In this document: one piece after another, positions 1-64,000 of the stretch
How positions within the stretch are numbered: the first letter of the stretch is position 1
Layout: the number at the start of each line of letters is the position of its first letter
Virus record (IMG/VR): IMGVR_UViG_3300047189_000056
Coordinates: 541 to 64,540 of that record
Source: a virus
Taxonomy: Duplodnaviria; Caudoviricetes
Length of the DNA: 64,000 nucleotides
Reading direction: 5' to 3' (one strand)
Translations under genes and position numbers: made by a program
Notes under the pieces: generated by a model
Database searches by the model: none
The model's input: only the letters and a program-made list of their open reading frames with translations
What the model was told of the DNA's origin: nothing

Positions 1-1200
1 GGTAACGATTCAACAGGTGATGGCTCACAAGGGAATCCTTGGAAAACCATTACTAAAGCCAATTCATCAATGGCTGCTCTTGCTGATGGGACGCATTCGA
101 TTCTTTTTAATCGAGGAGATACTTGGGAACTGGGAGGAGGAGAAGCCACCGCATTATTAATAACCGTTTCTGGCACCGATGAGTCTAACAGGGTAACGGT
201 TGGTGCTTATGGGACAGGAAACAAACCCAAAATAGACGGAAATGCTGCTGATGACGGAGGAGTGGTACAGGCTGATGATCAATCACACTTCATAATTGAG
301 AACTTAGAGGTTTATGGTGGTCATGCTGGGAATTCCGTAATAAACATCCCACATGGATATAATAGAGTTACCCAACATGACATGATTATTCAGGATTGCA
401 TCATTCATGGTGCTTTAGCGGGTAATCATGTAATTCATATAAAAAACACGGCCGTAACTCCATTCCACGATATTATCATAAGAAGGAATGTGGTTTATGA
501 TTCTGGTCACAATGGTATCAAGGTGTCGGATGGAGTCACCTATTGCTACATCTATGAAAACACCATTTACAATATTACTCATAACGGAATTGATACCTTA
601 GATATAGAAAACTCCAATACCAATAATTATCTGGAAATTTATAGTAATGACATCTACGATTGTAGTACAGGTATTTACGCATGTGATGTTACCTATACGA
701 ATATATATGACAATGATATCTATAATATGTCGCTAAAAGAAGCTGGTATTTCCTCCTATGGGGTAAAGGTTGCCCAACAGGTATCAGCGGGTAGTGACCA
801 TGTTATTGTTAGAAATAATCGGGTCTGGAATGTGGTAAATGCTGGACTCTCAACCTATGCTATATGGATGACTTACACGACAAATAAGAGTTGTTGGAAT
901 AATACTGTCTATGGTTGTACGAACACTATGTATCATGATGGATCAATCAGCAACTACAATAATTTAGCCTATGCCAATGTAAGTGATTCGGCAGATTTAA
1001 GGAATTATGGTTCAGACCCAAAATTTGTAAGTGTGGTAACTCCCGATTTTCATCTTCAATCAAACTCACCTGTGATAGATCAGGGCGTGGATGTTGGGTT
1101 GCCTTATAGTGGAGAAGCACCAGATTTGGGGGCGTATGAGTATGGGGTAACAATCCCATCACTTCAAGGAGTCACAATTATAGGAGGTACGGTAAAGTGA
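1..1200 (+). CDS. Right-handed parallel beta-helix (pectin lyase-like) protein, 5'-truncated by the window edge; tailspike/depolymerase-like
   Basis: Frame open from base 1 (GNDSTGDGSQGNPWKTITKA, DUF1565-like motif); PbH1-like repeats (IYENTIYN, IYSNDIYD); C-terminal DFHLQSNSPVID...PDLGAYE motif. Confidence 0.8.
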   Translation, partial: GNDSTGDGSQGNPWKTITKANSSMAALADGTHSILFNRGDTWELGGGEATALLITVSGTDESNRVTVGAYGTGNKPKIDGNAADDGGVVQADDQSHFIIENLEVYGGHAGNSVINIPHGYNRVTQHDMIIQDCIIHGALAGNHVIHIKNTAVTPFHDIIIRRNVVYDSGHNGIKVSDGVTYCYIYENTIYNITHNGIDTLDIENSNTNNYLEIYSNDIYDCSTGIYACDVTYTNIYDNDIYNMSLKEAGISSYGVKVAQQVSAGSDHVIVRNNRVWNVVNAGLSTYAIWMTYTTNKSCWNNTVYGCTNTMYHDGSISNYNNLAYANVSDSADLRNYGSDPKFVSVVTPDFHLQSNSPVIDQGVDVGLPYSGEAPDLGAYEYGVTIPSLQGVTIIGGTVK

Positions 1201-1527
1201 AAATTCTAATCTTTTTCTTGCTTCTTTTCCCAACCTTAGTTTGGGCAGATCCTTTCCTTGTCTGCGATCCTGTTGCCACAGGTTCATGGGATAAAATTGA
1301 GATTGCCATTGATGGAGGAATGGCAACTTTGATCGACCCACAGGTGATGGCGGATACCAAACTCAGACTTTATTATGATCTAAAAGATGTCACGGTAGGG
1401 GGGGCATACAGTCAGGTTGAGAGGGAAAAGGGGTGTCTGGTATGGTGCCTATAGCACACCTGATCCTTTTTCCTTTACTCGACCTGCTGTTTCCGCCCCT
1501 GCCAATATAACCATACAGGAGAAATAA
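1197..1527 (+). pseudogene. Signal-peptide Fn3-like small protein split by a frameshift in a G7 run (1398-1404)
   Basis: MKILIFFLLLFPTLVWA signal; removing one G gives ...DVTVGGHTVRLRGKRGVWYG...PFSFTRPAVSAPANITIQEK* ending at 1527, just before the next ATG at 1529. Confidence 0.65.
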
Positions 1528-1528
1528 G

Positions 1529-1873
1529 ATGAAAAAAACAACCTTAATCTTGTTAGTGGCTTTGATGGTGGGGGCGGGCATCGCCGATACCTATGCAGGT
1601 GAACAGATCGATCTGACAGCTCCAGTTATCATCTCCTCTTATAAGGTGGTGGAGTTAAATCTTGATCTAAGGGGCCAAGAGATCAGGATTGTCCTTTACA
1701 ACAGCGTGGCGAATAAGGACATAACAGTAACCTACAATGGACCCACTGCCCTAGCCCTGATAATTCAGATGAATAAGATGAATTTCTCTACGAACTCGAT
1801 GCAGAAAGTTATCTTAAATAAACTAATCACAGATGGGAAAATCATAGGAACTATATCTGGAATTCCAGACTGA
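1529..1873 (+). CDS. Exported hypothetical protein
   Basis: SD AGGAG; MKKTTLILLVALMVGAGIA signal-like N-terminus. Confidence 0.7.
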   Translation: MKKTTLILLVALMVGAGIADTYAGEQIDLTAPVIISSYKVVELNLDLRGQEIRIVLYNSVANKDITVTYNGPTALALIIQMNKMNFSTNSMQKVILNKLITDGKIIGTISGIPD

Positions 1874-1882
1874 GAGGGATAA

Positions 1883-2125
1883 ATGCCTGAATGGTTATGG
1901 ATGATAATTGTTGGAGGTGTGATTATGGGACTTTTGGGTTTAGTCTACAGCGGTGTTCTTACGAAAAATGAGCATGCTGATATTTGCAACAAAAAGACAG
2001 TGGTAATACAAGAAAGCATAAAGAATACAATCAAGGATGAGCTAAAAGACATAAAGGAATATTTTGACTTGAAAATCGAGAACGTAGTCTTGAAGGAGAT
2101 AAGGAAGGCAAATGGCAGACCTTGA
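1883..2125 (+). CDS. Single-TM membrane protein of the lysis region (holin/antiholin-like)
   Basis: N-terminal TM helix followed by charged coil; upstream of endolysin. Confidence 0.5.
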   Translation: MPEWLWMIIVGGVIMGLLGLVYSGVLTKNEHADICNKKTVVIQESIKNTIKDELKDIKEYFDLKIENVVLKEIRKANGRP

Positions 2126-2309
2126 GGAAAAGGAATTCCTAACGGCATCACAAGAGAAATTGTGTGATCTCTGCTTTAGAATAGCTGCCCTCTATAACCG
2201 TAGGGAGAATCTTATTAGAGAGGAAATGGCTCATCAGGGGATGAGATTGGATATTCCAATAAAGGTGCTACTTGAAGATTTGAAACAATGGATACTGAAG
2301 AATGAATAG
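2112..2309 (+). CDS. Hypothetical protein
   Basis: SD AAGGAAGG; overlaps both neighbours in coupled fashion. Confidence 0.5.
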   Translation: MADLEEKEFLTASQEKLCDLCFRIAALYNRRENLIREEMAHQGMRLDIPIKVLLEDLKQWILKNE

Positions 2310-2658
2310 ACCAGAGTTCACCCACAAAATTGCAGTGCTTCTTTGCAGGATGGTAGTTGCGGATGAAGCACCGATCGGGGATGGATGGAAGAGATCGGTT
2401 CAGGAGCAGAAACGATACTTTGATGCCGGACTTTCCCAATGTGATGGGACTATCAAAATAAGCGATCATCAGGTAGGTAAAGCATTGGATATTTTCTTTC
2501 AAGATGTTGGGGACATTGATAAGGATGGGATCACAACAGAACTCATACCGCCATTAAAAACGTGGGATTATTGGCATAATGAATGGGTGAAGATGGGGGG
2601 AAAACCATTGGTTATTTTCTCTAACGGGAATAAGGATTATCCACATTTTGCGGGATGA
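2302..2658 (+). CDS. Endolysin, M15-family Zn peptidase (L-Ala-D-Glu peptidase-like)
   Basis: RSxxEQ, SxHxxGxAxD and DxPHF motifs. Confidence 0.85.
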   Translation: MNRPEFTHKIAVLLCRMVVADEAPIGDGWKRSVQEQKRYFDAGLSQCDGTIKISDHQVGKALDIFFQDVGDIDKDGITTELIPPLKTWDYWHNEWVKMGGKPLVIFSNGNKDYPHFAG

Positions 2659-2818
2659 AAGAGAGGTAATATGATCACAGAAAAAAAAGAGTTGGATCTG
2701 TTAGGGAAGTACCGAAAGGCTGGTTATATAGTCTCATTAATTAAACTCTGTCCCCATTGTGGGAAAGAAATCTCTTTCGTAGTTGGGGGCAAGAAAAAAA
2801 AGAAAGGAGGAAAGTAAG

Positions 2819-3034
2819 ATGTTAGACATTCTAAAAAATGACAAGTTATGGGTAATCTGCGTCGTTGGTGCAATCGCCATTATCTGTATCTTTAAGATTC
2901 CAGAGAAGGCCGATACGATCATCCTTGCAATCGTAAGTGGCTTGTTTGGCGTTGCAGTCGGTCAAAGAATGGGTCAGAGAACGGGAGATCAACCTCCGGC
3001 GGCAAATGGGGGGCCCGTACAACCTCCGAAATAA
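2819..3034 (+). CDS. Holin-like 2-TM protein
   Basis: SD AAGGAGG before ATG 2819; two hydrophobic helices; downstream of endolysin. Confidence 0.6.
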   Translation: MLDILKNDKLWVICVVGAIAIICIFKIPEKADTIILAIVSGLFGVAVGQRMGQRTGDQPPAANGGPVQPPK

Positions 3035-3048
3035 GAAAAGAGGGACAT

Positions 3049-3092
3049 AAAAAAGGGCGACCTATCTATCAAGGTCGCCCTTTCTCTTGTTT
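3049..3092. terminator. Bidirectional intrinsic terminator between convergent late and early operons
   Basis: AAAGGGCGACCT-N8-AGGTCGCCCTTT with A-run before and T-rich run after. Confidence 0.8.
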
Positions 3093-3111
3093 TAAGGCCA
3101 TCCCAGCGATT

Positions 3112-3678
3112 TTAGGCTGGTGTTATGGGTGTTTCTCCCTTCTCAGCATCAATTTTGTCTTGTAAGAGTTTATTCTTGTCCGTAATCTCTTCCCAGGATG
3201 GTAATGCCTCGGTCCCAAAGACCTTCCTTGCTGTAGCCCAGAAGTTGAATGCCAATGCCAGAAGTCCATTGATTAGGAGAAGGACCATACTGACATCCAT
3301 TGCAGATTGAATAGGTTTAACTGCTCCGATGGATACCAATAGGGTTATGACGGAGTTAATCAATGGCTGAATTTGGGCATAAACTTGCTCGGGGGTGATC
3401 GGTTTGGTCTTAGATAGTTCAATCGACACCCTCAGCGCCTTGTTTGCCATATCGAAGGCCGGAACAATCTGTCCTTTCCATGTCTCCTGATGTTTTGGGT
3501 TTGCGATAATAAATGCCTTTCCGGTGTCAAAAAGGGTATTGAGTTGGGTCTGAAGATCATTCAGAACAACTCTTCCCTTCTCATCCGGAGTCAGGGCTGT
3601 CCATTTCTCTTGAATCCCCGCACATGCCACCACCAGCAACAATACCATAGCCAATACTGCAAATTTGAACTTTCTCAT
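3112..3678 (-). CDS. Lipoprotein with an additional C-proximal TM helix
   Basis: Lipobox-like LLVVAC; hydrophobic MVLLLINGLLALAFNFW segment. Confidence 0.7.
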   Translation of the reverse strand: MRKFKFAVLAMVLLLVVACAGIQEKWTALTPDEKGRVVLNDLQTQLNTLFDTGKAFIIANPKHQETWKGQIVPAFDMANKALRVSIELSKTKPITPEQVYAQIQPLINSVITLLVSIGAVKPIQSAMDVSMVLLLINGLLALAFNFWATARKVFGTEALPSWEEITDKNKLLQDKIDAEKGETPITPA

Positions 3679-3688
3679 AGTGACCTCC

Positions 3689-4105
3689 TTATTTGGATTT
3701 TGAATCGTTTAAAATATCCCAATTATCTTTGAATTTTTTGTACTGACTTCGACGTATATTATTTGTTTCTGCATCAAAAAATCTTATGGAATATTTTCCT
3801 TCTAATTCTTTTGCTGGAACAATTAAGAAATAATCATCTTCAATGGCCCAACAAATCACAAAATCAATATCCGTTAATGGATGAGGAATATACTTATTCT
3901 CTTTTCTTCTCCAACTTTTGAAGCTAAACATATAGCTTTTATGTAATTTTGATTTATGAGATGCTTTAACTTGAATCTTAATACCCTGATTAATAATCAA
4001 ATCAATACCTCCATCGGTTGCTGGCATAAAAACATCATAACCTTTTAAAAGCAGTTCAGAAGCTACCCTAAACTCTCCAGCTTTTCCAATGGAAAGATTT
4101 TTCAC
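3689..4105 (-). CDS. PD-(D/E)XK endonuclease (homing-type)
   Basis: GxxGE...D-LI...IQVK motif; AT-rich relative to flanks. Confidence 0.8.
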   Translation of the reverse strand: MKNLSIGKAGEFRVASELLLKGYDVFMPATDGGIDLIINQGIKIQVKASHKSKLHKSYMFSFKSWRRKENKYIPHPLTDIDFVICWAIEDDYFLIVPAKELEGKYSIRFFDAETNNIRRSQYKKFKDNWDILNDSKSK

Positions 4106-4211
4106 GCAGCACCACCTCCTTTCAGCCCAAGACTACCGATGGATATAAGGCATAGGCATAAAAGGAATATAATTCCCAAATGGATCACCTTCACGATGGC
4201 ATCCCTCCTTT

Positions 4212-4463
4212 CTACTTCTTCGGCTCCTCTTTCTTTGGTGCTGGTTTAGGTTTCTCGACTACCTGACCCTTCTCAATCGTAAACCCCTTGGCATCTAACT
4301 TCTGTCCGAAGTCCTGCAATGCCCGGAATTGTGGAAGCATCTGTTGAGCCACACTAAACTCTGCCACAAGAGCTCGATACTCCCAGTTCAATTCCTCCTT
4401 CTCTCCAGCCCAGGCCACCCCTGCCATCAACACAATTGCCAATACTACAACAAACTTTTTCAT
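4212..4463 (-). CDS. Small exported protein
   Basis: MKKFVVVLAIVLMAGVAWA signal peptide; SD AAGGAGG. Confidence 0.7.
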   Translation of the reverse strand: MKKFVVVLAIVLMAGVAWAGEKEELNWEYRALVAEFSVAQQMLPQFRALQDFGQKLDAKGFTIEKGQVVEKPKPAPKKEEPKK

Positions 4464-4476
4464 TTAGACCTCCTTT

Positions 4477-4686
4477 CTATTTGACCTTTTCTATTTTGTA
4501 GTAACCTAACACTTTTCCACAATGGGGACAAAATTTGATGTCTTCTATCCCACAATGACAATCCAGTCCGAAATAAAATCCGCAATTGCCACAAGTTACT
4601 TTCCACTCAATGTCTCGATTGATCTTAATTTGACAACTTAAAACCAAAAGCATAATTATCAAAGAAAGAACAACCAATCTTTTCAT
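4477..4686 (-). CDS. Small putative lipoprotein with Cys pairs
   Basis: LVLSC lipobox-like; CxxC...CPHC. Confidence 0.55.
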   Translation of the reverse strand: MKRLVVLSLIIMLLVLSCQIKINRDIEWKVTCGNCGFYFGLDCHCGIEDIKFCPHCGKVLGYYKIEKVK

Positions 4687-4959
4687 TTATACTTCCTTGC
4701 TTGTTTGATATAATTCTTCGTCTTCCAATGGAACAACCAATAGACGAGCCCGTTTAAAATCTTCGTGTTTACCTATCGCATCGCGCAACTCCACTATTTT
4801 CATCCTTTCTTCAATCAAATCCTTAGAAAGACACTCTCTCTCTTGTTCTGTTTCTTTGAGACAGGAAAGAAGATATTTGATATGTTTTATTGCCTTAAAT
4901 GGGTTAAGATAATTTTGTGGAAGAATATCAGATTCAATCTCCCTTATCTTCTCATCCAT
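4687..4959 (-). CDS. Hypothetical coiled-coil protein (paralog of 4962-5360)
   Basis: Shared IxEI...LLS...L.eA..H...D..LY pattern. Confidence 0.6.
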   Translation of the reverse strand: MDEKIREIESDILPQNYLNPFKAIKHIKYLLSCLKETEQERECLSKDLIEERMKIVELRDAIGKHEDFKRARLLVVPLEDEELYQTSKEV

Positions 4960-4961
4960 TC

Positions 4962-5360
4962 TTAAACCTCATCTCGAACTTTGTAGAGTTTAACATCATG
5001 TTTCATTGTCAATCTAATATTTGGTGGGGTGGATTTATGCTCATCCACCGCCTCCTGCAATCTCTTGAGGCGGGATTCAAAATAATTACGTTCTGTAGCA
5101 AACTTTTTAATAAGTCTGAATTGGTCTTCTCTTATATCCTTAACATATTCAATACATCTTTTGGGATCATTGACAAACTCAGACCCACCAGGAGTAAGGG
5201 ATTGCAAGACTAAGTCCAACTTCTCCACCCTTTCCTCAAGGGTGGAGATATGAGAGAGGAGAGTTTCAATAAAATTAAGAGCCTTTTCATATTCAATATG
5301 ACTTTCTAATTTTCTTGCAATAATTAACCAATTTCTTATTTCCTGTATCTCTTCACTCAT
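4962..5360 (-). CDS. Hypothetical coiled-coil protein
   Basis: SD AAGGAGG; LQSLTPGGSEFVNDP motif. Confidence 0.65.
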   Translation of the reverse strand: MSEEIQEIRNWLIIARKLESHIEYEKALNFIETLLSHISTLEERVEKLDLVLQSLTPGGSEFVNDPKRCIEYVKDIREDQFRLIKKFATERNYFESRLKRLQEAVDEHKSTPPNIRLTMKHDVKLYKVRDEV

Positions 5361-6448
5361 CCCCCAACCTCCTTCTAAATACTAATCCCATGGAGATTTA
5401 ATATCGTCTTTAAGCAATCAATCTCTTGTTGTTGATATTTTATGATATTTTTATCGTGAAATCTTATCCATTTTCTGATAGCAGATATTTGAATAATAGT
5501 TCTTCTTATAGAATCTTTCTTTTTCGGTTTAGATATTAGATTTATACACCTCATCCTTCAACCTTCTTTATCAGAATATTTTACTTTATAACCTCATCCA
5601 GAAAATTAAGTATTTCTCTAACTGCATCTTCCAATGCGTGGACTTCTCTTGCCAAAGGAGTCTCATCATCATCATCTGCTTGGCAATTACGCTTAAAGGT
5701 TCTATTTAATCTTTCTTCAATTTCCCTTAATTTTCTATCCATCCCTCAACCTCCTTTACTTATATTCCTTGATTTCTTAAAATAAATACTAAGTGCTTCT
5801 AATTCTCCAGTTGCCCTTATTTTTCCAAATCTCAAATCTTCTTGCCATTCCATAAAACCAAGGATTTTCTTACATCCTGGGCATCGAGGCCCAAAAATCC
5901 ATTTAGTTGATGTACGGGCAATAGTGTCGGAGCAACAATCACAATTAGTAAGAATGATGGTGTAAGACCTAATCATCTCTCCCCACTGCCTACTTCCCAT
6001 CCCTGGGGCAGATGTAATCATTTTTGGCTCCAATGTTCCCACGTAGAGCATTCTTTATCGGTGGGTGTCAAACCATATTCACACCATGACGTAGATAATG
6101 GATCATCTTCATGCATTACATCATACTTACAATATTTACAGGTATCACAAGGTTCTGGGGTGTTCATCTTCCTCTCCTTTCATCTGATCCACAATTTCCT
6201 CATCCCATTCTTCAATATCAAATCCTGCAAGTTTAGAATCCTCTCTTAGTTGGGCAATAAACCTCCTTCTGGATTCAAGCCAATAGAATAGACTAATGCG
6301 CTTGACCATTTCTATAATTCTTGGATCAGTTTTAAATAACTTTCTTCCCAGTTCAAAACCCATCCATGTTTTATCTTTCCAAACTTCCTCAAACTCTTTT
6401 TCATCTTCGGTCATTTGTCCTCCCCAATCCACTGATTATTTTCCCATC

Positions 6449-6868
6449 TCATTCCCCACCTTTGCTTGTGATAGAAGGCGGAGAGGAGTTCTGATGTTTT
6501 TGATAATGTTCGTGATCACATTTTCTGCAATAGTGACTTAACCCATTCCAGCGGTTCCTGTTCCTTGAAAATTGTTCTTTAGGAAGGAATTGCTGGCAAG
6601 AGCAACACCAATTTGTATCTTGGTCTTTAAACTTTCTCCTAAATCCCCCATTCTTTTGATGGTCGACAATATGCTGTCTTTTATCTTGAAGCAATAAATT
6701 CTCAATGTTATCATTCAAGGTATTCCTATCTATATGGTGAACAACTTCATTCGCCGAAAGTTTTCTGCCTAAATGCTTCTCTATTATTAGTCTGGAGTTA
6801 TATTGATATTTATTTTTTCCAATGTGTCTCAATCTTCTTGGTTGTCCTCTTACAATATTTATATACAT
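6449..6868 (-). CDS. HNH homing endonuclease
   Basis: LGRKL...VVHHIDRN..N...NL motif plus C-terminal Cys cluster. Confidence 0.85.
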   Translation of the reverse strand: MYINIVRGQPRRLRHIGKNKYQYNSRLIIEKHLGRKLSANEVVHHIDRNTLNDNIENLLLQDKRQHIVDHQKNGGFRRKFKDQDTNWCCSCQQFLPKEQFSRNRNRWNGLSHYCRKCDHEHYQKHQNSSPPSITSKGGE

Positions 6869-7260
6869 ACTTTCCGTTCCTTCCAATTAGTTCCGTTCCA
6901 AATTAATCCTTTCTCGTAGTGCCAAAAATGAGATAAAAGTTCAGATAATGTTTTACAATGACACTCTTCCATTAAAGTCCAATTTCTTAACCTCCATATT
7001 AAATGGATTGCTTTCCCTAACTTTTTAAATATTTTAACTTCTGATTCAGCGAATAGATCGACCCAATCATCTGAGGTGGGGAGCCAAATTGTGCTTGAAG
7101 ATTTCCAGCCGTTGCCTCCTGCCCTTGACATCATTCTAATAATGGGTGGAAACCCTCCCCCTGATTGAACAGCATACCAATCTCCAAATGATAAAAACTT
7201 TCTCTCCTTCTGCACCGGAGATTCTTTCATCATGTCGATGTAGGTTGAGGTGAAAGTCAT
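6859..7260 (-). CDS. Hypothetical phage protein
   Basis: ORF in the early operon; WLPT motif; overlaps HNH start. Confidence 0.55.
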   Translation of the reverse strand: MTFTSTYIDMMKESPVQKERKFLSFGDWYAVQSGGGFPPIIRMMSRAGGNGWKSSSTIWLPTSDDWVDLFAESEVKIFKKLGKAIHLIWRLRNWTLMEECHCKTLSELLSHFWHYEKGLIWNGTNWKERKVCI

Positions 7261-7990
7261 TTGGATTGCTCCTCATAATACGGTGTAAAAGTAATTATTC
7301 CTTTATGCACTACTTGAACAATTGGTTTTTGATTGAACATCACCCTGTAACTATTTATTTGGGCAATCCATTTCCAGTAACAATCTATAATTATTGTAAT
7401 CTTCTTCATCTTCCTCTCCTTCGCAGGATGCTCCCCAGTTGACCCCTGCGAGTTACTTATTTTGGAAATATCCATCCCTTACCATTACAAGTAGGACAAA
7501 CAACGGAATTAGCTACTTTGCCTTTACCTAAACATTTTGGGCATTCCATAAGATTACCTCCTTTAGATCCAAGACGGGCAGAGTATTAACCTACAACCTT
7601 CATTGGGTTAGGCTTATCAGGCCACCGCTTGGATTTATTCTAATTCAATTTCTGCTACTATGAAATCTGCCATATTTTCTGCACGACATAAATACCATAG
7701 ACTTGGCTTTCCGTCTGTAATGGCAAATCTGATTTGTTTTTGAATAATAACTAATTCATACCCAAGTTTATGCTTAACTTTGTCACCATGCTTAAATCTA
7801 AATTTATATTCAGTCATCTCTCCCTTCCTTTCAATAAATGGTCAACTAAGCGGACCATTGTAATGGGGTGGGCAAGTTAATTTGCTCTCTTCTTCCCCTG
7901 CATGGGACATATAGGCTCCCCATTGTCTTTCTCACATAGCGATCAAACACCACCCTTTAGCCTCCCCTTATCTCCTACCCGTGGCAAATA

Positions 7991-9019
7991 TTAATCCTTT
8001 AATTTCTCTAATTTATCGTTAACCATCTTTGTGATCTCAATTATCGTTTTGGAAGGATATTGTTTCTTCCAATCGGCTCGATTCTTTTGATAGTATTCCA
8101 TCAATTCCTTTTTCTTTCCGAAAGCCAAGATGGTTCTTGAGAAATCTGCGACTGCTTTGGCCCAATCTGGAATGAGTTTTTCTTCTGGTGCCGATTCAAT
8201 CGGTCGATCTGGAATCATACCAGCCTTTTTCGCATCTTCGAGAACTTCGGTTTCCGTTGGATTATCATCTCCAATTTTGGAATCGGTCTTTTTACCAACT
8301 GCCCATATAGAAATGAGTCTACCCGATTCTTCATTAATTTGTCTATTTAATGGAAAAATATGCTTATGCTGTTCCTGTAATTTTATAGGTTGGGGGATTC
8401 CTGGTTTATCTGGGGTAAGCAAAAAAGAAACCGTTAATTCATAGGGCATTTCTTTTGAACAAATGGGTTGAAAACCCATAGGAATAATTTGCATTTTTCC
8501 CTGTTGGTCTTTCTCCATCTTTATCTTTTCCTCGGCTCTAAAACATAGAATTAAGTTTGCCCGAACCTGAAGAAGCCGCTGAATCATTTGTTTATGGGCT
8601 CCTTTTGGTTTAATCCAGGAAGCCATTTTGCAGGATTCTCGCTTCTTCCAATCATCTCCTGCCATACGTTGGAGTTCTTCTTCTTGCCAATCTAAAATAC
8701 CTCCTTCTCCCGCCCATTCATGGGAAGATGAATCTACGATAATAGCTTTATAACCAGCTTCATCGGCAACTTTGATAGCATCAGTATAGGCAGAGGGTCG
8801 AAAGGGTATCTTTAAATCTCCATGATCAAATTTAAAAAGATCTGCATAATGCTTTGCTCGGCCTGCTTCGGTGTCGATAACGGCAAATGGTTTATCACCA
8901 CAGATGCCCTTAGCAAGACGCATAGCTGTGAATGTCTTGCCACCGCCAGAGGGTCCTATAAGCCCAATCAATAACGAGACTGCTTCCCTAACCGCTGGTC
9001 TAAAGGTAAATCCATTCAT
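7991..9019 (-). CDS. AAA ATPase, Sak4-like recombination/annealing protein
   Basis: Walker A GPSGGGKT, VIDTE, IIVDS; next to RecE-like nuclease. Confidence 0.8.
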   Translation of the reverse strand: MNGFTFRPAVREAVSLLIGLIGPSGGGKTFTAMRLAKGICGDKPFAVIDTEAGRAKHYADLFKFDHGDLKIPFRPSAYTDAIKVADEAGYKAIIVDSSSHEWAGEGGILDWQEEELQRMAGDDWKKRESCKMASWIKPKGAHKQMIQRLLQVRANLILCFRAEEKIKMEKDQQGKMQIIPMGFQPICSKEMPYELTVSFLLTPDKPGIPQPIKLQEQHKHIFPLNRQINEESGRLISIWAVGKKTDSKIGDDNPTETEVLEDAKKAGMIPDRPIESAPEEKLIPDWAKAVADFSRTILAFGKKKELMEYYQKNRADWKKQYPSKTIIEITKMVNDKLEKLKD

Positions 9020-10317
9020 GGTCTTACCTCCTCATCCATGAATACAATTCCATCCTTCACAACATAAACACCTATCCTTTCTGGAATATTAGCTGGTTTT
9101 TCACCAACGATAGTTGCTAAAATCGTAGCTTTTTTCTTATCAGCAATATCGACATATTGGAAAATTGAACGGCCAAGACTCTCTCCTCTATCGAGAAGAT
9201 CGATCCCTAAACCTTCTGGATAGAGTGCCGACAGTTCTTTGGATAATCTTTCAATCTGTGAACCGGAGAGCATACCAGCTTGGGTTCCCTGATAAGTAAA
9301 AACCCCTGATTCATCAAATGAGAGTTCCTTGATCCCGCAGATCTCACTTATCTTGAAAAGTTTGGAAACCTTTTCTTTCTTGAGAATCCTTTGCTTTTCC
9401 TCAATATGAGAGAGTTTATCTTTGTCATCTTCTCTTTCTTGACTTCTGGCAACGTTCTTTTGATATTGCTCAACCCGGACCTGATTGGCGGCACCTTCGG
9501 TAATTTGGTTTTCAATAGCTGAAGTGTCAGGTGATTCTGGTTTCTGTTGCTCCGTTTGACGGGGATTTTCTTTTACCCATGCCGACATATCGTTTCGTCT
9601 ATTTCGGCAATCTCCGAGTTTAGTTTCGAGTTCTTTGATCTCTTTATCCCACTCTTCGATGTCTGCCTCTGCATTAAGAACTTGGCTGTTATGCTCAATA
9701 ACGATTCGATTCTGAGCATCTATATCAAAGATTTTAACCGAATAATCCCCTTTAACCTTGTTTAATTGAGCCTTCAATGGATTAACATCGATCGGTTTCA
9801 CTTCCGTCAAATCAATTTCCCCATATCCCTTAATCTTTGCTCGGAGATCCCTGGCATCAATTTCAATCTGGTTCATCTCCTTATCGATCTCTGAGGTATC
9901 CACCGCAAAGAGTGTAGTGAAATATTGCTTTCTCTCAAGTTCGGTCATCTTCCTGAGATAGTCCTGGTCAAGAAGGAAAGGGTTTAAAAACTTCTCAATC
10001 TCTTTGACGGGTTTCTTAATGATTTTCCCATTGTTAACAAAGACAATCTCCCTTGCATGGGTCTGCCCATCTTTGCCCTTATACCATTCACGGTTTAGGG
10101 ACCCTCCTTCAAATTCAAGAGTAACACTGGCCCCTGTCTCACCATGGCGGATAATATCTGAAGGATATGAACCTCCGAAGCAGAATTTAACCGAATTCAA
10201 AATGGTTGTTTTTCCCATCATCAGATCGCCATAAAAAAGAATGAGAGGTTTGTTTAATTCAATCGTAGTATCTTTGATCATGCCAATATTCTTAATAATA
10301 AGTCGTTTCACTTTCAT
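9016..10317 (-). CDS. SMC/Rad50-like ABC ATPase with coiled coil
   Basis: IKNIG..., GDLMMGKT Walker A, long coil, LSGSQ signature, LLDRGE Walker B. Confidence 0.8.
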   Translation of the reverse strand: MKVKRLIIKNIGMIKDTTIELNKPLILFYGDLMMGKTTILNSVKFCFGGSYPSDIIRHGETGASVTLEFEGGSLNREWYKGKDGQTHAREIVFVNNGKIIKKPVKEIEKFLNPFLLDQDYLRKMTELERKQYFTTLFAVDTSEIDKEMNQIEIDARDLRAKIKGYGEIDLTEVKPIDVNPLKAQLNKVKGDYSVKIFDIDAQNRIVIEHNSQVLNAEADIEEWDKEIKELETKLGDCRNRRNDMSAWVKENPRQTEQQKPESPDTSAIENQITEGAANQVRVEQYQKNVARSQEREDDKDKLSHIEEKQRILKKEKVSKLFKISEICGIKELSFDESGVFTYQGTQAGMLSGSQIERLSKELSALYPEGLGIDLLDRGESLGRSIFQYVDIADKKKATILATIVGEKPANIPERIGVYVVKDGIVFMDEEVRP

Positions 10318-10329
10318 GATTTCTCCTTT

Positions 10330-11211
10330 CTATTCTCCGGTTCCTAAATCTGTCGCTCTCTTCTCCCAAGCCAAGGAAGCCCAAATCGGTAGATCAATCC
10401 AACATACCTGATTAGGATAGGCAGGCCACTTATTTAATCTCATACATTCTTGCCAAAGGAAGATACCGTATTCTACTTTTTGCTTGCCCATCTCTAAGAA
10501 ATCAGGGGGCAGACCAATGAATGAGCAAAAATATGGTTCTTCGATTTCTTGAAAGACAAATATGAATTTAGGATCTTCTCCCTGAATGCTTTTTACTCCT
10601 CTTGAATAAAGGGCAGCCTGAATATCATATCCCATGTTGACGATATGCCGTGCGAGTTCGGAAGGATTTACACTAATGCCGGTCGTCTTATAATCAACGA
10701 TCAATTTGTGATCCTTGCTAATCCAATCGGGACGAATGCGAAACCATGTTTCTTCTTCTTGCCAAATACAGGATGTTTCGGAATTTTCACTTTCTAAAGA
10801 TATTATTCCTATACCCAATTCCTTACAGGCTATAATTTGGCGATCTGCCGCAGTTACCATCTTTCCAACTTCTTCGAACTGATGAAGAAGCAAAGGTACT
10901 TTCCCTTCACTTCTCGCTTTATCTCTCTGTTCTTTGGCTGCCTTCGTTCTCCAGTCATCGGCTTCAATTACAGCAGCATTGTCGAGTCCTTCGAGCAAAA
11001 GAGAATGGGCAACTTGTCCAATATCAAACTTCTTTTCCCCTTCTTCTGGTTTAAAATTAGGATTTAGACGAGGATGGTTAAACCAAGCGTGAGCTGGGGA
11101 ACGATAAATTAAATCTTGGATTGTAGAACGAGACAAAGAAGGAATTTCACAAGGATCGTTTTGATATTCCTCCATCCTTATTTTATAAGATCCAGGTTTG
11201 TCAATCATCAT
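10330..11211 (-). CDS. RecE/exonuclease VIII-like PD-(D/E)XK exonuclease
   Basis: SLSRS, G...H..LLE, RPD, IVDYKTT, YDIQAALY motifs. Confidence 0.85.
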   Translation of the reverse strand: MMIDKPGSYKIRMEEYQNDPCEIPSLSRSTIQDLIYRSPAHAWFNHPRLNPNFKPEEGEKKFDIGQVAHSLLLEGLDNAAVIEADDWRTKAAKEQRDKARSEGKVPLLLHQFEEVGKMVTAADRQIIACKELGIGIISLESENSETSCIWQEEETWFRIRPDWISKDHKLIVDYKTTGISVNPSELARHIVNMGYDIQAALYSRGVKSIQGEDPKFIFVFQEIEEPYFCSFIGLPPDFLEMGKQKVEYGIFLWQECMRLNKWPAYPNQVCWIDLPIWASLAWEKRATDLGTGE

Positions 11212-11711
11212 TCCCTCCTTTTCCCAATAATTTCGTTATTTATCTTCACCATCTGATTCAACTAACCATTCTTCCTGGATAGTTGAACAAGGAATATCGA
11301 TATTCTTTTTATAGAGGTTAAGAGCCTTAAATTCTGCTTCATTTTGATCTTTAGCCAAAACCTGAAAATTAGTCCTATTCCTTTGATCGAAAAATACTGT
11401 AAATTTTTTCATCTTTTTTCCTCCACCATCCCGAAATATACACACACCCTACACCCTTCTTTACCCATTCGCAATCTCTCTTGCCACACCATCGACGGCA
11501 CAGGTCTTTTAAAGTTGGAAGGGTTAGGGCGCCGATCATTTCTCACCGTTCAAAATCATATCAATAATTTCTCTATCTTCATCGCCTAATATTTCTGAGA
11601 GTCTTGTCAATTCATGTCTCGCTTCCATCAGGTCGGCAGCAAGATGGGCAATATCTTCTCTTGTTGCCATGTCGGGATTAATAGATAAAGTTGATATTCG
11701 TTCAAGCCAAT

Positions 11712-11960
11712 TCATTTCTTCACCCTTGTCCCATGAATTTGCTTTTCAATCAATGTCAATCGGACATCCAGTTCGGTGAGGTCTTTTACCATCAGGGAAT
11801 GAGATCGTTTAATCTCGGCCTGGGCAATAGTTAATTGGGGTTCCACTTGCTTGATGCGATAAAACATCCCCAATCCTGTGCCAATTAAAAGACAAAAAAG
11901 TATAACCATAAAAAATTCACCATAAGTAAAAGACCATGTTTTTCTTCTATACTGCTCCAT
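11712..11960 (-). CDS. Membrane-anchored hypothetical protein
   Basis: TM helix plus coil; SD AGGAGG. Confidence 0.55.
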   Translation of the reverse strand: MEQYRRKTWSFTYGEFFMVILFCLLIGTGLGMFYRIKQVEPQLTIAQAEIKRSHSLMVKDLTELDVRLTLIEKQIHGTRVKK

Positions 11961-12017
11961 GAATCCTCCTATTGTATTCTTTTAATGAATTACTAATTTT
12001 TAATTTTGTTGAATCTT

Positions 12018-12530
12018 TTAAGGGTTGACGATTTGGTTTTTTCTTTGAGGAGCCAATCCTTTCTTTCGCATCTTATGATGAATTAGATCATGGTAACTTT
12101 GGTTACAGATGATAAGATTGCAATTACTATTATCTTTAGGATTTCTGTTGATATGATGAACAATCTCGCCTTCTTTTAGTGGTCTTCCTAAAACGTTTGA
12201 AGCAATTAATCTATGTTCTCCTATATATCCCTCTAAACTTGCGTTTGGATGATCAGGCATTTTGATTAAAATATGTCCTCTGCCATCATAAGTATAACCA
12301 CCTTTCCAATAGCCATTTAAAGAACCTATTAATCTAATACCATACATAGGATTCCCAGAACCTTTTCTGCTTTCACTAAGTCTTTTTCTTCCTTCTTCTG
12401 ACAAAAAACTTTTACCCTTGCTATATTTATACCAACAATTTTGAGAACAAAATCTGCCCCCTCCTCTTTTAATTTCTGACATCCATGTTTGAAAAGGATT
12501 CCCACAAATTTGGCATACACATTGAACCAT
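12018..12530 (-). CDS. HNH homing endonuclease
   Basis: CxxC/FCS N-terminus, NPMYG, YIGEHRL, IVHHINRN..DN...NL. Confidence 0.85.
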   Translation of the reverse strand: MVQCVCQICGNPFQTWMSEIKRGGGRFCSQNCWYKYSKGKSFLSEEGRKRLSESRKGSGNPMYGIRLIGSLNGYWKGGYTYDGRGHILIKMPDHPNASLEGYIGEHRLIASNVLGRPLKEGEIVHHINRNPKDNSNCNLIICNQSYHDLIHHKMRKKGLAPQRKNQIVNP

Positions 12531-12806
12531 TTTTTAGCCTCCCTAAAAGAATATTAAGATAAATGGCAGAAATACAACCCAACTGAGATAGGCCGCACAA
12601 CATGCAAGAGCCAGCCAGCATGTGACCTCAAAGATATCGCTCATTTTTCCCACCTCTCCAAAGATGCCTTGAGTTTTCGCCAAGGGATAATGATAATCTT
12701 TGATGATTTAGAATCTACGAGTTCAATTCCTGCTTCGGCTTCATAATACCAATAATCCTGATTTCCAAAACGTTGAGGGCTTAAGCTTAAATCTTTCTTC
12801 CTCATC

Positions 12807-13490
12807 TCACACCTCCACCGGCTCGATAGACTTTTCCTTCAGTTTATTTCTTTCTTTCACTCTATGATATGAATCCCTTTTTACTTTCAAATACCATTCG
12901 TGGTTTAGGACCCTATAATTTTTCATCCTAATGGAAGTACAGATCGGGCAATATCGTTTTGCACTTCCATTATAAGGATAAGAAACTAATTCGTGACCAT
13001 TGTCACAATGAGTTTTTCTTGCATTTTGAGCTGGAAAACCATTCCCACGCAAAAGATTCTCTCGCATAGTTACTAATTCCATATGATCAGGATTTACACA
13101 ACGAGGATTTCTACAAAGATGATCTATTGTAAGATTGGTTGGAATTTCCCCTTTAAGATAAGCATAAGACCACCTATGAGCATTAAATGTTTGTTGTTGC
13201 CCATTTTTTTTAATTCCAAAATTACCATAGCCCCCAGGCTTAATAGATGCTATCCAGTTCCAACATCCATTAATATCAATTCTTGCTTTTCTAAAAAATC
13301 TTTCTTCGGTTGACAATCTTGGAATAGTGGCAAGTGCCTTCCGTTGAGCAACTGTTTGCTTTCTACCAATTTTGAATGTACCTGGGTTGGGGTTTAAAGA
13401 TTGGTATTTTGTATAGCAGGATTTTGAACAAAACGTTTTTCTCTTAGTACCAACATCTTGATTACATTGTTTACATGGGCGTGGATTCAT
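12807..13490 (-). CDS. HNH homing endonuclease
   Basis: GCWNW, GYG, AHRWSY, DHLCRNPRCVNPDH, KTHCDNGH. Confidence 0.9.
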   Translation of the reverse strand: MNPRPCKQCNQDVGTKRKTFCSKSCYTKYQSLNPNPGTFKIGRKQTVAQRKALATIPRLSTEERFFRKARIDINGCWNWIASIKPGGYGNFGIKKNGQQQTFNAHRWSYAYLKGEIPTNLTIDHLCRNPRCVNPDHMELVTMRENLLRGNGFPAQNARKTHCDNGHELVSYPYNGSAKRYCPICTSIRMKNYRVLNHEWYLKVKRDSYHRVKERNKLKEKSIEPVEV

Positions 13491-13649
13491 TTACTGTTCC
13501 CTCATTTTTCCTGTCAGGGTTATGGTGAACGTGATGATCAAGTAGAAGTATTTTTACCAACTTTTTTACCAACCATACCCTCCATCCGATAGGTAGCAAT
13601 TTCCTTATCAGCCACAGCCTCCATCCGATCTTTTTCTTTAGCTTTCTTC

Positions 13650-14057
13650 TCATGGGGTCTCCTTCATCAACTCAGGGTTCTCATAAATATTACTAATGAC
13701 TTCAACAATCCAATTTCCAGCACTCTGACAAAATGCTTCAGTAAGAATTGCATTATGAAAATCAGACCTAAAAGAACCATCATCGAAAAAGACCTTTGCC
13801 TTACACTTTATTGGTTCATCTGTTTCATATTGGCTTTTAATAAGAACAATATCCCCCTCCCAAATTTCTTTTCCTTTTGAATCGTGGAGGCCAGTAAATT
13901 GCATGAGTTCAATATCTTCAAAATTCCAGAGACTTTCACCTTTAATGGTTTTTACACCAAAAATTCCAGCACATTTCCCTTTTGGATATATTGCTTCTAA
14001 GTCATTAATCATCACCTTTTCTTGTTTCCACCACGCCCTAAACTTTATCTCTCTCAT
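13650..14057 (-). CDS. YopX family protein
   Basis: MREIKFRAW...LMQFTGLHDSKGKEIWEGDI...NIYENPEL. Confidence 0.92.
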   Translation of the reverse strand: MREIKFRAWWKQEKVMINDLEAIYPKGKCAGIFGVKTIKGESLWNFEDIELMQFTGLHDSKGKEIWEGDIVLIKSQYETDEPIKCKAKVFFDDGSFRSDFHNAILTEAFCQSAGNWIVEVISNIYENPELMKETP

Positions 14058-14621
14058 TCTTTCTCCTCTTAATCGCCTTCTTGACCTGTGCGGTACATTT
14101 GAGATCGACCAAGTATGGACATTTCTTTAAGGTACAGACCTCATCCGATAATTTGAATTTCTGACGTGATTTCTCGCAAAGGAAATATGGCATTTATTTT
14201 TCTTTATAAACCTTATTGACTTTAGCAATCATCTGATCTTTGAGATTAATAGACGATTTGTGATTTTGATAATATGCACTTTGATAAGGCCAGTCTTTAT
14301 TTATTTTACAAAGGTTAACCCTATCCTTTATAACTTTTTGAGGGTGACTTACTGTTAAACAAAAGCAAGAAGAAAGACATAAATGTAATGGACATTTCCC
14401 ATCTCTAATATCCCAAATAATTCCAGTAGAATTAAACCTTGATTTGTACTTCCTCAAATGCTTCTCAAACTTATCAAGGGCCGCTCCACGGACAGGCCAC
14501 CGCCCATTGTCAATACGCATCTCTGGAGACTATCATTAATCCCATCACAAAAACTCCAAGCAAACAACCCACAAAGATGCCGACTACGAAACCTGTCCAG
14601 AACATTTCTACTCCTTTTCAA

Positions 14622-14894
14622 TTATACTGGTGTTTCCCCTTCCCTTAATTTGGGTTCAACAAAAGCATGTTTGGCTCTTCGGCCCCGTTTCGGTTTCTCT
14701 GGTAAACTGGGATGTAATGGTCCCAACATAACCGTCTTTTCCTTCTTCACCCTTTTCTTGCGAACCTTCTTTTCAGGGGCCGGAATGTCAATGATGACTG
14801 CATTATCATCGACAAGCATTTCAAAAAGGTTTTCTAATAGATTTTGAGCAGATTCAACCTTTAATCTCAATTCTTTCAAACTTATAATGTTCAT
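14622..14894 (-). CDS. Basic hypothetical protein
   Basis: SD AAGGAGGTGA; K/R-rich C-half. Confidence 0.6.
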   Translation of the reverse strand: MNIISLKELRLKVESAQNLLENLFEMLVDDNAVIIDIPAPEKKVRKKRVKKEKTVMLGPLHPSLPEKPKRGRRAKHAFVEPKLREGETPV

Positions 14895-15037
14895 TCAATC
14901 ACCTCCTTTCGTCTAAAGTGAAATTCTAAATCGCTTCTGCCATTCCCCCTTCCGCCATTTCAGGTTATGAAGATTAAGTCCCAATTACAGTCAACTTGCG
15001 GGTTCTCGGCTATGCCGGATGGCCGTCTAACAGAGAC

Positions 15038-15436
15038 TCATGGGACATGGGATTCATTTATTTGTTTATTTTCTTCTAATATTACTCTTAATTTCATTAA
15101 AGAATTTGATTGATGATAATTTCCCCATATATCTCTATCTGTCATTTCTAATCCATATTTTTCCTTAATCCAATTTATAGCTTGATCGAAGGATTCTTTT
15201 TTGGCTCGTTTATGATTACTTCCAAAAACACTAAATGTTTTACATCCACCATTATACCAAGGAGAATCTGGATCAGTTTTAAAGTTAATGCCAACAATTT
15301 TCCAATTTGCCGATCTATATGCTCTTCCGTCTTGAATAGGGTTGTAGGCTAAAAATAATTTATTATTTAAAATTTCTGCTATTTGCCATGAATTATGGAT
15401 TTTATATTTATTTAGAATTGCTTTGGTTAATTTCAT
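15038..15436 (-). CDS. Hypothetical protein, first large gene of the leftward operon
   Basis: SD GGAGG; AT-rich ORF. Confidence 0.6.
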   Translation of the reverse strand: MKLTKAILNKYKIHNSWQIAEILNNKLFLAYNPIQDGRAYRSANWKIVGINFKTDPDSPWYNGGCKTFSVFGSNHKRAKKESFDQAINWIKEKYGLEMTDRDIWGNYHQSNSLMKLRVILEENKQINESHVP

Positions 15437-15616
15437 TTTAATCCTCCGGAGAGATGGGATTCATGGCGCTGCCTGTATTTCACCCCATTTATGCCTACTA
15501 CCGCTCTTTCTATGTGGTCTACAGGGATTTTCTTCCTTCACATGATACCTACCTATGGGTTTTTGAGTTCGCTTGTCTTGGGGCATCCTAAGAACAACCT
15601 CGTTGAACGTTGATTG

Positions 15617-15647
15617 ATGTTCTATCATGTAGAACATAAATTGTCAA
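15617..15647 (-). promoter_or_regulatory. PL-like promoter overlapped by palindromic operator ATGTTCTA-N5-TAGAACAT
   Basis: Minus-strand TTGACA-17 bp-TAGAAC; perfect inverted repeat 15617-15637. Confidence 0.7.
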
Positions 15648-15673
15648 GCATTATTTTTAAAAATATTTGGGAA

Positions 15674-15958
15674 TTAGGATTTGGTAATGGATTTAAATAT
15701 TTCGAGGAGGGATTTTCCGCCTTCGTAGATAGTTGCCGAGGAGTAAAAGTCAAACATGGTTTTCCCGCATTTATTTATCCAAAGTCTTATTCTTTCCTCT
15801 GTGAGAGGCAATTTACCCTTTTCAATTTCTGAAATTTTGCCTTTTCCTGTTCGAAGTCCCATTAATCGGGCAAGTTCTTCTTGAGTCAAATCTGAATCAA
15901 GGCGTAATTGTTTAAGAACTTGACCCCATTTTCGGTTACGATGGATTTTTCTTGACAT
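15674..15958 (-). CDS. XRE-family HTH repressor (CI-like, 94 aa, no S24 domain)
   Basis: LKQLRLDSDLTQEELARLMG...ISEIEKG; divergent from cro-like gene; start placed at ATG 15958 to avoid overlap. Confidence 0.8.
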   Translation of the reverse strand: MSRKIHRNRKWGQVLKQLRLDSDLTQEELARLMGLRTGKGKISEIEKGKLPLTEERIRLWINKCGKTMFDFYSSATIYEGGKSLLEIFKSITKS

Positions 15959-15989
15959 TTCCTTTTCGATGTTATATAAAGTAGAACTA
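15952..15989 (+). promoter_or_regulatory. PR-like promoter with second operator copy
   Basis: TTGACA(15952)-17 bp-TATAAA(15975); ATGTTATA-N5-TAGAACTA at 15969-15989. Confidence 0.7.
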
Positions 15990-16210
15990 TGAAAATTCGG
16001 GATTTTTGCGAATTGCGAAAAAAAACATTGAAACAATTCTGTGATGAGAATGGCTATCGATATGGGTATTTGAGACAGATTTCCTCTGGACATGTTCGGC
16101 CATCACCCGATCTTGCACTTCGGATTGAGAAAGATACCGAAGGGTTAGTAACAAGGTTGGAACTCCTGTATCCTTTACACAAAAGGGATACTCAAGAATC
16201 GTGCCAATAG
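15989..16210 (+). CDS. Cro/YdaS-like HTH protein
   Basis: YLRQISSG..RPSPDLALRIEKDTEGLVTRLELLYP. Confidence 0.85.
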   Translation: MKIRDFCELRKKTLKQFCDENGYRYGYLRQISSGHVRPSPDLALRIEKDTEGLVTRLELLYPLHKRDTQESCQ

Positions 16211-16600
16211 AAATCATGTATACCCTTGATAAATCATGGCAAGTTATTAGTTTTTGGACGCAATAAATGTTCCAAATCATGAACAAAAATTGTCACTTTT
16301 TTATAATTTTTCTAATATTAAATTCAAAAATTTTGTCAATATAAGTGACTTTCCCTGTGAATCGGTCCAATTTATAAGCCCCTTCGACACCGGAGGTAAT
16401 ACTGTAACGCATCATCCAGAGGCAGATTACGATTAGAACAATTAACGCGATAAACAATTTGGTTTTCATATTTTCTCCTTTCTAAACAAAAAGGGGAGCC
16501 GATCCCCTGGGGGGGCCTCGGATAATGGAGCTTGAAGGGCGATATTTCCGGGGCTTCCGCTTTTAACCACTAACTTATCAAAAGAGGGGGGTAAGATCAA

Positions 16601-16792
16601 GTGGAGAAACTTACCGAAACAATCACCTTTAAAGTATCGGCACGCCTGAAAATCCAACTCGAAGATAAAGCCATCGATGAAGGAATTAATATCTCTGATC
16701 TTTGTCGTAAATGGGTAATTCAATCTCTTCATAATTCGAATTTCCGCATGAAAGACTATCTCAGAAACGGAGATGAAGAGCAAGAGAAATGA
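16601..16792 (+). CDS. Ribbon-helix-helix/CII-like regulator
   Basis: ETITFKVS...L...A...GINISDLCR pattern. Confidence 0.65.
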   Translation: MEKLTETITFKVSARLKIQLEDKAIDEGINISDLCRKWVIQSLHNSNFRMKDYLRNGDEEQEK

Positions 16793-16925
16793 AGTCTACA
16801 TTATCAAACAAAGTAGACAAGAAAGTTTTTACCCACAACCTGTTGTGGTTTGAGACGAAATGATCAACTTGACCTCTCCCATACCCAGTGATACCCTCCT
16901 TCTCATTCCAATCGAGGAGGGGGAT

Positions 16926-17966
16926 ATGAAAGGAAAAGTCTATTCACATGGCAAAGGCTTTAGGGTTTACTTTAAAGGGGAATGGTTTTCTCATGACGAA
17001 TTTGGTAGGCCGCTTAAATCTAAGTTCTATGCTTATTCATTTCTCGAACATCTAAACGCTCTTTACGATCCGGATCCTGCTAAGAACCGTTATCATCCTT
17101 CAAAGTTCAAGAACAAGACGCCATATAAGCTTGATGAGGCGTTTGCTCTCTACCTTGATCGGAAGCAGACTGATTCCGGCTGGCAAAAGGCAAAGGAATG
17201 GATCTGGAAGAAATATTTCATGGTTTATTTCGCCAATCAAGACTTTCGAACAATCGATGACGTCCAACTCCAGGCCTTTGTCAAATGGCTGGAGGGCAGG
17301 GACCTTAAGGGGAAGACAATCAAGAATATCCTGATGATGTTGCATGGATTTCTAAATTACTTCAAACGTTCAATCAATATCTTTCCTCAATTCCCTTCAA
17401 TTTCTTACCAGCAACCCCGGCCAAAGAAATTTACAGACAAAGAAATTGATCAAGTCTTTGAGTTCATCCAGGAGCAAGATAGGGGTTATTTCCTTTTTAT
17501 CCGGTATTACGGAGTCCGTCCCGAGGAAGCCAGTGGGCTCCTTCGATCAGCTATTAACTGGGAAACCGGGGAGATCACCATTTCGACCGTCTTTGTCAAT
17601 GGGCGCGTAAAGCCAAAAACCAAGACCATGAAGGAAAGGGGACTCCCGATCATCCCCGAGATCGAACCCTATCTCAAATCAACCACTCTATCTACCTTCG
17701 TTTTTCAGATAGGGCGCCATCCCTACACCCGGCATGTTCGAGAGAGTCGGTGGAATAGGGCGATGAAACAGGCTGTACAAAAATACAGTGCTCGGGTAAT
17801 GACTCTGCGGGATCTCCGATCGAGTGCAACAAGCCGATGGCTAAAGAAGGGGATGCTTATCCAGGATGCAGCTCAGTTGCTCGGAAATTCCCCTGAAATA
17901 ATCAGGAAGCATTACAGCGACCAGACGGAAAATAAGGTCGTGGAAATAGTGAGAGGAAAGACTTGA
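16926..17966 (+). CDS. int: Tyrosine integrase
   Basis: YYGVRPEEA (R), LRDLRS, LLGNS, KHY (Y); SAM-like domain KTIKNIL; SD GAGGAGG before ATG 16926; adjacent attP. Confidence 0.9.
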   Translation: MKGKVYSHGKGFRVYFKGEWFSHDEFGRPLKSKFYAYSFLEHLNALYDPDPAKNRYHPSKFKNKTPYKLDEAFALYLDRKQTDSGWQKAKEWIWKKYFMVYFANQDFRTIDDVQLQAFVKWLEGRDLKGKTIKNILMMLHGFLNYFKRSINIFPQFPSISYQQPRPKKFTDKEIDQVFEFIQEQDRGYFLFIRYYGVRPEEASGLLRSAINWETGEITISTVFVNGRVKPKTKTMKERGLPIIPEIEPYLKSTTLSTFVFQIGRHPYTRHVRESRWNRAMKQAVQKYSARVMTLRDLRSSATSRWLKKGMLIQDAAQLLGNSPEIIRKHYSDQTENKVVEIVRGKT

Positions 17967-17973
17967 GGGCTAA

Positions 17974-18105
17974 TTTTCCACCAAATTCCACCATGACCAC
18001 CAGCAAACCATTGATAGTCAGGTGGATGGGTAAGGTTCGAATCCTTGCCCCTCAGCCAACAATATCAAGTATTTATCCTCAAAAATCCTCCACTATTTTC
18101 CACCA
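17974..18105 (+). other. attP: core 18032-18058 equals the 3' end of a tRNA (Gln-like), flanked by arm repeats and IHF boxes
   Basis: AAGG-TTCGAAT-CCTTG-CCCCTCA-G-CCA (T-arm, A72, G73, CCA); TTCCACCA repeats on both sides; WATCAAN4TTR matches at 18004-18016 (minus) and 18063-18075 (plus). Confidence 0.85.
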
Positions 18106-18229
18106 AAACCAATTTAAATAATCTATGTGCAGATTGCAAAAGGGTTGCAGTTTAACTCTCCCTCGGGGTCCGGCCCTCCTATTCCCCCCCCTCAAAACCG
18201 GACCTTGGGGGAGGGTTGTTAGGTGAGAG

Positions 18230-18895
18230 ATGTATCGCCTAATGGATGGCATTGAATTTCTTAAATCCCTTCCCGATAAATCCGTGGATGGGATTTTTAC
18301 GGACCCACCGTGGGGATTTCGAGTATCTGAATCATCGACTGGACATAGAACAAAAAAAGGAATTATCAGAGGAAATGAAAATTGGCTCGAGCTGATTAAG
18401 GGAATGACAAATGAGGGGGCGAGAATTCTTAAGCCCGACGGCCGATGTTTGATCTGGTTGGGAGTACGACACATTGGTCCTGTCTGTAAAATAGTGACCA
18501 CTCTCGAGTACCGTTGGATGATCTTTGTCAAATATATGCCTCCGAGGTTCATGGCTGGTCTCCAGTCATACTTCGATGCGATTCTTTACTTTGCCAAACC
18601 CGAATCTCCATGGCCTGACAAGGTCGGCGGAAAATGTAAACCTCAAGAATATGTCAAGTATTCAACTGGAAAGTCAGATACGAATCATCCCTGCGCTCGG
18701 CCATTCAAAAATGTAAAACAGATTTTACGAGATTGGTTCAAGGAAGGGGAGAGAATCGTTGATCCATTCGCCGGATCTGATACTACTGGCCGAGCAGCTC
18801 GAGAGCTCAATCTAAAATGGGATTCTTGTGAGATTGACCCTAAAATGTACGAAACGGGTATTGAGCGACATAGGCAAGGGATTCTTTTTGAATAG
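18230..18895 (+). CDS. N6-adenine/N4-cytosine DNA methyltransferase (beta class), orphan
   Basis: SVD.IFTDPPW, HP..RP, DPFAGS.TT motifs. Confidence 0.9.
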   Translation: MYRLMDGIEFLKSLPDKSVDGIFTDPPWGFRVSESSTGHRTKKGIIRGNENWLELIKGMTNEGARILKPDGRCLIWLGVRHIGPVCKIVTTLEYRWMIFVKYMPPRFMAGLQSYFDAILYFAKPESPWPDKVGGKCKPQEYVKYSTGKSDTNHPCARPFKNVKQILRDWFKEGERIVDPFAGSDTTGRAARELNLKWDSCEIDPKMYETGIERHRQGILFE

Positions 18896-18932
18896 GAGCT
18901 AACTTGGGCAAGGCGCCGGTTATGGAGGAATT

Positions 18933-19358
18933 ATGGACTACTTAGAGAAGTTGAAAGATCCAAGATGGCAAAAGAAAAGGCTTGAAATTCTTCAACGGGA
19001 TCAATGGACTTGCAAATCGTGTGGCGAAAAAGAGAAAACACTTCATGTTCATCATTTATTTTATTTTAAAGACACTGATCCTTGGGATTTAAATGATGGG
19101 TATTTAATCACACTGTGCGAAAACTGCCATTCTGAAAAGAATGATGATATTTTCGGATATTTGCATGGAGATACGATTGCAGAAATTGGGAATACTCTAA
19201 ATCAAATTTGGCATTCTGGATTTGATCTTTTTGATTTGGTTTCTCTTCAAGAAATCTTTTTTTATACCAAGCGAGAACAAAAAGGACAAATAAAGTCTGG
19301 AACCTTAAAACTGAAATATTTCCACCCAAGGGGGATACTTCCAAAAAACAGAATATGA
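18933..19358 (+). CDS. HNH endonuclease
   Basis: PRWQKKRLEILQRD..TC..CG...LHVHH...LITLCENCH. Confidence 0.88.
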   Translation: MDYLEKLKDPRWQKKRLEILQRDQWTCKSCGEKEKTLHVHHLFYFKDTDPWDLNDGYLITLCENCHSEKNDDIFGYLHGDTIAEIGNTLNQIWHSGFDLFDLVSLQEIFFYTKREQKGQIKSGTLKLKYFHPRGILPKNRI

Positions 19359-20107
19359 GAGCAAGAAATCTAAAACCAGGATTCTTTAAAAATGAGGAAT
19401 TGGCGCAAATTAATGCCCTTGGCCGAATATTATTTGAAGGTTTGTGGTGTTTGGCTGATCGGAAGGGAAGATTAGAGGATCGACCGCAAAGAATTAAAAT
19501 TGAAATATTACCTTATGATGATTGCAATATTAATGATCTTCTCGTGATACTTAATGAAAAAAAGTTTATTACAAGATATTCTGTAAATGGCAATAAGTAT
19601 ATAGAAATAAATGCTTTTTTAAAACACCAAACCCCACACTGGCAAGAAAAAGATAGTATCATACCTGCTTTAAATCCTATCCAAGATAAACCTAAGAGAA
19701 AACCTAAAACTATCTTAGATAAACCTAAGTGTAATCCTTCTGACTCCTTTAACCTGACTCCTGACTCCTTTAACCTGACTCCTGACTCCCTATTCACATT
19801 ATTCAATGAAACCTGTTCAAATCTTCCCCAAATAACCGAACTAACAGAATCAAGAAAACAAAAAACTACTATTCGTTTAAAGAAGCATCCCGAAAAAGAA
19901 TGGTGGTTAATAGTCTTTCAAAAGGCAGATGGGATTTATTTTACTTCCAAAGATGGAGGTAATTGGAGACCATCTTTTGATTGGCTAATCGAAAATGACA
20001 AGAATGCATTAAAAGTTTATGAGGGAAATTATGATAAACAGAAGCATTCCGGTTTGAAGTCTTGGGCAAATGAAATAAAGGAGGAGGAAAATGCAAGAAA
20101 AGGATAA
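19355..20107 (+). CDS. Phage replication initiator
   Basis: RARNLKPGFF...LW..ADR.GR N-terminus; W..SFDWL...K..EGNY C-terminus; internal iterons. Confidence 0.85.
   Translation: MRARNLKPGFFKNEELAQINALGRILFEGLWCLADRKGRLEDRPQRIKIEILPYDDCNINDLLVILNEKKFITRYSVNGNKYIEINAFLKHQTPHWQEKDSIIPALNPIQDKPKRKPKTILDKPKCNPSDSFNLTPDSFNLTPDSLFTLFNETCSNLPQITELTESRKQKTTIRLKKHPEKEWWLIVFQKADGIYFTSKDGGNWRPSFDWLIENDKNALKVYEGNYDKQKHSGLKSWANEIKEEENARKG
19684..19789 (+). repeat. Iterons inside the initiator gene (probable origin)
   Basis: 21-bp CTGACTCCTTTAACCTGACTC x2 plus partial (19740-19789); GATAAACCTAAG x2. Confidence 0.75.
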
Positions 20108-20396
20108 GAAAGAATTTTTGGTTTTAATGGCCGTGCTTTCAGAAGCCTTTAAAGAGGATATGTCGAAGGAAAGAGCAAAGATTTATTTCGATTTCTTAAA
20201 AGGTTACTCAATTGAAGGCATCAAATATGCCATCAAGAGGGCCATTAAAGAGCTTAAATTCTTTCCTAAGATATCCGAACTCTTGGTGTTCCTTGGATAT
20301 GATCCTCATTACCCAGATTATGGCACTTATTTGGAAGATAAAGGTAAAAGACCCAGGGAGATCGATTTTAAGATGAGAGCTGCGGGGGACCAATAA
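20091..20396 (+). CDS. Helicase loader/loader-inhibitor-like protein
   Basis: Follows initiator; KFFPKISEL motif. Confidence 0.6.
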   Translation: MQEKDKKEFLVLMAVLSEAFKEDMSKERAKIYFDFLKGYSIEGIKYAIKRAIKELKFFPKISELLVFLGYDPHYPDYGTYLEDKGKRPREIDFKMRAAGDQ

Positions 20397-20524
20397 TGAA
20401 TAACCGCGCTAAAGGTTTAATCTTCTGTCGCGAGGTTAAGAAGATTCTCGAAGCGATCGGTCATCAGGTCGAGGGACCCGGATATACCACGGCATTCTTT
20501 GGAGGGAAAACCAATGCGATTTAA
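20396..20524 (+). pseudogene. Truncated original 5' end of the resolvase-like gene (42 aa)
   Basis: MNNRAKGLIFCREVKKILEAIGHQVEGP... aligns with the N-terminus of 20998-21354. Confidence 0.8.
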
Positions 20525-21005
20525 AAAAGAAATATCAACAGGGAAAATTATTGATTTGTACCGATCTGGTTTGTCTTGTTCTAAAATTGGCAAATTAGTT
20601 GGAATGACCCCAGAAGGAATTAGGTACAGACTTATTGCAAATGGGAAGAAACTTAGAACAGCACGAGAGGCTACGGGCAGGGCCGACCGTGCACCCAATT
20701 GGAAGGGTGGGAAAATAAAAATGGCCCAAGGATACACGGGTCTCTATTTCCCTCATCATTATCGAGCAAATCAAAATGGTTATGTATTAGAGCATATTGT
20801 TGTTTGGGAAAACTATCATAATAAAAAACTTCCTAAAGGTTGGATAATTCATCATTTAAATGGAGTTAGAACAGATAATAGAATTAATAATTTGGCTGCT
20901 ATGCCAGTCAACAAACATGATCGATTGGTTAATCCCTATATTAAAAGAATCAATCAACTTGAAAAAGAAGTAACTCAGTTAAGACAGGGAAAATTATTTG
21001 GATAA
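20514..21005 (+). CDS. HNH homing endonuclease with N-terminal HTH
   Basis: NWKGG, GYVLEH, IIHHLNG.RTDNR..NL; SD GGAGG then ATG 20514. Confidence 0.88.
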   Translation: MRFKKEISTGKIIDLYRSGLSCSKIGKLVGMTPEGIRYRLIANGKKLRTAREATGRADRAPNWKGGKIKMAQGYTGLYFPHHYRANQNGYVLEHIVVWENYHNKKLPKGWIIHHLNGVRTDNRINNLAAMPVNKHDRLVNPYIKRINQLEKEVTQLRQGKLFG

Positions 21006-21354
21006 TAGAGCTAAAGGATTCGTATTTTGTAATGAAGTCAAAAAAATATTGGAGGGGATTGGTCATGTTGTCGATGGGCCATTTTTCAAAAGTAAATGGT
21101 TTAATAATAGAGCAAATCCAGTACATTGCGATATTTTTTCTGTCTTTGATTTGGTATCTTTTTATCAGTATTCATATTTTTTTCACCAGGTTAGCGATCT
21201 GGGTCACAAGTCTGAGAAAATCAAGGCTATCCAAGGCAAAGGAATGCCGGGATGGGTTTGGTCCCGGGTATCCAATGGCAGGGTATTCTATCGGGTGTTT
21301 ATTGTCAAGAGCTCGGGCGCCGTCGAAGAAGCGGAGATCAGGTGGAAGAGCTAA
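20998..21354 (+). CDS. Holliday-junction-resolvase-like PD-(D/E)XK protein
   Basis: NR.KG..F..EVKK.LE..G..V, DIF..FDL...HQV pattern; nin-region position. Confidence 0.55.
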   Translation: MDNRAKGFVFCNEVKKILEGIGHVVDGPFFKSKWFNNRANPVHCDIFSVFDLVSFYQYSYFFHQVSDLGHKSEKIKAIQGKGMPGWVWSRVSNGRVFYRVFIVKSSGAVEEAEIRWKS

Positions 21355-21360
21355 AGATTT

Positions 21361-21854
21361 GTGGTGGTGGAATGGCTGGAGGTTGATGTGAATTCTATAA
21401 TTGAAATTGCTCAAAAGAACAAGAGAGATTACATCACTCCCGAAGATGTATCTGAAGCCCTAAAATTATCAAGATTCTCATCAAATAAAGTTCGTTTAGA
21501 GGTTCTTGAAGTTTTAGGTGAAATAACTGGTTTTGGAGTAGAAGATCCGGGATTATGTGCTTTTGTTGCATGGAAAGGTAAATCCAAATGAGTAAATGTC
21601 TTTGGTGTGACGGTCCAATTGGAAATGAAGGGCATTGCCTGCATTGTGGGAGGAGCGACGACTTTGAGTATGAGGCAAGGGTTAGAGCCAAACAGGATCA
21701 GCACAATATTCTTGAGCCTGAACATGGACCCCTATGGAAAGGCAAAGGACATGAGGCCCATTATCAAGAGAAGACTATAAAACGTCGGGGAGCCCAAAGG
21801 AGAAGATTTAAATCAGTCTCAAGAACAAAAGCCAAACAGTCAGATAGCCCATGA
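21361..21854 (+). CDS. Two small nin-region hypothetical proteins (21361-21591; 21588-21854 with Cys pairs)
   Basis: Coupled ORFs; CxxC..CxxC in the second. Confidence 0.5.
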
Positions 21855-21876
21855 TGAAAAAGAGTTGCTTCATGGG

Positions 21877-22835
21877 TTAACCTTCTACCCTTTCAATTGT
21901 CCATTGATTCATTATCATCATTTCTTTAATATCCTCATCGGTAGGATTCCAGTCTTTGAATTTATGACAAGCCGATTCTCGAAGGGTCCAGGGGTTAACT
22001 TCTCCAAATCTGACCCTCGCATCCTCAATTACAAGATTCATATCTCTTTGTTTTGTGTCCCATTCCATCTAAATATCCTCCTTTCCATATATCCGATTAT
22101 GCAATCGTTTGAAATGCTCCTCCTCATACCACATAGCACGGACGAGGAGATTGTGAGACCAGGCATAACGAAAGCGACGATTCATATTATTAGTCTTTCT
22201 GTAATTCTTCGAGGACTTGAGTTAAATTAAAATGCTCTTCACATGATGAACAGATAATTTCTATAGTTCCATCTAAAAATCTTTTAATGAAGAATTTATC
22301 CTCTGAGCAATCGCATTGAAATGTTATTGGGTAACCCATTTTCCCTTTCTCCTTTCTATTCATACCAATGAACAACGATCCGGTTATTATCCTCATTTGT
22401 CCTGCCAACTGCATTAGCAATCATCTGCTCTACCCTTTGCCGATCCTGTTCCCAGATAGGTTTAGGAATATAGGCTTTGATCCATCCTGATCCTGTACCT
22501 ATTCCATGTGTAACCTTTACCCTATAACCTAATCCCTTTAACGCTTCTTTTACGATCCTTGTTTCATCCATTTTACGACTCATCTTTGCCGCTCCTTTCT
22601 GCCTAAAGGGTGTTAGGGGTTAGTCGGAAAATCTCAATCCCTTTAAAATTCTATAAGATACACGAGAATAAGCCTTTTTTGACAATTCTTCCTTAATATG
22701 GTTTATGAACGATTCAATTTCTCCTATATTCTTGAAACTATACCAATCATGTTTTCTGAAACTAAATGGATTCCGGCCCTCAGCTACATTAGGATAAAAA
22801 CCACTTAACTTTTTACCTCCGTAATTTAGTGTCAT
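21877..22835 (-). CDS. Array of short antisense genes (22620-22835, 22356-22583, about 22190-22340, 21877-22068)
   Basis: Each has an SD; two share the GGCAGAAAGGAG leader. Confidence 0.6.
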
Positions 22836-22892
22836 CTTCTTTCTCCTTTCTGCCCAGCGGGAACAAAAAGGGCATCCAATAGATTTGAGGCC

Positions 22893-23188
22893 CTAATCGT
22901 AGGAATTGTTTAGTTCCCGGATCGCTTCTTCCAATTCAGTTAATAAATTATTTGGGCATTCTGAATATAACTGGTCCCACCATTCCTTAAGATGCAATTT
23001 GCTATGTTCTGAGTTGGTTAATGGTTTAAGATTAGAAATGTCATTATCAAAAGGATTGCCATTGATATGATGGAAAAAAACTGACTCGGCAATTTATAAC
23101 CTAACACTTTTTCTAACTTTTTTCTTGCAATTTGCCTTGATCTGCAGGGACTGATAAATCCGTCTTTTGGCGGTCTTCCCATTCCCAT
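22893..23188 (-). pseudogene. HNH endonuclease, frameshifted near a T7 run
   Basis: MGMGRPPK...KVLGYKLPS then shifted frame FHHINGNPFDNDISNL...EHSKLH. Confidence 0.7.
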
Positions 23189-23329
23189 CTTTTAACTCCT
23201 ATAAAAGAAAAGGGTATTCAACACAGTTGGAGCGGTTAAGGTGGCTTTTAAGCCAATTAACCCTGTGCCAAATACCCTTAGATTTAATGCTAAATAAAAA
23301 ACCACCTTCCGCTCCTTGAGCTTAATATC

Positions 23330-23346
23330 TGCAAACCCTGTGCCAA
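23330..23346 (-). promoter_or_regulatory. Sigma54 (-24/-12) promoter
   Basis: TTGGCACAGGGTTTGCA = GG-N10-GC, near-consensus TGGCAC-N5-TTGCA. Confidence 0.65.
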
Positions 23347-23711
23347 AATCTAACCGATTGAAATCATTAGACTGTTCATAAAAGAATACAGAGGTTTTTG
23401 AAATCTTTGCATACTAAAACAGCTAAGTATCTGAAATGATTAAGTCAATTTTTGGCATGGCTTTAACAAAAAACGGCACAAACCATTCTTAAATGATTCA
23501 CGCGCACGTGAGAGCGTACCCGAATATTATGTAACCATTTGCAACCACCTAATATACTTAGCCTCTGCTGATTTCTCTTGACAACATACTATATCTTGGT
23601 TCTTAATTATCTCCAACACCCTAAGAGTTAAAAAAAAGAACGAGGCACAGAATATGAGATAAAGCATATCATTCCCGAAGTGATCTACATATACTCCCAA
23701 GGAGGAAAAGT

Positions 23712-23927
23712 ATGGTTGGCTCAACACAGTTAATCATCGGTAAACGAGAAATCGCTAAATACTTTCCTTACTCATACTCAACCTTCGATCAAAACAAATG
23801 GCCCCAGCTCAAAAAGGCTAAGATCATATTTCAAACTTACATAGGTAAAATCCCACATCGGAAGCTCTGCCAATACACTCATCTCAGCTTGATTCAAAAA
23901 TTCCTTCGTGAAAACCCGAATTTCTAA
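23712..23927 (+). CDS. Small wHTH (AlpA/Xis-like) protein upstream of terS
   Basis: IIGKREIAKYFPYSYSTF pattern; SD AAGGAGG. Confidence 0.55.
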   Translation: MVGSTQLIIGKREIAKYFPYSYSTFDQNKWPQLKKAKIIFQTYIGKIPHRKLCQYTHLSLIQKFLRENPNF

Positions 23928-23986
23928 GGCCTATCTAAATATTAATCCTCTAACACCCTATTAGCTAAATATAGCAAGATGGGGTC

Positions 23987-24014
23987 TTGACAAAGCTAAA
24001 TGTAGTGGTAGATT
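23987..24014 (+). promoter_or_regulatory. Late promoter for terS
   Basis: TTGACA-16 bp-TAGATT with TG extension; CTAAAT repeats upstream. Confidence 0.6.
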
Positions 24015-24021
24015 AAGGAAT

Positions 24022-24405
24022 ATGGCTCTCGATCCTGTCGAAGTCGGGAAAAGAATTTACGAGTCTTTGGGTAATCCCATCGTTGAATGTCTTGAAAAGA
24101 AAGGTATTACTGTTGACTATCTCGCGGATAAACTCAAGGAAGAACTCGGCGCAACCGAAACCAAGACCTTTCAGTATCAAGGTGGTGTGGTCGACTCTGA
24201 TCCAAAGATAGCCTGGGACATCCGCCAGCGAGCAAGGATGGATGCTCATAAGATCCTCAGTCATTATCCTTCCGAGAAACATCACATTACAGTTGAAGGT
24301 CTGCCGGTGGTCCCATTAACCGAGGATGAGCAACTTGATCTGGAGGCCCGGAAGCAGATCATTAAGGAAAGGACGATGAAAGCGGCCATAAAGAAGGATG
24401 TTTGA
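24022..24405 (+). CDS. Putative terminase small subunit
   Basis: Position, size; GIT.DYLA.KL.E.L.A...R..A pattern. Confidence 0.6.
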   Translation: MALDPVEVGKRIYESLGNPIVECLEKKGITVDYLADKLKEELGATETKTFQYQGGVVDSDPKIAWDIRQRARMDAHKILSHYPSEKHHITVEGLPVVPLTEDEQLDLEARKQIIKERTMKAAIKKDV

Positions 24406-24895
24406 CATTATGCCAAACTCGCTCGTATCAAGGGTTTGCGGGCAGGTGGTACGGAGAAACTTAGGTTAACTTTAAGTATGCCTGAGGAGTACTTGATATC
24501 ATTGAGATATTAGAGTCGGACATTATGGCGAACATTCACAGAATGTGTATTATCAGACGTAAATTGTCTATAAGTAAGGAGAGTTAAGCGATGGAGAGAA
24601 GAGGCAAGGCCCCCTACCCCCCCCTACCGGCAGTCCCCTTAAACTGTGGATTCACCTCCCCTCCATGTAGCATTAACCCTTCTCTCTCTATTCTCTCATA
24701 TTCATCCAGATTTAATTCTCAGAAATTTTTGGGGGTAATTTATGAAAAATAGTTTTCCCTACTTTGCTGACTTCTGTTGGTACTATGAGAAGTGGGGTTT
24801 TCATCAGTAGTGGGTAGACGGGAAGGCATTGAGCGGAAGAATGTGGTATGTTTGTTTTCATTGTGGGTTAAAGACCTTGCTTGGATTGAGATAGA

Positions 24896-25126
24896 CTATT
24901 TCTTCGGGATCAGGTCTGAGAACTCGTTTAGTGGAAGTTGTTGTTTCATGGGGAATTCTTTATTGCCGTAGAGGACAAAGACTTGGCCTGTGAGTCGGTC
25001 GAGTTTATAGCCGGTGATGAGAGTATTGGAACTAGAAACGGGATGGATTGAATATCTGAATAGGGAGAGGATGCAGATGATGAGGATGAGAAAGATTGTT
25101 ATGAGAACGGCATAACGAGGTTTCAT
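24896..25126 (-). CDS. Antisense moron: single-TM membrane protein with its own promoter
   Basis: TM helix, YKLDRLTGQV; minus-strand TTGACT-16-TATTAT (25145-25172) and SD GGAGG. Confidence 0.75.
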   Translation of the reverse strand: MKPRYAVLITIFLILIICILSLFRYSIHPVSSSNTLITGYKLDRLTGQVFVLYGNKEFPMKQQLPLNEFSDLIPKK

Positions 25127-25192
25127 TATTCCTCCGTGGGATAGATAATATCAGAGTGATTTAAGAAGTCAAGAGTTTTTTAAGGAGGAGAC

Positions 25193-26851
25193 ATCGAACC
25201 TCAAGTAGTCGTCAATAGCACCTATCTTGACCAGCGCGCCCACGAAGAACTCTACCGGGACGACCTCGCTTTCTTCTCTCTCAATGCCGGCATTATGCTT
25301 GATGGCCAGCCTTTTTCGTTCAAGTACCATGAATATTTGATTGAGCCCTACGAGCAGATTCGGAAGCATCAGGAGGTGATCTTTGAGAAGGCGGCCCAGA
25401 TGGGGTTGTCAACCCTAGAACTTCTCGATACTTACCACGGTGCGAGGTACGGGACCTATCCTCATGGCGTACTCTATCTACTTCCTTCGAAGACGGATGT
25501 TACGGAGTTCTCAAAGTCCAAGGCACAGAGCCTCATTGATGAGAACCCTATCATCGGTTCATGGATCAAGGATACGGACACCGCGAACGTCAAGAAGGTC
25601 GGTAATGCATGGTTGTTCTTTAGAGGGATGCAGTCGAGGATAGGCCTCAAGACCATCACGGTTGATAAGATGGTCTTTGATGAGATTGAAGAAATTGAGG
25701 ATTGGTCACTGGTGGCATTGGCTGAGGAGCGGATGAGTCACATTGAGGAAGAGAAGAAGTTCACTCACCGGCTCTCGGTCCCATCCATCCCCGCTTATGG
25801 AATAGATGCTTATTTTGCTGGTTCTCCGGATGCCGGTATCAGGCCTTCCGATCAGCGGTTCCTTCATTTCCAATGCCTTCACTGTAACGAATGGACGTGC
25901 TTTGAGGATGAGTTCCCGGACTGCATTGTCGAGGTGGATGCAAAGAGGGAGAAAGCAATTAGGATATGTAAGAAATGTAAGCGTGAGCTCCCTTTGTCCT
26001 CTAAAATAGAATGGGTGCCTCGAGACCTTGACTCCAACATCCTTGGTTACCACTTCTCCCAACTCTTCTCTCGTTATGTTAATCCCTGGAAGATCCTTGA
26101 TCAGTTCCGTAAGAAGCGCGAGCTCACCACCCTTTTCAACGATAAACTCGGCATTCCCTATGTTGACGCTGAAGCCCGACTTGAAATCCGTGACATCCTT
26201 GCCCTCTGTACCAGCAATCTTCAGCTCAGTGCTTTTGCGGGTCCTGCGGCTATGGGGGTCGATCAGCCCAAGGAAGAAGGGGGAAAGTTTCATGTCACGA
26301 TCGGATACCGCCAAGAGGGTAAACCCTGTAACATCGTTAGGGTCTGTATTCGAGAGAAATGGGCGGAGATTGGTGAGCTGATGGATCAGTTTAATATCGC
26401 CCGTTGTGTGGTTGATGGACTCCCCGATCAGGCCAAGGCCAGGAGTTTTGCTAAAGAGTTTAATGGGAAGGTTTTCCTCTGCTACTATTCCGATAAACAG
26501 AAGGGCGCAGCCAAGTGGAATGAGAATGATTGGATGGTAAGTGTTGATCGGACTGAATCCCTCAACTCATCTACCCGAGCTATTCATGAACAGAAGATTT
26601 CTATCCCTCGGTCGGACGATACGGATGTTAAACTCTTCGCCCGCCATGCCCATAATATTGCCCGCAAGAAAGAAGAGGATAAGGATACCGGCTCGGTCAG
26701 GCAATGCTGGGTTAAAACTGGAAGCGATCACTATCGACATGCATATAATTATTTATGGTTAGCTTTACCAGAGATCGGTGAGTACATTCCTCCAAAACCA
26801 AACGATTGGATGGGGAACCTGCCGAAGAAAAGGAATTGGAAAACAATATGA
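25193..26851 (+). CDS. terL: Terminase large subunit, GpA-like; probable ATC start
   Basis: KAAQMGLS, FDEIE Walker B, CxxC/CxxC, GVD and DH nuclease motifs; frame open from TAAGGAGG-agac-ATC. Confidence 0.88.
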   Translation: MEPQVVVNSTYLDQRAHEELYRDDLAFFSLNAGIMLDGQPFSFKYHEYLIEPYEQIRKHQEVIFEKAAQMGLSTLELLDTYHGARYGTYPHGVLYLLPSKTDVTEFSKSKAQSLIDENPIIGSWIKDTDTANVKKVGNAWLFFRGMQSRIGLKTITVDKMVFDEIEEIEDWSLVALAEERMSHIEEEKKFTHRLSVPSIPAYGIDAYFAGSPDAGIRPSDQRFLHFQCLHCNEWTCFEDEFPDCIVEVDAKREKAIRICKKCKRELPLSSKIEWVPRDLDSNILGYHFSQLFSRYVNPWKILDQFRKKRELTTLFNDKLGIPYVDAEARLEIRDILALCTSNLQLSAFAGPAAMGVDQPKEEGGKFHVTIGYRQEGKPCNIVRVCIREKWAEIGELMDQFNIARCVVDGLPDQAKARSFAKEFNGKVFLCYYSDKQKGAAKWNENDWMVSVDRTESLNSSTRAIHEQKISIPRSDDTDVKLFARHAHNIARKKEEDKDTGSVRQCWVKTGSDHYRHAYNYLWLALPEIGEYIPPKPNDWMGNLPKKRNWKTI

Positions 26852-27477
26852 TTACTTCCCTTGATATTAAAGTTCCAGAATTCAAAGTCCTCTGCCACAA
26901 GAACGGTCTTATTCTTGAACATGAGACTGCCAAACTCTGCAAGGATGGTTGGTATCCAGTGGGAAATGTAGGACGCAAAGGGAACGATTGGGTGCAGGTG
27001 GTTGTAAGAGAGAAGGTAGAATGAAGATCATAGAAGAAAAAGAATTTGAGACGGTATCTGAATCTTGGAATGAATATCGTCTTAATGATGGGACAATGGT
27101 GAAAGCTAAGGTAATTGTTAGTGGGGTTCAGTTGACTGACCAGAGGGATCAATTTGGTGATCCTGTTTATAATATGGTCTGGCATGTAATTCATAGAGTT
27201 ATGCCGAGTTTGAATAAAGGAGAAGGAAGTGCCTGAACCAGAAACTAAATTCTGTCGTCTCTGTGGAAAGAATAAGCCAGTCGGTGAGTTTGTTGAAGTG
27301 CCTTTGGCTCGTTTCGAGAACAGTGTTTACATCCAGAGTGTATGCAAATTATGCAACACAGTTGTTCACAATATTAGAACCATAGTCAGTGAGGCGATGA
27401 AGAAGAAACAAGAGGAACAGGAGAAGCCTCGGATTATTGTTCCGTCGCCAAGAGTTCTACGAAGCATTAGAAATTAA
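26848..27477 (+). CDS. Three small hypothetical genes between terL and portal (about 26848-27024, 27021-27236, 27229-27477)
   Basis: Overlapping start/stop coupling; EsWNEYRL.DG motif; CxxC..CxxC in the last. Confidence 0.55.
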
Positions 27478-27480
27478 CCT

Positions 27481-27559
27481 TTCGGGTCTGCAGCCCGGAA
27501 CCCCAGTTTACAAGAAGAGCGCCAAATCCGTGCACGGCGGGTTTCGGCGCTTTTCTTTT
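27481..27559 (+). ncRNA. Two-hairpin structured cis element, copy 1
   Basis: Stem with TCTGCAG loop, AGTTTA linker, long stem containing CCGTGCA, then U-tract; repeated at 54972. Confidence 0.55.
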
Positions 27560-27584
27560 GGGGTAAGGAGAAAAGGAGAAAGTG

Positions 27585-27791
27585 ATGAGTAAGAAAACGG
27601 TTAATAGGGCACCCAAAACCGATAAGGATTGGGAGGCTGAGAACGACTTTTCTACTCTCGAACGTGCGGAGGAAGTTCGTTCTTCCTCTTCCCGTTTCAA
27701 ATCAGCTCGCAAGATGGGGATGCTTAAACTCAAGGCTACCCGACGGGCTCTCGGAAAGATGAGCAAAAAGGGAATAAAGATAGACATTTGA
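27585..27791 (+). CDS. Small basic head-region protein
   Basis: DWEAENDFSTLERAEEV...R motif; SD AAGGAG. Confidence 0.65.
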   Translation: MSKKTVNRAPKTDKDWEAENDFSTLERAEEVRSSSSRFKSARKMGMLKLKATRRALGKMSKKGIKIDI

Positions 27792-27798
27792 GGGGAAT

Positions 27799-29754
27799 AT
27801 GGCGCAAGAAGATTTACTACCTGCCGTTGAGCAGGTTGCAGGAAATAATCCTACGGTTTCCGGTATAACCTCTGAATACGTCACTCCCACAAAGGTCTGG
27901 GGATGGTATAGAGAGGGAAGAGAAGCTTCTTCTAATTTCCGAATACAGGCAAATACTGATTGCAATTATTACGACAACGAGCAATGGACGGAAGAAGAGA
28001 AGCAGGAACTCGATAATCGTGGTCAGCCCGCCATTGTCATCAACCGCATCAAACCCACGATTGATCTTGTTACTGGCACTGAGACTAAGATTAGAGTTGA
28101 CTTCAAGGCCGCTCCCCGGAAGAGCAACGGTACCCTTGATGCTGGCATCGCTACCGAATGCATTAAGTACGTTATGGATGCCAATCAGGGGGAGTATATT
28201 ATCTCCGACATCTTCGAAGGCCAGATCAAAGCCGGATGGGATTTTGTTGAACTTTCCAAGAATGATGATCCATTTAAAGAATTGATCCAGCTCGCAAAGG
28301 TTCCCCGTAATGATCTCATTTGGGATCCCTATGCCAAGGAATATGATCTCAGTGACGGCAAATATTTTATCCGTCCGAAATGGATGGAACTTGAGGATGC
28401 CGAAGCTAAATTTCCTAAATTCAAATCTCTTCTTGAGATGGTTGTCTCTGATGATGAGGTTGAATCCTTTCGCGAATCTCCGCATCATGGCACTGAAGAT
28501 CAACCCGATAGACCTGGCGTTCGTCTCTGGGATAAGAACATTTCCTCTACCGAATGGGTGGATAAGTCCCGGAAGAGAGTAAAACCCATCGAATGCTGGT
28601 ATAAGGTCCCTATTGAAACCCATTTAGTTGATAACTACCTCACTGGTGAAGTCGAGGAACTTAATCCTGCAAAGATTCAAGAAGTCCTTTCTACTCCCGG
28701 AGCCACAATTACTAAAGTGTTTATCAAAAAAGTCCGGCTCTGTATCATTGCAGGTCCTTACCTTCTCGCTGATAACTGGTCACCTTATCGTCACAATGAG
28801 TACCCCTTTATCCCATGGTGGTGCTTCCTGAAAGACAAAGACCGCTCTCCCTATGGACTGATCCGGCAAATGCGGGATCCGCAAGATGAGATTAATAAGC
28901 GCCGGTCTAAGGCCATGCATCTTCTTAACTCTACCCAGATTATTGCCACCTCAGATGCTATTGATAAAAAAGAGAACGATTGGAAAAAGGTGGCTGATCA
29001 GATAGGAGATCCACAGGGGATTATTCTTCTTAATGCCACTGCCGGGGCAAACTCTAAGTTTGAAATCCGAAATCCTATGGCCATTGTAGAACAACAATAT
29101 AAATTCGAAGAGGAAGCCAAGGGTGAAATTGAGGAAGCTGGGGTCAACCGCGAACTTAAGGGTATGGAAACTAATGCTTCCTCTGGTCGTGCGATCATTG
29201 CCCGCCAAGTCCAAGGCAATACCATGTTGGGTAAGCCCTTTCAGAACTATCGGCGCTCCCGTCAACTTCTCGGCCAGCGCATATGGTCAATGATTCAACA
29301 ATTTTGGACACGGCCAAAAGTTCTTAGAATTACTAACAAGACAGGTGAACACGATTTTATTGAACTCAATATGCCGGTAAATCTCAACGGTAAAGTTTAC
29401 ATTAAGAATGATATCACTCAGGCTAAGGTTGATATCGTTATTGACGAGCAGGCCTTTAATGCCACGGTTCGCCAAACCCTGGCCGATGAGATGTTCCTCC
29501 TTATCTCCAAACTTCCTCCTGAAATTGGCATTCTTATGCTCGATGATGTCATTGATTTTCTTGATCTTCCTAATAAGGACAAACTCATGCAGAAGATCCA
29601 GATGGTTCAGGGAGTTATGCAGCAGCAAATGGGAACGAAGCAGGAGAATGAGAGAATGGTGGCAGAAGCGACAAAGGCTAAATCTGAAACTAATACAGTC
29701 AACCGTTCCTCCGAAGAATCGGCTATGCGGGGAGGACTCCCCGGGAGTGCTTAA
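27799..29754 (+). CDS. Portal protein (P22-like)
   Basis: YYD..QWT...RGQP...NRIKP, YGL.R...DPQ.E.NKRRSK, SGRAI.ARQ.QG. Confidence 0.92.
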   Translation: MAQEDLLPAVEQVAGNNPTVSGITSEYVTPTKVWGWYREGREASSNFRIQANTDCNYYDNEQWTEEEKQELDNRGQPAIVINRIKPTIDLVTGTETKIRVDFKAAPRKSNGTLDAGIATECIKYVMDANQGEYIISDIFEGQIKAGWDFVELSKNDDPFKELIQLAKVPRNDLIWDPYAKEYDLSDGKYFIRPKWMELEDAEAKFPKFKSLLEMVVSDDEVESFRESPHHGTEDQPDRPGVRLWDKNISSTEWVDKSRKRVKPIECWYKVPIETHLVDNYLTGEVEELNPAKIQEVLSTPGATITKVFIKKVRLCIIAGPYLLADNWSPYRHNEYPFIPWWCFLKDKDRSPYGLIRQMRDPQDEINKRRSKAMHLLNSTQIIATSDAIDKKENDWKKVADQIGDPQGIILLNATAGANSKFEIRNPMAIVEQQYKFEEEAKGEIEEAGVNRELKGMETNASSGRAIIARQVQGNTMLGKPFQNYRRSRQLLGQRIWSMIQQFWTRPKVLRITNKTGEHDFIELNMPVNLNGKVYIKNDITQAKVDIVIDEQAFNATVRQTLADEMFLLISKLPPEIGILMLDDVIDFLDLPNKDKLMQKIQMVQGVMQQQMGTKQENERMVAEATKAKSETNTVNRSSEESAMRGGLPGSA

Positions 29755-29879
29755 TGGCAAGAACTGTAGTCTCTACAGATAATCCAATAACGGTTAAGCA
29801 TCAATCTACTGGAGTAAAGAAGAGGAAAATTAGGTCGTTCTCTAACTTTAGGAAAGCAAGGAGAAAACGGTATGGCTAA
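29754..29879 (+). CDS. 41-aa basic peptide whose N-half resembles the capsid protein N-terminus
   Basis: TAATG coupling to portal, SD GGGAG; MARTVVSTDNPITVKHQSTGVKKRKIRSFSNFRKARRKRYG. Confidence 0.7.
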   Translation: MARTVVSTDNPITVKHQSTGVKKRKIRSFSNFRKARRKRYG

Positions 29880-30051
29880 AAAATGGATCCAAGCGGCCAC
29901 GGCAAAGATGAAAGCTAAAGGGACATTGGGATCATTTGGTAAAGCGACAACTTCGAAGATTTCTGCTGGTAAGAAAGCCGGTGGAGTGGAAGCCAAGAAA
30001 GCTCAGTTTGCTGCCAATATGAAGAAGATTGCTCAAAGAAAGAAAGGATGA
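29872..30051 (+). CDS. 59-aa basic protein (AKKWIQ-type small phage protein)
   Basis: SD AAGGAG; MAKKWIQAATAKMK...KKAQFAANMKKIAQRKKG. Confidence 0.75.
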   Translation: MAKKWIQAATAKMKAKGTLGSFGKATTSKISAGKKAGGVEAKKAQFAANMKKIAQRKKG

Positions 30052-30120
30052 TCCTAAACCTCTCGGGAAAGTAGAGGTAGGAAATAAACGCCACCCCTGG
30101 CGATAGAAGGGAGAAACAGC

Positions 30121-31134
30121 ATGGAAGAACATCAGTTGGATTTGGATTTATTGTCAGAAGAAGAGGCAAGCGCCCTAAAACAAATTCCTCCAATCGGTGA
30201 CGAACCGGAGACGACACCCGATGAAGAAAAGGTCGAAATTGTGGAGCCGTCACCTCCCGAAAAGAAGATTGAGGAACTTCCGAAAGAGCCACCTCTTGTA
30301 AAGGTAGAAGAACCCCCACCAGTCGTAAAGGAAGAGAAGCCGCCCACGATCGACGGCATTATCGCCAAAGACGGCAAGAACTTCATCCCTTTCTCTGTCT
30401 TGGAAGAGGAGAGGACGAAACGGCAAGATGCCGAAACGAGAAGGCAGCAACTCGAAGTTGAGGTTGCTGAATTGAAGAAACCTAAACCTGCTGAACCCGT
30501 AAGGGAACCCGAGAAGAAAGTTGAAGTCCCTCCGCCTCCACCGATCGACTTCAAGGCCATGGGGAAGAAACTCTATGAGTCTGAAGATGGTGCGGCTGAG
30601 GTTCTACAACAGATGTTTCAGGCTGGAGTAACGGCCGGTAAAGAATCTGGGGCTACGGCAGCGAAGAGTACCAGTATGGAGTTGGATTTCAAAAAGGAAG
30701 TCGAAAGGATCAAGGGCGCCAACCCCTGGATTGCTGGAGATCCTATTGTGGAGGGAGTGTTATTTAACAGGGCCCTTCAGATTATGGATGAACGCAAGAT
30801 TCCTCAGGATGATCTTGGTGGGATGGTAAAGGCTGCCGAGGATGCGGTTGCTGAGGGAAGGAAGAAATTTAGGGTTGATGACCCCAAGATCGATCTGCAG
30901 GTTGAAATCGATAAGGCAGTCAAGGCGGCAGTAGAAAAGAACACCAAAGAGGTCTTGGCCAAATTCAATATCAAGGAGCCAGACGCTGTAACTCTGGCTA
31001 ATGTTAGAAATCTTAACCCAGAAATTACCTCTAAGTTCGATGAAATCGACACAAAGGTCGGCATCGATTTTGAGGAAGCTTATGGACTACTCACGCCAGA
31101 GGAAAGGGATGCGTATCTTAGACGTACTGCTTAA
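30121..31134 (+). CDS. Capsid scaffolding protein
   Basis: Acidic Pro/Glu-rich, IP..VL.EER.KRQ motif, directly before MCP. Confidence 0.8.
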   Translation: MEEHQLDLDLLSEEEASALKQIPPIGDEPETTPDEEKVEIVEPSPPEKKIEELPKEPPLVKVEEPPPVVKEEKPPTIDGIIAKDGKNFIPFSVLEEERTKRQDAETRRQQLEVEVAELKKPKPAEPVREPEKKVEVPPPPPIDFKAMGKKLYESEDGAAEVLQQMFQAGVTAGKESGATAAKSTSMELDFKKEVERIKGANPWIAGDPIVEGVLFNRALQIMDERKIPQDDLGGMVKAAEDAVAEGRKKFRVDDPKIDLQVEIDKAVKAAVEKNTKEVLAKFNIKEPDAVTLANVRNLNPEITSKFDEIDTKVGIDFEEAYGLLTPEERDAYLRRTA

Positions 31135-31169
31135 TTCCTTTGGTGTGAAAACCAAAGGAGGAACATAAG

Positions 31170-32294
31170 ATGCCTAGAACAATTATTGCAACCGGTGACG
31201 GCATTACCGTAAAACATTACAGTGCCGCCATGTTCATGGAATGTATCCCTCAGAGCTTTTTCCTCTCCAAGTTTTTAGGGAAAGCCAAGAGGGTTGATAA
31301 ACAAAGAACCCAGACAGACCCCGACTATCCTATCCAGATCATCACAGATTTGGAGAACGATTCTGGGGACGGAATTTCTTATGACCTCTTCACTCGCGCC
31401 AAAGGGCAGGGCATTGAAGGCGACAATGTTCTGAGGGGGAATGAAGAGAAACTGGTCTGGTATACGGATACCGTTTTGATCGACCAACTCCGTCATGGGA
31501 TGGACTGTGGTGGAAAGATGACCCGCAAGCGGACCCGTCATAACCTCCGGGATGTTGCCAAAAGCAATCTCTCCGGATGGTGGGCGGAGCGGTTCGACGA
31601 ACTCTTTTTCATGTATCTGACCGGAGAGAGGGGGGATGATACGAGTATTTGGGTGCTCCCAGATACCTACGCTTCATTCGCAGGAAATACGCTTACCGCC
31701 CCTGATGCCACAAAGGACATCTATGCAGGAGATGCAACCACGACCGCAGATCTGGATGCAGCCGATACCTTCACCCTTGATCTGATCGACGATGCCGTGG
31801 CCATGGCTGACCTCAGTACTCCTCTTATGAGGAGATGCAAGGTCGGAGGTCAGACCTTCCGGGCCGTCCTGGTTCTTCATCCCTACTGTGTCCGAGATCT
31901 TCGAACGAATACGGCAACAGGACAGTGGTTGGATATTCAGAAAGCAGCGGGGATTAGAGGTCCCCAGAACCCGATTTTCTCTGGTGATGATTTTATCGGT
32001 GTCTACAATGGTGTGGCGATCTTTAAGCACCCGAAGGTTGTCCTGCATGATGACTGGGGTGGTGCTGCGGTGGCCGGTGCAAGGAACATCATGCTCTTTG
32101 CCCAGGCCGGAGTTTTGGCATTCGGTTCTCCCGGTAACGGACTCCGCTTCACATGGCATGAGGAAATGGAAGACCGGGACAATGTGCAGGTGATCGATAC
32201 CGGGTCAATGTTCGGAGTGAAGGCGGCAATCTTCAGCTCGAAGTTTTTTGGTGTGATCACGATTGCAGCCGGGGCTTCTTCGAGCAGATCGTAA
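31170..32294 (+). CDS. Major capsid protein (N4-gp56/DUF4043-like)
   Basis: DLE...GD.I..DL, G..GD..L.G.EE.L, IDQLRH, R.RT.H.LR, W.D.QK.A, NPIF.G. Confidence 0.9.
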   Translation: MPRTIIATGDGITVKHYSAAMFMECIPQSFFLSKFLGKAKRVDKQRTQTDPDYPIQIITDLENDSGDGISYDLFTRAKGQGIEGDNVLRGNEEKLVWYTDTVLIDQLRHGMDCGGKMTRKRTRHNLRDVAKSNLSGWWAERFDELFFMYLTGERGDDTSIWVLPDTYASFAGNTLTAPDATKDIYAGDATTTADLDAADTFTLDLIDDAVAMADLSTPLMRRCKVGGQTFRAVLVLHPYCVRDLRTNTATGQWLDIQKAAGIRGPQNPIFSGDDFIGVYNGVAIFKHPKVVLHDDWGGAAVAGARNIMLFAQAGVLAFGSPGNGLRFTWHEEMEDRDNVQVIDTGSMFGVKAAIFSSKFFGVITIAAGASSSRS

Positions 32295-32338
32295 TTAGAA
32301 CCGGAAACGGTTTAAGTCTGACAAAGGAGGTTTACAAA

Positions 32339-32764
32339 ATGACTCTTTATTCCAAACAAGCTAAAAGTTGGTCTCCCGTCAGGGAGTCCGATGCAGGAAA
32401 TCTTCAGTGTGTCATTGGATATGTGGCCGCTGCAGATGTAATGAATATTGTCCAGAACGACGTCTGCGAGATGGTGAAGGTTCCAGTCGGGGCAGTCATT
32501 GTTGATTGCTTGTTAGATATCCCTAATGTGGGAGCCAATGTCAATGTGTCGGTTGGTGATAGTGATGGCGTAGCCTATCTCATCGCCGTACAAGCTGGTT
32601 CTACGGCTGCATTGGTGAGAAGGAACGTTACGGGTTCAGGAGTCCCTAAGCAGTATGCCATAGAGGACACGGTTGACGTTAAGTTTACTAACGCCGACCC
32701 AACCAACAACGTTGCGTTCAGTCTCTATGTGATGTATGTCTGTGGAATTGATTTGACTCCATAA
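32339..32764 (+). CDS. Capsid cement/decoration protein
   Basis: Follows MCP; D...M.KVP.GA.I.D, VGD jelly-roll pattern. Confidence 0.7.
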   Translation: MTLYSKQAKSWSPVRESDAGNLQCVIGYVAAADVMNIVQNDVCEMVKVPVGAVIVDCLLDIPNVGANVNVSVGDSDGVAYLIAVQAGSTAALVRRNVTGSGVPKQYAIEDTVDVKFTNADPTNNVAFSLYVMYVCGIDLTP

Positions 32765-32802
32765 GTATTTGATTTAATTAGGTTTTTATACTCCGGAGGG
32801 AT

Positions 32803-33321
32803 TTATTCTCTCCGGAGTAGGAACCTGTCATGCTCATATTTAGTTTTGCATTTTACATGATAGGCTTCGCGTTTTGGTTTTAGATGGAGATTTTTGGGAT
32901 GATCCCATTTTTTGCAGATCCAGCACTTTCTCCAATCGGCATGGCCGCAGGTCTTGTAGGCCCTATACCTTCTGTGCAACAAAAGGTGGTAAGCCTGATC
33001 CTGACAGATGACCAATTGGTCAGAAGGAAATTTTGGATGATGGTGAACGGGAATGCTACCTGGAATGGGATGACCGAGGGCTTTAGCGGCTATCAGACGA
33101 TGTTCGTACTCAAGAACTCTTTCGTGAGAGCCGGGTGTGTGAAGAGAAATGATAACTCTTCCGTCCCAAGTAAGTTTTTGTCCTCCCTTATAACAATGGT
33201 GGTGCCTGACAAATCGGCATGGGGTTCCAGCAACGTACCCAAGTTTGTCATTGCGTTGTCGAGCAAGATTCGTCTTTTGTCCACATCCACATTGACAAAA
33301 GCCAGTAGGGATTTTGCTCAT
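32803..33321 (-). CDS. HNH homing endonuclease, antisense
   Basis: CQCGCG, EHRLIA.KALG...VHH, LVIC....YH..LH. Confidence 0.85.
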   Translation of the reverse strand: MSKIPTGFCQCGCGQKTNLARQRNDKLGYVAGTPCRFVRHHHCYKGGQKLTWDGRVIISLHTPGSHERVLEYEHRLIAAKALGHPIPGSIPVHHHPKFPSDQLVICQDQAYHLLLHRRYRAYKTCGHADWRKCWICKKWDHPKNLHLKPKREAYHVKCKTKYEHDRFLLRRE

Positions 33322-33446
33322 TTCCGTTTCGGCTTATCCCAAAGTGCACTTTTACATTTTGGGCACTGCCGGACATCAGATTGTCTTGGAATCCAAAAAT
33401 GGTTACAACGTTTGCAGTTGAGATTTGGAGAAAGTTTTATTTTCAT
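33318..33446 (-). CDS. Small zinc-ribbon protein coupled to the HNH
   Basis: CKRC.H.W.PR...CPKCKS..WD; start uncertain. Confidence 0.65.
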   Translation of the reverse strand: MKIKLSPNLNCKRCNHFWIPRQSDVRQCPKCKSALWDKPKRK

Positions 33447-33805
33447 ATTGAACATAGTATAACGCATAAGGAAGGTACTTGTCAAGTATGGTTCATAACA
33501 CAAGTTCGATGATGAGGTTTGTCAATCAGGGGAACCGGGAATGGGGAATTGCCTTGCATGGTGTTGGGAAAACCCTTGATGAGGCAAAACAGAATATAGC
33601 AAAAGGATACCGGTTCCCCCAGATCCTTTATATGTCCTGTGGTCATCAGATGAGTTTTTTTTCTCCCGAGAAGTTACCGAATCAGAATGTTCCCTGTTCT
33701 TGCGGCAACCCGAATCACTGGATCGTGAAATATGACCTAACTAAACAACCCTTTTACCGGAGGGTGTTCAAAGCCCTCCGGCTATTTTCCTAAAAGGAGA
33801 ACGAG

Positions 33806-34168
33806 ATGGCAGTAACTCTAATTAAGAAGACTACGGAGAGGCCTCTATGCATCCATAGTGACGGAACTTCTTGCTATGTAGGAACCAACAGGGGAAGGAT
33901 TTTGAAGACAACAATCTCTGATGGTACTACGGTCGTATATGCGAGGCTTGCCAATACAAAGGTCACGGCCCTTACCTCGGACGACAGTTATCTCTATGTT
34001 GGAGACAACAAGGGAAGGATTACTCGGATTACGATCAATGCGACTTACTCTCTGAGAGTGAAGTCCGTCCTTGAGGTGAACTTGCATTCCCCTGTTGTTG
34101 GTATCCATCACAACACAGCGACCCGGTATCTTGTGTTGGCAAACGGAAAGGTTGAGAGCCGAGCATAG
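33806..34168 (+). CDS. Short beta-propeller-blade protein
   Basis: Repeated YVGT/D..GRI blades; SD AAGGAG. Confidence 0.6.
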   Translation: MAVTLIKKTTERPLCIHSDGTSCYVGTNRGRILKTTISDGTTVVYARLANTKVTALTSDDSYLYVGDNKGRITRITINATYSLRVKSVLEVNLHSPVVGIHHNTATRYLVLANGKVESRA

Positions 34169-34181
34169 GAAAGGGATTTAT

Positions 34182-34673
34182 TTGGATGTAGAAAAACGTA
34201 GAGAGCGTGAGCGAAAGTACCGTTCTGTTCATAGAAAAGAGATTAACGAAAGAAGACGTAGGCAATATGCTAGGGATCGAGAGCGGATAGCCGAGCATGT
34301 TCGTCAATATCATCTCTCACATCCAGAAAAGAGACCAGCAGCATGGAGTAGATATAAAAATAAAAATGTTGAGAGACTTAGGGATCATTGGTTCAAAAAA
34401 TATAGGGAGAATCCTAATAAATTCCGAGAGAAAGAATTTAAAAGAAAATATAACCTTACGCTTGAAGATATTGATGAAAGGTTAATAAGACAAAATCATC
34501 AATGCCTTCTTTGCGGAAAATCTTTAGTTGAAACAAAAAGATGTATTGACCATAACCACGAAACCGGTAAGGTAAGAGGAATTTTATGTACTCGGTGTAA
34601 TACCGGATTGGGATATTTTAGGGATGATCCAGTATTTCTTAGTCAAGCAATTGCTTATCTTAGTCGGGAGTAA
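34182..34673 (+). CDS. Endonuclease VII-like homing endonuclease
   Basis: Q...C.LC...IDHNHETGKVRGILC..CN.GLG.F.D. Confidence 0.9.
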   Translation: MDVEKRRERERKYRSVHRKEINERRRRQYARDRERIAEHVRQYHLSHPEKRPAAWSRYKNKNVERLRDHWFKKYRENPNKFREKEFKRKYNLTLEDIDERLIRQNHQCLLCGKSLVETKRCIDHNHETGKVRGILCTRCNTGLGYFRDDPVFLSQAIAYLSRE

Positions 34674-34675
34674 TT

Positions 34676-35542
34676 ATGTCTAAAATATTTATCGCCATGC
34701 CCCAGTATCGGCCAATGCCTAGGCATACCGAAAAGGCATTGGCCGAACTGTTTGGAATGGATGGATGGAAACCGATGGGACTCCATCCCATGGTTGGGGC
34801 AAGCATTCTTGATCTCAAGACGACCAAGCACGAGCATATGTTACAAGTCCTTCGGTATGATGGTTTGATCGAGCGTTCTCAGTGTACTCTATTCGGCCAA
34901 TGGCTTCATTACTGGAAGAAAGGAGATAGGTTTGATTATATCCTTCGCCTTGACGAGGACATTGAGTTTCATCCATCTGCTATCCAGAGCATGATAGATG
35001 CTGATAAACCGATCATCGGCGGAGCGTATGCCTACAAAGCTGATAGTGGTAGTAAGTTTAAAAAATCAGTATGCAAGTATCTCCCAGGTCGTAAAGTATC
35101 TGATGAAAAAGGCATTCTCCAAATACTTTGGCTCAATGGAGGATTCCAGTTCTTTCGCTCTGATGCATTGTTCAAGTTGATGGAAGCCTATCCTTCATTA
35201 AGGTACGACAGGGTGCCGGAAGGGGGCTGTGATTGCACGGAAAGTTATGCTCTATGGACAGATATGATTAAGGAAATGGATACGGGAGAGAATAAGATGC
35301 GAATTTTGCTGTCCGAAGACTATGCCATTTGCCAGAGGGCCATAGACATAGGGATAGATATTTATCTTGATATGAAGGTTAACCTCTGCCATTGGGATAC
35401 TCATATTCCAGATCCTGAAGATGAGGATGATTATCTCAGGGCAACTGGATACATGGTAGGTGCAGATCCAATTGTCGTTACAGAAAGAAGTAAACCATGG
35501 AGACAGAACTCTTCGATGCAGACTACTTTGAGCGCGGTCTAG
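34676..35542 (+). CDS. GT-A-fold glycosyltransferase-like protein
   Basis: IFIA.P, LDED (DxD), IIGG.Y, LSEDY..C.R...G...I.LD....L.H. Confidence 0.8.
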   Translation: MSKIFIAMPQYRPMPRHTEKALAELFGMDGWKPMGLHPMVGASILDLKTTKHEHMLQVLRYDGLIERSQCTLFGQWLHYWKKGDRFDYILRLDEDIEFHPSAIQSMIDADKPIIGGAYAYKADSGSKFKKSVCKYLPGRKVSDEKGILQILWLNGGFQFFRSDALFKLMEAYPSLRYDRVPEGGCDCTESYALWTDMIKEMDTGENKMRILLSEDYAICQRAIDIGIDIYLDMKVNLCHWDTHIPDPEDEDDYLRATGYMVGADPIVVTERSKPWRQNSSMQTTLSAV

Positions 35543-36117
35543 CTTCCGGCAAATCGTTGTATGAGAATTACCGTTGGATGCCGTTTGAAACTATTAAAAT
35601 GGCTATTCGCATGATAGATTACCTTGGAATTGTGCCGACGCATTCGATTCTTGATTTTGGGTGCGCTCTCGGGTTTTTGGTGAAAGCTTTTCGCATTTTA
35701 GGATTCGAAGGTTGGGGTTGCGACATTTCTCATTATGCGATTGAATCCTCTGATGGTGTAAGACCATATCTAAAATTATGTGATCAGTCTTTTCCTTTCA
35801 GACAGAGATTCGATTTTGCCATAGCCAAGGATGTTTTTGAACACATTAATGAACCGCAACTTCACCATATTCTTGTAACGTTGCGGAAACATGCAAATGA
35901 AATATTTGCCATTATCCCTTTAGGAGAAAATGGAAAGTTCATCGTTCCCGCTTATCACTTGGATAAAACTCATCGGATTGCCGAGAACGCATGGTGGTGG
36001 AAGACTGAGTTCAGTAAGGCAGAATGGCAAATAGAAAAATTTCGATATAGGGTTGAAGGGATTAAAGACAATTGGGCCGACTACGAAAAAGGTAATGGAT
36101 TCTTCACATTAAGATGA
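35497..36117 (+). CDS. Class I SAM-dependent methyltransferase
   Basis: ILDFGCALG, GCDIS.YA, DVFEH. Confidence 0.88.
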   Translation: METELFDADYFERGLASGKSLYENYRWMPFETIKMAIRMIDYLGIVPTHSILDFGCALGFLVKAFRILGFEGWGCDISHYAIESSDGVRPYLKLCDQSFPFRQRFDFAIAKDVFEHINEPQLHHILVTLRKHANEIFAIIPLGENGKFIVPAYHLDKTHRIAENAWWWKTEFSKAEWQIEKFRYRVEGIKDNWADYEKGNGFFTLR

Positions 36118-37037
36118 TCAATACTTTTACCTCAACTGGATTTAAACTCTATCGACATCCAGAACTTCTTAGTTCCTGGCAACAGGGGCATCCTATTCCT
36201 CATTCCCTTCAGGTAGCGTTGACGGAGAAGTGTAACCTTCATTGTAAGTTTTGCTCGGTAAGGAATCGGGATGGAGGGTTTGTGTTTGATTACAATGATC
36301 TCATTTCCGCAACCGATAAGTTTATTCAATTAGGAACAAAGACAGTCGAGATCACGGGCGGAGGAGAACCGTCATGCTATCCTCATCTTTCCAAATATGT
36401 TCGTTACCTGAAGAATAATGGAATAAAGATAGGTTTGATCACAAATGGAATTGCACTCCGTTTTGTGTTGACGGTGAATGATCTTCAAATGTTAGATTGG
36501 ATACGCATTTCAGCCAACGTCTATGATTATCTTGGAAAAATAAGTATTCCTGAGTTCGATGGAGCATTGGGCTTCAGTTATGTCTGGACTGAGGGAATTT
36601 CTACAGTCAAAACTCTTCAGGAAATCAAAGAGATCGCAATCAAGAATCATGTTGAGTACATCCGTTTAGTCAAAGACTGTTTATCTGACCAAGACGATGA
36701 GCAACTTACCCTGATTGCGGAAGTGGTCGGCCCGCCAATGTTCTATCAGAAAAAGGAATTCAGGACTCCTAGTAAATGTTACTGGGGATATCTCAAACCT
36801 TTCCTCTATTGTGACGAATATATTTATCCCTGTTCGTCAATGGTTCTTAATTCTGATGCAGACAAACAGTTTCATGAATCTTATAGATTGTGCCATTGGT
36901 CAGAAATTGAACAAATCTGGGAAGATCCGGTTAGATCGTTGGTAGATATACGAAAATGCGATCGTTGTGTCTTCACTCAACAGAATGACACATTAGAATA
37001 TTGCCTCAGTATTCAGAGGCATGAGGATTTTATCTAA
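36114..37037 (+). CDS. Radical SAM protein with SPASM/twitch-like C-terminus
   Basis: CNLHCKFC, TGGGEP, ITNG, C...YPC...C..C. Confidence 0.9.
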   Translation: MINTFTSTGFKLYRHPELLSSWQQGHPIPHSLQVALTEKCNLHCKFCSVRNRDGGFVFDYNDLISATDKFIQLGTKTVEITGGGEPSCYPHLSKYVRYLKNNGIKIGLITNGIALRFVLTVNDLQMLDWIRISANVYDYLGKISIPEFDGALGFSYVWTEGISTVKTLQEIKEIAIKNHVEYIRLVKDCLSDQDDEQLTLIAEVVGPPMFYQKKEFRTPSKCYWGYLKPFLYCDEYIYPCSSMVLNSDADKQFHESYRLCHWSEIEQIWEDPVRSLVDIRKCDRCVFTQQNDTLEYCLSIQRHEDFI

Positions 37038-37046
37038 GGAGGCTGT

Positions 37047-37547
37047 ATGGAATCTATAACAGAGGGACTTCAGAAACTTGAAGAAGTGTTAGGTCAGGTC
37101 AGTAGTTTCTTGAGGGAAATGAAAGATAAGGAACGGCTGGCGACTAGACTTCAGTCTAAGATCCTCACTCTGGAAACAAGGAGGTCAGAGCTCGAAGTTT
37201 CCTTAGTCAAAGGGGAAGAGAATTTCCTTGCAGCCCAAAAGAAAAAGGGAGAGGAGATTATCGCTGAGGCTATTAAGAGGGCTGAAGGTAAAACCGCATC
37301 TATTCTGTCAGGCGCGAAAGTTGAACTTGACAATCTGGTTTCTAAGAATGATGGACTGAAGAGGGCGGCAGATCTGAGTAATACTGCCTATCTTCAGAAA
37401 TCGGGCGAGATTAAGGCATCCATCAAAGAACTTGAGGATAAAAGGAATGCCTTAGTTAAAGAAATTGCTCTGTCAACCCAGGCCCGGGATGACCTTCAGA
37501 AACAGATTAACTCTATCAAGGAAAAGGCCTCTGCCATTTTGGGATGA
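37047..37547 (+). CDS. Coiled-coil protein
   Basis: Heptad-rich; SD AAGGAGG. Confidence 0.65.
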   Translation: MESITEGLQKLEEVLGQVSSFLREMKDKERLATRLQSKILTLETRRSELEVSLVKGEENFLAAQKKKGEEIIAEAIKRAEGKTASILSGAKVELDNLVSKNDGLKRAADLSNTAYLQKSGEIKASIKELEDKRNALVKEIALSTQARDDLQKQINSIKEKASAILG

Positions 37548-37795
37548 AAAGAGTAAAGCCGTATCCAGGTCATAAGGTTGCTACAAGTGATGATCCCCTC
37601 GACCAGTATGGGATTTCTGACATTGATACGTCTGGAACAACGGAATATTACGGATACTTAGATAAGGACGGGAATTGGTGCATCATCCAGGTGACAGCGA
37701 CTACAGTGAGGTATAAGGTTGGAACCTCAAACTACACAACTAACTGGACTGGACGTGCGGATCTTGTCTATGGCTATTTTAATGCGGTGTTTTGA
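37544..37795 (+). CDS. Small putative virion protein (paralog of 38999-39241)
   Basis: Y.G..D..GNWCI..VT...GT.NY..N shared. Confidence 0.65.
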   Translation: MKRVKPYPGHKVATSDDPLDQYGISDIDTSGTTEYYGYLDKDGNWCIIQVTATTVRYKVGTSNYTTNWTGRADLVYGYFNAVF

Positions 37796-38295
37796 TGGAC
37801 GACTGTAAATGGATTTGCCCAATTTGCAAGAAAGAAAGAAAAATTACTTATCAACAGTTTTGGAATATAAAAACCAAAAGAAATTCTGGAAATTGTTATA
37901 GTTGTGCGGAAAAGTTGAAAAACCATGACCATTTAAGGCTAACAAGGCCGTGGAATAAAGGATTAAAAGGTTATCGTAAAGGACACCCACCTTCTTTTAT
38001 GGCATACGGGAAGGATAATCCGGCTTGGAAGGGAGGTATAACGCCAATAAATTTAAAAATAAGAAACTCAGAAGAGTATAGGGAGTGGAGAAAAACAATT
38101 TTTGAAAGAGATAATTATACCTGCCAAGAATGTGGGGAAAGGGGTGTAAAGCTACACGTTGATCATATTAAACCATTTTCTTTATTTCCAGATTTAAGAT
38201 TCGAAATTTCTAATGGTAGAACGTTGTGTTTAGGTTGTCATAAAAACACCAATACCTATTTAAGTAGAGTATATAATTATGGCCTACAAATTTAA
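37795..38295 (+). CDS. HNH homing endonuclease
   Basis: PWNKG, NPAWKGG, WR..IFERD.YTC..CG, HVDHIKP, NGRTLC..CH. Confidence 0.9.
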   Translation: MDDCKWICPICKKERKITYQQFWNIKTKRNSGNCYSCAEKLKNHDHLRLTRPWNKGLKGYRKGHPPSFMAYGKDNPAWKGGITPINLKIRNSEEYREWRKTIFERDNYTCQECGERGVKLHVDHIKPFSLFPDLRFEISNGRTLCLGCHKNTNTYLSRVYNYGLQI

Positions 38296-38986
38296 TATTT
38301 TTACAAAGAAGCTTGATTATTATTCCCATGCTGGGATTTTGTCCTACACATTTCTTGGGGTTACGGAAGTTGCTGATCCTGTTGACCCTGGAATTGGAAA
38401 TTTTGTTTTGAATGATGATGGGGTTGACTATCAGTTAGTTATCAGCACAACAGATAAAAATGGCCGTGATCTGGGTTTTGTACTTATGATGTTATGGATG
38501 GTCGGTTGGACATCCATTTATGATATATGGTTTTGGATTCATAGCAAGAGAGATCCAACGCTTTATTATGGACTGTGGATGATGATTGAGGACATAGATA
38601 CAATTGAAGATGAGGATGAAAATGTCCTTGCTTGGATTTTGCCAATGTACCCGTTTTTTGCCAGCACGACCTATGATCCAGAATCAGATGAATATACTTG
38701 GTTCGATATCCCAGTTAACGATGAAGTGGTTCTTTCAATGGATTTTGCGTTTAACCCTGATTACATCGGCTCTATGGGAACACAGGACTCTGATGACGTT
38801 TCAATAACGGGAGGGACAATCAGTACTCCAGTAGATATTTATAGGGCAGAAGGAGTTCCAGTGGTAGACCCAGGATGGGCATCTTCATCAACAATAAATA
38901 TGAATGCTCCAGATGGATACGGCTCATTTACGACTGAAGATGGAACCCCTGTCGTTGTTCCTTATTGGATCAGGGCAGGAGTTTAA
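38279..38986 (+). CDS. Putative virion fibre-related protein
   Basis: YKFN.FT.KLDY N-terminus; GSMGTQD...VSITGGTI fibre-type motif. Confidence 0.5.
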   Translation: MAYKFNIFTKKLDYYSHAGILSYTFLGVTEVADPVDPGIGNFVLNDDGVDYQLVISTTDKNGRDLGFVLMMLWMVGWTSIYDIWFWIHSKRDPTLYYGLWMMIEDIDTIEDEDENVLAWILPMYPFFASTTYDPESDEYTWFDIPVNDEVVLSMDFAFNPDYIGSMGTQDSDDVSITGGTISTPVDIYRAEGVPVVDPGWASSSTINMNAPDGYGSFTTEDGTPVVVPYWIRAGV

Positions 38987-38998
38987 AACGAGATTACA

Positions 38999-39241
38999 AT
39001 GAGAGATGTTGCTTTCGTTAAATGGGTTAAAAGTGATCTGTTACGTGCTTATACATTCACGAATGCGACTGCAGCTGGCGACCCTCAATATTTAGGGTTT
39101 GTGGATCAATCTGGAAATTGGTGCATTATGAAGGTTACTGCATTGGGAGCAAAATTTGCAAAAGGTACTGGAAATTACGCTGCCAACTTTTCAAATTGTG
39201 GGAATCTTGATTACTCATATTATTTTAAACTTTCTTGGTAA
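38999..39241 (+). CDS. Small putative virion protein
   Basis: Paralog of 37544-37795. Confidence 0.6.
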   Translation: MRDVAFVKWVKSDLLRAYTFTNATAAGDPQYLGFVDQSGNWCIMKVTALGAKFAKGTGNYAANFSNCGNLDYSYYFKLSW

Positions 39242-39332
39242 GGCGTAATGGAAACTAAAAGAAAAGACGACTACGATCCGTGGGATATTGTCAATGATGG
39301 TTCCAAGACACTCTCTAGGAGGGAAGTCAGAA

Positions 39333-39536
39333 ATGCCAGAAGCAGAAATCAAGAGGCGGGGGGGAGCGAAAAGGTGGAGAACCCAGAAACTCCCGGGAGG
39401 GAAGTACATTCACTTGGCAGTAGTTCCGAAGCCGGGACCCCGCGGAGGCCACACGATATCGGGACCAGAACACACAAAGAAAAAGGAAAACTTCAATCGG
39501 ATGGCAAAAAGGGGAAGAAAGCAAGGTGGATATTAG
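39333..39536 (+). CDS. Small basic protein
   Basis: SD AGGAGG; MPEAEIKRRGG...GPRGG. Confidence 0.65.
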   Translation: MPEAEIKRRGGAKRWRTQKLPGGKYIHLAVVPKPGPRGGHTISGPEHTKKKENFNRMAKRGRKQGGY

Positions 39537-39572
39537 GGAAGAATGGTAAATACCGTAAAAGGAGGATTAAAG

Positions 39573-39710
39573 ATGGCAAGAAAAAAGATGATCATCCCCG
39601 AAGACATGCCGAAAGTAACGCCGGCAAAGAGGAAGGCAAAACGAGTTAAGAACTTCATGAAGGTTGGGAGAAAGAAGGGTCTGAAAGTTGCGATCGCTCC
39701 GGAGGGTTAG
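39573..39710 (+). CDS. 45-aa basic peptide
   Basis: SD AAGGAGG; MARKKMIIPEDMPKVTPAKRKAKRVKNFMKVGRKKGLKVAIAPEG. Confidence 0.65.
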   Translation: MARKKMIIPEDMPKVTPAKRKAKRVKNFMKVGRKKGLKVAIAPEG

Positions 39711-39713
39711 GCA

Positions 39714-40565
39714 ATGATGACTCGCTCTGAAATCATTGCGGAGGCACGGTTTCGGGCAGGCAGAAAAGGTCAGGCAATTTCTCTTAATAATGCCTTTGAT
39801 TTTATCACTCGCAAGATCACTGTTGATTACCCTGTCCTCCGGAACATCTGCCGTCCCCTTACCACAGTAGCAAGTCAATCATGGGTGGTTCTTCCTTCCG
39901 ACTACCGTTCCTGGGAACAGTTTTTTTATTCCACCTATGAATTAGGTTGGATTGAGCCAGAGGAATATTTTCGAAGTCTAAGGATCTTTACGGATACTGC
40001 CTCAACTCCACAGGAATTCACTATTGCCGAGGATGAGAGTCGGATCTATCTTTGGAATAAGCCGAATGCAGCCAGCGCCTGCTATTTCTATTATTCCGCC
40101 GTTCACCCAAAGGTAGACAAAAGTCATGCTTTTACATCCGGTGGAACTTATGAGATCAAGGTTGGTGATACGGTTACTGGTGAAACTGGTGCGGCAACGA
40201 TGTTGGTTAAATTCGTCAGGGTGACGAGTGGTTCATGGGCCGGCGGAGATGCTGTTGGATGGCTCCTCGGGACAGTTAGCGGAACATTTCAATCCGAGAC
40301 TTTAAAGGTCGGAACCGATCTTAACGTCGCCACAATTTCTGGAGATGCAACCACAGCCGATAATTTTCAGCATTTCCTCGGAGAGAAGTTTGATGAGGTA
40401 ATTATTGAAGGGGTGACTTGGAAATGTTTGGAATATATCTCTGATAAAAATCCTACTGAGAAAGCATTGATGAAATCAAAGGAATCGGATTTTAAGGAAC
40501 TTCTGTCAACCATGGCAGCCATAAAGGGAAGGAGAAATGTTAGAACAGTTTACAGGGGGTATTAA
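39714..40565 (+). CDS. Head-tail adaptor protein with inserted beta domain
   Basis: MT..EII...R, LPSDY, TP..F.I...IYL...P pattern; position. Confidence 0.7.
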   Translation: MMTRSEIIAEARFRAGRKGQAISLNNAFDFITRKITVDYPVLRNICRPLTTVASQSWVVLPSDYRSWEQFFYSTYELGWIEPEEYFRSLRIFTDTASTPQEFTIAEDESRIYLWNKPNAASACYFYYSAVHPKVDKSHAFTSGGTYEIKVGDTVTGETGAATMLVKFVRVTSGSWAGGDAVGWLLGTVSGTFQSETLKVGTDLNVATISGDATTADNFQHFLGEKFDEVIIEGVTWKCLEYISDKNPTEKALMKSKESDFKELLSTMAAIKGRRNVRTVYRGY

Positions 40566-43500
40566 GTGGGTAAAAAGTGGGAGAAAGTTATTACCTTCGA
40601 TAAGTCGAGCCTTAAAAGTGGCTTTGATGGGGCAGACATTGGCGACCATGAACTTCAGTGGGCAAGGGACGTAATATTCGATAATAAGGTTCTTGAATCT
40701 GCACCTGGAAGGTCTATTATTGGAACTGAGATTTTGGGTGGGTATCCTGTAGATGGAGTATGTCGTTCATGGGATAAACTTGGAAACAAGACATTCATTC
40801 GGGCTCTCAATGGTGTTATTGAGCGATGGTCAGGAACTGCATGGGTGAATGTTCTCAGTGGATTGAAAGCTGATGTTCCATATGACTTCTTGAACGTCAA
40901 TGACAAAACAGCTATCGTTAATGGATATGATGATGCTCGTGAATTTGTCCCCTCAACGAATGGTATCAGGAAACTTGGTTTAGAGCCTCCTCGTTTCTTT
41001 AAAAAGATTGCATATTTTGAGGATGCCGAAGAAAGTCTTTGGTCGTTGGGAGCCGATGCTGCTTTTGATTCATTGGTTTATAGAATTGAGGAAATATCGG
41101 GTACATCAAAACAATCCCTCGGCCTTGAGGCTCCATCAACCCTTTCAAGAACTTCGACTTTAACTTATACTACCGCACAGGATTTTTCTCTATTCAGTAA
41201 CGGAATTTCTATCTCTAATGATGCCTTTTTCTGTATCTCTATTCTTCATCGAACAAGAGCGTACGTAGATTCTATTGTAATCACATTCACAACATCAACT
41301 GGGAACACTTATACGCTTACCATTGATGGTGAAGAACTCGATCCTATTGATGAGAGGGATAATGTATGGACGATCATTCTGGCGAAGAAAGCCAGGTTTG
41401 TTGCAACGGGGACTCCAAGTTGGGCAACCATCACCTCGTTTTCTATCACCCTCACTGGTCAAACGGGAACTGCTCAAGTTTTCATGGACAACTGCTATTG
41501 GAAGAATCCACCCATGGAGGCCACTGCTTATAAGAAACAAATTGATAACTTTGAGGGTCTTCCAAGTGGTTGGACGGTAACTAATGGTACATTGAGTGAT
41601 GATCCAGATCCTGACCATCGGGTAGAAGGTTCGAAATCCTTAACGGTTACCCGGTCTGCCAGTCCTACAACAATATCTAAAACCGTTGTTTTAGATCTTA
41701 GCCAATTTCCCGATGAAGTAGTTGCACAAGCAAGTGACCAGATTTGCCTATCCGTTTTAGTCCCAGCCACAACATATTTAACCAGTATTACTGTGAAACT
41801 TTACACGGATGATACACATTACTTTCATTATACCTTTACAGTTGCATCGGGAGAGATAAAAGCATCTGGTACCGAAGCATGGAATTATCTCCGCAAAGCG
41901 AAGGCTTCCTTTACCGACTTCGGAACTGCAAACTGGGCGGTGATTACAAAGATCGAGCTCAGTTATATTTCAACTGGTGCATTGTGGCTTGTTTTCGATA
42001 ACTGGTCTTTGGAGCCAGCTCAGGATATAAAGGTTCTTGCCACGATGGACTATGAAGATGAAGCATGGGTTTTTAGTGGTACTGATCATGGATATTCTAG
42101 TGATGAATCTAATAAGGTAGAGGGATCTTCGTCTGCGTGGATAGAATGTAGGGCTCGCCCTGGTACAAGTGGTTATGCTCAACTTACCCTTACTGCTCCG
42201 GTAGATTTAACTGCACTTGGTGCAGGGATTGTTTCTGGAGATACAGATGTCATTTCATTTTGGGTTACGATAAAACCTATGTCGGTTGGGTATTCTTCTT
42301 ACCCGACGATAGAAAATATTAGAGTAGAAATCGATTGTAATACTGGAGACTTCGCAACTGATTATTTTTGGTATGAACTTTCGCCATCAGCCATATTCGG
42401 TTTTATGACGTCAATTCAGGTGTTTTATCCTGAGTATGGAATATACCTGATGGATGGATATGGAAGGATAGAAATTAAGAAAGAAGACTTTACACGTGTT
42501 GGAATTACCGGTGGAAAGGGATGGTCAACCGTAAAAGCTTACCGTCTCTCAGCTAAGGCTATTAATGCTGGTTCAGACCTCGCACTTAAAGTATATTTTG
42601 ATGATCTGGTTATGAAAAGGATGGAAGCATTATTAAGTGGTATTTATCAATGGGCCTATATATTCCTTGCCTCTGATGGGACAAAATCAGGCTTATCAGA
42701 GTGGACCGAACAAGTTACCTTATCTGGTTCAAAAGCTATCCTTAATCTTATTTCTATCTCTGGGGATTCAGATGTAGTAGAAAAAAGATTTTACCGTAAA
42801 GGAGGTTCTTTGGGTTCGGATGCAAGAGTTGATTTCAGTGTTTTTGATAATGTAACCACAATATATTGTCCTGATACCTTGGATCATAATTTAGGTGAAC
42901 TCCTTGATGAGTCAGAAATTCCACCCGGTATAATCAGAGTTCCAATGGGAAGTAAGTGGGGTCCTAAATTTAAAGGGGAGTATATCCTTTATAGAGATCC
43001 ATCGAATCTAAGACGGGCTTACTATTCCCTTCCAGATAATATCTATGGTTGGTCTGAGTTGAGGGCTTACGACTTCGAATCCGACCTCCTTGATGTTTTT
43101 ATTGAGGATAATATACTTTTTTTCAATACTAAGAATGGGATCAAGTCTCTTTCAAAAGCTATGAGTGAGGCTACCCCTTCTGATTTCCATGAGACAGCGA
43201 TAATCAAACATTCCATGGGGCCGTTTGCTTCGTGTCAGGTTGATGAAGAAAGAGCTATCGTTTCTTATGAAGGAGTCTATATTTTTAACGGTGCATCGGT
43301 TCGATATATTTCTGATGATGTAAAAGACTATTTCGATCCAGCAACCTATACTATCCAAGATGCGATCGTTTTCTACCGAAAAAGGCATCTTTACATATCC
43401 GTTATGAGAACAGGTGGTCTTAGGAAATTTCTTGACTGCTATCTCAAGGTCGACGGAACAGTTGCATGGAGGACCAGTGATTACATTGTGAACTGTTTCT

Positions 43501-44132
43501 GTGTCGCTGAAGGGATAGGAGATAACAACGAAATCTATGTGGGTGACCGGCAAGGAAATGTTTACCAATTTGACAGCGGTTACGTCTCTGATTTTGAGGT
43601 TATTACCAGAGATTTTCCTGCCAATCCTATTGATCCATTTGAGGAAGTAATTCTTGCTGAAATTTATGTAATGGCTAGGAGTCTATCTATTAATCCTGGG
43701 GCGGTTCAGGTTCAGTTCCGTATAAATCAGAGGTTGGAGCCTTTGGTTACGAAATTATTCCCTGCGGTTGGTCATCTATCCTCTATTTATAGGCTCTACC
43801 ATGCCCAACTGAGGGGTATTGAGGATTATTTGAAAGGTCATAAAATAGGATTAGTTGTAACTCCATCTGTAGGTGATAAACACCAAGCTATTGAAGCTAT
43901 TAAGTTGGTTGGGGAAATAGCTCCACTTGAGGAAATCTATGAGATTGATCTTCTTGCCCTTCAATTAACAAGCAGTTTACCTTTTGAATTAACCGATGAC
44001 ACTCATTTATATCTGCCAGCCGAGAGTGAAATTGGAGAAAATAAAACCGAAGAAAGTGTAAAAGGATTTATTCTTTTAGAGACAGGAGATTGTGTTCTTC
44101 TTGAGACAGGATTTCGAATTTTTCTTGATTAG
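40566..44132 (+). CDS. Tail nozzle/tubular protein with inserted jelly-roll-like domains
   Basis: Follows adaptor; propeller-like N and C parts (YYS..D...W, GVYIFNG...ISD); three internal W..I repeats. Confidence 0.65.
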   Translation: MGKKWEKVITFDKSSLKSGFDGADIGDHELQWARDVIFDNKVLESAPGRSIIGTEILGGYPVDGVCRSWDKLGNKTFIRALNGVIERWSGTAWVNVLSGLKADVPYDFLNVNDKTAIVNGYDDAREFVPSTNGIRKLGLEPPRFFKKIAYFEDAEESLWSLGADAAFDSLVYRIEEISGTSKQSLGLEAPSTLSRTSTLTYTTAQDFSLFSNGISISNDAFFCISILHRTRAYVDSIVITFTTSTGNTYTLTIDGEELDPIDERDNVWTIILAKKARFVATGTPSWATITSFSITLTGQTGTAQVFMDNCYWKNPPMEATAYKKQIDNFEGLPSGWTVTNGTLSDDPDPDHRVEGSKSLTVTRSASPTTISKTVVLDLSQFPDEVVAQASDQICLSVLVPATTYLTSITVKLYTDDTHYFHYTFTVASGEIKASGTEAWNYLRKAKASFTDFGTANWAVITKIELSYISTGALWLVFDNWSLEPAQDIKVLATMDYEDEAWVFSGTDHGYSSDESNKVEGSSSAWIECRARPGTSGYAQLTLTAPVDLTALGAGIVSGDTDVISFWVTIKPMSVGYSSYPTIENIRVEIDCNTGDFATDYFWYELSPSAIFGFMTSIQVFYPEYGIYLMDGYGRIEIKKEDFTRVGITGGKGWSTVKAYRLSAKAINAGSDLALKVYFDDLVMKRMEALLSGIYQWAYIFLASDGTKSGLSEWTEQVTLSGSKAILNLISISGDSDVVEKRFYRKGGSLGSDARVDFSVFDNVTTIYCPDTLDHNLGELLDESEIPPGIIRVPMGSKWGPKFKGEYILYRDPSNLRRAYYSLPDNIYGWSELRAYDFESDLLDVFIEDNILFFNTKNGIKSLSKAMSEATPSDFHETAIIKHSMGPFASCQVDEERAIVSYEGVYIFNGASVRYISDDVKDYFDPATYTIQDAIVFYRKRHLYISVMRTGGLRKFLDCYLKVDGTVAWRTSDYIVNCFCVAEGIGDNNEIYVGDRQGNVYQFDSGYVSDFEVITRDFPANPIDPFEEVILAEIYVMARSLSINPGAVQVQFRINQRLEPLVTKLFPAVGHLSSIYRLYHAQLRGIEDYLKGHKIGLVVTPSVGDKHQAIEAIKLVGEIAPLEEIYEIDLLALQLTSSLPFELTDDTHLYLPAESEIGENKTEESVKGFILLETGDCVLLETGFRIFLD

Positions 44133-44141
44133 GAGGTTGCT

Positions 44142-44687
44142 ATGGCAGACTTAAAAATAACCGAATTGGCTGAAGATGTTGCACCAGATTCTGATGATCT
44201 ATTTGTTACCGTAAAGGATTCAGATGGAATAAATAGAAAAGTTAGCATTGGTAATCTTGTTGCTTCCATTCAAAATGGTGGGGTAAATGAAATCTCGGTT
44301 GCTGGTCTCTCAGGACTATTGGCGGATGACCAACACGTTTTGGATGCTGAAGTAAGGGCTGCTCAAGTTGGTTTTGGTGCCCCCGTAGCTAAGAGTATTG
44401 ATACTATCTATCAGGCAACCACTGATGGGATTTTAGTAGGTAGTGTAGAAGAGCCAAGTTTAGGCTATGGGTGCATGATGACGGTATACTCCGATGCAGC
44501 TACTCCTCCAACCACCAATCGAGGTGCCGTATTGGCGGAATACACTAATGCTACTTATACAAAATATGCTTCTATCTCAGTTCCTATACTGAAATCTGAT
44601 TATTATAAAGTAACAAAGGGTAATTTTGGACTAAATAATAGTGGTAATGAAGTATTTACTATATATTTTTATCCTTTAGGAAGTTAG
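44142..44687 (+). CDS. Short fibre/tip-like protein
   Basis: MADLKITEL...D...V...RKVSI.NL adaptor-type N-terminus. Confidence 0.55.
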   Translation: MADLKITELAEDVAPDSDDLFVTVKDSDGINRKVSIGNLVASIQNGGVNEISVAGLSGLLADDQHVLDAEVRAAQVGFGAPVAKSIDTIYQATTDGILVGSVEEPSLGYGCMMTVYSDAATPPTTNRGAVLAEYTNATYTKYASISVPILKSDYYKVTKGNFGLNNSGNEVFTIYFYPLGS

Positions 44688-44688
44688 A

Positions 44689-45336
44689 ATGACCTTAAAA
44701 ACAATTATTGTGATCTTAATTCTGGTAGGTTTACTGATTCCAAGCCAAGGACAAACCCTCGATTTGACAGTCAGAGGGCGGTGGAATTTCTTTAGCGATA
44801 ATTCACTGGAACAAGGAAAAGGAATTGAAACTAAAGTTGGACATAAATGGGCTTTTCTTTGGGGATCATATGATATGACCCAGATGCGTCTATATGGACA
44901 AAGAGCCGGGGACATAAATCTCTATGGAGTAGGAGGAGGAGTAAGAGTAAAATTGGCGGACTCCCTTTTCGTCAACGGGAAACTTGGATATTTTATTCCT
45001 TCCTCGACGATGGCCAATGATCCAAAGAAATTCAATGAGACATTGGGTTTTGTGATCGGGGGGTATATTGATGATATTGGTTATTCTCCTTCATCCAAGT
45101 CTTGGTACAGCACCTATGATTACCAACTTAAAGGGAATATTGGAGGATCTGTCGGGTTAGATTTTGTACACAAAATTTATAAGAAACTTTTCTTTACTTT
45201 TAATGGAGATTACAGATTTTTGAAACTGCCGGAAACATTTAAGGGAATCGGATCAGAGGAATCTTGGATAGAATTTAAGGGCCATAGAAATTTCAGTGGT
45301 GGAATTATTGGAATCGGACTTAAATATGAATTCTAA
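44689..45336 (+). CDS. Outer-membrane beta-barrel protein (moron-like)
   Basis: Signal peptide; alternating amphipathic strands; C-terminal IGLKYEF beta-signal. Confidence 0.75.
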   Translation: MTLKTIIVILILVGLLIPSQGQTLDLTVRGRWNFFSDNSLEQGKGIETKVGHKWAFLWGSYDMTQMRLYGQRAGDINLYGVGGGVRVKLADSLFVNGKLGYFIPSSTMANDPKKFNETLGFVIGGYIDDIGYSPSSKSWYSTYDYQLKGNIGGSVGLDFVHKIYKKLFFTFNGDYRFLKLPETFKGIGSEESWIEFKGHRNFSGGIIGIGLKYEF

Positions 45337-45384
45337 TAAACCTGTGAAGTAGTTACTTTGAACCGGATGAGATAGGAGGATATT

Positions 45385-45867
45385 ATGGGGAAACTTAGTG
45401 ATCAAACAGAAAAAACAAGTTTAGGTCAAACTGATTTTATATATCTTGTTCAGTCTCCTTATGGGTCTGGGGATGATAGAAAGGCTACTATAGCAAATTT
45501 AGGAAATGCTGTGGGAAGGTTTCAGGATAGAGGAGATGTCTCAGCCTATGATTGGTTGACAGCAAGTTTTACTAAGGACGATGCGTGGCATGATTTAGAT
45601 TGTTCATCCATTGTGCCAGATGGAGCAAAAGTTATCTCCTTTATTGTCTATGCACAGACAACTGCGGTTCCTAAGCTCTTTAAGATGAGAAAAAAGGGGA
45701 AAACGGGGACCGTCGTTATTGATTTTCAGATGTGGACGCAGGTAGTAGCGGGTGCAATTGCCCTAACCGCAAGAGTTCCATGCAGCACAGATAGGATAGT
45801 CCAATATTTTGCAAATGCCGCAACGTGGACTGTTCTATCACTCGTTATAAGTGGTTGGGAGTTTTGA
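45385..45867 (+). CDS. Short fibre/tip-like protein
   Basis: N-terminus similar to 44142 (RKATIANL); W.DLD.SSIVP.GA motif. Confidence 0.55.
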   Translation: MGKLSDQTEKTSLGQTDFIYLVQSPYGSGDDRKATIANLGNAVGRFQDRGDVSAYDWLTASFTKDDAWHDLDCSSIVPDGAKVISFIVYAQTTAVPKLFKMRKKGKTGTVVIDFQMWTQVVAGAIALTARVPCSTDRIVQYFANAATWTVLSLVISGWEF

Positions 45868-45868
45868 A

Positions 45869-47391
45869 ATGCCTCGTGAATCTATTCTCTCTGCTTTTGA
45901 CGAAAAGAATCTCCCTGGACTTCGCAATGAACTCCAGAGGTTATGGGATGCGGTTGAGCAGTTGCAGGCTGCACCTGAAATGCAATCCGGTGGTACTGTT
46001 CCTAAGACCGGTCTTTACAAACTCCATGAAGGAGAGACAGTTCTTCCCAAGGGAACCTCAATAGGAGACATCCATATTCATAGGGAAGATGATTTTATCA
46101 AGTATTTTTTGCTGATGGGAAGTTGATGGGAACTAACTACAGAGTATTAGGACAGGTAGCACTTGGGGCAACGACATTGACGGATATCTATCGATGTCCT
46201 AATTATACTGTGATCAGTTCCATTGTCGTCTGTAATCGGAAAAACGCAGCGGTTGTGGCAAGAATCTCTGTTGCGGTGGCTGGGGCGACGGATGATCCTA
46301 AACAGTATCTTATTTATGATACTTCTATTCCAGCAAATGATTCTCTACCTTGTGGTCAGGGGATAACACTTGGTCCGGGAGATGTGATAAGGGGATATGC
46401 GTCCTCAGCTGATATCTCCGTAAATGTTTTTGGTGGAGAAATTACATGATAACTCTTTTGGGAAATTTACGAATACAGAGTGAAATTGAACAAATCAAGG
46501 CAGATGTTAATCAGATTAAACCTATTTTGGAAGTACCACCAAATATGTATAGAGTTAGAAATATTTATGTTAACCCAATTACGGGTAAGTTTGTCGTAGA
46601 GTATGATGACAATAAATAGGAGGTTGTATGGCAATCCAAACGATGGTTTTAGATCCAGGTGCGGCAACTTATACCGATGATCAGATTGTCGGGAAGGTGA
46701 ATACAGCCACAGCACAGATCACAAGAGTGGGTAGTGTAGCGGCAACGGCCAGACCAATTGCCGCTCTTGAGGTTACTGATGCCATGATAGCGGCAGGTGC
46801 GATCAAAGCCAAACTCGGTGCCGAGGCAGATGGCGCCAAGTTGGTTTCCGCTTCGTTGGCTGCGGCAGCAGGAGTTACGAATGCCCAAGTTGCGACTGGT
46901 CAGGCTAAGGCAAATCTTGATGCTATGGCAGACACGGCAAGGGGTTATATTAAGACTTCTCCCACGACAGGACAATTTAAGGTCGTGTCAATGCAGAGAG
47001 ATGCAACTGGAAAACTTGCAGCCTCCTACGATGACGTGGCAGTTTAATGGCAGCTCAGACTGAACAGATTGCTCACCGTTCCCTTGTCGCTGCTGCTGCA
47101 ACTCCTGCAACAACGGGGGCAATGACGGTAAATATGGCAACCGCCAGTGTATTTACCATCACTCCCACGGGTGCATGTACCTTTAATGCCAGTGGTGGTT
47201 ATGCAGGCCAAACAGCAAGTTTCTCGATCTTAACGAGTGGAACAGTGAGTTACATTTTGACATTCGGTACAAACTTTAAGGTAACCGGAACCTTGGTCAC
47301 AGGGACAGTGACGGGTAAGTATTTCACGATTGACTTCATTTGTAGAAATGGAACCCTTTGGGTTGAAGCAGGTAGAACAGTAGGAATGTAA
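45869..47391 (+). CDS. Five small tail-region genes (45869-46126, 46123-46449, 46446-46619, 46628-47047, 47047-47391)
   Basis: Coupled ORFs; 46123 has VLGQ...Y.....SSI.VCN; 46446 and 46628 share a C-terminal TGK...YDD motif. Confidence 0.55.
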
Positions 47392-47410
47392 TATTAAAAG
47401 GAGGATTGCA

Positions 47411-48199
47411 ATGGCTTGGGCTGCAGCTACACCAACTACACTTGAAAGTTTATTAGCAGAAAGAGGTCTTAAGGCATTTCAAGGGAAAATTAACCCCTGG
47501 GATATGCCTATGTGGAAACCCACTATTGAGGGAATAAGAACTCAGGGGCAAAGAAGGCTTGAAGATTTGTATGGGGGATTTCGCAAGGCAGGGGTAACTG
47601 GACCCGCCGCGGGAACCTTACTTGAGAGATCCGAAGAGGCAACTGGTGGAAATACTTTGGACCTTGCCAATAGACTCCTTCAAGTACCGGAGACTTATAT
47701 AGGGCAAGGAGTCCAAGCAGAGGAAGCGGCTATAGGGAGGGGTGAAGCAGCACAGAAGTGGTTGGATGAGAAGATAATAATGAGGAAGCGAGCAAAAGAA
47801 GCTGAAGCTGCGGCAAAACAGTCATCGCAACAGGGTATGGGAATGAAGATGATGTCACCCTATGGCCAGGGAGGGGGTGGCGGTGGTGGTGGAGGATGTT
47901 GCTTTATATTTATAGAAGGACAACGGCTTACCGATAATGTAAGGAATTTAAGGGATTTCATGTTTCCGAAAGGTGGAACGGTAGAGATTGGTTATAGGAG
48001 AATTTCTCGGTGGCTAACTCCAAGAATGGCGAGAAATTGGTTTGTTAAGAAAGTTGTTCAAATAATAATGCTTGATCCTATCTGTTCAATTGCAGATCAT
48101 TTCTATGGGTATAATCATTATGGATGGATATTAAGACCGGTGGGGTATTTTTGGAAAGGAGTGTTTGAGAAATATGGCAAAGCCAAAGGTCTATATTGA
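47411..48199 (+). CDS. Putative ejection (pilot) protein with CFI-box-like C-terminal domain
   Basis: Gly/Ala-rich N-half; poly-G linker then CCFIF...VR..RD...GY. Confidence 0.55.
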   Translation: MAWAAATPTTLESLLAERGLKAFQGKINPWDMPMWKPTIEGIRTQGQRRLEDLYGGFRKAGVTGPAAGTLLERSEEATGGNTLDLANRLLQVPETYIGQGVQAEEAAIGRGEAAQKWLDEKIIMRKRAKEAEAAAKQSSQQGMGMKMMSPYGQGGGGGGGGGCCFIFIEGQRLTDNVRNLRDFMFPKGGTVEIGYRRISRWLTPRMARNWFVKKVVQIIMLDPICSIADHFYGYNHYGWILRPVGYFWKGVFEKYGKAKGLY

Positions 48200-48343
48200 T
48201 AAAGAGAATCAGTGCATAAGGATCAATTCGAATGAGCGAGATCCTGTTAATATAACGGAAGCCCACTCATTTCTTAAGGATTTTATTAGTATTATTTATG
48301 ACTATCATAAGCAATTCAAGGCTGAAATAGGAGACTATATAAA

Positions 48344-49423
48344 ATGAATGGTATGGGTGGTGAATTTGATACTTTAAGTCCTTTTGAGAAAGTATTTCAG
48401 ATTCTTACAACCATTGGAGGAAGGCCCGGAGCCTTAGGGGAACTCAAGGATGCAGAAACCGCAAGGAAACTCAGGCGGTTTCAACTTGAGGATCTCATGA
48501 GAACCAGAGAGGAGGGGGAACGGCCGGCATCCCTTCCTATTTTCACTCAAAAAGAAATGCCCTCTGCCGGACTTGAGCATCTTCCGTCAGGGGAACCTCC
48601 TTCTTATGATTTCCCAACTGCTTATAGAAAGGAAATGGGTGTTGAGCAGATCCCGATCCCTGGTTATAAAATGCGGGATATTGGGAAGGTTGACTTAGGA
48701 GATCTCTATAAAAGTTTTACTGGTCAGAAGAAATCTTATGCAATCAATAAAGAGGGTCAGACAATGACTTATACTCCCGGGGAGCCATTGCCTCCTGGAT
48801 ATACTCCGATAGAACATCAGTTTAAGGGAGAATCGGATGAAGCGATCCAACACGTTAGTAATCCATGGCAAGACGAGTCTGGAAACCTTTATGTCACTAA
48901 AACTTACAAGAGTGGTAGGACAGTTCACGAACCGGCGATGGTTCCTGGGATAACCCCAGAAGTACAACCTTCTGTGGCTCCCTCTATTGGTCAGCCCTCT
49001 CAACCGTCTTTAAAAGGAAGACAACTTAAAGGTAAACAGACCCCTAAACTTCCTCTTCACCGAGATTATGCCGATGAAAAAACCGGCATTACTTGGAGAC
49101 AGGAATACGAGGATGATGGGAAAACCAAGAAGGGGATTCCTTATAAAGTCAGAGTTCCTGCACCAAAGCAAACTAAGGCACAAATAGATGACCTTTTCCA
49201 ACGCTACAATATCCGTAGAATTGAAGCCCCTACCGATCCTGCACGTATAGAGATGATTAAGAATCTGAAGGAAACGTTTCCTGATATTGAAATTCCTCTT
49301 CATTTGCCAGACCTTACAAGGGAGGAGTTCGAGAAGTATATAAGTAGTGGTAAGATGCCGGAGAAACAGGCCGAGAAAAAGAATGTCATTAGGTATGATG
49401 TTAAAGGGAACAGGATACAATGA
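48344..49423 (+). CDS. Putative ejection protein
   Basis: Position; C-terminal IRYD..GNRI motif coupled to the next gene. Confidence 0.55.
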   Translation: MNGMGGEFDTLSPFEKVFQILTTIGGRPGALGELKDAETARKLRRFQLEDLMRTREEGERPASLPIFTQKEMPSAGLEHLPSGEPPSYDFPTAYRKEMGVEQIPIPGYKMRDIGKVDLGDLYKSFTGQKKSYAINKEGQTMTYTPGEPLPPGYTPIEHQFKGESDEAIQHVSNPWQDESGNLYVTKTYKSGRTVHEPAMVPGITPEVQPSVAPSIGQPSQPSLKGRQLKGKQTPKLPLHRDYADEKTGITWRQEYEDDGKTKKGIPYKVRVPAPKQTKAQIDDLFQRYNIRRIEAPTDPARIEMIKNLKETFPDIEIPLHLPDLTREEFEKYISSGKMPEKQAEKKNVIRYDVKGNRIQ

Positions 49424-52400
49424 TTAGTGTTGAAATTGAAGGAAGGGGACAGGTAGCTGAGTTTCCTGATGAGACAGATCAGGCCGTAATTGATGCTACT
49501 ATCAAGAGAGATTTCTTCCCTGAACAGAATCTGGGTCCTCTCCAACGATTGGGGAGAGGGATCAAGGATGTGGCGACCGCTTTTGCTCCACTCTTTAAGC
49601 CATTGGATATGACGGTGCAGGGACCACCTCTGGCGAAAGTTGGTGAACCTGTTGCTTCTATAGAGGGAGAGGTTACCCAACCCGTTCAACCTGTTGTTCA
49701 ACCAGAACCTGTAACTCCTGTGATTTCCAGCCTGAAGGAACAACCCCAACCTTTCTACAAGCAAACTCTTCCTGAAATGTTAGGGATGGTGCCTGTAAAG
49801 CCTAAAAAGATTCTTGGGGAACTCAAACCGGAAGATAAGGTTAAGGCTTCCAATATCATCGCGATGTCCCAAGAGTTAGAACTTCCTCCCTCATTCGTTG
49901 ATCAGAATTATGATGCGATCACTCAGAAATTAGGCATGAGGGGAGTTCCTACAAGAAATGAAATGGTGCAGATGTTTGTCGCTGCAGCCATAGGCCAGGG
50001 TTTTATCACTGCTCCAATCGCTACCCTGATGGGTGTTGGCACCTACATGGGAGCGAAAGAAACTGAGAGCCTTGCAACCCAAGTTATTAAAGGTGAGAAG
50101 CCTAAACTTCTTCAGGGCAGAGAGTTAATGGAATTCCTTGGTCAGTTAGGGGAACCTCAGAAAAGTATCGCGGAGGCCTTGGAGTTTGCGGCCCCTGGAT
50201 TCCTTGGGGCTAAGATAATGTCTAAGGTCAAGGGTAAACTGAGTGAGAAATTAGCTAAAAAACTCATTGATGAGGCTTGGGATGACTATGTTCAGAAGCA
50301 ATCAAAGAATTTGCTTGAGTATAAGGCGAGGATTGAAAGGGCGCCGGTTGAAGAAGTCCCGCCCATAGAGCCAGCAAAGCCAATTGAACCTGTTGTAAGG
50401 CCACCTGAGCCTATTAAGGCTGAGAAATTAGTGAAGCCTGAGGAAATCTCGAAGCCAGAGGTTATTAAGGCTCTTGAGGAGATTACAGAACGTGAAAAAG
50501 CAGCATTCAAGGCCGAAGGCAGATTGATGCCGGAGGAGGTGCTGAGGGAGAAAGCCCGGGCTAATGAGTTTGGGGATCTGATACCAGAGTCGGCAAAGTT
50601 ACCTGAAGGGAAACCAACTGAGGAGGAAATTAGGCAAATAGTAGGACAGGTTTGGCCTCTACCTGAACAAGTTAAGCCTAAAGGACTTGAAGTAAGGAAG
50701 GAAGAAATTAAAAAAGGGAAATATATAGAAGCGAAGGTTGAGGTATTAAAGCCTACCGATCCCGAACTTACGGGAACAATCCAAGAATTGAGTAACATCA
50801 TTAAAAGTGGTCAACCAGGTGGGAAAACATTTACTTCTACCCGTACAGAAAATCTTATAGTGGGGGGATATGGTTCTTCTCAAGCCGTAGAAAAAGTGGT
50901 AGGCATGGAAGGTGTATCGAGGGAGGAAGCCCTTAGAGCAATTGATAAAGGCCTTCGCGGTGAGAAGTTAGGTTTGGGACAGCAAAGAATATGGGATTCC
51001 ATAAGTAAAAATGCCAAGCAAATAATAGAGGATAGAAAGGCACAGGAAGAGTTGGATGTGGCCCGGGCCGAGATTGCGAAGGCAGATCTCGCAAAGGAAG
51101 AAACAAGAAATGCCTTGACAAAACACATTGACGATGAAATAATGGGTCTCAAGGAGCAATTATATGAAGAAGGTTATTCGGACACAGAGGTCAGTGGAGC
51201 TATTGAAGAGGTTACAAAAGGTATCACGGTTGAAGTCCCTCCTGCAGACATTGAAGGAATCGAAAGAGAAATCCGCTCCCTTATCACCCCAAAAGTAGAA
51301 ACTGAGGAATATCCATATCCTCAAAGGATTTGGACAGAACCTACCCTTTCCCCCACCGCTAAAGATCAATTTGCTCTCCCTGGGAAATCTGCTATAATAG
51401 AACCAGTGATAGGCAAGAAGGGGAAGGGTACTCCCACCGTAGAAACCCCAAAGCCCGAAGGTGGGGAAATATTGAAAATGTCCCATGATGAATTCAAGAA
51501 GTATCTTTATGACCAAGCAGTCGAAACTCGTATGGAACCAACCGCTCCAGGACAACGTCCCCAAGCATTTCATTATTTGCGAGCAAAGATTGGTGATGAG
51601 GGAACTTTTTTTAGAAAAGGCCAATTACCAAAAGGAGGGCAAAGTTATAATTATGCCGAAGGAAGATATGAAAGTGGAGTTTCAGTTTATCCAAGTCCAG
51701 AGGCAACTTCCCTTGCTGGACTTTCTGAAGGAAATTGGTTCTATGGGCATGGTAAAATTGTTGATATCGGATCTGATTTTGAACCAATCATAAAACCCAT
51801 CGGAGAATGGAAAAAGATTGGTAAAAATGAATACGAAGCAGTTGAAAATTATCGTAAGATACTAAAAAAAGAATCCCTCCCTAACCTCACCCCCCCGGCG
51901 GGAGCGGCCGGGGCTGTTTCAACAGAACCCTCCACTCTTCCACAATTATCGCCTACAGAGAAAAATCAATACAATCTTCCCGGAATAAAACAAGGTCTTG
52001 AAATGAAGGGAGCCAAAGAGGGAGTTACGCCTACCCTTGAAGGCACTCCTCTGGGTGAAGCAGCAAAAGAAGCGGCAAGGAAGACGGAGATCGAGAAGGA
52101 ACCTACTCTTTTTACTTCCGAAGCAGGAGCAATTGCCCTCGACCTACTTGCTCCAGGTGCCCAAAAAGTAATCGCTGCCACAAAGGAAGTCATTGAAGCC
52201 TATAAACGTCCTCCCGAGATAACAGAATCTAAAAAGATTATCGGGAAATATACCGGTGCGCTCCAGGAGATTGATTTAGAACTCAGTAAACTGGGTAAGG
52301 AAATTAATGAGAAACTTCCCAAGGACCGTCAGGAAGCAATTACAAACTATATGCAGGCTGGAGGAGAAGAATCTCTACTTACGGAACGGTTACAAAAGAG

Positions 52401-54555
52401 CAATCTAAAACACAAGAAAGGTTATAGGGATGCCTTAGGTCTTACTCCAGAAGAAAAACAATGGGCTGATACCATCCGTAAACGGTTGGATGATGTCTGG
52501 CAACTTGCTTATGATGCAGATGTCATTGAAAGTTATGTAGAGAATTATGTTCGAGGGGAATGGGTTCGTCCAGAACAAGCCGGTAAGAAATTGATGGCTC
52601 AGGCTTATTCAGGACTAATGCGTACCAAACCACGTGAGGCTCTTCGTAAGGTCTTCCACGATTATTATGAAGGAGAACAGGCAGGTTTTGAACCAAAGGA
52701 TAAGCGAATAGGTTATCAACTTGTCACAGCAGAACGATCTCTAAGGCAGGCAGTTGAAGCGAAAAAAGCACTCAAGGCATTGATGGAAAGTACGGAAGAA
52801 GATGGTCGCCCAACGGTCGCCGTGGGTGGATCTGGTAGTTATATTCCTAAAGAAAAACTGGATACCAAAGAAGCATACTTTATTAAACCCAACACTAAAG
52901 GGAAGGATACAAGAGATTATAGATCCATTGATCATCCATCATTGAGGAAATGGAAATGGGTTGATTCAGATCCCGATGGTAAACCCATTATGCTTGAAGG
53001 AAATATGTGGATTCATCCCGATGCTTATAAACAAATGAATGCGCTTCTTGGAAAATCAAAGATTAGCACTTATACTCTACCCGAAAAGGTTCCTATTCTT
53101 GGGGGAAAACAACTTGGACGTATGGCATTAGAAGCGGGAGGATTTATTAAGGGAACTATTCTTATTGGCCCATTTCATCAATTTCATGTTGCCGAGCATG
53201 CTGTATTTCATAGAGTGAGTCCATTTGGTCTTCCCCCGATTGATTTTGAGAAACGTCCTCTCTTAAAAGAACTTGTTGAGCATGGACTTCAACTTGTTAG
53301 CCATAATGCTTTAGCAGAATTTGGAGAAGGCCTTGCGTCTGGAGGATTACTTCATCGGATACCCATTCTTGGAGATTATCTAAAAAAATATCAGGAATGG
53401 CTCTTCCAAGATTATATCCCAAGATTAAAAGCAACAATGGCAGAGCATGCAGTAGACCGAGCGAAGGATTATTATAAAGAAGATCTTGCCTCTGGGAAAT
53501 TCACATGGGATCAACTTCTTGAGAATGTTGGAAAACAGGCGAACGCAGCATTTGGAGAACAGAATTATAAATATCTCGGAAGAGATCCAACCCTTCAGGA
53601 TGCACTACGGATAGTTCTCCTTGCCCCAGACTTTCTTGAGGCAAGACTTAAATTTGCAGGTCAAGCTGCTCGGCCTTATGGTAGAGAACAATTAACTGCA
53701 CTTATTTTGGGTGCAATGATTATGGGGGTTACTGCCCAAGTCCTTAATATCATGTTTTCAGATGATCATAAACCTCATTGGACCCGACCATTCACGATTA
53801 GGATTGGGAAAAGAGAATATACTCCCCGTTCGGTTGTTGGGGATATAATGCATTTGATTACTGATCCAAGGAGCTTTTGGTATCATAGATTAAATCCTCT
53901 TTGGGGAAGACCTCTTCTTGAGGTAAGCACAGGTAGGGATTTACAGGGTCGTAAGGTGGGAGTGATAGATAGTGTCAAGGATATTTTAAAGTCATGGGTT
54001 CCTATTCCAATGCAGGGTATTTTTAAAGATAACATGGGAGAATCAATTTATGACTCAACCATTAATGCTTTATTACAGTCTGTTGGAATGTCAAACTATC
54101 CTTATAAGAGTGATTTTGAAAGATATGCCATTGAGATCTTGGGTGAGAAATGGAAGGGTATTTCAAAAGAGCAAAAAGAGAAATCTAAATTTAAACGAGG
54201 TTTAGCAGAAAATATTAGGGAAAAGAAACCAGAAGCAGTAAAGGATGTGTTGAATGCTGTAAAAGAGAAAACAATTACTCTACAACAAGCGATGGAAATT
54301 CGCCGTAGGGCAAGGGAAGATCCTGCTTTGTCATTAGGTAAAATGTTAACCGTCCCCGAACTCTTAGGGGGATGGAATAAAGCAAATGATGCAGAAAAGA
54401 AAATACTAAAGCCACTCATTGTTAAGAAATATTTTACTTGGAGAGCTCCATTGAAAGAGAAGATGGAGGTTCAAGCGAAGGTAAAAGAAGTGAGGCGATG
54501 GAAAGGATTACAAGGATTAGGTTCGCAGGAATTTAAAAAAGCTATCTCAGAATAA
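49420..54555 (+). CDS. Large ejection/internal virion (polyvalent-type) protein, 1711 aa
   Basis: VEI.G.GQ.AEFPD N-terminus; size and position; helical C-terminal region. Confidence 0.7.
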   Translation: MISVEIEGRGQVAEFPDETDQAVIDATIKRDFFPEQNLGPLQRLGRGIKDVATAFAPLFKPLDMTVQGPPLAKVGEPVASIEGEVTQPVQPVVQPEPVTPVISSLKEQPQPFYKQTLPEMLGMVPVKPKKILGELKPEDKVKASNIIAMSQELELPPSFVDQNYDAITQKLGMRGVPTRNEMVQMFVAAAIGQGFITAPIATLMGVGTYMGAKETESLATQVIKGEKPKLLQGRELMEFLGQLGEPQKSIAEALEFAAPGFLGAKIMSKVKGKLSEKLAKKLIDEAWDDYVQKQSKNLLEYKARIERAPVEEVPPIEPAKPIEPVVRPPEPIKAEKLVKPEEISKPEVIKALEEITEREKAAFKAEGRLMPEEVLREKARANEFGDLIPESAKLPEGKPTEEEIRQIVGQVWPLPEQVKPKGLEVRKEEIKKGKYIEAKVEVLKPTDPELTGTIQELSNIIKSGQPGGKTFTSTRTENLIVGGYGSSQAVEKVVGMEGVSREEALRAIDKGLRGEKLGLGQQRIWDSISKNAKQIIEDRKAQEELDVARAEIAKADLAKEETRNALTKHIDDEIMGLKEQLYEEGYSDTEVSGAIEEVTKGITVEVPPADIEGIEREIRSLITPKVETEEYPYPQRIWTEPTLSPTAKDQFALPGKSAIIEPVIGKKGKGTPTVETPKPEGGEILKMSHDEFKKYLYDQAVETRMEPTAPGQRPQAFHYLRAKIGDEGTFFRKGQLPKGGQSYNYAEGRYESGVSVYPSPEATSLAGLSEGNWFYGHGKIVDIGSDFEPIIKPIGEWKKIGKNEYEAVENYRKILKKESLPNLTPPAGAAGAVSTEPSTLPQLSPTEKNQYNLPGIKQGLEMKGAKEGVTPTLEGTPLGEAAKEAARKTEIEKEPTLFTSEAGAIALDLLAPGAQKVIAATKEVIEAYKRPPEITESKKIIGKYTGALQEIDLELSKLGKEINEKLPKDRQEAITNYMQAGGEESLLTERLQKSNLKHKKGYRDALGLTPEEKQWADTIRKRLDDVWQLAYDADVIESYVENYVRGEWVRPEQAGKKLMAQAYSGLMRTKPREALRKVFHDYYEGEQAGFEPKDKRIGYQLVTAERSLRQAVEAKKALKALMESTEEDGRPTVAVGGSGSYIPKEKLDTKEAYFIKPNTKGKDTRDYRSIDHPSLRKWKWVDSDPDGKPIMLEGNMWIHPDAYKQMNALLGKSKISTYTLPEKVPILGGKQLGRMALEAGGFIKGTILIGPFHQFHVAEHAVFHRVSPFGLPPIDFEKRPLLKELVEHGLQLVSHNALAEFGEGLASGGLLHRIPILGDYLKKYQEWLFQDYIPRLKATMAEHAVDRAKDYYKEDLASGKFTWDQLLENVGKQANAAFGEQNYKYLGRDPTLQDALRIVLLAPDFLEARLKFAGQAARPYGREQLTALILGAMIMGVTAQVLNIMFSDDHKPHWTRPFTIRIGKREYTPRSVVGDIMHLITDPRSFWYHRLNPLWGRPLLEVSTGRDLQGRKVGVIDSVKDILKSWVPIPMQGIFKDNMGESIYDSTINALLQSVGMSNYPYKSDFERYAIEILGEKWKGISKEQKEKSKFKRGLAENIREKKPEAVKDVLNAVKEKTITLQQAMEIRRRAREDPALSLGKMLTVPELLGGWNKANDAEKKILKPLIVKKYFTWRAPLKEKMEVQAKVKEVRRWKGLQGLGSQEFKKAISE

Positions 54556-54566
54556 GGAGGAGAAAT

Positions 54567-54953
54567 ATGAGATTATTGAGACTTCTAATCGTCATTGCAT
54601 TTTTACTAATGGCTCTGTCAAGTTATGCTACCGATGTTCTCAGGCCCACGGGCTATGAAGCAGTCACCGTAGATACCACTGTAGGGGGAGTCAGACTAAC
54701 TGAGGCTAAATACTATAACACCACTACAAACAAGATAGTCTCCGATTATGCAATTGTAGTGCTGGAGACAGCTCAGATTAGGTTTACGACCGATGGATCA
54801 ACAGCACCCACCATTACTGTGGGGGCACCCATGGAGGTAGGTCAGGTCTGGGCATTTGAGAGCTTTGATGAGCTCAAGAAATTTAGAGCTATACAGACAG
54901 GAGGCAATAGCGGAAGTATTAAGGTTCTCTATTATAAGCGATATGTTCAATAA
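54567..54953 (+). CDS. Signal-peptide small beta protein (virion-like fold)
   Basis: MRLLRLLIVIAFLLMALSSYA; ETAQIRF..DG..PT...G, FRAI. Confidence 0.7.
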   Translation: MRLLRLLIVIAFLLMALSSYATDVLRPTGYEAVTVDTTVGGVRLTEAKYYNTTTNKIVSDYAIVVLETAQIRFTTDGSTAPTITVGAPMEVGQVWAFESFDELKKFRAIQTGGNSGSIKVLYYKRYVQ

Positions 54954-54971
54954 AAATCTTTAAGAAATTAG

Positions 54972-55053
54972 GGAAATAAACCGGTCTGCAGCCGGATTTC
55001 CAAAGTTTAAATAAAACCTACCGTGCATATGGCATGCGTAGGCTTTTTGTTTT
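54972..55053 (+). ncRNA. Two-hairpin structured cis element, copy 2
   Basis: CCGG-TCTGCAG-CCGG, AGTTTA linker, stem with CCGTGCA, U-tract. Confidence 0.55.
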
Positions 55054-55078
55054 TAGAGGATCAAAACGGAGGAGTAAA

Positions 55079-58000
55079 ATGAAAAAGCTGTTTGTTTTAC
55101 TATTTACTTTAGTCCTGATAAATTGCCCGATATATGCTGAAGCTGCAAAGCTTCTTATTTCATCCTCGGGCAATGCGACAATGATTCAAGGTAGGAATGT
55201 TGAATCAGCGGCTCCTACGGATGCGGATTGCCTTATGTGGAATGATGCAGCAAGCGAATGGCAGGCTGCGGCTTGTCCAGGAGCTGGAACAGGAGCCCCG
55301 ACTGATGCCGAATATGTAACTTTTGCAGCGGTTGGTGCCTTAAGTGCAGAACGGGTGCTGACGGAAGCCACGGGTATTGACCTCTCGACGGCTATTGCTG
55401 GTCAAATCAGGGTTTCGGTTAATACGACTGAAATAGGGACAACGACATGGGGTTCTGGTGGGGCATCATACCTTTGGACTTACAATGTTTCAGGTACTAC
55501 CGATCCTGTTTTAACCGTGAGTGATGGTGTTCTTAATCTATCGGCAGGAACACTCCAACAGGCAGGGGTAAAGGTTGCATTGGGAATAGCGACCTCGACC
55601 GACAATCGCCTTGTGAGATGGGATTCTACGGGTGGCCAACAGCTTCAGACTTCGGCAATCACGGTTGACGATACGGGGAATACCTCCGGGATGGGAACCC
55701 TCGGGGTTGGAGCAATCACAGGCGGGACATACAACAAGATCACCATCACGACTCCTGCAACCGGGGCGACCCTGACATTGGCAGAAGGAAGCAACCTTAT
55801 TACGGCTGGAGCTTTTGCAACCACGTTCACTACGACGGATACCACTGGAGTCACCTTGCCTACTTCTGGAACCCTTTACGGAACGGCAACGGGGTCAATT
55901 ACCTCGGCTCAGTTGGCAACATCTCTCTCTAACGAGACAGGGACAGGGGTTGCGGTATTTGGAACATCTCCGACTTTTACTACCACCATCCTTCCTTCTG
56001 CGGCTGGAGCAACGGCAATAGGCACGGAACTTCTTCCATTCTCAAGTATCTTTATCGGGGACGAGGCAAGCAAAAGTGTAAAACTTGTCAACACGGCTGC
56101 TGCTGCAGATGTAGTTCTGACTTTGCCTTCAACTACAGGGACACTAGCACTGATCGATTCTCAGGTATTTACCACTTACATAGAATCTCCCTATATCATT
56201 CTCGGGTCTGCTGCAACGGCGGCTGATGCAGGGGCTATACGGTTGCCCAACGCTACGGGAAATATAGCATGGGAGAAAGCCACGGCAGGGACAGACACGA
56301 CCCTTGGGCTTAATGCCACAGACGATATGGTTCTTGCCCTTGTTGCCGCAGACGACTTGTTCCAGATTACCACTGGAAACCTGAAAATAGGGGCGGGGAC
56401 ACAGACGCAGACCCTTGACGGTGCAGATGCCTACATTACTGGGTTCTTGGAGGTGGATGGCATAATTTATGCCGATGGTGGGGTAACGACTACTACCCTG
56501 ACGGCAGGGTCAGCGAACTCCCTCACTCTTGGTACTGACTCGGCAGGTGGAGTACCCGCCATTGGTTCTGTCATTTTCCACAATGCTACCAACACGAACC
56601 ATTTTACAATTACTTCCGGGACGAGTGGCGCTGCAATCGGATGGACCCTTCCAACGGCGGCTCCGGCAGGAAACGATTATTTGGTCAAATCCTCAACTGC
56701 TGGGGTTCTTGGTTATACTGATCCTGCGACTTTCCAAGGTGTTCTAACTAACTCAGCAGGTCTTCTTGGAGCCCTGAGTGATGAAGTTGGAACTGGATAT
56801 GCAGTTTTCAATACAGCTCCAACCTTTGTAACATCGATTACACCAACAGCAGCAGGAGCTACAACCATAGGAACAACTGCTCTTGAGTGGGGAAATGTCT
56901 ATCTGACGGATAGTGCAGTGATCTATGGTCAAGCCGACCAAAGTGCCACTCTCACAAGTTCAGCCTCTCTCTGGACAGCAAATAACTTTGGGGTAACTAC
57001 TCAGTTTAAACTTCCTTCTTCTGATGCAGATCCTACGGCAACAGCAGGATATTTAAGGCATGATTCAACCATTACTAACTTCACAGGTGGTGGTCTGGTC
57101 TACTACAACGGTGCCGCAATTAAACAATTAGTTGATATGACCACAGCCACGGCACAGGCGTGTACGGAGGCCCAAGTAATTGTCTATGATGCCACCGCTG
57201 ATCTATGGAAGTGTGCGGATGCCCCTGCCGCAGATGCCGACATTGTGGCAATTGCCGCCCTCACTGTGGCACAGGGCCATTTTATTGTGGGTAATGCAGA
57301 TCCAGTCTGGTCTCTTTCGACTTATCACTTACCCATTGTAGCCTGCACGGAGAATCAGATATTAAAAGCAGATGCGAGCGGTAATTTCTTATGTGGGGCT
57401 GATGCGGACACTGGCGGAGCAACAGCATGGAATGCTATTGGGGATGCAGCTGCTCCAGGGTCTATCGACTTTGTTACTCACCAACAGACTATTACGGGAC
57501 AGTTAAATTCTGCCGGTGCCATGCTCACCATGACCAATACCGTTACTGATCTAGGTGCTGATGTTTCTCTTATAGACTTTGGCTTTAAGGATAGCGATGA
57601 TGCAAATGCGTTTGTTTTCAGAGTGTACGATACCGATGCTACTTCAACAATTCTCGCAAGCATGACTGGCCTTGGAGCATTAAGTGTAGCGTCAATCACG
57701 GCAACGGGAGCCGTTGTTCCCGGGACGGCTGATACCTATACTCTTGGTAGTGCTACAGCGGAATGGTCAGACCTCTTCCTTGGAGATGGTGCAGTAATCT
57801 ACGGTCAGATAAATCAGAGTGCCACCCTTACCTCCTCTGCTTCTTTATGGACTGCTAACAACTTTGCCATAACTGGCTATCTTGCACTTGGAGCTGATCC
57901 TGCCGATACTGGATCTATTAGGCTTCCTAATGCTGGTTATATTTATTCCGAAGCAGATGTGGCCGGAACTGATATTTCAGTTATAGGGGTGGATTCTGCA

Positions 58001-61000
58001 GAAATTATTCAAATTGGTGCCTCGGGTGCATCTGGAGTAACAATAACTCCAGCATTGACAGTCACAGGTCACGTTACCCTTGAAGCCATCACGAGTACTG
58101 GGGCAACTGGCACAGGGAAACTTGTATTTGATACCGCTCCGGTCTTCGTAACCAGTATTGAAGCACCATTTCTTATTCTTGGAACAACTGCTACGGCTGC
58201 GGATGCTGGTGCAATTAGATTACCAAATGCAGCCTATATCATGGCAGAAGCCGACACAGCGGGAACTGATATATCTATTATAGGAGTAGACTCTGCAGAG
58301 ATTATTCAAATAGGAGCTTCTGGGGCAAGTGGTGTGACTATTACACCTGCCCTAACAGTCACGGGACATCTTACTTTTGAAAGCATCACTAGCACAGGCG
58401 CAACCGGAACAGGGAAATTAGTTTTTGACACAGCGCCAGTTTTTACAACTAGCATTGAAGCTCCATTTTTAGTTCTTGGAACAGCCACTACAGCCGCAGA
58501 TACCGGAGCAATTAGGCTCCCGAATGCGTCATATATCTTCTCTGAGGCTGCACCTGACGGAACAGATATTTCGGTAATCGGTGTCGATTCCGGTGAGATT
58601 ATTCAGATAGGTGCAAGTGGTGCAAGTGCAGTTACCATTACTCCTGCTACTACTATCACTGGAGCATTAACTTTATCCAGTACAGTCAACAAGGTAACAA
58701 TTACTCCACCGGCCTCGGCGGCCACCCTTACTCTTGTGGATGGATCAAGTCTTATTACTGTGGGGGCTTATGCTGTTACATTGACAGCAACGGGAACAAC
58801 AGGGGTAACACTTCCGACTTCTGGAACGCTTTTAAATAATACATTGGCAGATGGATATATCTATGTTGGAAGTGTAACCACCAATGTAGCTACCGCAAGG
58901 TTAATGTCAGGGGATGTCACTATTAGTAACACAGGAGTTACGGCGATCGGAGCTGATAAAGTAAATGCTACCCATATCGATTGGGGTACTGGAACAAACC
59001 AGATTGATATTGATGATATTCCTGATAGTGCAACATATCAGAAGGTACTTGCCGATGATGTGGATACTGCCGGTCATGTCAATAGATTGTATGACTCAGA
59101 TGGTGTTGGGTATATCACGATAACTGGTTTATCGGTAGCAAGGGCTATTACCCTCGTTGATGCCGCACAGACCCTCGTGAACCTTGCTTCTAACCAGATA
59201 TTTACCGGGACTAATACTTTTCAGACCGTACAATACTTTGGGGATGCCTCGAATGCTGGAACTTTCAGGGTTTATGATGGGAGTTCCAACTACACAACCG
59301 TGGGATTCCCGGCGGCGGCAGGAAATATGACCTTCAATCTTCCAATTACCAATGGAACCAGTGGGAATTTCTTGCAAACAGATGGAAGCGGAAATACTTC
59401 ATGGACTATAACAGGGATTGCTACAGGTGCAGGAGATTGTACGGGTGGAGCTTGCCTTGATGGTACGAGCGATGGTGGGACATGGATTAAATTCTATGAT
59501 GCACAGGGAGCAACCCAACTGATCGGGGGAGATACGGCCGGTGTGGTGGTTCTTACCTTACCAACTACAACCTCAACTCTCATGGGTACAGGTTTCAGTA
59601 ACGGGGATGGTCTTATTTTCGGCGACACCTATCCTCCAGATGCTGCTGGGGAGATTGGATATTCTGGTGGAGTTCTTGCTTATTATGATGGAACAGGTTC
59701 AAGAACAGTTATGGCTGAGGCTCGTGCAAGTGGGGGGTTATTATTTGGAGACTCAACTCCTGATACGGAAGGCGAGATCGGATATGCTTCGGATGTACTC
59801 TCATATTGGGGAACCTCTGCTACGAGAAGTGTTGCAGCACTCGAAAGGGCACAAACTTTCACGGCTAACAATGTGTTCGGTGATGCCGATACTGACACTC
59901 TCACCCTTCGATCTATGCTAATTGGAGGGAATTCAAGGGAGGTCCAGATCAATGCTGGGACTCGGACGGCTCCAACTTATCCATCTGCAGCTCCAACACA
60001 GGATCTTTATGTGAAGGGAAATGTAGAGGTAGCGGGAACTATCTATGGAGCCGGTTTTACTGGGAGTGTGGGGACAGAAGGCCAGAGGGGAATCACCTTA
60101 ACAAGCAACAATGCTCTAACACCTACGGCAGATCAGATATATTTTGTGCTTGATGGACTTCACTTTTCAGAGGCAGGAGCAGAAAAACATCCAATGAAAT
60201 TGGAGGATGCACAGACAGCTACTGGACTCAAAATCTTTGAAGCCGGTATTTATCTTGGGGATACGGATACAACGACGGTATTCAAATTATCTGATGGAAG
60301 TACCAATTACGTGACAATAGCGGTTCCGGCTATAGCCGCCGATTATACTCTAACCCTTCCTACGACAGATGGAAATGCTAGCCAGTATCTTAAGACGGAC
60401 GGCAGTGGAACTCTATCATGGGATTCACCCACGGCTACAGCAGCAGGATCAGATACACAGGTTCAGTTTAATGATGGTGGTTCGGCTCTTGGTGGAGATA
60501 GCGGTTTTACCTTCAATAAGACCACCAATGCTTTGACCCTTGGTGCGAATGCCGCAGGTGGTACTCTCGTTCTTTACAACGAACTTGGGGTGACTGATTA
60601 CACGGTCACAATTGCACCCCACGCCTCTCAGGCCGCGAATGCCACGATTACCTTACCGGCGGCTACCGCTACTCTCATCGGGACGGGTGCGAATACCTTT
60701 ACCGGTGCTCAGACGCTAAAGGCAGGATCAATTGGAGTGGGTGGAGCCCCCCTCTACTTCACGAGTGGCACGAACTTAACATCTGCGGCAGTAGGTGCAA
60801 TGGAGTTCGACGGCACCTACCTTTATTTCTCTCCATCCACCACCCGCTATTCCATTCCCTTGGCACTTGCAGCGGCACCCCTCAACTTCACAACGGGGGG
60901 GACTACGGCCCGCCTCATTACCTTGCCTGATGCCGCCATTACTGTGGCTCGTATCGATGCTGGCCAGACATTCACGGGTATTCAGGCCATGACTTCTCCT

Positions 61001-62926
61001 GACCTAACTACCAGTGTGACGACAACCTCAACTTCATTCACCGCCTTTGCTGGGGCAACAACCTTATTGACTATTGGTGGAACTGGGTCAAGTGCATCCC
61101 TATTCGCACCAAGTACCCTTGATGCCACTACCTCAATTACAGGGGCAATCAGAACTTCTGGAGGTATCTCTGCTGCGAAAGCATTGAACATTGGAACAAC
61201 CATAATAGCAGGAACGAGTATTGAAACACCTTTTCTTGTTCTTGGTACTTCCGCCACAGCGGCAGATGCCGGAGCAATAAGACTCCCTAATGCTACCAAT
61301 ATCGCATGGGAACTGGCAGCAACCGGAACAGATGTAACGTTTGGTGTTAATTCCTCAGATGATATGGTTGCGGCACTTGTGGCAGCGACAGATATTTTCC
61401 AGATCACTACGGGTAATTTTAAAGTAGGTGCAGGGTCAAATGGGAATACCTTTGATGGTGCGGATGCCTATATTACAGGATTCCTCGAAGTGGACGGTAT
61501 AATTTATGCTGATGGAGGAATATCGGGAGCTCATAATGGAACAGTTGGAGCAACGACTCCGGCCGCAGGGGTATTCACGACCCTCACGGCTAATGCAGTC
61601 AGTTCTTTAACCCTTGGTTCAACAACTGGTCCCATAAAAGGAAGTGCGATATTCTGGGGGGCTACCTCTGGTTCAAGTGTCCTATCTGCTCCTGATGTTG
61701 CTGGTTCGGCTACAGCCATAGTCCTTCCTTCTGCGGCTGGGACACTTCAATTAACAACCGGATCTCCAGCAGGGTTTATTATCGCTTCTCAGGCCATTGG
61801 CGACCTTCTCTATGCCTCGAGTACGACGGCATGGGCAAGATTGGGAATTCAAGCAGCGGGTTATATTCTTGCAGGTGGGACAATCCCAGCATGGTCTAAC
61901 GCTCCCCAGATAACCACGATAGAGTTAGGTGCGGCCACAGATACCACACTTAGCAGGGTTAGTGCTGGTGTGATTGCTGTTGAAGGTGTAACATTAGCAA
62001 CCTTAACAGCCCCCACTTTTGTAACTTCTGTCGCCTTGCCAGCTACTTTAACTTCTGCGGCTGCGGTTACTTGGACTCTCATGGACAATCAGGCATCGGG
62101 TCTCTCCTTTGGAGCTACAGGTGCAGCGGATATTCTGAAGATAGGCACCTTAGACGCTGGGCCAGGAGTTACCGTGACAGGATTCCTTACGGCTACAGGA
62201 ACCATTACAGGATCACTCACAGGGAACGTCACTGGAAATGCAAGTGGATCAGCAGCAACCCTTACTGGAACTCTCGCCAACGTTGCATCCAGCACGTCAG
62301 CCAACTTAGCTACTTGCTTATCTGATGAGCAAGGGACTGGGGTGGCAGTCTTCTCAGACTCCCCAACTTTTGTGGATGACATCACGATTGCAGCAGCAGG
62401 AGTTAAACTCACAGGGGCAAATGGCGCCTTGACAATCTTAGGTCTGGGTGATGGTGCAGATGAGGATGTAAAGATTGATCTCAACACTACGGCCAACACG
62501 ATCATCATTTCAAGTCCTGCAAGTTCAGCAACAACTCTTTCACTCTCAGCCCTCAACCTTGTTACCACAGGCACGATTCAGGGTGGAATCTTAATTAACT
62601 CTGATGCTGATGGTATGGACGCAGCAGCAATGACTGCGGTTGGAGTTCGTGGAACACTCTTCATTGCCACTGGTGCAGGGACATGGATTCTACCTACCGC
62701 AGTAGTTGGAATGTCAGTATGTGTAAAGGATAGTGGAACGAGCCATGACCTTATCGTTGATGTCACGACGAACGATTACATCATCCTCAAGGGGACGACA
62801 CTGGTGCAAAACGCTGGTATCACCAATGCCGCCACAGCCACCACAGGTGACTTTGTGTGCCTCGTGGCAACAGCAGCAGGATACTGGTCTACGATGGGTA
62901 TGGGTGGTGCCTGGGTCAGTCAATGA
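55079..62926 (+). CDS. Giant T/G/A-rich fibre/adhesin-like protein with signal peptide (2615 aa)
   Basis: SD GGAGGAG; MKKLFVLLFTLVLINCPIYAEA; fibre-type motifs TLTLPTTDG...L.TDGSG.LSW and GSDTQVQFNDGG; internal repeats. Confidence 0.8.
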   Translation: MKKLFVLLFTLVLINCPIYAEAAKLLISSSGNATMIQGRNVESAAPTDADCLMWNDAASEWQAAACPGAGTGAPTDAEYVTFAAVGALSAERVLTEATGIDLSTAIAGQIRVSVNTTEIGTTTWGSGGASYLWTYNVSGTTDPVLTVSDGVLNLSAGTLQQAGVKVALGIATSTDNRLVRWDSTGGQQLQTSAITVDDTGNTSGMGTLGVGAITGGTYNKITITTPATGATLTLAEGSNLITAGAFATTFTTTDTTGVTLPTSGTLYGTATGSITSAQLATSLSNETGTGVAVFGTSPTFTTTILPSAAGATAIGTELLPFSSIFIGDEASKSVKLVNTAAAADVVLTLPSTTGTLALIDSQVFTTYIESPYIILGSAATAADAGAIRLPNATGNIAWEKATAGTDTTLGLNATDDMVLALVAADDLFQITTGNLKIGAGTQTQTLDGADAYITGFLEVDGIIYADGGVTTTTLTAGSANSLTLGTDSAGGVPAIGSVIFHNATNTNHFTITSGTSGAAIGWTLPTAAPAGNDYLVKSSTAGVLGYTDPATFQGVLTNSAGLLGALSDEVGTGYAVFNTAPTFVTSITPTAAGATTIGTTALEWGNVYLTDSAVIYGQADQSATLTSSASLWTANNFGVTTQFKLPSSDADPTATAGYLRHDSTITNFTGGGLVYYNGAAIKQLVDMTTATAQACTEAQVIVYDATADLWKCADAPAADADIVAIAALTVAQGHFIVGNADPVWSLSTYHLPIVACTENQILKADASGNFLCGADADTGGATAWNAIGDAAAPGSIDFVTHQQTITGQLNSAGAMLTMTNTVTDLGADVSLIDFGFKDSDDANAFVFRVYDTDATSTILASMTGLGALSVASITATGAVVPGTADTYTLGSATAEWSDLFLGDGAVIYGQINQSATLTSSASLWTANNFAITGYLALGADPADTGSIRLPNAGYIYSEADVAGTDISVIGVDSAEIIQIGASGASGVTITPALTVTGHVTLEAITSTGATGTGKLVFDTAPVFVTSIEAPFLILGTTATAADAGAIRLPNAAYIMAEADTAGTDISIIGVDSAEIIQIGASGASGVTITPALTVTGHLTFESITSTGATGTGKLVFDTAPVFTTSIEAPFLVLGTATTAADTGAIRLPNASYIFSEAAPDGTDISVIGVDSGEIIQIGASGASAVTITPATTITGALTLSSTVNKVTITPPASAATLTLVDGSSLITVGAYAVTLTATGTTGVTLPTSGTLLNNTLADGYIYVGSVTTNVATARLMSGDVTISNTGVTAIGADKVNATHIDWGTGTNQIDIDDIPDSATYQKVLADDVDTAGHVNRLYDSDGVGYITITGLSVARAITLVDAAQTLVNLASNQIFTGTNTFQTVQYFGDASNAGTFRVYDGSSNYTTVGFPAAAGNMTFNLPITNGTSGNFLQTDGSGNTSWTITGIATGAGDCTGGACLDGTSDGGTWIKFYDAQGATQLIGGDTAGVVVLTLPTTTSTLMGTGFSNGDGLIFGDTYPPDAAGEIGYSGGVLAYYDGTGSRTVMAEARASGGLLFGDSTPDTEGEIGYASDVLSYWGTSATRSVAALERAQTFTANNVFGDADTDTLTLRSMLIGGNSREVQINAGTRTAPTYPSAAPTQDLYVKGNVEVAGTIYGAGFTGSVGTEGQRGITLTSNNALTPTADQIYFVLDGLHFSEAGAEKHPMKLEDAQTATGLKIFEAGIYLGDTDTTTVFKLSDGSTNYVTIAVPAIAADYTLTLPTTDGNASQYLKTDGSGTLSWDSPTATAAGSDTQVQFNDGGSALGGDSGFTFNKTTNALTLGANAAGGTLVLYNELGVTDYTVTIAPHASQAANATITLPAATATLIGTGANTFTGAQTLKAGSIGVGGAPLYFTSGTNLTSAAVGAMEFDGTYLYFSPSTTRYSIPLALAAAPLNFTTGGTTARLITLPDAAITVARIDAGQTFTGIQAMTSPDLTTSVTTTSTSFTAFAGATTLLTIGGTGSSASLFAPSTLDATTSITGAIRTSGGISAAKALNIGTTIIAGTSIETPFLVLGTSATAADAGAIRLPNATNIAWELAATGTDVTFGVNSSDDMVAALVAATDIFQITTGNFKVGAGSNGNTFDGADAYITGFLEVDGIIYADGGISGAHNGTVGATTPAAGVFTTLTANAVSSLTLGSTTGPIKGSAIFWGATSGSSVLSAPDVAGSATAIVLPSAAGTLQLTTGSPAGFIIASQAIGDLLYASSTTAWARLGIQAAGYILAGGTIPAWSNAPQITTIELGAATDTTLSRVSAGVIAVEGVTLATLTAPTFVTSVALPATLTSAAAVTWTLMDNQASGLSFGATGAADILKIGTLDAGPGVTVTGFLTATGTITGSLTGNVTGNASGSAATLTGTLANVASSTSANLATCLSDEQGTGVAVFSDSPTFVDDITIAAAGVKLTGANGALTILGLGDGADEDVKIDLNTTANTIIISSPASSATTLSLSALNLVTTGTIQGGILINSDADGMDAAAMTAVGVRGTLFIATGAGTWILPTAVVGMSVCVKDSGTSHDLIVDVTTNDYIILKGTTLVQNAGITNAATATTGDFVCLVATAAGYWSTMGMGGAWVSQ

Positions 62927-63495
62927 TGAAGCGATGTAGTTATTGTCGAACAATTAAACCGATAGATTGCTTTTATAAGCACAGTTATAGTAAGGATGGA
63001 TTATCGAATGTCTGTTCGGATTGTCATAGGACGATGTCGAAGAAGTGGTCAGATAGTAATAAAGATAAAGTAGCAGCAAAGTCTTTAAAATGGAAAAATT
63101 CAAACAGGGAAAAATGGAGAGAAGCAAAACGGAAATGGATGAAAAATAGAAGACAAAAAGCAACCCCGATAGATAAACTACACCATAATGTCAGATCTAA
63201 GGTGTGGGAACAGTTGAAAAAAGGTAAAAACAGAAGATCTACCTTTGTATTATTGGGATATACTTCCGATGAATTAAAATTGAATCTTGAAAAACGGTTT
63301 AAATCTGGAATGTCATGGGATAATTATGGGGAATGGCATATCGACCACATTGTACCAAGGGCAGCATTTAACATCACTTGTGCAGAGGATTTTGATTTTA
63401 AGAGATGTTGGGCATTGGACAATTTGCAACCTCTATGGAAGACTGATAATTTTTATAAAAGTAATAAACTGATTATTCCATGGGTAACACAATAA
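62923..63495 (+). CDS. HNH-type homing endonuclease
   Basis: KRC..C...F.......DGL...C..C; GMSWDNYGEWHIDHIVP...NLQPLW..DN..K. Confidence 0.88.
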   Translation: MMKRCSYCRTIKPIDCFYKHSYSKDGLSNVCSDCHRTMSKKWSDSNKDKVAAKSLKWKNSNREKWREAKRKWMKNRRQKATPIDKLHHNVRSKVWEQLKKGKNRRSTFVLLGYTSDELKLNLEKRFKSGMSWDNYGEWHIDHIVPRAAFNITCAEDFDFKRCWALDNLQPLWKTDNFYKSNKLIIPWVTQ

Positions 63496-63505
63496 AGGAG
63501 TCAAC

Positions 63506-64000
63506 ATGAAAAAACTTCTTCTTATAATTCTGATTTTGTTCTTCCCAGTTTTGGTTAGGGCTGGTGGAGTGATGATAGTAGGAGGAGGAACGCCAGTAAT
63601 TGCGGGTCACACCGACTATACCGCTGATGTCAATTGCCAAGGGGCATGGCTATTTACTGATTTAACTGATTCCTCTGGAAAAGGAAATACCCTCACCAAT
63701 GTTGGCACAACAACCTTTAGTAATGCAGATTTGCCCACTGGATATACAACGGGTCAAGCAGCAGTTTTAAATGGGACAACCCAAACTCTTATCCGTGCAG
63801 ACGCTGATTTAACTACAAATTTCCCAGGCAAGAAAGCAACGTGCCCCGATTGGGCTTTAGCATTTTGGTTCAAACCAGATGCCGTTGCAACAGACGCAGA
63901 GATGGTTAGTAAAGCCAATAATGGATGGTATACCAATTTAACCTGGAGAACTGGTGCAGTTTATGATGCACTTTATTTCAAACAGTATGATACGGGATGG
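63506..64000 (+). CDS. Signal-peptide LamG/ConA-like protein, 3'-truncated by the window edge
   Basis: SD AAGGAG; MKKLLLIILILFFPVLVRA; W.F....DSSG.GN.LT, FWFKP. Confidence 0.75.
   Translation, partial: MKKLLLIILILFFPVLVRAGGVMIVGGGTPVIAGHTDYTADVNCQGAWLFTDLTDSSGKGNTLTNVGTTTFSNADLPTGYTTGQAAVLNGTTQTLIRADADLTTNFPGKKATCPDWALAFWFKPDAVATDAEMVSKANNGWYTNLTWRTGAVYDALYFKQYDTGW

Follow-up and report, generated by a model that had tools for sequence, protein, structure and literature searches.

A small gene of a temperate phage, predicted to encode a membrane protein, ends in a short peptide that recurs in a large putative virion protein of the same phage. The same kind of echo was found in two unrelated phages, suggesting that the peptide may be a decoy that blocks a second infection. 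We analysed a window of 64,000 nucleotides, which is all but the first 540 bases of a 64,540-bp IMG/VR virus record with direct terminal repeats (IMGVR_UViG_3300047189_000056, Caudoviricetes). On the minus strand of this window, the ORF at 24896-25126 encodes a protein of 76 aa (P0002) that begins MKPRY and ends NEFSDLIPKK, the codons of this tail motif lying at 24899-24928. On the plus strand, the ORF at 49420-54555 encodes a 1711-aa protein (P0001) with NEFGDLIP at residues 382-389, nt 50563-50586. Seven of the eight residues are identical, and five of these seven use different codons. The observation made in the first-pass annotation, that the two proteins share this motif with mostly different codons, is therefore confirmed.

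Whether the match exceeds chance depends on the question asked. When all ORFs of the window were compared with one another, we found 8 such 8-mer window pairs at 6 distinct sites, whereas shuffled proteomes gave 3.49±2.03, and 97 of 100 shuffles contained at least one. The other five 7-of-8 matches join unrelated ORFs, e.g., DIEEWDEE (6145-6432) with DIEEWDKE (9016-10317), and SGEIKAS (37047-37547) with the same peptide in 40566-44132, and show what chance yields in this window. Taken alone, the match is thus a post-hoc pick from an expected crop. As a pair named beforehand, however, it is rare. Shuffled P0002 found a 7/8 match somewhere in the window's ORF set in 2.45% of 2000 shuffles and in P0001 in 0.25%. 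The tail alone matched P0001 this well in 4 of 5000 shuffles, and its ungapped BLOSUM score of 40 was reached in 1 of 1000, while BLASTP gave E 0.014 for the single pair.

We next assessed the genomic setting of the small gene. It lies on the opposite strand between a 127-aa ORF (24022-24405) and terL (25295-26851; GpA_ATPase, E 4.5e-18), with a P22-type portal gene (E 1.6e-134) following terL on the plus strand. The 127-aa ORF had been labelled terS, but its only hit is DUF6958 at E 0.0048, under the cut-off for that family, and it has no PHROG hit. A sigma-70-like site, TTGACT-16 nt-TATTAT with TG (10 of 12), lies at 25172-25145 (-), and GGAGGA stands as a ribosome-binding site just before the ATG, the two together occupying 25127-25172 (-). 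This is a consensus match only, as the region holds 3 promoter-like sites against 2.1±1.3 in shuffles. The only terminator-like site on that strand is about 480 nt downstream, at 24418-24400. The stretch of about 490 bases between the 127-aa ORF and the end of the small gene (24406-24895) holds no supported ORF, and scans around the gene for Rfam families, tRNAs and inverted or other repeats found nothing. The earlier label of moron is only partly borne out: GC is 0.433 in the gene, against 0.47-0.48 in the flanks and 0.424 in the window, and a search for related loci with terL found no relatives. Assembled sequences matching the window were only short contigs identical to it and one diverged contig over 24078-24153, which carry no information on variation in the tail or on presence or absence of the gene. 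Sequencing runs with this DNA are freshwater-sediment metagenomes, and no RNA run is listed among them.

The phage is temperate, as shown by a tyrosine integrase gene at 16860-17966 (+) (PF00589, E 5.6e-9) and an HTH_3 gene at 15674-16093. Between a 105-aa ORF and this HTH_3 gene, on the same strand and divergent from the integrase gene, lies a 58-aa paralog of P0002 (P0007, 16293-16469 (-); BLASTP E 6e-7, and E 7.7e-21 in a further search) that lacks the tail motif. The phage therefore carries two members of the family, one in the lysogeny module and one in the packaging module. An N6/N4 DNA methylase gene (18230-18895 (+); PF01555, E 1.2e-18) lies near the lysogeny module.

P0002 belongs to a family for which neither Pfam nor PHROGs has an entry. 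A word-index search found two relatives (P0003 and P0004), and a profile of the four sequences found 161 proteins at E<=1e-3, nearly all of 55-110 aa, with P0002 itself at E 4.5e-32. Of the 151 proteins kept, 145 carry the core motif. P0002 has no PHROG or Pfam family at E<=0.01, and thus no membership in an annotated superinfection exclusion family among these; among 47 members scanned, no family is shared by more than 2. The ESM Atlas gave only 'hypothetical' clusters. Searches of GenBank phages gave no match for P0001 or for the small protein of phage G003 (see below), and for P0002 only hits at E>=6 to T4-like thioredoxin regions, which we take as noise. The core consists of R-[YFW]-x-hydrophobic directly after the TM helix and [AG]-Y-[KR]-L-D-R-[WFL]-T-G about 12-20 residues later; P0002 has RYSI at 24-27 and GYKLDRLTG at 39-47.

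AlphaFold2 with 47 sequences predicts a single TM helix at residues 3-22, preceded by the short basic stretch MKPR, then a small domain of four beta strands (25-30, 38-43, 48-53 and 56-59; pLDDT blocks mostly 75-96) and a tail (60-76) of lower confidence (blocks 64-68), with a mean pLDDT of 84. Charge bias favours a cytoplasmic N-terminus and an outward-facing C-terminus: the N flank is more positive than the C flank in 89 of 144 members, equal in 44 and less in 11. Members with long Arg-rich N-terminal extensions, and one with a second TM followed by a basic end, also fit an outside domain. A lipoprotein was considered and rejected, as by eye there is no lipobox before the Cys. A holin or spanin role was rejected because of the gene's place and the paralog in the lysogeny module.

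Family members recur in lysogeny-related contexts, although not exclusively. In one phage (G002) the member ends 17 nt after a CI-type repressor gene (Peptidase_S24) on the same strand, opposite a Cro-like gene. In G001 it lies between structural genes, on the opposite strand. In G003 and G411 it is convergent, just past the 3' end of a giant gene, while in G410 and its close copy G413 it is divergent, at the giant gene's 5' end. Of the 5 family-bearing records confirmed from 7 further stretches, 4 are proviruses. One member lies in a Terriglobia chromosome (locus L012, about 760-950) with no phage genes nearby, directly after ftsH and before a TPR gene, a glycosyltransferase fragment and an IS1595 transposase that interrupt the usual ftsH-folP-glmM run. 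The family is rare, with 2 of 401 genomes in a sample of one phylum, and a search of genome contigs with the family found nothing confirmed. A metagenome scan gave 18 loci, mostly of 1-3.5 kb (two longer), too short to hold a large protein, and none showed a tail match.

The first-pass annotation had named lack of motif conservation in either family as grounds for refutation, and by this measure the literal motif fails. F..[LIV][LIV]P occurs in 2 of 145 family tails, those of P0002 and P0065, the latter with NPFAGLIPPKK and ending NPFAGLIPPKKD. P0001 has four phage relatives (P0005, P0006 and the proteins of loci L014 and L015), which align with it only from residue ~435 on, so that the motif stretch has no counterpart. 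F.D[LIV][LIV]P is absent from P0005 and P0006, and P0006 has one unrelated F..[LIV][LIV]P at 1287. Moreover, 75 of 145 members, including the paralog, have under 10 residues beyond the beta domain, so the core must work without a tail. The 70 tails of 10 or more residues nevertheless carry recurrent acidic-aromatic motifs, often in pairs: DLSFLPDKP in P0003, P0008, P0015 and P0070, DWSFLPDKP in P0004, DLNFLPDKP in P0011, and ANPFAEINF and PNPFDEFDL in P0113. The alignment of P0002 with the G001 member runs through the tail (LPLNEFSDLIPK against LPL-TFDDISKK). A DNA pattern for DLSFLPDKP had no match in viral contigs.

We sought to assess whether the tail resembles the phage's own large protein in other phages that carry a tail-bearing member, and found this in 2 of 5. 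In G003 (60.8 kb, high GC) the tail ...PAPVDWSQFKPDKPTIDEIL matches the first residues of the adjacent 3288-aa protein, MANEIDWSQFQPEQP...DVDWSQFQPAPEKP, with VDWSQFKPD against I/VDWSQFQP twice (7/8 and 6/8). Six of 5000 shuffles reached 7/8, and 0 of 1000 reached the BLOSUM score of 58. In G411 the 216-aa member (identical to P0085) has DDWSEFESVEPP, which matches QDWSGFEDVAPD three times at 6/8 in a 2928-aa neighbour that starts MAKEQDWSGFEDVAPD and repeats the motif three times. The score of 45 was reached by 3 of 1000 shuffles against the first 60 aa, but by 83 of 1000 against the whole protein, so that the latter test is weak. G001, G409 and G410 (with its close copy G413) showed no match, giving 3 of 6 tail-bearing phages when the window is counted. 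The giants of G003 and G411 do not align with each other by BLASTP at E<=1e-4. Co-variation is only partly seen, as the G003 tail scores 58 on its own giant and 30 on the foreign one, while the G411 tail scores 45 on its own and 44 on that of G003. Four of the six degenerate identical residues in G411 use different codons, as do those noted above for the window, so recent gene conversion or DNA copying was rejected as the source of these matches.

The giant proteins of G002, G003, G409, G410 and G411 carry polyvalent-protein domains (ART-PolyVal, LPD38, LPD5, LPD23, MuF_C and PBECR3). The giant of the G409 provirus (locus L058) also has a cell-wall hydrolase domain at residues 84-187 (Hydrolase_2, E 2.4e-15), right after its N-terminal motif region, which fits an N-terminal part that works in the periplasm. 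A scan with the LPD38 region gave 72 viral loci (L071-L142). Of 34 non-redundant complete giants, 18 have a short acidic-aromatic motif repeated in tandem (5 or more of 7) within the first 60 aa, against 106 of 1466 other windows; at 6 or more of 7 the counts are 9 of 34 against 16 of 1466. The feature is seen, e.g., in loci L078, L104, L129 and L088, and examples of the repeats are GNFFDQFDP, NPFDKYD, NPFDQFD and FSYEEAF, each twice, and TNWSDFTP with VNWDDFKP. For 33 of the giants (G003 left out), the N-terminal 50 aa resemble the 70 family tails more than other windows do (median rank fraction 0.167, KS p 3e-9), and they beat their own reversed sequence in 24 of 33 (Wilcoxon p 0.008). Other tests of this likeness were less clear. 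A first test on 8 large proteins was mixed (ranks 1/65, 2/53, 1/17, 3/38, 8/27, 8/39, 8/17 and, for P0001, 22/34), and a rigid 10-column score matrix built from 9 tail motifs did not rank giant N-termini at the top, the best giant hit being rank 8, for L015. The small family is absent from the other 71 of the 72 records with an LPD38 giant, 29 of these being at least 90% complete, and is thus an occasional accessory and not a partner that the giants need.

The window itself fits this wider pattern only in part. P0001, at the end of the structural block, has no Pfam or PHROG family at E<=0.01, and no Pfam family at E<=5 when scanned in three pieces. Its C-terminal domain does not match LPD38 (hhalign probability 0.5%), and its best internal repeat in the first 60 aa is 3 of 7, which all 27 other windows reach. 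Its motif is internal, in a P/E/K-rich stretch, whereas in G003 and G411 the motif sits in N-terminal tandem repeats. The P0002 tail is not significantly like giant N-termini in general, as 143 of 500 shuffles reach its score and the reversed tail scores the same, and the P0001 window holding the motif ranks 28 of 212. The label of ejection protein used in the first-pass annotation rests on size, on position after the tail genes, on relatives that occur only in uncultured phages, and on a segment that these relatives share with the G410 giant. A 2630-aa ORF after P0001 (55034-62926 (+)) has no Pfam family and a signal-peptide-like stretch near its start (MKKLFVLLFTLVLINCPIYAEA), unusual for a virion protein, and is possibly a giant fibre or a secreted protein. 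In addition, the tail of family member P0077 (SPTIPGLYD) matches an internal DPTIPGLYH near residue 651 of the L015 protein, the 1916-aa relative of P0001 in another phage, but by our rough estimate about one such match is expected by chance in a search space of that size.

Given these results, we read P0002 as a bitopic inner-membrane protein made from its own promoter, probably in the lysogen. In this view the short, positively charged N-terminus lies inside the cell, and the ~35-residue beta domain and the optional disordered tail, with one or two acidic-aromatic motifs, lie outside. Displayed at the outer face of the inner membrane, the tail would occupy the partner, either a host envelope protein or a conduit-forming phage protein, that the motif of the incoming large protein must engage, so that DNA entry of the same or related phages would be blocked. 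Our analysis establishes the gene, the family, the predicted fold, the lysogeny-module contexts and the sharing of motifs in 3 of 6 phages, whereas the outward topology, expression in the lysogen, presence of the 1711-aa protein in virions and its ejection, the existence of a shared partner and exclusion itself are inferred. The interpretation offered in the first-pass annotation, superinfection exclusion by a periplasm-facing mimic of an ejection-protein motif, is thus partly supported: the antisense gene with its own promoter-like site, the single predicted TM helix, the predicted outward-facing tail, the temperate lifestyle and the place of family members in lysogeny modules hold, and the underlying idea survives in altered form in other phages. 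We consider it somewhat more likely than not that the match in this window is functional, and give the full decoy mechanism a tentative probability of about 0.38.

The strongest alternative, which we consider only slightly less likely, is that the match in this window is coincidence. P0002 would then act only through its conserved beta domain, in exclusion or some other envelope function, and its tail would be a drifting, low-constraint appendage whose resemblance to a P/E/K-rich linker means nothing. The all-against-all expectation, the lack of conservation in relatives of either protein, the unremarkable scores against giant N-terminal motifs, the many members without a tail and the three phages without a match all favour this view. 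Against it stand the rarity of the match as a named pair, its recurrence in G003 and G411, the recurrence of tail motifs across distant family members and the alignment with the G001 member that runs into the tail.

Other readings appear unlikely. The small protein may be a direct trap that itself binds the large virion protein as it enters the periplasm, the tail being a tethered pseudo-ligand or self-association element that mirrors the true ligand. The motif sharing, a conserved polar surface on the beta domain (R, Y, K, D, R, W) and the action of P22 SieA on the ejection proteins gp16 and gp20 (PMC10883804) speak for this. However, the core is nearly invariant across very different phages while the motifs vary, which fits a conserved partner for the core rather than a variable ligand, and we found no positive evidence of contact; a predicted complex of the G003 beta domain with the first 60 aa of its giant scored 0.00 and was not used as evidence either way. 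Still less likely, the shared motif may serve the phage's own cycle, with tail and large protein docking on one phage or host component during entry, assembly or lysis. The small gene abuts the giant gene in G003, G410/G413 and G411, but the absence of the family from nearly all LPD38-bearing records, the antisense orientation with its own promoter-like site and the lysogeny-module contexts speak against a helper. Least likely, the family may modulate a conserved inner-membrane machine such as the periplasmic part of FtsH and so tune the lysis-lysogeny choice from the outside, as lambda CIII does from the inside, a view suggested by the chromosomal member after ftsH, the repressor and integrase neighbours and a core strongly conserved across phyla, but one that rests on a single chromosomal context into which an IS element and unrelated genes are also inserted, and that leaves the tail matches unexplained.

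Exclusion proteins that stop DNA entry are common, but how they recognise the incoming phage is mostly unknown. A decoy that repeats a peptide of the ejected protein would be a simple, readable rule, from which one could predict from sequence alone which phages a prophage excludes. It would also give a handle on what the giant polyvalent proteins do first when they leave the virion, and on which envelope component they engage. A broader and more doubtful possibility is that temperate phages defend their lysogens in this way, the floppy tail carrying copies of the short tandem docking motif that heads the phage's own giant injected protein and tracking that motif as it evolves. The tandem motif would then be the envelope-docking signal for protein and DNA entry, and its partner could be fished out with the decoy. 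Apart from the mechanism, the work defines a new small-protein family and an N-terminal tandem motif in giant phage proteins, and this wider pattern, in which tails of a small, predicted outward-facing membrane protein family echo the N-termini of giant virion proteins, is the more interesting result.

Several known systems invite comparison. Small single-pass exclusion proteins encoded as morons, such as HK97 gp15, T4 Imm, lactococcal Sie2009 and TP-J34 Ltp, are short membrane-anchored proteins made by a prophage or early in infection that stop DNA entry, and some reportedly act on the tape-measure or ejected proteins. None is known to carry a copy of a motif of the phage's own ejected protein, and neither literature searches nor word searches of a 2024 review (PMC11436027) brought up such a decoy mechanism. 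The founding paper on large polyvalent proteins (Iyer et al., 2017; PMC5512222) predicts that these are packaged in the capsid and injected. By word search only, 'tandem', 'short motif' and 'transmembrane' do not occur in its main text, and the N-terminal tandem motif and the small membrane partner therefore seem undescribed there. P0001 itself has no such domain, although P0006 and the L014 and L015 proteins share a segment of 160-185 residues with the G410 giant (BLASTP E 4e-11, 6e-11 and 2e-8). The nearest known case is P22 SieA. SieA is larger and spans the membrane several times, we found no sequence relation to P0002 in the Pfam and PHROG searches, and no motif mimicry is reported for SieA in the abstract of PMC10883804. 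Like the function we infer for P0002, however, SieA is an inner-membrane prophage protein that blocks DNA injection, its escape mutations map to the ejection proteins gp16 and gp20 (PMC10883804), and the portal of the window is P22-like.

Follow-up and report, generated by a model that had tools for sequence, protein, structure and literature searches.

An uncultured phage from sediment carries, directly behind its portal gene, a small open reading frame (the mini-ORF, 41 codons plus a stop) whose product, here called the mini-peptide, begins as a copy of the N-terminal arm (N-arm) of the phage's own major capsid protein (MCP) and continues into a polybasic tail. Similarity searches, purifying selection and an orthologue at the same place in a diverged relative lead us to conclude that the mini-ORF is very probably a genuine gene under selection that arose from the N-arm, and it looks like an accessory head gene of a previously unstudied kind. 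Positions refer to a 64,000-nucleotide stretch of the phage record, called the window below; the features discussed are collected in Table 1.

Position and origin of the mini-ORF

A preliminary description of this DNA had proposed an ORF translationally coupled to the portal gene, and this arrangement is clearly present: the ATG of the mini-ORF and the TAA of the portal gene overlap by one base (TAATG), and a Shine-Dalgarno-like motif lies within the last portal codons. In the diverged relative L089 the orthologue occupies the same place, where a GTG overlaps the portal stop (TAGTG) and is preceded by GGGGAGGG at a spacing comparable to that of GGGAG in the window. At the other end another small basic ORF follows, its ATG overlapping the mini-ORF stop. 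Since the stop-start overlap ties its reading to that of the portal gene, the mini-ORF product would appear late and probably at a low level; a low copy number is in keeping with this coupling, the portal being a protein of 12 copies. The earlier label "unannotated" has to be withdrawn, as the same 41-aa protein is already in a protein collection, from four contigs, and gene callers thus know the ORF. Contigs from four DNA runs cover positions 29300-30600 of the window, and the pieces over the mini-ORF are identical to it, so that no polymorphism is seen. A frameshift fusion of portal and peptide was considered and rejected, given that the frame is open upstream for only 20 codons in the window and 11 in L089 and that no slippery site of the X XXY YYZ type was seen.

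Table 1. Features of the portal-MCP region, in coordinates of the window
Feature	Position	Strand	Basis or remark
Portal gene, 651 aa	27799..29754	+	Pfam P22_portal, E 1.6e-134
Shine-Dalgarno-like GGGAG, within last portal codons	29743..29747	+	6 nt 5' of mini-ORF ATG, read from sequence
Mini-ORF, apparent free-standing paralogue of MCP N-arm	29754..29879	+	BLASTP and profile searches; orthologue L089:777-887
Mini-ORF codons 1-21, N-arm-tip copy	29754..29816	+	profile alignments span positions 1-19/21; extended in AF2 model
Mini-ORF codons 22-41, polybasic part	29817..29876	+	inside AF2-predicted helix 18-40
ORF59, small Lys-rich ORF, net charge +15	29872..30051	+	ATG overlaps mini-ORF stop; a good AAGGAG 8 nt upstream
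Conserved structured leader of scaffold-MCP genes	30050..30120	+	GATCCTAA, hairpin 1, AGGAAATA, hairpin 2, GAAGGGAG, ATG
Scaffold-like acidic protein, 337 aa, net charge -24	30121..31134	+	named by position only
MCP, 374 aa	31170..32294	+	Pfam Phage_capsid_3, E 9.4e-51; PDB 8h89, E 3.1e-100 from residue 1
MCP residues 1-21, copied segment	31170..31232	+	

The MCP is of the GP4/N4-gp56 type and is present in one intact copy in the record. BLASTP aligned residues 1-21 of the mini-peptide to residues 1-21 of this MCP with 10/21 identical and 15/21 positive positions (E 3e-5, as a single comparison). A profile made from 86 MCP N-termini, run against 2,979 stop-to-stop ORFs of at least 20 aa in all six frames of the window and eight close relatives, found the mini-ORF at E 1.9e-5, while the best match that was neither an MCP nor a mini-ORF reached E 0.02. 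In the reverse direction, a profile of five mini-peptides matched, among 26,405 ORFs, only two mini-ORFs and MCP N-termini (best E 6.9e-7). The resemblance between the two protein starts noticed in the preliminary description is therefore upheld, and so is its significance, for which a check had been proposed there. The description had also called the DNA diverged, in agreement with a pS of 0.95 and a pN of 0.31 between the mini-ORF and its own MCP gene over codons 2-18. The mini-peptide profile matched the other MCPs at 6.9e-7 to 5.4e-5 and the window's own MCP at 2.7e-4, and the mini-peptide is closer to the consensus arm of the family than to the arm of its own MCP.

Supported similarity ends at residue 19-21. 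An extension to the "SFF...K" segment of the MCP, seen in a MAFFT alignment, is only suggestive; it is absent from the HMMER results, and homology past residue 21 was not retained. The Lys/Arg run of the mini-peptide stands where the MCP helix starts hydrophobic (residues 19-27), and the Arg/Lys tail reported earlier is indeed pronounced, the whole peptide having 13 K+R, a net charge of +12 and a pI of 12.0. A frameshifted 5' end of the MCP gene was rejected as the source of this tail, as the other frames of the MCP start give none and just one MCP gene, an intact one, is present in the window. The similarity is that of the N-arm of the Phage_capsid_3/N4-gp56 family, and the HK97-type body (E-loop, P-domain and A-domain, ~370 aa) is absent, the mini-ORF ending after 41 codons and a Pfam scan of it giving no match. 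To judge from these alignments, the mini-ORF is a paralogue of one MCP segment and not an MCP.

Selection, distribution and genomic setting

The preliminary description had asked for the ORF in relatives, and it does recur, at the identical place, in L089, which shares with the window 66% identity in the C-terminal part of the portal protein, 51% in the scaffold and 87% in the MCP. Between the two phages the mini-ORF is under purifying selection: over codons 2-18, pS is 0.76 (saturated) and pN 0.16, giving a pN/pS of 0.21 for the head of the peptide, with a value of about 0.4 for its tail. Differences per codon position are 7/0/9 (Fisher p 1.2e-4), the second position being unchanged in 17 codons. 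Four of the five other frames at the mini-ORF are interrupted by stops; the antisense frame is open in both and also has pN<pS (pN/pS 0.40 versus 0.21 for the mini-ORF frame), so that the selection signal alone leaves the strand open and homology is what fixes it. The antisense ORF (29751-29996) was rejected as a true gene: although open in both phages, it is hydrophobic, Cys-rich and without a homologue, and has the higher pN/pS.

Three more stand-alone members, of 36-48 aa and with the motif from residue 1, were found (P0122, E 4.6e-11; P0123, E 9.6e-6; P0124, E 5.2e-5), and these are the sole matches at E<=0.001 beyond the window's own protein among 1.84 billion protein representatives. All five members have S/T at position 7, a KK[RK]K cluster and a net charge of +9 to +12, and they share 45-58% identity; the K:R ratio is 6:7 in the window peptide and 10:3, 9:4, 11:2 and 9:3 in the other four. 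Positions D10, T13, Y17, S18 and A19, near-invariant in MCP arms, are relaxed in this family. The genomic context is known for two of the five members (window and L089). A word-based search of the protein collection with the mini-peptide alone returned only the peptide itself, and its look-alikes in the ESM Atlas, all below 0.9, gave no lead. The mini-ORF has no Pfam family and a PHROG scan gave 0 families for it, as for P0123, P0124 having one unrelated weak match (E 0.01).

The distribution of the mini-ORF is patchy. Of six close relatives whose sequence shows the portal-scaffold gap in full, one (L089) has it and five (L082, L083, L084, L085 and L087) lack it, and it is absent from all 98 further loci examined, which makes its role dispensable for this capsid type. 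Searches of IMG/VR with the portal protein and with the mini-peptide alignment found nothing, and the GTDB genomes gave two distant MCP loci, both without the mini-ORF. Among cultured phages, blastn with the head module gave no match and tblastn with the mini-peptide one that is not significant (E 4).

The slot that holds the mini-ORF is hypervariable; elsewhere it is empty, contains a terminator only or, in L087, a DHH phosphoesterase, and in L082 the portal stop directly abuts the scaffold leader. It resembles a moron or accessory slot rather than the place of a core head gene, and the mini-ORF is an accessory gene. As it is missing from equally close relatives such as L082, its product is not an essential nucleator for this capsid type; nucleation of assembly had been among the roles suggested at the outset. 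The 3' border of the slot is the leader of the scaffold-MCP genes, which shows compensatory changes at 9/15 predicted pairs in seven sequences and has no Rfam match; L089 has a strong terminator (-37 kcal/mol, z -7.3) between the mini-ORF and this leader. ORF59, the second small basic ORF, was not found in L089 and has no Pfam or PHROG family, and its look-alike clusters of small viral proteins in the Atlas (0.92-0.96) are leads only. The scaffold-like protein is conserved in relatives at 40-62% identity, without a Pfam family and with matches to PHROG families of unknown function; its net charge is -16 in residues 1-120 and -4 in the conserved last 60 residues. A candidate cement gene of 141 aa lies 3' of the MCP gene, and none of the 35 scanned ORFs of the window belongs to a prohead protease family.

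Predicted structure, possible role and alternatives

In the AF2 model of the mini-peptide, residues 1-17 are without secondary structure and residues 18-40 form a helix, with a pLDDT of 68-80 in the polybasic part. The plan matches that of the modelled MCP, in which residues 1-17 are unstructured and a helix spans 19-35. A prediction of the complex of MCP and mini-peptide scored 0.00 without controls, which speaks neither for nor against docking. For the solved homologue GP4 (PDB 8h89), the structural report places the arm tip (residues 2-19) in a middle layer beneath the cement protein and not in an inner groove, with residues 14-19 adding a strand to the E-loop of a neighbour, residues 2-15 forming a pedestal below the cement trimer, and the arm being uncleaved (PMC9698820). 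The MCP arm of phi24B is likewise described as uncleaved.

We tentatively favor the reading, taken as a whole, that the mini-ORF encodes a selected, lineage-specific N-arm paralogue with a polybasic helix, acting as a docking accessory head protein. The gene would be derived from the extended tip and first helix of the N-arm of its own MCP, the helix having turned polybasic, and its product would be an accessory head protein of low copy number. The tip might dock on the capsid lattice like the tip of an MCP arm, either as a strand on a neighbour's E-loop or at the quasi-threefold pedestal, in places where an MCP arm is missing, of which the portal vertex, with the portal in place of a penton, would be the obvious one. 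The +12 helix could then hold DNA or an acidic partner (portal or scaffold). Translation of the peptide, its docking, the site and the partner are what we infer, and the roles put forward in the preliminary description (docking into N-arm grooves, a location at the portal vertex, nucleation of assembly, DNA tethering) are likewise conjectural; the positions relaxed in the family suggest that native-like docking could be weaker.

Another reading is that of a scaffold-directed internal peptide or assembly modulator, which would use its arm copy and basic helix to attach to the acidic scaffold at the site otherwise occupied by the MCP arm. The peptide might enter the procapsid in the manner of proteins bearing a capsid-targeting tag and stay with the DNA, or it might tune the engagement of scaffold and MCP near the portal. 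The charges are opposite (-24 for the scaffold-like protein, +12 for the mini-peptide), the scaffold binds the coat N-arm in P22-type assembly, and the start of T4 gene 67, which encodes a head core protein and precursor of internal peptides, overlaps the portal stop at the same position. Portal coupling, however, suggests few copies, which is poor for neutralizing the charge of DNA, and the best-kept part of the peptide is the tip (residues 1-19), which in GP4 touches MCP and cement protein and not the interior. We consider this reading unlikely.

It is also improbable, in our estimate, that the mini-peptide is a decoy that mimics the exposed MCP N-terminus and occupies a host immune sensor or the assembling capsomers of a related phage in the same cell. 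Bacteria do possess sensors that recognize major capsid proteins, and such a function would suit the patchy distribution, the hypervariable slot with its DHH phosphoesterase in L087 and the fact that the peptide resembles the consensus arm of the family more than the arm of its own MCP. Nevertheless, a product of the late portal unit, apparently of low expression, would have to out-compete a very abundant MCP, and the conserved polybasic helix would be left without a role; moreover, we know of no immune sensor for this capsid family, and a literature search found no capsid-arm decoy.

The shortness of the mini-ORF, its absence from most relatives, its recombination-prone slot and its lack of a family annotation could also suggest a functionless relic, left by partial duplication or recombination of the MCP 5' end and kept open through ribosome run-on from the portal gene. 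We give this little credence, as the frame is open in two phages at saturated synonymous sites with a pN/pS of 0.21 in the head and about 0.4 in the tail, the start overlap has persisted, and five members at only 45-58% identity retain both charge and helix, which is unexpected for neutral sequence. An RNA-binding regulator, with the basic helix on the leader hairpins or the terminator and the arm copy sensing free MCP, is very improbable: a covarying two-hairpin leader does lie 170-200 nt downstream and the strong terminator of L089 stands in between, but the leader is as conserved in relatives without the mini-ORF, Lys and not Arg predominates in four of the five peptides and the tail is poorly conserved, pointing to unspecific electrostatics, and an Arg-dominated motif of the lambda N type is not seen, with K:R at 6:7 in the window and an excess of Lys in the other four.

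Comparison with known systems

The design, though not the sequence, has a counterpart in phage T4. The protein gp61.1 (54 aa, annotated as hypothetical and uncharacterized) likewise joins a copy of an N-terminal segment of its own MCP to a Lys-rich charged tail, its residues 2-38 matching residues 57-93 of gp23 at 17/37 identical positions (E 6e-9), a segment that presumably spans the gp23 cleavage site. The mini-ORF has the same make-up, namely a stand-alone copy of the N-terminus of its own MCP with a charged tail. The two differ in that gp61.1 is about neutral (net -1) and the mini-peptide is at +12, the gp61.1 gene adjoins the primase gene whereas the mini-ORF follows the portal gene, and gp23, the T4 MCP, is of a different family and is cleaved. 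There is no sequence relation between gp61.1 and the mini-ORF, and the mini-ORF, P0123 and P0124 are without a relevant PHROG family; gp61.1 is a separately evolved analogue by design, not a relative.

It can be speculated, with less assurance than for the docking reading above, that MCP N-arm copies with a charged helix form a recurrent, independently evolved class of phage head factors, which would supply the arm strand that is lacking where symmetry is broken, for example at the portal vertex, or mimic the arm towards scaffold or host sensors. If so, a general contributor to capsid assembly, or to immunity directed at capsids, would have escaped notice. Since T4 has an unrelated gene of the same design, the idea can be tested in a model phage even though the present phage is uncultured. 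Small accessory head proteins usually surface only through unexplained cryo-EM density; here sequence alone predicts one, and its binding target is predictable because the contacts of the copied segment are known from a solved homologue. Should the mini-peptide fill empty arm sites at the portal, part of the problem posed by the mismatch between 5-fold and 12-fold symmetry would be solved in a simple way, and a structural protein would have given rise to its own "spare part".

With the N-arm of the GP4/N4-gp56 MCPs (PF13252), the mini-peptide shares homologous residues 1-19/21 and the plan of an extended tip and a helix from residue 18-19, while it ends at residue 41 without the E-loop, P-domain and A-domain of these MCPs. 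In T4, the final base of portal gene 20 (record position 102781) is also the first of gene 67 (80 aa), the same position and coupling as those of the mini-ORF, and the annotation of gp67 names it a prohead core protein from which internal peptides are made. Unlike the mini-peptide, however, gp67 is very acidic, lacks a copied MCP segment and is a substrate of the prohead protease, a family without a match among the 35 scanned ORFs of the window; a targeting leader of the T4 type that is removed by a protease is not indicated here either.

Decoration or cement proteins such as lambda gpD attach by strand addition beside the MCP N-arm, according to the comparison made in the GP4 structural report (PMC9698820). 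The gpD-type proteins are folded trimers across the whole shell, whereas the mini-ORF product is a peptide of 41 aa and the candidate cement protein is encoded by a separate gene of 141 aa. The portal vertex protein (PVP) gp34 of Thermus phage P74-26, compared here together with the Dec N-arm of that phage, is lineage-specific and occurs only at the portal vertex, where its N-arm strands are added to MCP sheets and stabilize the vertex, with Lys2 entering a DNA groove (PMC12407722). Its position was seen by cryo-EM. The PVP contains a globular domain resembling T7 gp2 and is no copy of an MCP arm, while the mini-peptide is modelled as a coil and one helix. As a precedent, gp34 of P74-26 supports the reading of the mini-peptide as an accessory protein of the portal vertex.

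Head module and the capsid-arm likeness of the mini-ORF

From residue 1 onward, the profile of the major capsid protein (MCP) matched gp2, the MCP of Ralstonia phage GP4 whose structure has been solved (PDB 8h89, T=9 capsid; E 3.1e-100), and no resembling head module was found in a search of cultured phages. Two tiny ORFs, the mini-ORF and the Lys-rich ORF59, lie between the portal gene and the scaffold-like gene. The preliminary description had considered the mini-ORF to be translationally coupled to the portal, which agrees with an ATG sharing one base with the portal stop (TAATG) and with a GGGAG located 6 nt upstream.

It had further proposed that the peptide begins with a copy of the MCP N-arm whose DNA has diverged, and both points were borne out. 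Residues 1-21 of the two proteins are identical at 10 of 21 positions (BLASTP, E 3e-5), but since this value stems from a single comparison and ignores multiple testing, two profile searches were performed. For the MCP-arm profile, residues 1-55 of 86 MCP homologues were used, selected from the 120 listed because they exceeded 300 aa and had a [VIL]K[KHRQ].S motif within the first 25 residues. Against 2,979 stop-to-stop ORFs of at least 20 aa from the window and eight close relatives, nine MCPs ranked first, followed by the window mini-ORF (E 1.9e-5), the mini-ORF of L089, a diverged relative (E 5.8e-3), and a next match at E 0.02. In the reverse direction, a profile of five mini-peptides was run on the window together with 104 loci (26,405 ORFs) and found both mini-ORFs (E 4.8e-22 and 2.2e-16); all remaining matches were MCP N-termini, from 6.9e-7 down to about 1 (own MCP, 2.7e-4), with alignments spanning profile positions 1-19 or 1-21. 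Judged by these profile statistics, the likeness is real, with its support confined to the first 19-21 residues; a MAFFT alignment extends it to the MCP 'SFF...K' segment, which is suggestive only. Silent sites are fully diverged from the phage's own MCP gene (codons 2-18, pS 0.95, pN 0.31). A weak match to profile positions 17-46, the helix part of the MCP N-arm, was given by an ORF upstream of the portal in another relative, L083; its E value was 0.02, and 0.16 when the larger set was searched, and it is probably due to chance.

Coordinates of the features discussed (window positions unless a locus is named)
Feature	Location	Description
IMG/VR phage record	window = bases 541-64540	64,540 bases, direct terminal repeats
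Large terminase	25295-26851	GpA_ATPase
Portal	27799-29754	P22_portal, E 1.6e-134
Mini-ORF	29754-29879 (+)	41 residues
ORF59	29872-30051	59 aa, Lys-rich, net +15; good ribosome-binding site; ATG overlaps mini-ORF stop (coupled)
Structured leader	30050-30120	GATCCTAA, hairpin 1, AGGAAATA, hairpin 2, GAAGGGAG, scaffold-gene ATG
Leader in relatives	L082:4858-4934, L083:3757-3832, L084:553-632, L086:104-187, L089:981-1061, L103:160-240	
Scaffold-like protein	30121-31134	acidic, net -24
MCP	31170-32294 (+)	Phage_capsid_3, E 9.4e-51
141-aa protein	32339-32764	after MCP
141-aa gene, tandem duplicates	L083:6044-6890, L100:279-1138	
HNH endonucleases (five)	12018-12530, 12807-13490, 18933-19358, 20499-21005, 37792-38295	
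Endonuclease VII	34095-34673	
Tyrosine integrase	16860-17966	E 5.6e-9
DHH phosphoesterase in slot	L087:507-1424	305 aa, phrog_4771, E 2.6e-51
ORF upstream of portal	L083:2-250 (+)	
Split MCP genes	L035 (173; 1376-2248), L055 (3045; 4100-4945), L058 (=L093) (908; 1876-2754)	
T4 gene 67	L107 (T4 AF158101):6782-7024	80 aa, very acidic; annotated prohead core protein, precursor of internal peptides

Family members, selection and the portal-scaffold slot

Recurrence in relatives had been put forward as a check. The 80 loci obtained from IMG/VR encode only distant MCP relatives, with identities not above 49%, and a second arm-like ORF is present in none of them; closer relatives came from JGI metagenome contigs. 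Among these, L089 is 87% identical to the window in the MCP over 249 residues, 66% in the C-terminal part of the portal and 51% in the scaffold; the two phages are far apart. It carries a mini-ORF of 36 codons, with GGGGAGGG just upstream, whose GTG start overlaps the portal stop (TAGTG) and whose peptide is 50% identical to that of the window over 38 residues (tblastn E 8.4e-6).

Comparison of the two mini-ORFs shows saturation at synonymous but not at replacement sites (codons 2-18, pS 0.76 and pN 0.16; tail, 0.87 and 0.36), and of the 16 differences in codons 2-18, seven fall on first, none on second and nine on third positions (Fisher p 1.2e-4). Stops interrupt four of the five alternative frames but not the antisense one, in which pN is likewise below pS (0.40 vs 0.21 for the mini-ORF frame). 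The coding strand is therefore assigned from homology to a real protein, since selection statistics by themselves do not settle it. A third member, P0122 (36 aa; a JGI 'hypothetical protein'), was revealed by a word-index search with both peptides. HMMER run exhaustively on 1.84 billion representatives gave four proteins at E<=0.001, namely the window's own P0121, P0122 (4.6e-11), P0123 (48 aa, 9.6e-6) and P0124 (43 aa, 5.2e-5). All five mini-peptides share MA[RQ]TV[VI][ST]T from residue 1, with S/T at position 7 (A in close MCPs), V14, K15, a KK[RK]K cluster around residues 21-26 and a net charge of +9 to +12; genomic context covers two of the five (window and L089). The window peptide is present in the protein collection on four contigs, so gene callers detect it, and the earlier label 'unannotated' has to be dropped. 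We consider it very probable that the mini-ORF is a genuine small gene, that purifying selection acts on it and that it was derived a single time from an MCP arm; that it is a relic without function is unlikely.

Alignment of the portal-scaffold intervals reveals a fixed 3' landmark in all relatives, a leader of ~70 nt. Compensatory changes, keeping pairing by changes on both sides, occur in 9 of its 15 predicted pairs (seven sequences), it has no match in Rfam, and it is ~94% identical between the window and L089, two phages in which silent sites nearby are saturated. Its probable role is in regulation or processing within the scaffold-MCP operon. The stretch from portal stop to leader is hypervariable: in L082 it is empty; in L083 and the near-identical pair L084/L085 there is just a terminator-like hairpin; L087 has a gene for a DHH phosphoesterase (cut copy in L086); the mini-ORF is accompanied by a strong terminator (-37 kcal/mol, z -7.3) in L089 and by ORF59 in the window. 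An intrinsic terminator is present at the 3' end of the stretch in most relatives but not in the window or L082. The slot has the behavior of a hot spot for accessory genes. Among the six loci in which the entire gap can be seen (L082, L083, L084, L085, L087, L089), L089 alone has the mini-ORF, and none occurs within the visible part of L086 and L103, which are cut off upstream. The mini-ORF is therefore an accessory gene and cannot be required to build this capsid type. ORF59 matches no Pfam or PHROG family and lacks a counterpart in L089; clusters of similar small viral proteins in the ESM Atlas (scores 0.92-0.96) are a lead only.

Other features of the genome and its relatives can be recorded here. 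The 141-aa gene is kept in relatives, with tandem duplicates in two, and weakly matches virion structural PHROGs (phrog_486, E 0.0014) and the cement protein chain 7dou_4 (E 0.76), making its product a candidate cement/decoration protein, as in GP4. Endonuclease genes are spread across the genome, some within the structural module, where methyltransferase and radical-SAM genes accompany them. Given the tyrosine integrase gene, the phage may be temperate. Three distant relatives have a split MCP gene: an open frame of 99-115 codons contains its N-terminal piece, and the remainder, whose match begins at MCP residue 82-94, follows ~0.9-1.2 kb further downstream. The arrangement points to an intron or a homing-endonuclease insertion in the capsid gene.

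Proposed role at the capsid

The sections on the arm in the GP4 structure paper (PMC9698820) assign it to residues 2-47, of which 14-19 extend to a neighboring subunit within their own capsomer, with which they make a three-stranded sheet, and 2-15, together with E-loops of other capsomers, make up the middle layer at the quasi-threefold axes on which cement-protein trimers sit. The portion of the phi24B preprint dealing with the arm describes it, for this capsid type, as uncleaved and ordered from residue 2. The 35 window ORFs that were scanned contained no match to a prohead protease family. AF2 models place residues 1-17 as unstructured in both proteins, followed by helices 19-28 and 30-35 in the MCP and by a helix 18-40 in the peptide (mean pLDDT 65.5), so that with modest confidence the two are predicted to have the same plan. 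The peptide looks like the whole N-arm set free, with the helix start changed from hydrophobic to Lys/Arg.

The tip is the best-kept part of the peptide. In the tail, charge and helix are retained and the sequence is not, a pattern suggestive of unspecific binding to DNA or an acidic surface; reading together with the portal gene suggests few copies. Our preferred explanation, held tentatively, is a low-copy accessory head protein that would supply an arm tip where the lattice lacks one. The known partners of the copied segment are the MCP E-loops and the cement pedestal, the portal vertex would be the obvious docking place because a penton is lost there, and the helix would hold DNA, portal or scaffold. 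A scaffold-directed internal peptide or assembly modulator has a small chance of being correct; the scaffold's strong negative charge favors it, as does T4 gene 67, which starts at the last base of portal gene 20, the same coupled position as that of the mini-ORF. A decoy towards host sensors or competing phages is slightly less probable again, on a par with the relic. An RNA-binding regulator of the leader is very improbable, because the leader is conserved without the mini-ORF and four of the five peptides are Lys-rich.

Comparison with known capsid proteins

Our literature search turned up no account of an MCP arm copied as a separate protein. For the accessory head protein preferred here, the PVP (gp34) of P74-26 offers a precedent as a lineage-specific vertex protein; the report on that capsid, in its account of the portal aperture, describes N-arm strands added to MCP sheets and Lys2 in a DNA groove (PMC12407722). 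T4 gp61.1 (54 aa) is similar in design, copying an N-terminal-side MCP segment (residues 2-38 vs gp23 residues 57-93, 17/37 identity, E 6e-9) followed by a tail with KKKK, but it is unrelated in sequence (no PHROG family in common) and its source MCP family differs. A capsid-segment copy with a tail seems to have arisen more than once. The mini-peptide lies outside the MCP, PVP, T4-internal-protein and ARM-peptide families, as a defining feature of each was looked for and was absent from it, and we class it as a variant of its own among the small accessory capsid proteins.

What the first reader, a model, noticed from the sequence alone, without database searches (positions are those of the whole stretch)
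54567..64000. Fibre module in which every protein appears to be Sec-exported
Seen: in the fibre position after the ejection genes, all non-HNH ORFs with a visible start have classical signal peptides. These are 54567 (SYA), the 2615-aa protein (AEA), 63506 (VRA) and, across the circular junction, 1197 (VWA) and 1529. The giant protein has phage-fibre-type motifs and closely spaced Cys pairs (DCLMW...AACP; ACTEAQ...WKC; ACTENQ...FLC; DCTGGAC). Known: tailed-phage fibres normally fold and assemble in the reducing cytoplasm without signal peptides. Inference: either fibres are exported, disulfide-bonded in the periplasm and attached to virions at lysis, or the phage builds a cell-surface adhesin, possibly with the beta-barrel at 44689.
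Basis: partly seen in the sequence, partly recalled or inferred. Interest (0 to 1): 0.9.

Follow-up and report, generated by a model that had tools for sequence, protein, structure and literature searches.

The report
Phage fibre-like proteins carrying export signals
In this uncultured 64-kb short-tailed phage, six neighbouring late genes, including a giant fibre-like protein, all begin with ordinary bacterial secretion signals, so they probably mature outside the cytoplasm where phage particles are built; that is unusual and still unexplained.

Summary
The contig is a circle of 64,413 bp. Between the 1711-aa protein gene and the lysis genes lie six non-HNH genes: 128 aa, 2615 aa, 274 aa, 427 aa, 85 aa and 114 aa. 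All six begin with cleavable Sec-type leaders.

By my own rule, 11 of 104 crude ORFs are leader-like, and 6 of those fall within 8 consecutive ORFs. Only 102 of 200,000 permutations reach that clustering.

The leaders recur in relatives: 12 of 16 hits to the giant protein, and all 6 proteins sharing its N-terminal domain. The small-protein family carries a leader in only 51 of 150 members. Cysteine pairs in the giant protein are kept or lost together.

Export and periplasmic folding are likely. Whether the proteins then join the particle, stay free or sit on the cell surface is unresolved. The phage also has leaderless short fibre-like genes beside its nozzle gene.

The nearest described parallel is the leader-bearing MAT fibres of Bdellovibrio. 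This scan has noted the same theme before on other phage DNA. No SignalP run or experiment was possible.

The parts
54567..54953 (+). 128-aa protein: signal peptide (about residues 1-21, cut after SYA) followed by a jelly-roll domain. It belongs to a large family of phage small proteins in which the leader is optional.
   Evidence: Translation. AF2 model pLDDT 95.8, helix 2-17 plus beta sandwich 24-126. 570 family hits; 51 of the best 150 carry a leader. Fold matches are generic jelly rolls only.
55009..55052 (+). Stable hairpin with a U-tract (terminator-like) between the 128-aa gene and the giant gene, followed by a strong Shine-Dalgarno site before ATG 55079.
   Evidence: Sequence. Fold of 54960-55062: -30.3 kcal/mol, z -3.6, 0 of 200 shuffles as stable.
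55079..62926 (+). 2615-aa fibre-like protein. It has a signal peptide (cut after AEA), a conserved N-terminal domain of about 200 residues, a long Thr/Ala/Gly-rich repetitive body with five cysteine pairs, and a conserved C-terminal knob.
   Evidence: Translation. No Pfam, PHROG or PDB sequence match. 16 non-self homologues, 12 with leaders. Cysteine columns. Tip shared with a leaderless fibre in L011.
62923..63495 (+). HNH/endonuclease VII-type homing nuclease with no leader. It interrupts the block and its ATG overlaps the stop of the giant gene.
   Evidence: Translation. phrog_1035, E 1.4e-23.
63506..64000 (+). 5' part of a 274-aa protein that runs through the circular junction to genome base 457. 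It has a signal peptide (cut after VRA) and a concanavalin-A-like (Laminin_G_3) fold.
   Evidence: The C-terminal part matches PF13385 at E 2.7e-5, 24.8 bits, below the 27.6 cut-off.
1..1200 (+). 3' 399 codons of a 427-aa right-handed beta-helix protein. Its start (genome base 457, window -83) encodes a signal peptide cut after SWA, followed directly by the 'YYF..SG.D..GDG...PWKTI' cap typical of its homologues, most of which carry leaders.
   Evidence: PF13229 at 26.3 bits, cut-off 25.9. 81 of 119 homologues carry leaders.
1197..1454 (+). 85-aa protein with a signal peptide (cut after VWA). No known family.
   Evidence: No Pfam or PHROG hit.
1529..1873 (+). 114-aa protein with a signal peptide (cut after TYA or GIA). 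No known family.
   Evidence: No Pfam or PHROG hit. No GenBank phage match.
1883..3034 (+). Probable lysis genes that end the operon: an 80-aa one-TM protein, a 118-aa protein with a weak M15-peptidase match, and an 83-aa two-TM protein.
   Evidence: Translations. Peptidase_M15_4 at E 0.065, below cut-off. The holin and endolysin roles are inferred.
44142..45867 (+). Context: two leaderless fibre-like genes (181 aa at 44142-44687; 160 aa at 45385-45867) directly after the nozzle-type 1188-aa gene. Between them lies a leader-bearing 215-aa outer-membrane-barrel-like gene (44689-45336).
   Evidence: The N-terminal 41 residues of 44142 are 41% identical to the start of the leaderless L011 fibre. 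2 of 119 homologues of 44142 carry leaders. The barrel assignment comes from Atlas features and structure, as a lead only.

Best explanation
The block is a late-expressed, Sec-exported set of proteins that bind or cut host-surface glycans. It comprises a giant fibre-like adhesin with a small jelly-roll partner, a concanavalin-A-like lectin-fold protein, a right-handed beta-helix glycanase-type protein and two small proteins.

Shown:
- Six consecutive co-oriented genes between the large internal-protein gene and the lysis genes encode classical cleavable signal peptides.
- The leaders recur in relatives.
- The cysteines come in pairs that are kept or lost together.

Inferred:
- The proteins are made late and cross the inner membrane through Sec.
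- They lose the leader to signal peptidase I.
- They fold and form disulfides in the periplasm of a two-membrane host.
- They therefore bypass the cytoplasmic line that builds head, tail and the leaderless short fibres (44142, 45385).
- When the lysis proteins open the envelope they are set free together with the particles and act outside the cell.

My split within this reading: the enzymes, lectin and fibre act free, about 0.35; the giant fibre, perhaps with the 128-aa protein, docks onto the particle once the inner membrane is breached, about 0.2.
For: Leader anatomy in all 6 genes.

Clustering: 6 of the genome's 11 leader-like ORFs (of 104) lie within 8 consecutive ORFs. 102 of 200,000 permutations reach that.

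Control: homologues of the leaderless gene 44142 are leader-like in only 2 of 119.

Conservation:
- 12 of 16 non-self hits to the giant protein carry leaders of unrelated sequence.
- All 6 proteins sharing its N-terminal domain do (P0011, P0012, P0016, L016, L026, L027).
- In L016, L017, L026 and L027 the only leader-like ORFs are a small protein and the giant homologue next to it.
- In L013, 5 of 24 ORFs are leader-like and all five are consecutive.
- Four loci with a leaderless member of the 128-aa family have 0 of 19, 14, 18 and 17 leader-like ORFs.

Disulfide signature:
- Pair 51/66 is present in 3 homologues and absent as a pair in 4; no homologue has only one of the two.
- Pair 1454/1459 is jointly kept in 5 of 6.
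- Pair 2548/2594 is kept in 5 of 5 aligned.

Late, operonic setting: gaps of 9-11 nt or overlapping stop/start codons link the block to the preceding gene and to the lysis genes.

Extracellular end point: leaderless relatives exist for both the small protein and the fibre tip. The job must therefore also be reachable by plain lysis.

Two-membrane host: the OMP-like 44689 ends in ...YEF.
Against: - No trained predictor (SignalP) and no experiment; the leaders are judged by my own rule.
- No host is known.
- No transcript, proteome or particle data.
- A 2615-aa fibre free in the medium has no obvious use.
- Docking within the short interval of lysis has no precedent that I know of. The only docking test I could run gave no answer, and it is listed under Tried and rejected.
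- The architecture (leader, conserved N-domain, fibre, tip) equally fits a surface-displayed fibre of the Bdellovibrio MAT kind.
- L011 mixes a leaderless fibre with a leader-bearing beta-helix gene, so the module is not always all-or-none.
- A terminator-like hairpin precedes the giant gene, so its expression level and timing are uncertain.
Confidence: 0.55

Rival explanations
1. Envelope-resident function in the producing cell. After Sec export the giant protein is anchored through its conserved N-terminal domain and displayed on the cell surface, like the MAT fibres of Bdellovibrio. Alternatively, the set stays in the envelope and binds or destroys the phage's own glycan receptor, which would exclude other phages and stop progeny sticking to debris. 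The proteins never become part of the particle.
For: - Same build as MAT proteins: signal peptide, a conserved beta-rich domain directly after it, a phage-fibre-like stalk and a variable tip (passages of PMC10769870; N-domain conservation 49-51% in A5).
I saw only an unannotated 368-aa ORF there and did not verify it.
- It carries three more leader or lipoprotein genes on the other strand beside the lysis genes, plus an OMP-like moron.
- The cassette sits at varied positions in other phage genomes, as morons do.
- Leaderless fibre-like genes exist for the particle.
Against: - The block is tightly packed into the late operon just before the lysis genes, so the cell would lyse soon after.
- No separate promoter stands out: 17 promoter-like sites against 15.2 expected.
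- Leaderless relatives of the tip and of the small protein cannot work this way.
- No known route takes a 2615-aa protein across the outer membrane. Pfam finds no two-partner, autotransporter or T9SS signature.
- Homology of the N-domain to the MAT N-domain was not tested.
Confidence: 0.25
2. Secretion before lysis. The beta-helix and lectin-fold proteins are classical two-step secreted enzymes (Sec, then the host's type II secretion system). They clear capsule or biofilm matrix around the infected cell ahead of the burst. The giant protein follows the same route or is unrelated to them.
For: - 81 of 119 homologues of the beta-helix protein carry leaders. The protein has no N-terminal particle-binding domain: the beta-helix cap motif follows the leader directly.
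- In L011 a leader-bearing beta-helix gene sits next to a leaderless fibre, so it acts independently of the fibre's route.
- That pectate-lyase-type beta-helix enzymes are type II secretion substrates is recalled, not tested.
Against: - The host and its secretion systems are unknown.
- This does not explain leaders on the 128-aa protein, the giant protein or the two small proteins.
- Some family members use T9SS C-terminal domains (PF18962 in several hits), which the window protein lacks.
Confidence: 0.1
3. The N-termini are not export signals. They would be hydrophobic segments with another role, such as membrane tethering or an assembly or pro-peptide helix removed by a phage protease, or products of wrongly chosen start codons. 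All six proteins would then stay in the cytoplasm like ordinary fibre proteins.
For: - No trained predictor was run.
- Matrishin et al. 2023 (passages) treat predicted signal peptides on capsid proteins as cleaved by prohead protease rather than as export signals.
- Two thirds of the 128-aa family lack the segment.
Against: - All six have the full n/h/c anatomy, with hydrophobic runs of 9-13 residues. That is too short for a membrane anchor. Pro, Ser or Gly precede a small-x-small site.
- The start of the giant gene is fixed by a strong ribosome-binding site.
- The segments are conserved in kind but not in sequence across homologues.
- Cysteine pairs co-vary.
- The heuristic flags only 2 of 119 proteins in a leaderless control family.
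Confidence: 0.08

Closest known systems
Mosaic adhesive trimer (MAT) fibres of Bdellovibrio bacteriovorus (Caulton et al. 2024, PMC10769870; passages read)
   Same: Phage-tail-fibre-like proteins that start with a signal peptide, followed at once by a conserved beta-rich domain, then a fibre and a variable adhesive tip. Some relatives carry the S74 chaperone-protease domain (PF13884 on 2 of 16 hits here).
   Different: MAT fibres are chromosomal genes of a predatory bacterium and were shown on the cell surface. Here the gene is in a phage late operon next to the lysis genes and location is unknown. The window protein has no S74 domain. Homology of the two N-domains was not tested.
Leaderless tail fibres and tailspikes of short-tailed phages (for example T7 gp17 and SU10 fibres, recalled; the 401-aa fibre of locus L011, seen here)
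   Same: Position after the internal-protein genes at the end of the late operon; a long repetitive stalk; a distal knob. The last 200 residues are 52% identical to the tip of the L011 fibre. The tail is of SU10 type: adaptor PF24175 at 35 bits and phrog_9983 tail protein.
   Different: Those fibres have no leader and start with a particle-binding domain. The L011 fibre starts with the motif also found on window gene 44142. The giant protein starts with a signal peptide and a different N-domain.
Leader-bearing accessory genes placed among or beside fibre genes: lambda Lom and Bor, T5 Llp, Cor of phi80/N15 (all recalled, no call)
   Same: Phage genes with Sec or lipoprotein signals close to receptor-binding genes. 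They act in the envelope of the producing cell, in serum resistance, receptor blocking or protecting progeny from debris.
   Different: They are single small proteins, often expressed from the prophage. Here six consecutive genes, including a 2615-aa fibre-like protein, are involved and are packed into the late operon.
Right-handed beta-helix proteins (PF13229), mostly leader-bearing, from unnamed metagenome contigs
   Same: The 427-aa protein has a leader followed by the 'TYY..S.G.D..GT...PWKTI' cap and beta-helix repeats. 81 of 119 homologues have leaders.
   Different: It is encoded in a phage. Phage depolymerases normally sit on the particle through an N-terminal anchor and have no leader (recalled).
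PblA/PblB of Streptococcus mitis phage SM1 (recalled, no call)
   Same: Phage fibre-type proteins that also act as adhesins off the particle after phage-driven permeabilisation.
   Different: They have no signal peptide, the host has one membrane, and they reach the surface only through lysis.

Membership tests
Sec-type (signal peptidase I) signal peptide | Positively charged n-region, hydrophobic h-region of about 7-15 residues, and c-region with small uncharged residues at -3 and -1 | tested here: met
   All six proteins: 1-2 Lys/Arg, h-runs of 9-13 residues, sites SYA, AEA, VRA, SWA, VWA, TYA. Scored by my own rule. SignalP was not available.
Sec-type (signal peptidase I) signal peptide | Actual export and cleavage | not testable with these tools
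   Needs fusions or N-terminal proteomics.
Lipoprotein (signal peptidase II) signal | Lipobox [LVI][ASTVI][GAS]C at the end of the h-region (motif recalled) | tested here: not met
   None of the six has it; the giant protein's L-I-N-C has Asn at -1. Two minus-strand neighbours do have it: 3112 V-V-A-C and 4477 V-L-S-C.
Tailed-phage tail fibre / receptor-binding protein (part of the particle) | N-terminal domain that binds the tail | tested here: inconclusive
   A conserved N-domain of about 200 residues exists (49-51% identity to L016, L026, L027). It has no match to any family, and its AF2 model failed at pLDDT 35.9.
Tailed-phage tail fibre / receptor-binding protein (part of the particle) | Distal receptor-binding tip shared with known fibre proteins | tested here: met
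   The last 200 residues are 52% identical (E 6e-46) to the tip of a leaderless 401-aa protein in L011. That protein carries the widespread leaderless N-terminal motif of gene 44142. That the L011 protein is a particle fibre is itself inferred.
Tailed-phage tail fibre / receptor-binding protein (part of the particle) | Presence in purified particles | not testable with these tools
   Uncultured phage; no proteome.
MAT superfamily (Bdellovibrio) | Signal peptide followed directly by a conserved beta-rich domain, then a trimeric fibre | tested here: inconclusive
   The same order of parts is seen. Sequence homology to the MAT N-domain was not tested, as no MAT sequence was at hand. Trimer state was not shown.
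MAT superfamily (Bdellovibrio) | Display on the cell surface | not testable with these tools
   Needs microscopy.
Right-handed parallel beta-helix (PF13229) | Pfam match above the gathering score | tested here: met
   26.3 bits against a 25.9 cut-off, residues 145-308 of the window part.
Concanavalin-A-like lectin/glucanase (Laminin_G_3, PF13385) | Pfam match above the gathering score | tested here: inconclusive
   The C-terminal 151 residues alone give E 2.7e-5 and 24.8 bits, below the 27.6 cut-off. The whole junction-spanning protein was not handed to the tool.
   44689 is 215 aa and resembles small OmpW/OmpA-type barrels. Pfam finds nothing on it or on the giant protein.
Type IX secretion substrate | C-terminal Por_Secre_tail domain (PF18962) | tested here: not met
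   No such match on the window's six proteins, although several beta-helix homologues carry it.

The most novel reading that the evidence does not exclude
The particle's long fibre is not built in the cytoplasm. It is exported by Sec together with its small partner, disulfide-bonded in the periplasm, and joined to finished, fibre-less particles only when the holin breaches the inner membrane. Tailed-phage assembly in this lineage would then span two compartments. Since this scan has seen the same pattern on many other phage genomes, this may apply to many uncultured phages.
Probability: 0.2. Interest if true: 0.85.

Novelty: new variant of a known kind. Interest (0 to 1): 0.62.

Why it matters
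Textbook assembly of tailed phages takes place wholly in the cytoplasm, and receptor-binding proteins are predicted and engineered on that assumption.

A conserved set of fibre-type, lectin-type and glycanase-type proteins that carry secretion signals means one of two things. One possibility is that some phages mature their host-recognition gear in the periplasm, with disulfides and possibly host glycosylation. The other is that phages equip the dying or lysogenic cell with fibre-like adhesins of the kind so far described only in Bdellovibrio.

Either outcome would change three things:
- how such genes are annotated in viromes;
- how recombinant fibres and depolymerases from uncultured phages should be expressed (periplasmic rather than cytoplasmic);
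- how phage-driven changes of the cell surface are understood.

The leaders give a simple handle for a test.

Tried and rejected
**Structure of the giant protein's first 350 residues.** AF2 on a 6-row alignment gave pLDDT 35.9 and is unusable.

**Docking test.** Complex prediction with 44142, 45385 and the giant N-domain (residues 23-240) returned 'no answer', score 0.00. This counts neither for nor against binding.

**Function of the 128-aa protein from its fold.**
- The model is excellent, but matches are generic jelly rolls.
- Foldseek against the PDB gave nothing at E <= 0.001.
- VIA gave a best Z of 7.8 to the PM2 spike P1, tied with cupins, and Z 6.9 to Bacillus Ena.
- BFVD gave 27 uncharacterised phage proteins.
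- No function follows.

**Are the small leader proteins upstream of giant homologues in L016, L017, L026 and L027 the same family as the 128-aa protein?** hhalign probability was 1%, so they are not detectably related.

**Host identification failed.**
- No tRNA genes.
- No DNA match in GenBank phages.
- The portal is only about 32-35% identical to phages of Sinorhizobium, Burkholderia and Ralstonia.
- The genome-contig scan gave three contigs binned to three different phyla, two of them short (under 5 kb) and one a 129-kb contig.
- Cluster look-up gave no names.

**Relatives in cultured or GenBank phages.**
- None for the giant protein, the beta-helix protein, the N-part of the lectin-fold protein or the 114-aa protein.
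- One weak hit for the 128-aa protein, MW202577.1, at 31.6% identity.
- PDB sequence search gave none for the giant protein and only a weak xylosidase hit for the beta-helix protein.
- Relatives of the C-terminal third of the 1711-aa protein in viral contigs: none.
- The Atlas look-up of the giant N-domain gave only weak viral-fibre-like leads, scores 0.87-0.91.

**Own promoter for the block.** Promoter-like and terminator-like sites were not above shuffles: 17 against 15.2, and 9 against 7.4.

**Considered and rejected for the six proteins.**
- Lipoprotein signals: no lipobox.
- Type IV pilin-like leaders: no G/F-E pattern (recalled motif, checked by eye).
- T9SS and two-partner or autotransporter routes.

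**Shared enzyme trio.** I noted that L014 carries a glycosyltransferase, methyltransferase and radical-SAM-like trio like window 34676-37037. The radical-SAM pair is only weakly alike, E 0.014.

**Literature.**
- Five searches listed no paper that describes Sec signal peptides on fibres of tailed phages. I saw only listings and abstract starts for these.
- I read passages of PMC5723332, PMC10769870 and PMC10367356.
- PMC9509320 (SU10) was seen only in a listing.
- Supplementary tables of these papers were closed. They may list leader-bearing phage proteins that I could not see.
- Absence from these searches does not prove absence from print.

Full report
**Material.** The window is bases 541-64540 of a single 64,540-bp contig. 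The first and last 127 bases are identical, so the genome is a circle of 64,413 bp with 42% G+C. It encodes:
- a portal (phrog_156, E 2.4e-137), a major head protein (phrog_334, E 4.4e-81) and a 1188-aa tail protein (phrog_9983);
- an SU10-type adaptor (PF24175, 35 bits).

It is therefore a short-tailed phage. No DNA relative exists among GenBank phages. The portal is at best 34.5% identical to that of Sinorhizobium phage PBC5.

**The observation.** Downstream of the 1711-aa gene (49420-54555) the plus strand carries, in order:
- a 128-aa gene (54567);
- a giant gene whose real start is ATG 55079, with GGAGGAG just upstream, giving 2615 aa;
- an HNH nuclease (62923-63495);
- a gene starting at 63506 that runs through the junction to give 274 aa;
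- a 427-aa beta-helix gene that starts at genome base 457, 83 bases before the window;
- an 85-aa gene (1197) and a 114-aa gene (1529);
- then the probable lysis genes (1883-3034).

All six non-HNH proteins begin with one or two Lys/Arg, a hydrophobic run of 9-13 residues, and a Pro/Ser/Gly-containing end with small residues at -3/-1 (SYA, AEA, VRA, SWA, VWA, TYA). The sixth was hidden outside the window.

**More than chance?** I made a crude ORF list (longest first, at least 45 codons, 104 ORFs, some surely spurious). I scored N-termini with a simple rule of my own: charge, an uncharged run of at least 10 residues with high hydropathy, and a -3/-1 site.
- Eleven ORFs pass. Six of them lie within eight consecutive entries.
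- In 200,000 random placements of 11 among 104, only 102 reach six in a window of eight.
- The other five are three small genes on the minus strand just past the lysis genes (3112 and 4477 with lipoboxes, and 4212), a one-TM ORF at 24896, and the 215-aa gene at 44689.
- The rule is not indiscriminate. It flags 2 of 119 homologues of the leaderless gene 44142, and 0 of 19, 14, 18 and 17 ORFs in four unrelated phage loci.

It remains a heuristic; SignalP was not available.

**Conservation in relatives of the giant protein.**
- A search with the first 500 residues found 17 proteins. One is a fragment of the query itself. Of the other 16, 12 are leader-like and 4 (P0019, P0023, P0025, P0026) start like ordinary cytoplasmic fibre proteins.
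- The six proteins that share the giant protein's N-terminal domain all have leaders, with no sequence similarity among the leaders themselves. They are P0011, P0012, P0016 and the genes in L016, L026 and L027; the last three are 49-51% identical in alignment A5.
- In L016, L017, L026 and L027 the giant homologue is directly preceded by a small leader-bearing protein. These two are the only leader-like ORFs of each locus: 2 of 5, 2 of 3, 2 of 4 and 2 of 7.
- In L027 the pair follows a 2115-aa leaderless protein, as in the window. In L016 it follows a terminase-like gene. In L026 it follows a head-tail-connector-like gene. In L013 a five-gene leader cassette (5 of 24 ORFs, all consecutive) lies between head and tail genes of a phage with a tape-measure gene.

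The cassette is therefore mobile.

**Conservation in relatives of the 128-aa protein.**
- It belongs to a large family with 570 representatives at E <= 0.001. I examined only the best 150. Of these, 51 (53 by a looser rule) carry a leader and the rest begin at the conserved domain.
- The members in L013 and L014 carry leaders (BLASTP E 2e-14 and 2e-5).
- The members in the L005 group, L001, L002 and MW202577.1 do not. In those loci no neighbour carries a leader either.
- The model is confident (pLDDT 95.8): a leader helix plus a jelly roll. Its fold matches are generic.

**Conservation in relatives of the beta-helix protein.** It has 119 non-self homologues, of which 81 are leader-like (16 of the best 20). 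The same 'TYY..S.G.D..GT...PWKTI' cap follows right after the leader. It looks like a secreted enzyme and has no particle-binding N-domain.

**An exception to all-or-none.** L011 has a leaderless 401-aa fibre next to a leader-bearing beta-helix gene.

**Cysteines.** The mature giant protein has 11 cysteines, ten of them in five close pairs.
- Pair 51/66 is present in the window, P0012 and L026. It is replaced on both sides in P0011, P0016, L016 and L027. No sequence keeps only one of the two.
- Pair 695/712 is kept in 3 of 3 aligned sequences.
- Pair 1454/1459 is kept in 5 of 6 and lost jointly in the sixth.
- Pair 2548/2594 is kept in 5 of 5 aligned sequences.

This is the pattern expected of disulfides, which form in the periplasm or outside the cell.

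**Context that bears on the fate of the proteins.**
- Right after the nozzle-type gene lie two short leaderless genes, 44142 (181 aa) and 45385 (160 aa). Their N-termini carry a motif found on many leaderless small phage proteins.
- The L011 fibre starts with that same motif, 41% identical over 41 residues. It ends with a tip 52% identical to the last 200 residues of the giant protein, E 6e-46.
- So the giant protein's tip is a module that also sits on an ordinary leaderless fibre, and this phage probably has particle fibres of the ordinary kind.
- Between the two short genes lies a leader-bearing 215-aa protein. It ends in ...YEF and resembles small outer-membrane barrels (Atlas features 0.96-0.97, structure TM 0.65-0.78). 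Pfam is silent on it. This points to a host with an outer membrane.
- A stable hairpin with a U-tract precedes the giant gene. Otherwise the block is joined to its neighbours by gaps of about 10 nt or by overlapping codons.

**Most likely mechanism.** I take export and periplasmic folding as likely, about 0.9 summed over all readings that include it. The step after that is inferred. Because leaderless relatives exist for both the small protein and the tip, the function should be one that can also be reached by simple release at lysis. That means outside the cell, either free or on the particle. I give this reading 0.55, of which about 0.2 is docking of the giant fibre onto the particle after the inner membrane is breached.

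The main rival, at 0.25, is an envelope-resident role. The order of parts (leader, conserved N-domain, fibre, tip) is that of the Bdellovibrio MAT fibres, which are displayed on the cell surface (passages of PMC10769870). The phage also carries other envelope-directed genes. Secretion of the enzymes before lysis (0.1) and 'not exported at all' (0.08) are the remaining rivals.

**Comparison with what is known.**
- Leader-bearing phage genes next to fibre genes are known as single accessory genes (Lom, Bor, Llp, Cor; recalled).
- Matrishin et al. 2023 report signal peptides on several Porphyromonas phage genes but not on tail parts (passages).
- My five literature searches listed no paper on leader-bearing fibres of tailed phages. 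Supplements were closed.
- This scan has noted the same theme on other phage genomes. Later checks there let the observation stand but priced the particle-assembly reading at about 1 in 10. I used those notes only as leads to the two papers and as a caution on my odds.

**Verdict.** Sec export is probable. The fate of the proteins is open. I class it as a new variant of known kinds: phage fibre-type proteins, and exported fibre adhesins of the MAT kind. It would be of high interest if the particle-docking reading holds.

Noticed in passing
window 3112-3678 (-), 4212-4463 (-), 4477-4686 (-): Three more envelope-directed small genes sit on the opposite strand, just past the lysis genes. Two have lipoboxes (V-V-A-C and V-L-S-C) and one has a plain leader. 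They are candidates for lysogenic conversion or superinfection exclusion. The 69-aa one also has zinc-ribbon-like CxxC pairs (weak Pfam hits).
   Followed up: partly
window 44689-45336 (+): A leader-bearing 215-aa protein ending in ...YEF is inserted between two leaderless fibre-like genes. By Atlas features and structure it resembles small OmpW/OmpA-type outer-membrane barrels, like a Lom-type moron. Pfam finds nothing.
   Followed up: partly
window 55009-55052 (+): A terminator-like hairpin with a U-tract lies between the 128-aa gene and the giant gene (fold z -3.6). It may throttle or gate expression of the block.
   Followed up: partly
locus L011 3231-4436: A leaderless 401-aa fibre is a chimera. 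Its first 41 residues resemble window gene 44142 and its last 200 residues resemble the tip of the giant protein (52% identity). This is direct evidence of module exchange between leaderless and leader-bearing fibre genes. An HNH-like gene and a leader-bearing beta-helix gene follow it, in the same order as in the window.
   Followed up: yes
locus L014 5507-7717 and window 34676-37037: Both phages carry a glycosyltransferase-like, methyltransferase-like and radical-SAM-like trio inside the structural genes, near leader-bearing fibre cassettes. The two radical-SAM proteins are only weakly alike (E 0.014), so a link is unproven.
   Followed up: partly
window 39714-40565 (+): The 283-aa protein matches the SU10 adaptor family (PF24175, 35 bits, above cut-off). 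This places the tail among SU10/Kuravirus-type podophage tails, although the portal is closest to phages of Sinorhizobium, Burkholderia and Ralstonia.
   Followed up: no
window 62923-63495 (+): The HNH/endonuclease VII gene sits exactly between the giant gene and the lectin-fold gene, and its ATG overlaps the giant gene's stop codon. L011 has an HNH-like gene at the corresponding place after its fibre.
   Followed up: no
proteins P0011, P0014, P0052 and window 44689: Several homologues have leaders that would expose an N-terminal Gln after cleavage (the 'Q rule' of Bacteroidota quoted by Matrishin et al. 2023). The six window leaders do not, which argues against a Bacteroidota host for this phage.
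   Followed up: no
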